Assembly (NCBI GenBank): GCA_050178385.1
Contig: JBFXGD010000042.1
Location: forward strand, 1 to 23,003
Length of the DNA: 23,003 nt
Reading direction: 5' to 3'
Origin: Calditrichaceae bacterium
Lineage (GTDB): Bacteria > Calditrichota > Calditrichia > Calditrichales > JBFXGD01
Below, piece after piece: positions 1 to 23,003 of the stretch. Position numbers and translations under genes: made by a program. Position 1 is the stretch's first letter; each line of letters begins with the position of its first letter. The notes beneath the pieces are model-generated. The model was not told the origin of the DNA, searched no databases, and was given only the letters and a program-made list of their open reading frames with translations.

Positions 1-2
1 CG

Positions 3-3000
3 GTTGATGGTGTTTCATGGCGAATTCTGATTGAGGATTTTCAGTCGGTTTACAGTCAGTATCTTGTGGGCAAACAGCCCGAACTACCGCGGAAAACAAC
101 ATCATTTAAGTCCTGGGCAGAAAAAGCGAACGGCCATTTCTTATCGGAATTGGCTGACATGGATGCTGATTTCTGGTCGGCACTGCGCGCTAATAACCCA
201 GGTGAACCCGCAATCGATTTTTCAAACGGTGACAACGATGAGAAATCCGTTGAAACCGTGAGTGTATCACTGCATGAGGATGACACGGAATCTCTGCTCA
301 AAAAAGTACCGCCGGTTTACCGTACCCGGATTGATGATATTTTGCTGACTTCCCTTGCGGTCGTGCTGTCTGAATGGACGGGTGAAACTGCCATCACGGT
401 CGATCTGGAAAGTCACGGAAGGGAATCTCTTTTTGATGATGTTGATTTATCCCGTACGGTCGGATGGTTCACAAATATTTATCCCGTATATCTCAATTGC
501 CCTCCTGACACAGCGGAAAAGGGCCGATTGATAAAATCTATTAAAGAGCAACTGCATACCATTCGTTCAAAATCCATGAGCTACGGAATTCTCCGTTATT
601 TAGCGTATGATAATGCAATAGGGAATGACCGGAATCAGTCCCCAAAAATCAGTTTTAACTATCTCGGACAATTCAACCAGCATTCTGAATCAAACGAAAA
701 AAATCTGTTTTTATTGGCGGGAGAAAACCGCGGATCCGAGAGAAGCCCCTCAAATATGCGCTCCCATCTTTTAGATATTACTGCCACCATATCCGGCGGA
801 AGGCTTCAGCTTGAATGGGGTTACAGCAGAAATTTTCATAAAAAATCGACAATCGAACATATCGCGACCCGGTATCTGGCAGTACTTAAAGAGTTAATTA
901 CTCACTGCCTGTCGGCTGCTGCCGGTGGGGTGACCCCATCAGATTTCCCGCTCGCGTCGATCGAACAGTCTTATCTTGACCGAATTTATGAAAAGAACCA
1001 TCTGATTGAAGACATCTATCCCCTTTCGCCCATGCAGCAGGGAATGCTATTTCACTCATTAATGTCCCCGGAAACCGAGGTTTACAGTGAACAACTCAGC
1101 TGCAAATTCACCGGAGAACTGGATATAGAGATGTTCAGACGGGCCTGGCAGAAAGTATCAGAAAGGCATGAAGTTCTTAGAAGCGCGTATATATGGAAAG
1201 GCCTGGACCGTCCTCTTCAGATTGTCTATAAAAAAATAGATATTTCGTTCACCATGCATGACTGGAGCAATACTTCCGCTGATCAACAGAAATCTCTGAC
1301 GCAGGAATTTTTGAGCAGTGAATTGAAAAAAATCACTTCTATGGCCGAAGCGCCTCTAATGCGGATCGGTCTGATAAAACTGGACGAACAGACTCACAAT
1401 TTTGTGTGGAGCCATCATCATCTTCTATTTGACGGTTGGGGCACGCAAATCATATTAAAAGAGATTTTTGAGTATTATGAATCCTTGTCAAAAGAGGAAC
1501 GTGACACCCGGGAACTTTCGACTCCTTATAGTGAGTACATTTCGTGGCTTCAGAAAAGGGATATGGAAGAGGCAAAAACTTTCTGGCAGTCCCGGCTGGA
1601 AGGATTCACTTCCCCGACGCCATTACCGGTTAAAATGCATAATAACGATCTACCCTACGGTTATTCGAAGGAACGCGTATTACTCTCCCCCGGCCTATCT
1701 GAATCTCTGACAAAATTAGCGAAAGACAATCAATTGACGATGTTCACCCTGATCCAGGGCGCGTGGTCATTACTGCTGAACAGGTACAGTGGCGAAGATG
1801 ACGTTGTATTCGGAGCTACCGTTTCGGGACGGCCGGCTGAAATATCCGGAGTGGAATCAATGGTCGGGTTGTTCATCAACACCCTCCCGGTCAGAATCAT
1901 CTTAAATCAATCGGATACTCTGGCTGAATGGCTGCGGAAAATACAGTCTCAGCAGGCCGAATTGAGAGAGTATGAATTCACGCCTCTGGTTGATATCCAG
2001 GGTTGGACTGAAGTGCCACGGGGACTGCCGCTGTTTGAAAGTATCGTAGTATTTGAAAATTTTCCGGTGAATACATCAATGAACCAACATCAGAGCGCTC
2101 TTCAGATAAGTGATATTGAATCATTTGAACGAACAAATTATCCGCTTACAATCGTCGCGTCTCCCGGAGATCATTTAGCCGTTGAGGCGGCATATCAAAA
2201 CCATCTGTTCCGCAAAGAGGTTATCAAACGCATGCTCGGACATCTTGAAACTATATTCGAATCCATTGTTTCCAATCCGGATCAAAAACTTTCAGAAATT
2301 ACGATTTTACCTCCTGCGGAATCTCAGACAATAGTCTCTGAATGGAATCAAACCGGGAAATTATTTCCCGATCAGGTGTCAATCCATCTCTGGTTCGAAG
2401 CTCAGGTTGAAAAAAGCCCTGATGCCATCGCGGTAAAATTCGGCGATTATGAGATAACCTACGCCGATCTCAACGCCAGAGCCAATCAGCTTGGACACTA
2501 TCTGATGCAGCAATCTGTCAAAATCGAAGACCCGGTAGGAATATGTCTTAACCGTTCTGTTGAAATGGTGATCGCCGCGCTTGGTATTCTTAAAGCCGGC
2601 GCCGCCTATGTTCCGATCGATCCGGCATACCCCAGGGAACGAATTTCCTATATGCTTGAAGATGCCAAAGCCGGGATTTTATTGACGGAAAAATCCTTAT
2701 TTACGGACTTGCCACCAAATCATGGTCATATTATTTATATGGATGAAATTTGGGACATAATCAATGACGAAAGCAGCGAAAATATAAATTTGCCTGTTTT
2801 TCCAGAGAACATGGCGTATGTGATTTACACATCCGGATCAACAGGCAAACCCAAAGGCACTATGCTCCACCACGGCGGACTATGCAACACTATCCACTCC
2901 CTGATCGATAAATTCTCATATTCCCCGGAAAGCCGGGTGCTGCAGTTCGCCTCATTCAGTTTTGACGCGTCAGTTGAGGAAATATTTGCCACCATATGTT

Positions 3001-4937
3001 CGGGCGGATGTTTGATTGTCGTCAATAAAGAATCGCTGCTCGCGCCGGCAGAATTTATCAGACTTATAAATTCCGAAAAAATATCTAAAGTGCTGCTTCC
3101 GCCTTCTCTTCTTAGTATTTTACCCGATGATCCCATGCCGTCACTCAGAACAATTGTATCCGGCGGCGAAGCGTGTACACGGGAAATCGCCGCCCGCTGG
3201 TATAAAAACAGAACATTTATTAACGGATACGGGCCCACAGAATCAACAATTGTAGCAGCCTATCATCAGGTAAGTGAATTATCTGAAAGTGATGCCGTTC
3301 CCATTGGCAGACCCATAGACAATATCCGTCTTTATGTCCTTGACCCATATATGAATCCGCTTCCGGTCGGTATACCCGGAGAACTCTATATCGGCGGCCC
3401 CGGACTTGCGCGGGGTTACCTGGACAGACCGGATCTCACAGCGGAGAAGTTTGTGCCAAATCCGTTCGATCAAATCCCCGGCAGCCGGTTGTACCGCACA
3501 GGTGACCTGGTACGCTACCTGGATGGCGGAAATATTGAATATCTGGATCGGATTGACAATCAGATAAAAATCCGTGGTTTCCGTATTGAACTTGGTGAAA
3601 TTGAATCATTACTTAGAAAAGTTCCGGGTGTTACGGATTCTGCGGTGATTGTGCGGGAAGATTCCCCCGGTGATAAACGTATTACGGCATACATAATTAC
3701 AAAAGATAATCCGGAATTTTCAACACAGCAGATAAGAAATAGGCTCAAAAATGATCTGCCTGAATTCATGATTCCCGGAGCATTAATCCGGCTTGAAAAG
3801 TTTCCATTGTTGCCAAACGGTAAAGTTAACAGAAAGGCATTGCCATCACCGGAACTGGAAGAAATCCGGATTGATGAAGATCATATCGCGCCCCGCAGCA
3901 GCATTGAGCTAAAATTGGTTCGGATTTGGCAGGAAATTTTAAATATACCGGTTGTTGGCATCACGGATAATTTCTTTGATCTTGGCGGACATTCTCTTCT
4001 GGCAATCAGGGTCATTGATAAAATTCAGCAGGAATTTGATAGGGAGATTCCTTTGGTGAGCCTTTTTTCCGATCCAACCATTGAAAATTTGGCAAAAATT
4101 CTATCGAAAGAAGTCAAACCGGATAAATTTGATCCGCTTGTGGAGTTAAAGAAAGGCACCGACGACACGCCGGTATTTTTTGTACATCCAACAGGCGGAA
4201 GCGCTCACTGGTACATCCAGCTTGCCGAAATGCTGAAAACACACAGGCCGGTCTATGGAATTCAGGCGCGCGGATTTGATGGCAAACTGGAACTTCATAC
4301 CACTATCGAATCCATGGCATCCTACTATGTGGACGCAATACGACAGCGGCAATCAGAAGGACCGTATTTTCTTGCCGGATGGTCTTTTGGCGTTATTGTG
4401 GCCTTTGAAATGGGCAGACAGCTCATGGAAATGAACCAGAAAGTGGGTTTTCTGGGCATCCTTGATTCCGGTCCGTATATCCCGCACCGGGACGAACCAA
4501 AAGATGACAGCGAACTCCTTCAAAAAATGTTCTCGGCTCATTTTGACCTTGACGCGGATAAGCTCCGTGAAATGGATTATGATGAACAATTGAAATTTGT
4601 ACTAAAAATCGCCAAAAAAGAAAAAGTACTTCCAAGATTTATAAGACAAAATCAGTTTAAACTTTACGTGCATATCAATAAAGTTCAAACTGGCGCCTGG
4701 AGAAAATACAAACCACTTAATTTTAACGGAAAAATTACCCTTTTCAGGGCGGATGACAACAGGGACTATGATGATCTGCCCAATGATTTAGGTTGGAAAA
4801 AATATGCCGGTAAAGGAGTTGATATTATCAACGTACCCGGTGATCATATCACAATGATGATAAAACCAAACGTAAAAATCCTTGCGGAAAAAATCGAAAC
4901 GCTGCTGAATAAAACAAATTCTGACGAAAAACATTAA
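3..4937 (+). CDS. Terminal NRPS, 5'-truncated; domains E - C(DCL) - A - T - TE
   Basis: The frame is open from base 3 (VDGVSWRILIEDF, the E-domain active-site region), so the GTG at 66 is not the true start. E motifs: DDILLTSL, ESHGRE, RTVGWFTNIYP, FNYLGQ, then the TPSDFPL linker (~933). DCL-type C start IEDIYPLSPMQQGMLFH (~1005) and HHHLLFDGW (1413). A motifs: YTSGSTGKPKG (~2826), FDAS (2961), NGYGPTE (3222), GELYIGG, YRTGDL, KIRGFRIELGEIE, NGK (3816). T domain FFDLGGHSL (Ser codon 3993). TE GWSFG (4377) and PGDH. Confidence 0.97.
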   Translation, partial: VDGVSWRILIEDFQSVYSQYLVGKQPELPRKTTSFKSWAEKANGHFLSELADMDADFWSALRANNPGEPAIDFSNGDNDEKSVETVSVSLHEDDTESLLKKVPPVYRTRIDDILLTSLAVVLSEWTGETAITVDLESHGRESLFDDVDLSRTVGWFTNIYPVYLNCPPDTAEKGRLIKSIKEQLHTIRSKSMSYGILRYLAYDNAIGNDRNQSPKISFNYLGQFNQHSESNEKNLFLLAGENRGSERSPSNMRSHLLDITATISGGRLQLEWGYSRNFHKKSTIEHIATRYLAVLKELITHCLSAAAGGVTPSDFPLASIEQSYLDRIYEKNHLIEDIYPLSPMQQGMLFHSLMSPETEVYSEQLSCKFTGELDIEMFRRAWQKVSERHEVLRSAYIWKGLDRPLQIVYKKIDISFTMHDWSNTSADQQKSLTQEFLSSELKKITSMAEAPLMRIGLIKLDEQTHNFVWSHHHLLFDGWGTQIILKEIFEYYESLSKEERDTRELSTPYSEYISWLQKRDMEEAKTFWQSRLEGFTSPTPLPVKMHNNDLPYGYSKERVLLSPGLSESLTKLAKDNQLTMFTLIQGAWSLLLNRYSGEDDVVFGATVSGRPAEISGVESMVGLFINTLPVRIILNQSDTLAEWLRKIQSQQAELREYEFTPLVDIQGWTEVPRGLPLFESIVVFENFPVNTSMNQHQSALQISDIESFERTNYPLTIVASPGDHLAVEAAYQNHLFRKEVIKRMLGHLETIFESIVSNPDQKLSEITILPPAESQTIVSEWNQTGKLFPDQVSIHLWFEAQVEKSPDAIAVKFGDYEITYADLNARANQLGHYLMQQSVKIEDPVGICLNRSVEMVIAALGILKAGAAYVPIDPAYPRERISYMLEDAKAGILLTEKSLFTDLPPNHGHIIYMDEIWDIINDESSENINLPVFPENMAYVIYTSGSTGKPKGTMLHHGGLCNTIHSLIDKFSYSPESRVLQFASFSFDASVEEIFATICSGGCLIVVNKESLLAPAEFIRLINSEKISKVLLPPSLLSILPDDPMPSLRTIVSGGEACTREIAARWYKNRTFINGYGPTESTIVAAYHQVSELSESDAVPIGRPIDNIRLYVLDPYMNPLPVGIPGELYIGGPGLARGYLDRPDLTAEKFVPNPFDQIPGSRLYRTGDLVRYLDGGNIEYLDRIDNQIKIRGFRIELGEIESLLRKVPGVTDSAVIVREDSPGDKRITAYIITKDNPEFSTQQIRNRLKNDLPEFMIPGALIRLEKFPLLPNGKVNRKALPSPELEEIRIDEDHIAPRSSIELKLVRIWQEILNIPVVGITDNFFDLGGHSLLAIRVIDKIQQEFDREIPLVSLFSDPTIENLAKILSKEVKPDKFDPLVELKKGTDDTPVFFVHPTGGSAHWYIQLAEMLKTHRPVYGIQARGFDGKLELHTTIESMASYYVDAIRQRQSEGPYFLAGWSFGVIVAFEMGRQLMEMNQKVGFLGILDSGPYIPHRDEPKDDSELLQKMFSAHFDLDADKLREMDYDEQLKFVLKIAKKEKVLPRFIRQNQFKLYVHINKVQTGAWRKYKPLNFNGKITLFRADDNRDYDDLPNDLGWKKYAGKGVDIINVPGDHITMMIKPNVKILAEKIETLLNKTNSDEKH

Positions 4938-4947
4938 AGGCGGAAAA

Positions 4948-6285
4948 TTGGAAAAGCCTGTAAAACTGACAAATAAAAATTTCATGCTGCTCTGGCAGGG
5001 ACAGTTTGTAAGCAAACTGGGAACGCACATCTATCTGATTGCCATGGTATGGTGGATGAAAAACGCTTTTGAATCGGCCACGCTGATCGGTTTACTTTGG
5101 ACATCCGCCGCCGTGCCGGTTGTTCTTTTCAGCGCCATCGGAGGCGTGTTTGCAGACCGGTATTCGAGGCGCAATATTATTATTTTCAGCGATTTGATCA
5201 ATGGATTGGCAACCCTCAGTCTGGCCGCGGTTATGTTTACCACGCCGGACGCGACGATATTAATCGCTGTCTGGTTATTCTGTATTACCATTTTAGCTTC
5301 AACAGTAAACTCATTTTTCGGCCCAGCCATTTCGGCTTCAATTCCGGATCTTGTTCCAGAAGAAAAATTGTCAGCGGCCAACTCCATGTCGCAGTTCGCG
5401 GAGCAGGTATCTCTTTTTATCGGCCAGGGAATCGGGAGTACACTGTTTAAAATACTAGGCGCCCCTATTGTTGTATTGATTGACGGCATCAGCTATATAT
5501 TTTCGGCCATCAGTGAAATATTTATAAAAATACCGCAGGTTTTTCCTGAAAAAGAAAAAGATTTAAAAAGTCAATATCAGTCGTTCAAAAATGACTTGTG
5601 GGAAGGAATTGTTTACATTAAGGAGAACACCGGACTAAAAATGCTCCTTTTTGTTTCAATTTTTATCAATTTTTTTACAATGCCGGTTATTGTCCTTCTC
5701 CCTTTTTATGTTGATAATTTTTTAAAGGTTTCGGTTGACTGGTATAGCTTCTTCCTTGCTTCGCACGGGATCGGAATATTATTCGGCTACATATCTGTCG
5801 GGATTTTCAATCTTCACGGAAAAGTACGTTCCAAGATGTTTATTATCTTTACAATTATTGAATCCGGCGGGTATGGCATATTGGGATTGGTAACCTCCGC
5901 GCCTCTTGCGGTTTTTCTTGCTTTTATTGGCGGAATGTTTAACGGATTCATTATGGTTACCATTATTACGATTTTACAATTATCCACGCCAAGCGCGATC
6001 AGAGGCAGAGTATTCGGTGTACTCACTACTCTCTCAGGCAGTATCGCGCCGATCGGTATGCTTCTCGGCGGTTTGGCCGGGGATCTGACAGGTCAGAATA
6101 TTCCGCTTATTTATATGTTTTGCGGTGTGATAATGGCGGTCTTGTCAATATTAATTTCATTCAGCAGACCTTACCGGAAATTCCTTGCTTTTGAACCAAA
6201 AACAAAACTCGCTCCTGAAGGATTTACGTATAAAATAAAAATCTGGGGCCATGATGAAGCATCTTATATTGATATAAACAAATAA
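4948..6285 (+). CDS. MFS transporter (macrolide-efflux/EntS-like), probable exporter of the NRPS product
   Basis: About 12 hydrophobic segments; NKNFMLLWQGQFVSKLG start; motif A GVFADRYSRR; LQLSTPSAIRGRVFG. TTG start 10 bp after the NRPS stop, preceded by AAGGCGG. Confidence 0.92.
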   Translation: MEKPVKLTNKNFMLLWQGQFVSKLGTHIYLIAMVWWMKNAFESATLIGLLWTSAAVPVVLFSAIGGVFADRYSRRNIIIFSDLINGLATLSLAAVMFTTPDATILIAVWLFCITILASTVNSFFGPAISASIPDLVPEEKLSAANSMSQFAEQVSLFIGQGIGSTLFKILGAPIVVLIDGISYIFSAISEIFIKIPQVFPEKEKDLKSQYQSFKNDLWEGIVYIKENTGLKMLLFVSIFINFFTMPVIVLLPFYVDNFLKVSVDWYSFFLASHGIGILFGYISVGIFNLHGKVRSKMFIIFTIIESGGYGILGLVTSAPLAVFLAFIGGMFNGFIMVTIITILQLSTPSAIRGRVFGVLTTLSGSIAPIGMLLGGLAGDLTGQNIPLIYMFCGVIMAVLSILISFSRPYRKFLAFEPKTKLAPEGFTYKIKIWGHDEASYIDINK

Positions 6286-6299
6286 CTTAGGAGGTAGAG

Positions 6300-6530
6300 A
6301 TGAGTGCTGATGAACGCGATGACAAAACAATTTACAAGGTCGTTTTGAATCATGAAGAACAATATTCAATCTGGCCGGCAGACCGTGAAAATCCGCTTGG
6401 CTGGCGTGACGCGGGTAAAAACGGTACAAAAGATGAATGCCTGGCCTATATCAATGAAGTGTGGACGGATATGCGTCCGCTGAGTTTGCGAAAAAAAATG
6501 GAAGAAATGGAGAAAACAAAAAAGAAATGA
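6300..6530 (+). CDS. mbtH: MbtH-like NRPS adenylation accessory protein
   Basis: Signature [13 protein letters not shown]...PLGW...[18 protein letters not shown] with the three conserved Trp; strong AGGAGG RBS. Confidence 0.97.
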
Positions 6531-6590
6531 TAATCAATACCGCTCGCTCGACAGTAATTCATTTATGTGCAACAAATTATCAGGATTATT

Positions 6591-7391
6591 ATGAATAAAA
6601 TGCAAATGCCATTTGTGAGCCGTCAAAAATCGACCATTGTAATCCCAAAACCGGCAAAAAACGCCAAAATCAAGTTGTTTTGCCTTCCATTCGCGGGAGG
6701 CAGCAGCGCCGTTTTCCGGTCCTGGCCGAAACACATGCCCGATACTGTCGAAGTCTGCGCAGTGGAAATACCGGGCAGAGGACAGCGTATCAACGAACCT
6801 CTACGGGGAAGGATTGAAACGCTTGTCGCTGAATTATCACCGGAAATTAAAAACAGCATTGACCGGCCATTCGCCATATTTGGGCATAGTTTGGGCGCTA
6901 TTATTGGATTTGAAATTGCGCATCATCTCAAAATCAACTATGGTCTCAAACCTGTGCATCTGTTTCTATCCGGAACAAAAGCTCCGCAATTACAATCCGA
7001 TAAGAAGCTAATTTATAATCTTCCCGATGCTGAATTTCTGGCTGAGATAAAAAAACTTAACGGAACTCCCGCTGAGGTATTTGAACATCAGGATCTGCTC
7101 AAATTGATAATTCCCATTCTACGGGCCGATTTTAAACTGTGTGAAACCTACAGTTATGAAGCAAGAATTCCGCTTGACTGCCCGATTTCGGTTTTAGGTG
7201 GGTTACAGGATCCGCATCTCGATAAAAAAATGCTTGAGTCATGGAGTACGCAAACAAACGGGCCATTTTTTCTTAGAATGTTTCCGGGGGATCATTTTTA
7301 TTTAAATGATCATCAACAGATTCTTCTCAGTACAATAACCAGAGACATTAATGCTCATTTTAACTTAAATCTATTCCAAAGGCGTATCTAA
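6591..7391 (+). CDS. Type II (editing) thioesterase, GrsT/SrfAD family
   Basis: LFCLPFAGGS, GHSLG nucleophile motif, PILRADF, GDHFYL. The ATG at 6591 (AGGA upstream) is preferred over the GTG at 6567. Confidence 0.94.
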   Translation: MNKMQMPFVSRQKSTIVIPKPAKNAKIKLFCLPFAGGSSAVFRSWPKHMPDTVEVCAVEIPGRGQRINEPLRGRIETLVAELSPEIKNSIDRPFAIFGHSLGAIIGFEIAHHLKINYGLKPVHLFLSGTKAPQLQSDKKLIYNLPDAEFLAEIKKLNGTPAEVFEHQDLLKLIIPILRADFKLCETYSYEARIPLDCPISVLGGLQDPHLDKKMLESWSTQTNGPFFLRMFPGDHFYLNDHQQILLSTITRDINAHFNLNLFQRRI

Positions 7392-8122
7392 TGAATTTAA
7401 CTACATGGAAAAATTATTGTGAGCAGACTTTAATCGTTGATGGAGATGTTAAGGTCTGGCGCATAAAATTAAACATCCAGGATAAAGTAATTGCGATGTT
7501 TGAAAACCTGCTCTCCCCTGATGAACTCAACCGAGCTAATCGCTTTATGTTCGAAAAAGACCGTATTCACTTTATCGCCTGCCGCGGTCAGCTGAGAATA
7601 TTGCTCGCTCAATCTACGGGAATGAATCCGGGAAAATTGCAATTTGGATATAATCAGTATGGTAAGCCTTATCTGATTTTCCCTGTGCCCGGCCCTTACT
7701 TTAATGTATCACATTCTAACAATCTGGCCCTGGTGGCAATTTCCAATGATTTTCAGCTCGGAATTGATATTGAATTTATGAAATTAAATACCGATCAACT
7801 TCAAATCGCCAGAAATTTTTTCTCTGAACAGGAATATAAACAGCTCATTAATTTACCACAGAATCTGCACAAAGAAGCCTTCTATAATTGCTGGACCAGG
7901 AAAGAAGCGTATATAAAAGCATGCGGCAAAGGGCTCTCTATTCCACTTAATGAATTTGATGTAACTCTAAAGCCCGGAGAACTCGCCAAGATCATTGAGT
8001 GCCGGCATGATCCGTCATCTGTGTACAATTGGCAACTGGACTCTCTTGCGGTGCCCAACGGTTATATCGCGGCGTTGGCGGTAAATGCGAGATCATATGA
8101 ATTCCGTTTAACGGGATCATAG
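7391..8122 (+). CDS. Sfp-type 4'-phosphopantetheinyl transferase
   Basis: LLSPDELNRANRF, YGKP, FNVSHS, LGIDIE, WTRKEAYIKACGKGL; TAATG overlap with the TEII stop. Confidence 0.95.
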   Translation: MNLTTWKNYCEQTLIVDGDVKVWRIKLNIQDKVIAMFENLLSPDELNRANRFMFEKDRIHFIACRGQLRILLAQSTGMNPGKLQFGYNQYGKPYLIFPVPGPYFNVSHSNNLALVAISNDFQLGIDIEFMKLNTDQLQIARNFFSEQEYKQLINLPQNLHKEAFYNCWTRKEAYIKACGKGLSIPLNEFDVTLKPGELAKIIECRHDPSSVYNWQLDSLAVPNGYIAALAVNARSYEFRLTGS

Positions 8123-8123
8123 A

Positions 8124-8142
8124 CCGGGAATATATTTTCCGG
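8124..8142 (+). terminator. Weak hairpin after the PPTase, possible end of the NRPS transcript
   Basis: CCGGGAA-TATAT-TTTCCGG (7-bp stem with one G-U pair); no clear U-tract follows. Confidence 0.3.
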
Positions 8143-8229
8143 CATTAATTGAAAAATTACTGATCAATTAACATGATTGATCGTTTAACTGATACATTCA
8201 TTTTGTGGGACCATCTGGTTATGAGAAAT

Positions 8230-9204
8230 ATGAAAAAAATATTTCTGGTTCTGACTTTAACCTTATTAGCCTGCGATGCTCCACGACAGAATCCTCTTGA
8301 TCCAGGCGCGGATAATTATCTTCGGCAATCGCTGACAGAGATAAAAGTACAGCGGCTTTATCCTCCTAATCCGGTTTTAAAAGATGTGGTAGTAACAGAG
8401 GATAAACTCGGTTTTTACGGAAAAACCGGTTCCGAAGGCATCGTACAATGGTATCACCCGCCTTCCGACTCTATTCATCTAGCGATATTCAGAGACGGTT
8501 ATTATACACAAACCGGCTCATACCCAGGTTCAGATGATTATATGTTGATAAACATCTATCTGAACGCCATGCCGGTTATCTCAAACGTTTCGCTTTATTC
8601 GGTTTACAATAACACAGACAGTAAAACATATATCGTTGCGGAAGCACTGGTAACTGATCCTGACGGAATGACGGATATCGATGATATTTATATCGATGTA
8701 CCGGAAAAGAACTTTAAAATTTCTATCCCGCATGTCGCGGAATCCGATGATATGTACTCGGTTAAAATCAAATCGGATGATATCTCTTTAGGGCTGACAC
8801 CTGAAACGATTCCGGAATTGAATTTCGGACTGACCGTCAGAAATCTTAACGGAGACAGTCTGCAATCCCTCGGTTACAATATCCGCAGAGTAATCAATAA
8901 AACCCTGACCTTAAAATTACCGAATGTGGACCGCCCGGAATCCGGTGATATTCGCTTTACCTGGACAAAACTTGATTTACCATATACGCATCATTATAGA
9001 ATTATTCTTTTCAGACTCCAGAATCCTGTTATAAAAATTGGCACTTTTGACGAAATACAATCCGATAATGACCAGTATATTTTAAATGATCCCGTGATCC
9101 TGGCCGGTATAACGGATGGATGGTATCTCTGGACACTGGAAGTTGAAGATCAGATCGGCAATATTTGTCAGTCACAGGCTGTTAGTTTTCAATATTTTAA
9201 ATAG
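8230..9204 (+). CDS. Uncharacterised lipoprotein, beta-rich (Ig/FN3-like segments suspected)
   Basis: MKKIFLVLTLTLLA-C is a signal peptide II with lipobox (Cys codon 8272), followed by DAPRQNPLDP. Start set at the ATG at 8230 rather than 8173, from the signal peptide geometry. Confidence 0.8.
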   Translation: MKKIFLVLTLTLLACDAPRQNPLDPGADNYLRQSLTEIKVQRLYPPNPVLKDVVVTEDKLGFYGKTGSEGIVQWYHPPSDSIHLAIFRDGYYTQTGSYPGSDDYMLINIYLNAMPVISNVSLYSVYNNTDSKTYIVAEALVTDPDGMTDIDDIYIDVPEKNFKISIPHVAESDDMYSVKIKSDDISLGLTPETIPELNFGLTVRNLNGDSLQSLGYNIRRVINKTLTLKLPNVDRPESGDIRFTWTKLDLPYTHHYRIILFRLQNPVIKIGTFDEIQSDNDQYILNDPVILAGITDGWYLWTLEVEDQIGNICQSQAVSFQYFK

Positions 9205-9215
9205 GGGCGCGACTC

Positions 9216-10688
9216 TTGATTCTACCTTATAGCAAAATCAGGAATGATCATTTGCAGGTTATCTTCAAAATGACCAAATCCATGGCAAGTATGGATGATG
9301 AAACCGATATTCTTAATATGATCTTAACTGAGTTAATGAGCCAAACCGGAGCGGAAGTGGGCGCGTTTGTGTATTACAACCGGACCGAAGATATGTTTGA
9401 AACAAGAAATGTTGTATCCGCAAATCCCAAAAATGCCGAAAAAATCAATTTTTCTCAAACCGTCTTCAGAAAAGTACTTGATTCGAAGGAAGCGCTTTTG
9501 CTTTTTGATACCAATAAAGATGAAAGCATCAAAAGCCGGGATAGCATCATCATAAATGATATCCATGCCATCCTGGCGTTTCCGCTGATAATTATGGATC
9601 AGGTTTACGGTGTCATGTATTTCGACAGCAGGAAAAACCGGCAGCATTTTAATGAAACTTCAAGACAGTTGCTCTCCTTTTTTGCCCCGATCGCATCCCT
9701 GACTCTTGAACAGGTTTTAAGCCGGCGAGATGTGCGGAACGAAAACATAATATTAAAATCACGTCTGGACCAGGAGGTTGGAATCTCTTCGATGATCGGT
9801 GAAACCGATATCATGAAGCAGATGTGTAAGCTGATCAGAAAGGTCGCTCCGTCCGATGTTTCGGTCGTTATCATCGGTGAAAACGGAACAGGAAAAGAGC
9901 TCGTCGCTCTTGCCATTCATGATCTCAGCAACCGGAAGGATAAACCCTATCTTGCCCAATATGTCGGTAATATTCCGGCCAGCATCCTGGAAAGTGAACT
10001 ATTTGGTTACAAGAAGGGCGCGTTTACCGGAGCGGATAAAGATAAACCCGGCCTGTTTGAAGCGGTTAGCGGCGGTACTTTATTTCTGGACGAAATCGGT
10101 GATCTAAGCATGGAACTTCAGACAAAACTCCTGCGTGTCCTTCAGAATAATGAGATCAAACGGCTGGGCGAAAATGTCGTACGAAAGGTAGATGTAAGGA
10201 TCATCGCGGCAACTCATCAGGATTTATCGCTTATGGTGCGTCAGGGAAAATTCAGGGAGGATTTGTACTACCGTCTGAGCGTCATTAATATCAATGTCCC
10301 TCCCCTGAGAGACAGGATCGATGATATTCCCTTTCTTGTCACTCATTTTATGGATAAATACGGGCCAGGCAATCCTATAAAAATAAAGAAAACCGCGATA
10401 CAGAAACTTATGGACTACCAGTGGCCCGGTAACGTGCGGCAACTGGAAAACGCGGTAAAAAGGGCGATTGTGCTTGTACAAAATGATTCCATCGGGCCTG
10501 ATGATTTTGAATTTAACTGTATTGAGTCCGAACCTTTCATGGGCACGCTTGATGAGTATAAAAATAAACTGATCATCGAGAGACTTCATCAATTTAAAGG
10601 CAATAAAACCCGGGCCGCAAAAAGCCTCGGCATATCCTTGCGATATCTTCAATTGAAAGTCAAAGAAATCATCGGTAATGAGTCATGA
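9216..10688 (+). CDS. Sigma54-dependent enhancer-binding protein: N-terminal GAF, AAA+, Fis-type HTH
   Basis: GAF-like segment (ILAFPLIIMDQVYGVMYFDS); Walker A GENGTGKE; ESELFG; intact GAFTGA (10017-10034); Walker B LFLDEIG; FREDLYYRL; WPGNVRQLEN; HTH GNKTRAAKSLGIS. TTG start preceded by AGGGG. Confidence 0.95.
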   Translation: MILPYSKIRNDHLQVIFKMTKSMASMDDETDILNMILTELMSQTGAEVGAFVYYNRTEDMFETRNVVSANPKNAEKINFSQTVFRKVLDSKEALLLFDTNKDESIKSRDSIIINDIHAILAFPLIIMDQVYGVMYFDSRKNRQHFNETSRQLLSFFAPIASLTLEQVLSRRDVRNENIILKSRLDQEVGISSMIGETDIMKQMCKLIRKVAPSDVSVVIIGENGTGKELVALAIHDLSNRKDKPYLAQYVGNIPASILESELFGYKKGAFTGADKDKPGLFEAVSGGTLFLDEIGDLSMELQTKLLRVLQNNEIKRLGENVVRKVDVRIIAATHQDLSLMVRQGKFREDLYYRLSVININVPPLRDRIDDIPFLVTHFMDKYGPGNPIKIKKTAIQKLMDYQWPGNVRQLENAVKRAIVLVQNDSIGPDDFEFNCIESEPFMGTLDEYKNKLIIERLHQFKGNKTRAAKSLGISLRYLQLKVKEIIGNES

Positions 10689-12241
10689 ATTTAATCGGTA
10701 ACTACGAAATTCTCCGTACCATCTCAGAAAAAGGTCAGAACCGCGTGTATGAAGCCCGTCATACAGTGCTCGACAGGAAAACATTACTTAAAGTCTATCT
10801 CGGCGGAGATGATTTACTGATTCAGCGATTTGAACGGGAAGCGCGGATTGTCGCTGATCTGAACGATGACTCGATTGTATCTGTTTATGATTTCGGAAAG
10901 GTTGACGGTCAGTTTTATATTTCGATGGAATACGTGGAAGGGTGTTCACTGGCTGAGTATATGGCAAACGACAAACCGGATGCTAAGGATATCATTGGTA
11001 TCGCCTCAAAAATAACGCGGGGACTCGCCGTCATTCACAGCAAAGGTTACATTCACCGTGACCTGAAACCCGAAAACATCCTGATTGATAAAAATATGAA
11101 TATCAATTTGACTGATTTCGGTATCAGTATTCATGAGTCCGCGAACCGGATTACTGAGGAAGGTTCGCTGATTGGCACCCCCTTGTATCTTTCCCCGGAA
11201 CAAATAAATAATCTGCCTGTTATCTTCAGCGCGGATATGTTCGCGCTCGGTACAATATTGTATCAGTTGGCAACAGGTACTCATCCTTTTGAAGCACCAC
11301 AATACGGCGAAATATTTTCAAAAATTTTAAGTTATGACCCGCCCCCTGTTAACACAATCAACCCTTCCCTGCCCGAATGGTTTAGCGAATCAATAGGGTT
11401 GCTGATAAGTAAAGATCCGGACAACAGACCGCCCGATGCGCGAAAGTACGCTTTATTATTGGACAAAATGAATCCGGAGATAAATCAGTTAAGAGTACCT
11501 TATGACTCAAAATCGAAAAAAGTTCGGTCGATGACACTATTTTTTATCGTTCCCGCCGTCATCTTAGGCATCATATTCATTATTTATTTAAGATCAATAT
11601 ATTCTCCGGCAGGCAACCCGGACATCCCCCAACCCGCTTTCACCGACAGCGTCTTATTTGCCGAAAACTCAGGACCGGCCTTGAATGAGATTGAATTGAA
11701 GCCGGATGAGATCATATCCACAAAAAAGGTAAAATCTGTTTCCAAAGAAAAAAACCTGCCATCCAAAACTGACTATGAACCGGATCAATCTATAAAAATT
11801 ATAGAACCGACCACTCTGCTGATAAACACATGGCCCTGGGCTAAAGTTTACATTGATTACCGTGAAATTGATGTCACACCAATGTCAGAACCAATCAAAT
11901 TTAATCCCGGTAAATATCTGGTTTCATTACAACACCCGCTTTACCCCTCCTGGTCTGACAGTATTACCGTCAAAAAGGGAATAAACAATCTATTCATTTT
12001 TAATCTGGACTCTCTCTTCATCCGGCTTGATCTGCAGATTAATCCATGGGGAGAAGTTTATATCGACGGCCAATACCGCGGAACAAGCCCTCTGGCGGAT
12101 CCGATCTATCTGACCCGTGAAAATCATTCCGTTACCATTAAGAATAAATATTATATTACACACCGGGACTCCGTCATATGGAACGGTGACCATAAAATTG
12201 TCAAGAATATTATGCTACGGGAAATACCACCGCCAAATTAA
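10685..12241 (+). CDS. Hanks-type Ser/Thr protein kinase with one TM helix and extracytoplasmic PEGA-like repeats
   Basis: LLKV, RFEREA, SMEYVEG, HRDLKPEN (11054), DFG, GTPLYLSPEQ, DMFALG; TM LFFIVPAVILGIIFIIYL (~11537-11590); two C-terminal repeats, INTWPWAKVYID and QINPWGEVYIDG. ATGA overlap with the EBP stop. Confidence 0.93.
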   Translation: MNLIGNYEILRTISEKGQNRVYEARHTVLDRKTLLKVYLGGDDLLIQRFEREARIVADLNDDSIVSVYDFGKVDGQFYISMEYVEGCSLAEYMANDKPDAKDIIGIASKITRGLAVIHSKGYIHRDLKPENILIDKNMNINLTDFGISIHESANRITEEGSLIGTPLYLSPEQINNLPVIFSADMFALGTILYQLATGTHPFEAPQYGEIFSKILSYDPPPVNTINPSLPEWFSESIGLLISKDPDNRPPDARKYALLLDKMNPEINQLRVPYDSKSKKVRSMTLFFIVPAVILGIIFIIYLRSIYSPAGNPDIPQPAFTDSVLFAENSGPALNEIELKPDEIISTKKVKSVSKEKNLPSKTDYEPDQSIKIIEPTTLLINTWPWAKVYIDYREIDVTPMSEPIKFNPGKYLVSLQHPLYPSWSDSITVKKGINNLFIFNLDSLFIRLDLQINPWGEVYIDGQYRGTSPLADPIYLTRENHSVTIKNKYYITHRDSVIWNGDHKIVKNIMLREIPPPN

Positions 12242-12248
12242 AAAGGTC

Positions 12249-13022
12249 ATGATGATGAAAATTAAATTTATTTTCATTCTTATTCTCATAGCTGTCCCGA
12301 TATTTTCACAAAATCTGAGCAGGGAAATCGGTACACTTGAAGAGGATCTCCGGCAGTTCTCATATGAACGGGTGCTTGAAAAAGGAAATTATCTTCTTTC
12401 TGATTCATTCATAAGCAAAGACGACAGCCTGACCATATTCCAATATATGCTTCAGGCCGCATCATCATTAAATGATACAACTCAGGCAAGGGAAATTTCT
12501 GAAAAAATATTGAAATGTTCACCAGGATTTAAATTAAATCCTAAAATTATTTCACCAAAAATTATTAATTTTTTTGAGGAGTACAGGAATAAAAAGGTAA
12601 ATGTAAAGAATGAAGCGCCGGTGGAGACTGCAACATTCAGCGGCAGACCGGCATTTAAAGCCATGCTGGCAAATATCATTATTCCGGGCTCAGGTTATTT
12701 TTTCACACAAAACAAGACAAAAGGCTATATATTTTCCGGAATTTCAACTATTATCATCGGCGGCATCACCTATTACTCAATCCATTCATCCGAATACCGG
12801 GATGATTATATGAATGCGCGTGGCAGCATCGATTTTGATCATCTTTACAATCGTTATAATGATGCCTATAAGACGAGAAACACATTTATATTGTCATATT
12901 TAATACTCAATTTTTATTCGTTTTACGATTTCTATACTCACGGCAATGATATGACTTTCTCATTTGATGTAAAAACAAAATCCAACAAATCAATCGTATT
13001 CCAGATACAAAAGCGCTGGTGA
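12249..13022 (+). CDS. Exported hypothetical protein: helical (TPR-like) N-half, membrane-associated C-half (DUF5683-like)
   Basis: Likely start at ATG 12249 after AAAGG (not 12117, which lies inside the kinase). Signal peptide MMMKIKFIFILILIAVPIFS; helical region ending PGFKLNPKIISPKIINFFEEYR; ANIIIPGSGYFF...KGYIF hydrophobic hairpin; ends in alternating SIVFQIQKRW. The family assignment is from memory of motifs and is uncertain. Confidence 0.7.
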   Translation: MMMKIKFIFILILIAVPIFSQNLSREIGTLEEDLRQFSYERVLEKGNYLLSDSFISKDDSLTIFQYMLQAASSLNDTTQAREISEKILKCSPGFKLNPKIISPKIINFFEEYRNKKVNVKNEAPVETATFSGRPAFKAMLANIIIPGSGYFFTQNKTKGYIFSGISTIIIGGITYYSIHSSEYRDDYMNARGSIDFDHLYNRYNDAYKTRNTFILSYLILNFYSFYDFYTHGNDMTFSFDVKTKSNKSIVFQIQKRW

Positions 13023-13023
13023 T

Positions 13024-13059
13024 CCATGCATATTTTTCATGGTTACGCACAATATTCAT
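13024..13059. promoter_or_regulatory. Candidate upstream activator sequences (enhancer) for the EBP
   Basis: Two copies of AYGCA-N5-TTCAT (13026-13040 ATGCATATTTTTCAT; 13045-13059 ACGCACAATATTCAT), each an imperfect palindrome, about 150-180 bp upstream of the predicted sigma54 start site. Confidence 0.5.
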
Positions 13060-13128
13060 AGCTCCGGCTTAAAAATTATAGCGGCCTTTTTTAAAAAAGT
13101 ATTTTTAATTACAAGCTAACACTCTAAT

Positions 13129-13141
13129 TAACAACTACTTA
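13129..13141 (+). promoter_or_regulatory. Candidate IHF site between enhancer and sigma54 promoter
   Basis: TAACAA-CTAC-TTA has one mismatch to WATCAA-N4-TTR, with an A/T-rich tract upstream. Confidence 0.35.
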
Positions 13142-13179
13142 ATAAAGAGATATTCATTCGCTTTCAGGAATTCTTTTAA

Positions 13180-13194
13180 TGGCACATTAATTGC
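13180..13194 (+). promoter_or_regulatory. Sigma54 (RpoN) -24/-12 promoter
   Basis: TGGCAC-ATTAA-TTGC matches the TGGCAC-N5-TTGC consensus exactly (GG 13181-2, GC 13193-4, 10-nt spacing). It is intergenic, 50 bp upstream of the ATG at 13245 and next to an EBP gene. Confidence 0.88.
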
Positions 13195-13244
13195 GTTATT
13201 TAAGGATGTTAACCATCTTTATAAACCAACCTTGGGGGGTATTT

Positions 13245-15452
13245 ATGATTCATTTTAGACGGTTCCATCTTATACCGGTTATATTTATTATTTTCGCGTT
13301 GGCTATTCCGGGATTTTCACAGTTTCCAAATCTCGGATATTTAACAGGGACCGTTAGCGCCGACGGAGTAGGGATAGAAATGACGCTTCTTCGTCTCTCA
13401 AATCAGGATACTTCTTTTGTCTCTATCAGCGGCGCGGATGGAAACTACGCGTTTGTCGCGCCTCCGGGCACCTATACCGTGAGCAATGTTGACACGATGA
13501 ACTACTGGCATTTTACCTCTGAAGAAGTACAGATTATTAAATCATTTCAACCTACACTTCTGGATATCAGTTTGACTAACCGGCCTCAGGATGCAAAAAT
13601 CACCGGTCTTGTTACATTTAAGGGAACTCCGATGGCCGGCGTGACGGTCTATTTTCTTAAACTGGGACCGGAGGGCACTGACTTTGAAGATCTGGAAACC
13701 GGAAACTTTAATATGGCTGATCTGATGCTTGTTCCCTACAAGGCAGTCACTGACTCAGAAGGAAAATTTGAACAGCCGGTGCTTTCGGGTTCTTATTTTA
13801 TGCATATCCCCGGCGATGACAATGAAGGTTATCTGCCCTACTGGAATATTGATGTATCAGTCGGGAAAGATAAGACTCTGGATCTTGGTGAAATTAAATT
13901 ACAGGAATTCAAACGTGTAACCGGTATGGTTACGAACTTTAGTGAATTCGATTTTGTAGTGATATGGGCTTATTCGGTCAATTCAGGGAAACCGTTTATG
14001 GCAAATATTTTTCCCACAAACGATGACGGTTCTTATGAGCTCAAAGTTGCCCCTGATACGTACATATTCAGAGCCGAAGGATTCATGCAGGAATTAAATC
14101 ACGTTTACACTGTATTTTATGATGGCGTGTTCACAACAAAAGAAGCCGCGCAGATCGATGTATTTGATGATGTCTCAGGAATCGATTTTGTTCTGCCGAC
14201 ATCCGCGGATCTGAAACCGGTGACGATTACCGGTACGGTGTCCAGCGCGACCAGCGGCAAACCTCTGATGGATGCGACCGTCGATTTCTTTACGGCTAAC
14301 TTCCTGAATTATGTATTTAATACGTACGAAGCAAAAACCGATGCCGATGGCAATTATTCGATCTCGGCTCACACATTTATGAACAGGGATTCCTTAATAG
14401 CATTTTCATATAAGGACGGGTTCTTTGCGAAATTCTATGATGATCAACCTACCTATCACACCGCGGATCCCATCATCATCGAACCGGACGGAACAGAGAA
14501 ATATACCGTTTCAGGTATCGATTTCGCGCTTGATTCAATTGATACTGACATCGGATATAAAATTTCAGGAAAAGTCATAGACGATGAGGGCAATCCCGTA
14601 TATCGCGCGCAGGTTACCGCCTACAGCACAGCTCCGAGCGCCGGTGTTGTTTACACACACGCGGATTCGCTGGGGAATTATGATTTCAGCAGTATATTTG
14701 TAGAAGGCAGCTATGTTGTTCTCCAGGCATGGGCAGGTTATGGTTATGTCCCGGTGATTTATGACGGCAAAACCAGCTGGGAAGATGCGGATACTCTGCG
14801 TATGACAGAAGATAAAGTAGCGAATTTCACCCTGAAAAAAGCAAAACTCCGGATTCCATTCGGTCAGATTACAGGTATCGTGTCTGTGAACTCAACGAAC
14901 AAAACAACGGCTTCATCCATTGAAGGAGCAACCATCTATCTGAAGAAAAGCGGCACGATTGAATGGACGAACGCGGCCTATGTAAAGGCTGACGGTTCCT
15001 TTGACCTGCCGGTTGAATCATACGGTATATATGACTTGAAACTGACATCTCAGAATTATCAGGATGTAACTAAGAACAATATTGAAATTAATGAGCAGAC
15101 CGGGAATTCTGTTAAAGTTGACTTCAACCTCCAGGTTACATCTGTCGGTGATAATCCGCTTCAGGGTGTGATCAGGACGAGCGTGCTCCATAACGCTTAT
15201 CCCAATCCATTTAACCCGTCAACTACAATTCGTATTGATATGGTTAAAACCGAACGGGTAACTCTGACCGTATATAATATCCTCGGTCAGAAAGTACGTC
15301 TGCTATATAGCGGTATATTGGAAAATGGTACCAGAAATTTTGTCTGGGACGGCAGAGATGATAGCTCTAAATTGGTCTCTTCAGGATTATATTTCTATCA
15401 GTTCAAATCAGATAATCTGGTTCAGACAAGATCGATGATGCTACTGAAATAA
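13245..15452 (+). CDS. Secreted protein with ~6 carboxypeptidase-regulatory-like beta-sandwich repeats and a C-terminal FlgD-Ig/T9SS type A sorting-like domain
   Basis: The ATG at 13245 follows a GGGGG RBS; signal peptide ...IFIIFALAIPGFS-Q; repeated (I/L)(T/S)GxV...D(A/S)xG(N/K)(Y/F) units; C-terminus LHNAYPNPFNPSTTI...VYNILGQKVR...WDGRD...SSGLYFY...MMLLK. Confidence 0.88.
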   Translation: MIHFRRFHLIPVIFIIFALAIPGFSQFPNLGYLTGTVSADGVGIEMTLLRLSNQDTSFVSISGADGNYAFVAPPGTYTVSNVDTMNYWHFTSEEVQIIKSFQPTLLDISLTNRPQDAKITGLVTFKGTPMAGVTVYFLKLGPEGTDFEDLETGNFNMADLMLVPYKAVTDSEGKFEQPVLSGSYFMHIPGDDNEGYLPYWNIDVSVGKDKTLDLGEIKLQEFKRVTGMVTNFSEFDFVVIWAYSVNSGKPFMANIFPTNDDGSYELKVAPDTYIFRAEGFMQELNHVYTVFYDGVFTTKEAAQIDVFDDVSGIDFVLPTSADLKPVTITGTVSSATSGKPLMDATVDFFTANFLNYVFNTYEAKTDADGNYSISAHTFMNRDSLIAFSYKDGFFAKFYDDQPTYHTADPIIIEPDGTEKYTVSGIDFALDSIDTDIGYKISGKVIDDEGNPVYRAQVTAYSTAPSAGVVYTHADSLGNYDFSSIFVEGSYVVLQAWAGYGYVPVIYDGKTSWEDADTLRMTEDKVANFTLKKAKLRIPFGQITGIVSVNSTNKTTASSIEGATIYLKKSGTIEWTNAAYVKADGSFDLPVESYGIYDLKLTSQNYQDVTKNNIEINEQTGNSVKVDFNLQVTSVGDNPLQGVIRTSVLHNAYPNPFNPSTTIRIDMVKTERVTLTVYNILGQKVRLLYSGILENGTRNFVWDGRDDSSKLVSSGLYFYQFKSDNLVQTRSMMLLK

Positions 15453-15467
15453 TGACTCGAAATGCGG

Positions 15468-15500
15468 AAAATCCCCGGTTTACAGCCGGGGATTTTTTTT
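15468..15500. terminator. Intrinsic terminator, probably bidirectional, between convergent genes
   Basis: AAAATCCCCGG-TTTACAG-CCGGGGATTTT followed by further T's; it sits between the stops of 13245-15452 (+) and zur (-). Confidence 0.9.
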
Positions 15501-15969
15501 ATATCTTTTTCTGGCAATTAGAACAATACCCATAAAGCTCAAACGCGTGACTGATCACTTTGAAATTCAGATCATTTCCCACCACTGGAATAACCCGGCT
15601 AATATCACATTCGGAAAGACAGATTATTTTGCCGCACGAAAGACATATGGCATGATGATGATGAAGTTTTCCAAAATATTTGAACTGCGCTGCTTCCTTA
15701 TTCTGCAAATTAACCTGACCGGCCACACCGGATACTGAAAGCATGCTCAGATTCCGGTAAACCGTATCCAGGCTGATATTTGGATGCTCCGCCCTAACCT
15801 GCCTGTAAATTTCCTTAGCGGTTAACGGCTGATCGGATCCCATTAATAATTTTAATATGGACAGACGCTGAGGCGTTAATTTTTGACCAATTTTTTTTAA
15901 CTCAGCGCCCGCGAATTTTAAATCTATCTTTGTCTCGTTAATTTTTTTACCCATCGGAATAGTTTTCAT
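15499..15969 (-). CDS. zur: Fur-family metalloregulator, most likely Zur
   Basis: LTPQRLSIL, PNISLDTVYRNL, HHHHAICLSCG, ELYGYCSNC (two CxxC); last gene of a Zn ABC operon. The subfamily call rests on context. Confidence 0.8.
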   Translation of the reverse strand: MKTIPMGKKINETKIDLKFAGAELKKIGQKLTPQRLSILKLLMGSDQPLTAKEIYRQVRAEHPNISLDTVYRNLSMLSVSGVAGQVNLQNKEAAQFKYFGKLHHHHAICLSCGKIICLSECDISRVIPVVGNDLNFKVISHAFELYGYCSNCQKKI

Positions 15970-15982
15970 TTTTTAAGATTGC

Positions 15983-16777
15983 TCAATTTCTGGCGCTTAC
16001 CATCGTCAGGAAAAATATAACCGCCTGAATCAGGATAATTGTCGCCCCGCTGGGAAGATCGAGCCAGTACGAAGTGAACAGACCCGTGACAGCGCTTAAT
16101 AGACCGATGCTCATTGATACCCATGTCATTCTTCTGAAGCTCGGCGCGATAAGCCTTGCGGTAGCTGCCGGTATTACGAGAAACGCGGCGATCAGTATGA
16201 TTCCGACCACTTTGACGGCAACAACAACGGTAATGGCGATCAGTATTGATAAAAAATAGTCATCCCGCTGTACCGGAAGCCTGTCGGCGATAGCAAGCTC
16301 ACGATCAAATGTCGCGTACGCCCACCTTCGCCATAATGGCAAGGTGAGAAGTGAAATTCCGAAGGCGCCGGAAGTAACCCATAAATCTACTTTTTTAACG
16401 GATAAAATGGAGCCGAATAAATAGGCGAACGCATCAACTGTATATTCCTGCTTTAATGAAAGAAAGACAACACCCAGCGCCACAGAAACAGCAAAAAATA
16501 TTCCTACGGATGTGTCATTTCCCAATGCTGTCTGTTCCCTAACCCATACGATTGCTATGGCGACAAAAACAGTAAACGGAGCCGCTATCCATAACGGTTC
16601 GGTACCAAGCAGCAATCCCAGTGCAACCCCTCCAAATGCGGCATGCGCAAGACCGCTTCCAAGAAAACTCAGACCTCTTTGAACAACAAACACTCCGTAA
16701 TAACTGGCCATCACACCAACCAAGGCTCCGGCAATCAAAGCGCGCTGCATAAAGGGCATACTCATGAAATCAAACAT
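15983..16777 (-). CDS. znuB: Zn/Mn ABC transporter permease
   Basis: FMQRALIAG, GLAHAAFGGVALG, YLFGSIL, VVGIILIAAFLVIPAATA, DLPSGATI. Start ATG at 16777 overlaps the ATPase stop (ATGTTTGA). Confidence 0.93.
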   Translation of the reverse strand: MFDFMSMPFMQRALIAGALVGVMASYYGVFVVQRGLSFLGSGLAHAAFGGVALGLLLGTEPLWIAAPFTVFVAIAIVWVREQTALGNDTSVGIFFAVSVALGVVFLSLKQEYTVDAFAYLFGSILSVKKVDLWVTSGAFGISLLTLPLWRRWAYATFDRELAIADRLPVQRDDYFLSILIAITVVVAVKVVGIILIAAFLVIPAATARLIAPSFRRMTWVSMSIGLLSAVTGLFTSYWLDLPSGATIILIQAVIFFLTMVSARN

Positions 16778-17525
16778 TATCTTTAAACCTCTGGTTAAAT
16801 GCGTGTTCGTGGCCAATATGACCAAAAGCCCGGCGCAGACATTCATCTGTCAGCGCTTTCTCCGGTGGGCCGTAACCTACCAGCCTCCTGTTCAGGATCA
16901 TCACATGACTCACATGATGTTTTACAGCTTCCCAGTCATGAGTAATCATCAGTATTGTGCATTTGGTTTCCTTCTGATAATTATCCAGAACACGGTATAA
17001 ATCAGCTTCTCCCGTAACGTCAATTCCGGTGGCGGGTTCATCAAGCATGATAAGTTTTGGCTGCCGGGCAAGACTTCTCGCCAGAAATACCCGTTGCAAC
17101 TCTCCTCCAGAGAGTTCATTCAATGGACGGTACGCCAGATGCGCCGCGCCGACCCGTTCAAGCGCCTCAATCGCCGAAGCGGATTTTTTCGATTTAAACC
17201 TCCATGGCCAGCGTTGATTCAACCCCGTCATCACCAGTTCAATGGACATCGCGGGAAAGTTTCTGTCCATGGTTTTTATTTGCGGAACATAACCGATCCA
17301 TTCCGGCGATATATTCTGAACAGAATTGCCAAAAAGTCTGACACTGCCCGAGCTCACAGGGATGATGCCGAGCAAAACTTTTAGAAAAGTTGATTTTCCC
17401 GCGCCGTTTGGACCGATGATGGCGATAAATTCATCCTTTCCCACGGTCAGATTGATTTCTTCAAGAATGGCTAAATTGCTCAGTCTTACGGATAGATCAT
17501 TAATTTCCAGCACCGGTTTATTCAC
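16770..17525 (-). CDS. znuC: Zn/Mn ABC transporter ATP-binding protein
   Basis: GPNGAGKST, IGYVPQ, LSGGELQRVFLAR, MLDEP, ITHD; GTG start overlapping the znuA stop. Confidence 0.93.
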   Translation of the reverse strand: MNKPVLEINDLSVRLSNLAILEEINLTVGKDEFIAIIGPNGAGKSTFLKVLLGIIPVSSGSVRLFGNSVQNISPEWIGYVPQIKTMDRNFPAMSIELVMTGLNQRWPWRFKSKKSASAIEALERVGAAHLAYRPLNELSGGELQRVFLARSLARQPKLIMLDEPATGIDVTGEADLYRVLDNYQKETKCTILMITHDWEAVKHHVSHVMILNRRLVGYGPPEKALTDECLRRAFGHIGHEHAFNQRFKDNV

Positions 17526-18393
17526 CTAAAGCCTCCAGAATTACCTTTGCGTTGTAGCGGATTAAATCTGAATAATTGACACGGCCTTCAACGCCGCCCA
17601 ATGGATCGAGAAATACAATTTTAGCGCCTGTGGATTCCGCCACTACCTCAGCGGCCCGGTTTGGCAGTTGTTTTTGTGTCAGAATCACTCTGATGCGTTC
17701 TTTCCGCATAAGTGAAATTACGCCCTTCAGCGTCTTCGGCGTTGGTTCTTTGCCCGGAATGGTTTCAATGGCGCCGGCGATTTTAATCTGATATCTGTTG
17801 CAGAAATACTGCATAAACGGATGAGCAATAAATACGTTCGCGCCTTTAACCGGCTTTAGCATCTCTTCGATTTCCGAATTCAGTGAATCGAGTTTAACGG
17901 CAAAACGTTCTGAGTTGGTCCGATATTTTTCTTTTCCCTTTGGATCCAACTCCGATAGTTTTGCCGCCAATGACGGAAGCAATGCCTTCACCGCCAGAGG
18001 ATCGAGCCAAAAATGTGGATCAATATCTCCCGAATGACCATGATCATGGTCCCGCACAATCATTTTAAGCCGATAGGAATCGGGTAAAAAATCCATTAAT
18101 TGGATTTTGTTTTCTGACGGAATTCTTGAAACCCAGCCGTCCAGTTCGGGTGATCCGTAAATAAGCGCCGTTGCCTTCTCAATCTCTCTCAAATGTGACG
18201 GCCGCAGTTCAAAGGTGTGAGGTGACGCTCCTGCCGGCAACAAGGCGTTAACCGCTTCTCTTTCACCCGACACTTCACGGATGATTTCAGCAAACGGATG
18301 GATGGATGTCACATATCTAGATTGCGCGTAAGAATTATTGAATGCTCCGGTCAAAATTAAAACCGATATTAAAAATAAATACAGCTTTTTCAT
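17518..18393 (-). CDS. znuA: Zn ABC transporter substrate-binding protein (cluster A-I)
   Basis: Signal peptide; metal ligands in SPHTFE, DPHFWLDP, AHPFMQYF, LDPLG; short His loop DHDHGH. Three His ligands favour Zn over Mn. Confidence 0.92.
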   Translation of the reverse strand: MKKLYLFLISVLILTGAFNNSYAQSRYVTSIHPFAEIIREVSGEREAVNALLPAGASPHTFELRPSHLREIEKATALIYGSPELDGWVSRIPSENKIQLMDFLPDSYRLKMIVRDHDHGHSGDIDPHFWLDPLAVKALLPSLAAKLSELDPKGKEKYRTNSERFAVKLDSLNSEIEEMLKPVKGANVFIAHPFMQYFCNRYQIKIAGAIETIPGKEPTPKTLKGVISLMRKERIRVILTQKQLPNRAAEVVAESTGAKIVFLDPLGGVEGRVNYSDLIRYNAKVILEALGE

Positions 18394-18621
18394 GTTTCTC
18401 CAAAAAGTCTTTTATTGATGATGAAATCAAATAAAATTTTAAGTGCATCAATTTAACAAAAATATGAAATATTGCAACCAAATAAGAATTTTACTATTTA
18501 AATGATTTGATATATTTATGAAGATGGCCGGAATAAAATCGCTTGCAAGTATTGTTCTTTTCCCTAAATTGTTTAAAAACTTAATAAATGTAGATATAAA
18601 TATTAAGCGGAGATCAAATTC

Positions 18622-19209
18622 ATGCGATTATTAAAGCTCTCAACCTTGACGCTGTTTAGCTTACTGATTTTAATGTCATGCGGTACGAAAGAAAACAAAG
18701 AATCCGGCGCTCCCGCGGCATCTGCACCCGATGGTGAAGTCATTTATACCGCGCCTAACGGCTGGGTCGCGCAAACCCCCGGCAGTTCGTTCAGAAAGGC
18801 AGAATATGCTCTTCCCGGTATGGATGGCAAGGATGCGGCAGATCTGGGTGTATTCTTTTTCCCCGGAACCGGTGGCTCTGTTCAGGATAATTTAGAGCGA
18901 TGGTACGGTCAGATAAAACAGCCGGATGGATCATCAACATCCGCCAAGGCGGAGATTAAGAAAATTAGTGTCGGTAGTCTACCTGTAACCATGGTCTACG
19001 TGACAGGAACCTATATGAAATCCAGCTCCGGAATGATGATGGGCGGACCGGTTGATGAACTACCCGGATACGCGATGCTTGCAGCGATAGTTGAAACAGC
19101 TAATGGTCCCTGGTTTTTTAAGATCACCGGACCACAGGAAACAGTTGATTATTGGCGACCGACTTTTGGAAAATTTGTCAACACATTTAGAATTAAGAAA
19201 ACATCCTAA
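18622..19209 (+). CDS. Uncharacterised lipoprotein
   Basis: Lipobox LILMS-C; GGAG RBS; conserved-looking blocks PNGW, GGSVQDNLERWYGQ, WFFKITGP; Met-rich loop YMKSSSGMMMGG. Confidence 0.82.
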   Translation: MRLLKLSTLTLFSLLILMSCGTKENKESGAPAASAPDGEVIYTAPNGWVAQTPGSSFRKAEYALPGMDGKDAADLGVFFFPGTGGSVQDNLERWYGQIKQPDGSSTSAKAEIKKISVGSLPVTMVYVTGTYMKSSSGMMMGGPVDELPGYAMLAAIVETANGPWFFKITGPQETVDYWRPTFGKFVNTFRIKKTS

Positions 19210-19257
19210 CCGGATACGATGTTCACTTATTAAAAAAAGATTCCTGATTATGAATTT

Positions 19258-19300
19258 ATGTCTGCATCGTGTGTAATAAGCATGACGCAGACATTTTTTT
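19258..19300 (+). terminator. Intrinsic terminator after the lipoprotein gene
   Basis: ATGTCTGC-ATCGTG...CATGAC-GCAGACAT: an 8-bp perfect stem plus an imperfect extension, followed by T6. Confidence 0.75.
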
Positions 19301-19413
19301 ATTCAGTCAATTTGATTTTTTAGTTTAAAAACAATTAAGTACAATAGATATAACGCCTTAAGCGTAATTCTGATGTCCCCTTTTTATTTTTATAAAAAAA
19401 AATAAAAAATTAC

Positions 19414-19443
19414 TTGTTTCACAAGCATTACTGTTTTTATATT
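19414..19443 (+). promoter_or_regulatory. Possible sigma70 promoter of the rrf2-cydAB operon
   Basis: TTGTTT-N18-TATATT preceded by A-tracts; the AT-rich context makes a chance match possible. Confidence 0.3.
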
Positions 19444-19503
19444 AAACCATACAGGTAATATATTATTATTTCAGTAATACAGTACTTTCCAGGTATTATA
19501 TAA

Positions 19504-19947
19504 ATGACATCATTTATTAAAAGAGAATATGATTACGCCATTCGAATCTGCGCTTACCTGGCCGGTCAGGCGCCGGAGACGATTGTGCCATTATCCCAAA
19601 TCTCAAAAAGGCTCTTTATCTCAAGACCGTTCGCCAGTAAAATCGTCTATCAATTAATAAAAAAGCAGATTCTTGCCTCGGTTCAGGGAAAATATGGAGG
19701 AATCTATCTGGCCTGCGATCCGCGTGATTTATCCGTACTTGATATACTTATCTCAATGGGATTTGATCATCATATTAATGAATGTGTTGAAAACCTGACG
19801 GCATGTCCTCTCAGCAATAATTGTAAAATTCATAATTTTTTTGTTCATCAGGAAGCCATGCTGCTTGATAATTTCAAAAATAAAAAATTAAATGAACTGG
19901 CTTTTTCAAACAAAGATTTATCAATTGAAAAATCAGTGTGCCGTTAA
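19504..19947 (+). CDS. Rrf2-family transcriptional regulator with three Cys (probable Fe-S binding; IscR/NsrR-like)
   Basis: DYAIRICAYLA, SVQGKYGGIYLA...LSVLDIL, and C-X6-C-X5-C (ECVENLTACPLSNNCKIH). Confidence 0.92.
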   Translation: MTSFIKREYDYAIRICAYLAGQAPETIVPLSQISKRLFISRPFASKIVYQLIKKQILASVQGKYGGIYLACDPRDLSVLDILISMGFDHHINECVENLTACPLSNNCKIHNFFVHQEAMLLDNFKNKKLNELAFSNKDLSIEKSVCR

Positions 19948-19985
19948 AAATCTACTTCTGAATTAATACACTGAAAGGAGGCAAA

Positions 19986-21332
19986 ATGGATGTTCTCATG
20001 CTGTCCCGCTGGCAGTTTGCAGTCACCACTGTTTATCATTTTTTCTTTGTGCCTTTAACCCTTGGCTTATCTATTATGGTCGCCATTATGGAAACCATGT
20101 ATGTCCGGACCGGAAATGAAGTTTATCTGCGAATGACAAAATTCTGGGGCAAATTATTTCTGATTAATTTCGTAATGGGAGTCGTTACTGGACTTGTCCA
20201 GGAGTTTCAGTTCGGAATGAACTGGTCTGAATATTCCAGATTTGTAGGCGATATTTTCGGCGCTCCTCTGGCCATCGAAGCGCTGCTGGCTTTCTTCCTG
20301 GAATCCACCTTTCTTGGCGTCTGGATTTTCGGATGGGAGAGACTCTCCAAAAAGATACACGCGGCAACGATCTGGATTGTCGCTATCGGCTCAAATCTCT
20401 CCGCCTTATGGATACTGATCGCCAATTCTTTTATGCAGGAGCCGGTCGGTTATGTTGTCAGAAACGGCCGGGCTGAGATGGTTGATTTTTTAGCACTCAT
20501 CGTCAATCCGCATGTATGGGTTCAGTTCCCCCATGTGTTTTTCGCCGGGATTTCAACCGCGGCGTTTTTTGTCCTTGGTATCAGCGCATACCATCTTCTC
20601 AAAAAAAGTGATGATATTGAAGTATTTCAGAAATCTTTTAATATGAGTGTGGTTTACGGACTTATTGGATCAGTTCTTGTCGCCCTGCTCGGTCATACAC
20701 AGATGCAGCACATGGTGGTTGAACAACCCATGAAAGTCGCGGCCGCCGAAGCACTCTGGGAAAGCGCAGATCCCGCCGCGTTGTCTTTATTCACGGTCGG
20801 TGATGAAGTGGAAAGGAAAGATATTTTCGCCATACATGTTCCAAGACTGCTTTCGATTCTTGCCTATAACAGTTTTGACGGAGAAGTTAAAGGAATTAGA
20901 AACCTGCAAGCCGAGTATGAACAAAAATACGGACCGGGAGATTATGTACCTCCGGTCATCATTACATACTGGACTTTCCGGATTATGGTCGGCGCAGGCA
21001 CCGTTATGATTCTGATCATCCTCTATGCTCTTTATTTTGTTCTCACCAAACGGTTTGATATCAAGCCGGTTTACCTGAAAATTTTTATACTGTCGCTTTT
21101 CCTGCCCTATATCGCAAACTCCGCGGGATGGATATTAACCGAAGTCGGACGGCAGCCCTGGGTGGTATTCGGATTGATGAAAACAGCCGATGCGGTTTCA
21201 CCGACGGTTACCGGCGGTGAAGTTTTATTCTCCCTGATTGTTTTTACCTTATTATATGGAGCACTAATGGCCGTGGATATTTATTTGCTGAAAAAATACG
21301 CTCTGTCGGGCACAAAACAATTAAACCATTAA
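19986..21332 (+). CDS. cydA: Cytochrome bd quinol oxidase subunit I (short Q-loop type)
   Basis: LSRWQFAVTTVYHFFFVPLT, EFQFGMNWS, AFFLESTF, QPMKVAAAE, GWILTEVGRQPW; AAGGAGG RBS; 448 aa. Confidence 0.98.
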   Translation: MDVLMLSRWQFAVTTVYHFFFVPLTLGLSIMVAIMETMYVRTGNEVYLRMTKFWGKLFLINFVMGVVTGLVQEFQFGMNWSEYSRFVGDIFGAPLAIEALLAFFLESTFLGVWIFGWERLSKKIHAATIWIVAIGSNLSALWILIANSFMQEPVGYVVRNGRAEMVDFLALIVNPHVWVQFPHVFFAGISTAAFFVLGISAYHLLKKSDDIEVFQKSFNMSVVYGLIGSVLVALLGHTQMQHMVVEQPMKVAAAEALWESADPAALSLFTVGDEVERKDIFAIHVPRLLSILAYNSFDGEVKGIRNLQAEYEQKYGPGDYVPPVIITYWTFRIMVGAGTVMILIILYALYFVLTKRFDIKPVYLKIFILSLFLPYIANSAGWILTEVGRQPWVVFGLMKTADAVSPTVTGGEVLFSLIVFTLLYGALMAVDIYLLKKYALSGTKQLNH

Positions 21333-21350
21333 CGAATAGAGAGAAAAATT

Positions 21351-22364
21351 ATGGATCTGAATATAATCTGGTTTTTATTAATAGCCGTCCTTTTTATCGG
21401 TTTCTTTTTTCTCGAAGGATTTGACTACGGCGTCGGTATTCTTCTCCCGTTTATCGCGAAAGACGATCGTACACGCCGGGTTGTAATCAACACTATCGGT
21501 CCTTTTTGGGATGGCAATGAAGTATGGCTTATTACCGCGGGAGGAGCGATGTTTGCCGCTTTTCCGCACTGGTATGCCACTATGTTCAGCGGATTCTATA
21601 TTGCGCTTGTGCTTATGCTCGTGGCCCTGATTGTCCGCGGTGTCGCTTTTGAATTCCGAAGTAAAGACAAAAATCCCGCCTGGCGCGCGACATGGGACTG
21701 GATGTTGTTTATCGGTAGTTTTGTGCCGGCTCTGTTGTGGGGCGTCGCCATGGCAAATCTGTTACGGGGAATTCCGATTGACGCCACAAAAAATTATGTG
21801 GGCGGTTTCTTGGATTTGCTTAACCCATATGCTCTTGTGGGCGGACTCGCTTCTCTCACGCTTTTCACTCTTCACGGGGCGATTTACCTTAATCTGAAAA
21901 CAGTTGATGATCTGAAGGAACGCGCGCGAAAATTCGCGATGAAACTCTGGCTGCCGGTGGTGATCATTCTTTTTGTTTTTGTGATCATGGGCTATTTCGA
22001 GACTGACATGTTCACCAGACTTGGTATAAATCCCGGTGTCAGTCCTGTCATCGCTGGCGCCGCGCTCTTATTCAGCTACTGGTTCCTTAAAAACGATAAT
22101 GGCGGCTGGGCTTTTGTCATGACCGGAATGACGATCGTATTTTCAACCGTCACCATTTTTATGGGACTTTTTCCCAGGGTGATGGTCTCAAGCATCAGCG
22201 ACACCTTTTCGCTGACCATTTACAACGCGTCATCAACACCATATACCCTGAAAATTATGAGCATTATCGCACTGTTCTTCGTACCTGTGGTTTTGTTATA
22301 TCAGGGCTGGACTTATTGGGTGTTTAGAAACAGGATCAGCCATAAGTCGGATCTTGAATATTGA
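21351..22364 (+). CDS. cydB: Cytochrome bd quinol oxidase subunit II
   Basis: LEGFDYGVG, IGPFWDGNEVWLITAGGAMFAAFPHWYAT, RGVAFEFR, YQGWTYWVF. Confidence 0.98.
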   Translation: MDLNIIWFLLIAVLFIGFFFLEGFDYGVGILLPFIAKDDRTRRVVINTIGPFWDGNEVWLITAGGAMFAAFPHWYATMFSGFYIALVLMLVALIVRGVAFEFRSKDKNPAWRATWDWMLFIGSFVPALLWGVAMANLLRGIPIDATKNYVGGFLDLLNPYALVGGLASLTLFTLHGAIYLNLKTVDDLKERARKFAMKLWLPVVIILFVFVIMGYFETDMFTRLGINPGVSPVIAGAALLFSYWFLKNDNGGWAFVMTGMTIVFSTVTIFMGLFPRVMVSSISDTFSLTIYNASSTPYTLKIMSIIALFFVPVVLLYQGWTYWVFRNRISHKSDLEY

Positions 22365-22457
22365 TATTGATGTAAATTCAATTTCTGAATGACTCCTGCG
22401 GCCCGAAGTTAATAATTAAAAATGTGGAGCCGTTCAGACAGATTAGGATTCTTGCAG

Positions 22458-22492
22458 ATTTGCGGTATGATTTTTTCATACCGCAAATTTTT
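22458..22492 (+). terminator. Strong hairpin/terminator between cydB and cydD
   Basis: Perfect 13-bp stem ATTTGCGGTATGA-TTTTT-TCATACCGCAAAT followed by TTTT. Confidence 0.75.
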
Positions 22493-22521
22493 ATCTAAAA
22501 CCTTTACAGCAAATATAATAC

Positions 22522-23003
22522 ATGAAATTTGACAGACGATTATTAAAATTTTTATCCGAAGTGCGTTTTCCGCTGTTTCTGACGATTTTTTTGGGATTAT
22601 CCGCTGGAATACTGACCATCGGTCAGGCAAAGTACATCAGCATGATCATCGATGACGTATTTCTGAAGGGCATCGGCCTTCCCGGTGTCTCCGGTCTGCT
22701 TTTCATATTTGCGGTGATAAGCATCCTGCGCGCCTTTTTTATCTGGTTCAGCCAGAGCGAAAGCAATCGAATTGCTCTATATATAAAAGCCAGGCTTCGG
22801 AAAAAACTTGGTGAAAAAATCTTAAACGCCGGTCCATCATACGTGACCGGAGAACGCAGCGGCGAATTAAGCAACACTATCCTGAACGGAGTCGAAGCTC
22901 TTGACGCCTATTTCAGCAAGTACATTCCTCAGTTATTCCTATCCGTTCTGATTCCTGTTGCCAGTTTATTTTTTATTTTCCCGGCCGATCTGTTATCCGG
23001 AGT
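22522..23003 (+). CDS. cydD: CydD ABC exporter subunit, 3'-truncated (absent from the ORF track)
   Basis: Manual translation MKFDRRLLKFLSEVRFPLFLTIFLG...QAKYISMIIDDVFL...GERSGELSNTILNGVEALDAYFSKYIPQLFLSVLIP, open to the window end; typical CydD N-terminal TM domain, downstream of cydAB. Confidence 0.93.
   Translation, partial: MKFDRRLLKFLSEVRFPLFLTIFLGLSAGILTIGQAKYISMIIDDVFLKGIGLPGVSGLLFIFAVISILRAFFIWFSQSESNRIALYIKARLRKKLGEKILNAGPSYVTGERSGELSNTILNGVEALDAYFSKYIPQLFLSVLIPVASLFFIFPADLLSG

What the first reader, a model, noticed from the sequence alone, without database searches (positions are those of the whole stretch)
8230..15500. Candidate undescribed trans-envelope signalling system: lipoprotein + GAF-sigma54 activator + PEGA Ser/Thr kinase + exported protein, driving a sigma54-dependent secreted protein
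Seen: four co-oriented genes with gaps of 11, -4 and 7 bp; the EBP and kinase are coupled by ATGA. Immediately after them come a perfect sigma54 promoter, a single large secreted-protein gene and a terminator. No histidine kinase is present, and I see no receiver or FHA domain in the EBP. Established: sigma54 promoters need an EBP; EBPs are commonly controlled through receiver, GAF/PAS or, in myxobacteria, FHA domains. Inference: a self-contained circuit in which the lipoprotein and exported protein form an envelope sensor, contact the periplasmic PEGA-like repeats and activate the Hanks kinase. The kinase then controls the GAF-EBP by Ser/Thr phosphorylation or direct binding and switches on the adjacent secreted cargo. 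This would be a kinase-to-sigma54 cell-surface signalling cassette that I cannot match to a described system.
Basis: partly seen in the sequence, partly recalled or inferred. Interest (0 to 1): 0.82.

Follow-up and report, generated by a model that had tools for sequence, protein, structure and literature searches.

The report
Conserved kinase–sigma54 switch for surface protein
A four-gene set (lipoprotein, sigma-54 activator, membrane Ser/Thr kinase, small membrane protein) sits beside a sigma-54 promoter for a secreted surface protein, and recurs in the same order in Calditrichota, Ignavibacteria and candidate division KSB1, so it looks like an undescribed envelope-to-gene switch whose wiring is untested.

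Summary
The window (a whole contig of a Calditrichaceae genome) carries lipoprotein 8230-9204, GAF-sigma54 activator 9216-10688, Hanks kinase with a PEGA-like ectodomain 10685-12241 and a TPR/DUF5683-like membrane protein 12249-13022, with gaps of 11, -4 and 7 bp. An exact TGGCAC-N5-TTGC follows at 13180-13194, then a T9SS-sorted repeat protein (13245-15452) and a terminator.

Among 94 related loci, 78 of 78 with enough downstream sequence keep lipoprotein-activator-kinase-membrane protein in that order.

All 20 loci of this subfamily carry a tandem ATGCA-N5-TGCAT enhancer upstream of the cargo gene (after the membrane-protein stop in 18 of them). Nineteen carry a -24/-12 element and the twentieth differs by one base. 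That tandem enhancer occurs once in the 3.9-Mb genome.

So activator to cargo promoter is well supported. Kinase to activator is inferred from strict co-occurrence, translational coupling and widespread kinase-GAF-sigma54 fusion proteins elsewhere. The envelope sensor complex and the signal are untested.

No description was found in eight full-text searches. I rate it a new variant of a known kind, interest about 0.65.

The parts
8230..9204 (+). Lipoprotein of 324 aa. The lipobox Cys15 is followed by a conserved DAPRxNPxDP motif, then three Ig/FN3-like beta-sandwich domains with an invariant DxDGxxDI motif.
   Evidence: Cys15, N21, P22, D143, D145 and D149 are invariant in 21 sequences. AlphaFold2 model, mean pLDDT 90; only generic beta-sandwich matches; no Pfam or NCBIfam family; look-alike clusters of about 325 aa in Ignavibacteriota, Calditrichota, Bacteroidota and Rhodothermota.
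9216..10688 (+). Sigma-54 enhancer-binding protein of 490 aa: GAF domain, AAA+ domain with GAFTGA, and a Fis-type HTH.
   Evidence: GAF 28-165, PF00158 193-359, HTH_8 451-484; the Walker A residues G224-K227 and residues G268, F270, T271, G272 and A273 of GAFTGA are invariant in 21 sequences (A269 nearly so); best NCBIfam match is NifA at 340.8 bits, below its cut-off of 528.85.
10685..12241 (+). Hanks-type Ser/Thr kinase of 518 aa: cytoplasmic kinase domain, one membrane helix (about 284-304), a non-conserved linker, and two PEGA-like beta-sandwich repeats (about 376-515).
   Evidence: Pkinase 20-248; PEGA 32.2 bits against 20.8. K36, E52, H124-R125-D126, K128, N131 and D144-F145-G146 are invariant in 21 sequences, but the glycine loop is not conserved. 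The start codon overlaps the activator stop (ATGA).
12249..13022 (+). Membrane protein of 257 aa: signal peptide, TPR-like helical domain with a conserved SPK motif, a DUF5683-like two-helix hairpin (PGSG motif), and a short C-terminal strand pair ending in an aromatic residue.
   Evidence: alignment of 18 sequences; 10 of 18 members match PF18935 (best E 1.3e-7), but the window's own copy does not; model with mean pLDDT 80.
13024..13062 (.). Putative enhancer (activator-binding site): two dyads, ATGCA-N5-TTCAT at 13026-13040 and ACGCA-N5-TTCAT at 13045-13059. They lie 19 bp apart, start 4 bp after the membrane-protein stop codon, and sit about 120-155 bp upstream of the -24 element.
   Evidence: visible in every locus of the subfamily; 20 of 20 loci score at least 15 of 20 core matches, reached by at most 8 of 1000 shuffles each; the tandem pair occurs once in the 3,889,472-base genome, here.
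13180..13194 (+). Sigma-54 (-24/-12) promoter, TGGCACattaaTTGC, 50 bp before the cargo start codon.
   Evidence: the only exact match in the window; 19 of 20 subfamily loci match the relaxed pattern, and the same-genus locus has CGGCAC; 43 of 63 sorting-domain genes next to such cassettes carry the pattern, against 0.012 expected per 300 nt.
13245..15452 (+). Cargo of 735 aa: signal peptide, a string of CarboxypepD_reg-type beta-sandwich repeats, and a C-terminal T9SS type A sorting domain. No catalytic domain was found.
   Evidence: PF13620 in four stretches; TIGR04183 at 652-730; PF18962 at 30.7 bits against 27; orthologues at 37-39% identity over the full length in eight more distant relatives (94% in the same genus).
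15466..15498 (+). Intrinsic-terminator-like hairpin (15 pairs) followed by a T-run, closing the cargo unit.

Best explanation
This is a self-contained signalling module that runs from the cell envelope to one sigma-54 promoter.

Sensing side (inferred). Three proteins face the periplasm: the membrane Hanks kinase with its PEGA-like ectodomain, the three-domain lipoprotein, and the TPR/DUF5683-like membrane protein. Together they are proposed to read an envelope or surface cue.

Kinase to activator (inferred). The kinase domain acts on the co-translated GAF-AAA+-HTH activator. The most likely route is Ser/Thr phosphorylation of the GAF region. Stoichiometric binding to it is the alternative. 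Either would lift the block that a GAF domain places on the AAA+ ATPase, as it does in NorR.

Activator to promoter (supported by comparative sequence evidence). The activator binds the tandem ATGCA-N5-TGCAT dyads at 13026-13059. From there it drives sigma-54 RNA polymerase at TGGCAC-N5-TTGC (13180-13194).

Output (inferred from domains). The only predicted target in this genome is the 735-aa repeat protein. [quoted passage not shown]

The signal is unknown. Two candidates are the state of the exported cargo itself, as with PorA and PorY in Porphyromonas gingivalis, and the product of the large non-ribosomal peptide cluster lying just upstream.
For: Shown by sequence and comparison:
1. Domains and catalytic motifs are intact. 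The kinase keeps K36, E52, HRD, N131 and DFG, and the activator keeps Walker A and GAFTGA, all invariant or nearly so in 21 sequences.
2. The lipoprotein family occurs in 55 of 61 related genomes, in one to four copies.
3. The order lipoprotein-activator-kinase-membrane protein holds in 20 of 20 loci fetched from the class.
4. It also holds in 78 of 78 non-duplicate loci with at least 4200 nt downstream. These include MAGs labelled Ignavibacteria, Melioribacteraceae and candidate division KSB1.
5. A -24/-12 element matching TGG[CT]A[CT]-N5-TTG[CTA] lies upstream of the cargo gene in 19 of 20 loci of this subfamily (in five of them the scripts place it inside or just before the longest cargo reading frame); the twentieth has CGGCAC.
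6. Across all subfamilies, 43 of 63 adjacent sorting-domain genes carry the pattern. The background is 97 hits in 2.36 Mb, or 0.012 per 300 nt.
7. A tandem dyad enhancer is present in 20 of 20 subfamily loci. In 18 of them it starts 4-35 bp after the membrane-protein stop codon. At most 8 of 1000 shuffles reach each score.
8. In the window's own genome the tandem occurs once, at this promoter.
9. rpoN and the T9SS translocon SprA are present in the genome.

Support for kinase acting on the activator (indirect):
10. The two genes are always adjacent, and here they overlap by ATGA.
11. Of the 120 best long relatives of the activator, 87 carry a protein-kinase domain, GAF, the sigma-54 AAA+ domain and HTH_8 in one polypeptide. 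The kinase is N-terminal and GAF-AAA+-HTH is C-terminal in the one fusion whose kinase domain my scan placed (P0229); the kinase domain of the other two did not reach the scan's threshold.
12. Six of 22 mid-length relatives of the GAF region carry an FHA (phosphothreonine-reading) domain directly before the GAF domain. I chose those 22 of 150 hits by length, 400-720 aa.
Against: - No experiment or expression data bear on any step.
- The activator has no FHA or receiver domain, and no phospho-acceptor site has been identified. GAF domains commonly bind small molecules, so the activator could be controlled without the kinase.
- The kinase's glycine-rich loop is not conserved, which leaves its ATP use open.
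- The PEGA call is weak. No single stretch passes, and the six-frame PEGA search of the genome did not list this gene.
- The genome encodes about 25 sigma-54 activators, so a different one could serve this promoter.
- The enhancer motif was derived from the same loci that I then scored. Only the genome-wide uniqueness test is independent of that.
- Twenty of 63 adjacent sorting-domain genes lack the promoter pattern, and 18 of 72 loci with at least 6000 nt downstream have no same-strand sorting-domain gene detected.
- The fused kinases are soluble proteins with AAA_16/TPR modules, not membrane PEGA kinases. At least one (P0175) has a degenerate catalytic loop, HGD and DLG.
Confidence: 0.5

Rival explanations
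1. The activator is a one-component sensor. Its GAF domain binds a cytoplasmic small molecule and alone decides cargo transcription. The kinase, lipoprotein and membrane protein share the operon because they serve the same surface process, for example by phosphorylating secretion or envelope proteins. They do not signal to the activator.
For: GAF-type sigma-54 activators such as NorR are controlled through the GAF domain without a kinase (abstract of PMC2941729 in the listing; NifA and FhlA from recall). The activator has no FHA or receiver domain. The GAF region keeps a set of invariant residues (A46, G49, S80, D98, S110, D137) that could line a ligand pocket.
Against: The kinase gene follows the activator gene directly in 78 of 78 loci, and the two overlap here. 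Kinase-GAF-sigma54 fusions are common among long relatives (87 of 120). A mere shared theme would not be expected to hold gene order this strictly across phyla.
Confidence: 0.25
2. The kinase works as a membrane-bound anti-activator, in the manner of NifL with NifA or PspA with PspF. It holds the activator inactive by binding and releases it on an envelope cue. Catalysis would serve only autophosphorylation or would be dispensable.
For: Translational coupling (ATGA overlap) suits a one-to-one complex. The kinase's glycine loop is not conserved. Some fused relatives have degenerate catalytic motifs.
Against: The catalytic Lys, Glu, HRD, Asn and DFG are invariant in all 21 kinases aligned, which argues that catalysis is under selection.
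Confidence: 0.15
3. The cargo promoter is served by another of the genome's many sigma-54 activators. The adjacent cassette regulates something else, for example the upstream non-ribosomal peptide genes.
For: About 25 activators are encoded in the genome. The cassette lies directly downstream of peptide-synthetase accessory genes in 19 of 24 subfamily loci. Sigma-54 activators regulate natural-product genes in Myxococcus (abstract of PMC7910581 in the listing; passage in PMC4880591).
Against: The enhancer starts 4-35 bp after the cassette's last gene in 18 of 20 loci and travels with the cassette. It occurs once in the genome. No sigma-54-like site on the gene strand and no tandem enhancer turned up in 40 kb of synthetase genes upstream in the same-genus genome. 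In the complete same-order genome, one -24/-12-like site lies inside a synthetase gene and there is no tandem.
Confidence: 0.07

Closest known systems
PorA - PorXY - SigP cascade of Porphyromonas gingivalis (PMC12152298; abstract and outline read)
   Same: A protein bearing a T9SS sorting domain is genetically tied to a membrane sensor kinase that controls transcription of surface and secretion genes. There, the sorting domain of PorA binds the sensor PorY in the periplasm. This gives a precedent for the cargo itself being the cue.
   Different: PorY is a histidine kinase, PorX a response regulator, and the output an ECF sigma factor. Here there is a Hanks Ser/Thr kinase, a GAF-type AAA+ activator and sigma-54, plus a lipoprotein and a DUF5683-like protein. 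No homology between the two systems is claimed.
FHA-domain sigma-54 activators and Ser/Thr kinases of Myxococcus xanthus (Jelsbak et al. 2005 and Perez et al. 2008, recalled; not held), and kinase-GAF-sigma54 fusion proteins
   Same: Hanks-type kinases are coupled to sigma-54 activators. Relatives of this GAF region occur as FHA-GAF-sigma54 proteins (2 of the 22 examined). Relatives of the whole activator occur fused to a kinase domain (87 of 120).
   Different: The activator here has neither an FHA domain nor a fused kinase. The kinase is a separate membrane protein with a periplasmic PEGA-like domain, and the module includes two envelope proteins and a T9SS cargo. I could not fetch it, so I could not test homology.
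GAF-controlled sigma-54 activators NorR, NifA (with NifL) and FhlA
   Same: The architecture is the same, GAF-AAA+-HTH_8. In NorR the GAF domain represses the AAA+ domain until a signal arrives (abstract of PMC2941729, listing). Enhancer dyads lie about 100-150 bp upstream of a -24/-12 promoter.
   Different: The protein falls below every NCBIfam equivalog cut-off: NifA 340.8 bits against 528.85 and NorR 323.9 against 476. Its partner is a Hanks kinase, not NifL. The target is a secreted surface protein, not nitrogen, nitric oxide or formate metabolism.
Rcs envelope-stress system of enterobacteria (RcsF lipoprotein, IgaA, RcsC/D/B; recalled)
   Same: As a concept: a lipoprotein and an accessory inner-membrane protein feed envelope status to a membrane kinase that changes surface-related transcription.
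   Different: Rcs is a histidine phosphorelay with a sigma-70 output. There is no sequence relationship. The likeness is functional only and is untested here.

Membership tests
Bacterial enhancer-binding protein (sigma-54 activator) | AAA+ sigma-54 interaction domain with Walker A and the GAFTGA loop | tested here: met
   PF00158, E 1e-67. The Walker A residues G224-K227 and residues G268, F270, T271, G272 and A273 of GAFTGA are invariant in 21 sequences (A269 nearly so).
Bacterial enhancer-binding protein (sigma-54 activator) | C-terminal DNA-binding HTH, and a cognate enhancer upstream of a -24/-12 promoter in a genome that has rpoN | tested here: met
   HTH_8 at 451-484. rpoN on contig C97. 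Promoter at 13180-13194. Tandem dyads in 20 of 20 loci. Binding itself was not tested.
NifA / NorR equivalogs (NCBIfam TIGR01817, NF003451) | Score above the curated cut-off | tested here: not met
   340.8 bits against 528.85, and 323.9 against 476.
NtrC-type two-component response regulators | N-terminal receiver domain and a partner histidine kinase | tested here: not met
   No receiver domain in the activator. None of the four cassette proteins or the cargo has a histidine-kinase domain.
FHA-domain sigma-54 activators (Myxococcus type) | N-terminal FHA domain | tested here: not met
   No PF00498 match in the window's activator. The domain is present in 2 of the 22 GAF relatives that I examined.
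Hanks-type Ser/Thr protein kinase | Pkinase domain with the beta-3 Lys, alpha-C Glu, HRD-x-K-x-x-N and DFG | tested here: met
   PF00069, 131.7 bits against 31.7. These residues are invariant in 21 sequences. The glycine loop is not conserved. Activity was not tested.
PASTA kinase PknB/Stk1 (NF033483) | Score above the cut-off; PASTA repeats outside the membrane | tested here: not met
   224.3 bits against 450, covering the kinase domain only. No PASTA match in Pfam.
PEGA domain (PF08308) | Match above the gathering score | tested here: inconclusive
   The whole protein scores 32.2 bits against 20.8, but no single stretch passes. The gene is not listed in the six-frame PEGA search of the genome. 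No structure was predicted for this region.
T9SS type A cargo | C-terminal sorting domain, N-terminal signal peptide, and T9SS machinery in the genome | tested here: met
   TIGR04183, 39.8 bits against 23; PF18962, 30.7 against 27. SprA scores 885.6 bits summed over one 2066-aa frame. Other T9SS parts were not searched.
DUF5683 (PF18935) | Match to the family model | tested here: inconclusive
   The window's protein has no match even at E up to 1. Ten of its 18 aligned homologues match, best E 1.3e-7.
PorXY-SigP-PorA cascade | Histidine kinase PorY, response regulator PorX, ECF sigma factor SigP | tested here: not met
   Neither a histidine kinase nor a response regulator is encoded in the cassette. 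The likeness is of logic only.

The most novel reading that the evidence does not exclude
This would be a trans-envelope feedback switch used by Calditrichota, Ignavibacteria and candidate division KSB1, and possibly by Rhodothermota (language-model look-alikes only). The exported cargo, through its sorting domain or its transthyretin-like repeats, or the neighbouring non-ribosomal peptide, is the ligand. It is read by a PEGA-kinase/lipoprotein/DUF5683 sensor. The Hanks kinase then phosphorylates the GAF domain of a sigma-54 activator directly. That would be the first phospho-switch from a Ser/Thr kinase to a sigma-54 activator that needs neither an FHA nor a receiver domain, and it would set the make-up of the cell surface in these phyla.
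Probability: 0.2. Interest if true: 0.8.

Novelty: new variant of a known kind. Interest (0 to 1): 0.65.

Why it matters
- Sigma-54 activators are known to be controlled by receiver, GAF/PAS-ligand or FHA inputs. A separate membrane Hanks kinase as the fixed partner of a GAF-type activator, together with two envelope proteins, is not described in the papers I could search.
- The module is not a single oddity. It recurs with the same gene order in 78 of 78 usable loci and in one to four copies per genome, across Calditrichota, Ignavibacteria and candidate division KSB1. Each copy sits next to secreted or surface proteins.
- It therefore offers a defined handle on how these little-studied, mostly uncultured T9SS-bearing phyla regulate their surface proteins. 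The handle consists of a single promoter, a single enhancer and a single cargo.
- It also offers a compact test bed for Ser/Thr-kinase control of sigma-54 transcription.
- Its steady position beside a large non-ribosomal peptide cluster (19 of 24 subfamily loci) raises the possibility of a link between a secreted peptide and a surface protein.

Tried and rejected
- **Complex prediction.** I submitted the kinase ectodomain 372-518 as partner, with lipoprotein 27-324 and the TPR part 22-125 of the membrane protein. The verdict was "no answer" (score 0.01 against a mark of 0.32). This says nothing either way. The kinase domain with the GAF domain, and the ectodomain with the cargo sorting domain, could not be tried because the cap was one job.
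- **RNA evidence.** No RNA holder is listed. Four DNA runs hold part of the stretch. I laid no reads.
- **Shared fold between the kinase ectodomain and the lipoprotein's first domain.** Profile-profile probability was 5%, so I make no claim.
- **Fold search for the lipoprotein.** It returned only generic tandem beta-sandwich proteins (calcium-binding adhesins, cytokine receptors). It gives no functional lead.
- **Search with the GAF region against 1.84 billion representatives.** The list is dominated by giant multi-GAF proteins. It was useful only for the FHA-GAF observation.
- **Sigma-54 control of the upstream peptide-synthetase genes.** In 40 kb of the same-genus genome I found no -24/-12-like site on the gene strand. 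In the complete same-order genome I found one, inside a synthetase gene, and no tandem enhancer. Each 40-kb stretch was joined from two pieces that lack one base at the joint, so the ORF breaks there are artefacts. The starts of those clusters lie further upstream and were not reached.
- **Wide alignment for the genome-collection scan.** The nine-sequence subfamily alignment worked.
- **A first enhancer pattern with the wrong spacer.** It missed the site. I corrected it.
- **Chance adjacency of four unrelated genes.** Rejected on 78 of 78.
- **Papers not held.** Jelsbak 2005, Perez 2008 and Goldman 2006 are cited from recall only.
I could not test it because no tool reached that locus.


Full report
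**1. What is in the window**

The window is the whole of contig C42 of a 3.89-Mb draft genome that is 94% complete. Record titles of near relatives place it in Calditrichaceae, phylum Calditrichota.

On the + strand lie, in order:
- the 3' end of a non-ribosomal peptide synthetase (3-4937);
- an MFS transporter (4948-6285);
- a type II thioesterase (6567-7391);
- a phosphopantetheinyl transferase (7391-8122);
- the four genes of the finding, then the cargo gene.

Domain calls are as follows.
- The activator is GAF - sigma-54 AAA+ - HTH_8. It has no receiver or FHA domain.
- The kinase has a Pkinase domain, one membrane helix and a weak PEGA match.
- The lipoprotein and the fourth protein match no Pfam or NCBIfam family.
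- The cargo has four CarboxypepD_reg stretches and a T9SS type A sorting domain.

The exact TGGCAC-N5-TTGC is at 13180-13194. A strong terminator-like hairpin is at 15466-15498.

**2. The two unnamed proteins**

The lipoprotein's AlphaFold2 model is confident (mean pLDDT 90). It shows three beta-sandwich domains. Fold search finds only generic tandem Ig/FN3 proteins. Across 21 sequences the lipid-anchor Cys is followed by a conserved DAPRxNPxDP motif, and a DxDGxxDI motif is invariant.

The fourth protein has a signal peptide, a TPR-like helical domain, a two-helix hairpin and a short C-terminal strand pair (pLDDT 80). Ten of its 18 aligned homologues match DUF5683, although the window's copy does not. 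DUF5683 appears in only two papers of the library, both in passing.

**3. Is the cassette conserved?**

- The lipoprotein family is found in 55 of 61 related genomes, with one to four copies each.
- In 20 of 20 loci fetched from across the class, the lipoprotein gene is followed by the activator, the kinase and the membrane protein on the same strand.
- A scan of 185,579 species genomes returned 80 further loci. Their titles include Ignavibacteria, Melioribacteraceae and candidate division KSB1.
- I removed seven duplicates of loci already held, which left 94 loci. All 78 with at least 4200 nt downstream have all three partners in order. So do all 72 with at least 6000 nt.
- A language-model look-up also lists about 325-aa look-alike clusters in Rhodothermota. 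That is a lead only.

**4. Three layouts**

- **Subfamily A, the window's.** Lipoprotein - activator - kinase - membrane protein, then an intergenic region, then an orthologous cargo of about 730 aa (37-39% identity over its full length).
- **Subfamily B.** A Kelch-propeller protein of about 415 aa with a sorting domain sits between the kinase and the membrane protein (5 of 5 examined). Another sorting-domain protein often follows.
- **A third layout.** It has no detectable same-strand sorting-domain gene. In the one locus I read (L099), a TGGCAC-N5-TAGC site and a lipoprotein-like gene follow the cassette.

So the cargo is constant within a subfamily and varies between subfamilies.

**5. Promoter and enhancer**

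In the 20 subfamily-A loci, 19 have TGG[CT]A[CT]-N5-TTG[CTA] upstream of the cargo gene. It lies about 50-70 bp before the start codon in the first nine loci read directly. The same-genus locus has CGGCAC-N5-TTGC.

Over all layouts, 43 of 63 sorting-domain genes next to a cassette carry the pattern within -200 to +100 of the longest-ORF start. The same pattern occurs 97 times in 2.36 Mb of these loci on both strands, or 0.012 per 300 nt.

The intergenic regions are otherwise diverged, yet all 20 keep two ATGCA-N5-TGCAT dyads 18-19 bp apart.
- Each scores at least 15 of 20 core positions, and 17 of 20 score at least 16.
- Each score is reached by at most 8 of 1000 shuffles.
- In 18 of 20 the first dyad starts 4-35 bp after the membrane-protein stop codon.

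I derived the motif from these loci, so that count is partly circular. The independent control is the window's own genome: a relaxed form of the tandem occurs once in 3,889,472 bases, at 13026 on this contig.

The distance to the -24 element, about 120-155 bp, is the usual range for enhancer-binding proteins (established knowledge). rpoN and the T9SS translocon SprA are present.

I regard activator to enhancer to sigma-54 promoter to cargo as well supported. It is not proven, because the genome encodes about 25 such activators.

**6. Kinase to activator**

Nothing here shows it directly. In its favour:
- The two genes are always adjacent, and here they overlap by ATGA.
- The kinase's catalytic residues are invariant in 21 sequences, which suggests selection on catalysis.
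- Among the 120 best relatives of the activator longer than 858 aa, 87 carry a protein-kinase domain together with GAF, the sigma-54 AAA+ domain and HTH_8.
- In the one fusion whose kinase domain my scan placed (P0229), the kinase is at the N-terminus and GAF-AAA+-HTH at the C-terminus. In the other two examined the kinase domain did not reach the scan's threshold.
- Their source names include Myxococcota, Acidobacteriota and Planctomycetes MAGs and Labilithrix luteola.
- Such fusions are the classical gene-fusion argument for a functional link.
- Six of the 22 mid-length relatives of the GAF region that I examined (chosen by length from 150 hits) carry an FHA domain just before the GAF domain. 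Two of those six are sigma-54 activators.

Against it:
- The fused kinases are soluble, with AAA_16/TPR modules, and at least one has a degenerate catalytic loop.
- The window's activator has no FHA domain.
- The kinase's glycine loop is not conserved.
- GAF domains often bind small ligands.

**7. The sensor side and the signal**

That the lipoprotein, the TPR/DUF5683-like protein and the PEGA-like ectodomain form one periplasmic sensor is inference from topology and co-occurrence only.

Two candidate signals deserve naming.
- **The cargo itself.** In Porphyromonas gingivalis the sorting domain of the cargo PorA binds the sensor kinase PorY in the periplasm and activates PorXY-SigP (abstract of PMC12152298).
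- **The product of the upstream peptide-synthetase cluster.** Accessory genes of that cluster lie within a few kilobases upstream of the lipoprotein gene in 19 of 24 loci whose lipoprotein is at least 28% identical to the window's. The synthetase genes extend more than 40 kb in two relatives.

**8. Comparison with what is known**

The module works like other envelope-to-transcription relays, but it fails the defining tests of each named family.
- It has no receiver domain or histidine kinase, so it is not NtrBC or PorXY.
- It has no FHA domain, so it is not the myxobacterial FHA-activator type.
- It scores below the NifA and NorR cut-offs.
- It has no PASTA repeats, so it is not PknB.

The broad idea that sigma-54 governs the cell exterior is in print (PMC3162934; title and start of the abstract only), and the finding fits it.

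Eight full-text searches found no description of this cassette. A ninth search served only to find the kinome papers. One 2025 regulon survey (PMC12316311, searched by term) mentions neither Calditrichota, Ignavibacteria, Ser/Thr kinases nor type IX secretion. Subscription journals and supplements were not searched.

Earlier notes of this scan describe the subfamily-B form in another genome (e1-5038426), and a GAF activator among T9SS cargo units with -24/-12 elements (e1-1885269). They agree with what I found, but they are not independent evidence.

**9. Verdict**

- The module and its promoter, enhancer and cargo unit are real and conserved.
- The kinase-to-activator step is plausible with indirect support.
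- The sensor complex and the signal are open.

The finding is a new variant of a known kind (kinase-coupled sigma-54 control). It is widespread in poorly studied phyla, and it is testable with simple biochemistry.

Noticed in passing
window 3-8122 (+); L014, L017, L018, L020, L038, L042 and others: A large non-ribosomal peptide cluster lies directly upstream of the cassette: synthetase, MFS exporter, type II thioesterase and phosphopantetheinyl transferase. Its accessory genes lie upstream of the lipoprotein gene in 19 of 24 loci of this subfamily. In two relatives the synthetase genes run for more than 40 kb.
   Followed up: partly
window 15499-18393 (-): A Fur-family regulator is followed by an ABC-3 permease, an ABC ATPase and a ZnuA-type binding protein. 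This looks like a zinc or manganese uptake unit. The Fur gene is adjacent to the cargo in the same-genus genome too, but not in more distant loci.
   Followed up: partly
window 19504-23001 (+): An Rrf2-family regulator, cytochrome bd oxidase subunits I and II, and the start of an ABC transporter with a membrane domain.
   Followed up: no
window 18622-19209 (+): A 195-aa protein with a lipobox-like signal (LILMSC) and no Pfam family.
   Followed up: no
proteins P0174-P0270: Single polypeptides of about 1270-2330 aa that combine a protein-kinase domain, often AAA_16/TPR modules, GAF, the sigma-54 AAA+ domain and HTH_8. They make up 87 of the 120 best long relatives of the activator. Source names include Myxococcota, Acidobacteriota, Planctomycetes and Labilithrix luteola.
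   Followed up: partly
proteins P0065, P0106, P0115, P0131, P0135, P0136: An FHA domain sits directly before a GAF domain that is related to the window's. The output domains differ: sigma-54 AAA+, adenylate/guanylate cyclase, or HD.
   Followed up: no
L099 12100-12170: In a third layout of the cassette (a MAG labelled Ignavibacteria), TGGCAC-N5-TAGC follows the membrane-protein gene and precedes a lipoprotein-like gene instead of a T9SS cargo.
   Followed up: partly
window 8272-8310 (lipoprotein residues 15-27): The lipid-anchor Cys is followed by Asp or Glu in 19 of the 21 sequences (Gln in one and a two-residue insertion in another) and by a conserved APRxNPxDP stretch. In E. coli an Asp at +2 keeps a lipoprotein in the inner membrane (recalled). 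Whether that rule holds in this phylum is unknown.
   Followed up: no
window 12990-13019 (C-terminus of the membrane protein): Homologues end in a short strand pair. The last residue is aromatic (W or F) in 13 of 18, and Leu or Arg in the rest. This recalls the C-terminal signal of outer-membrane proteins. The model is of low confidence there.
   Followed up: no
L028 about 8340-8365 and L030 about 8250-8290 (cassette-oriented coordinates): Upstream of the second cargo gene of subfamily-B loci there are TGCA-N5-TGCA dyads, for example CTGCAAATTTTGCA. They have the same core as the subfamily-A enhancer. Paralogous activators may therefore read similar sites.
   Followed up: no
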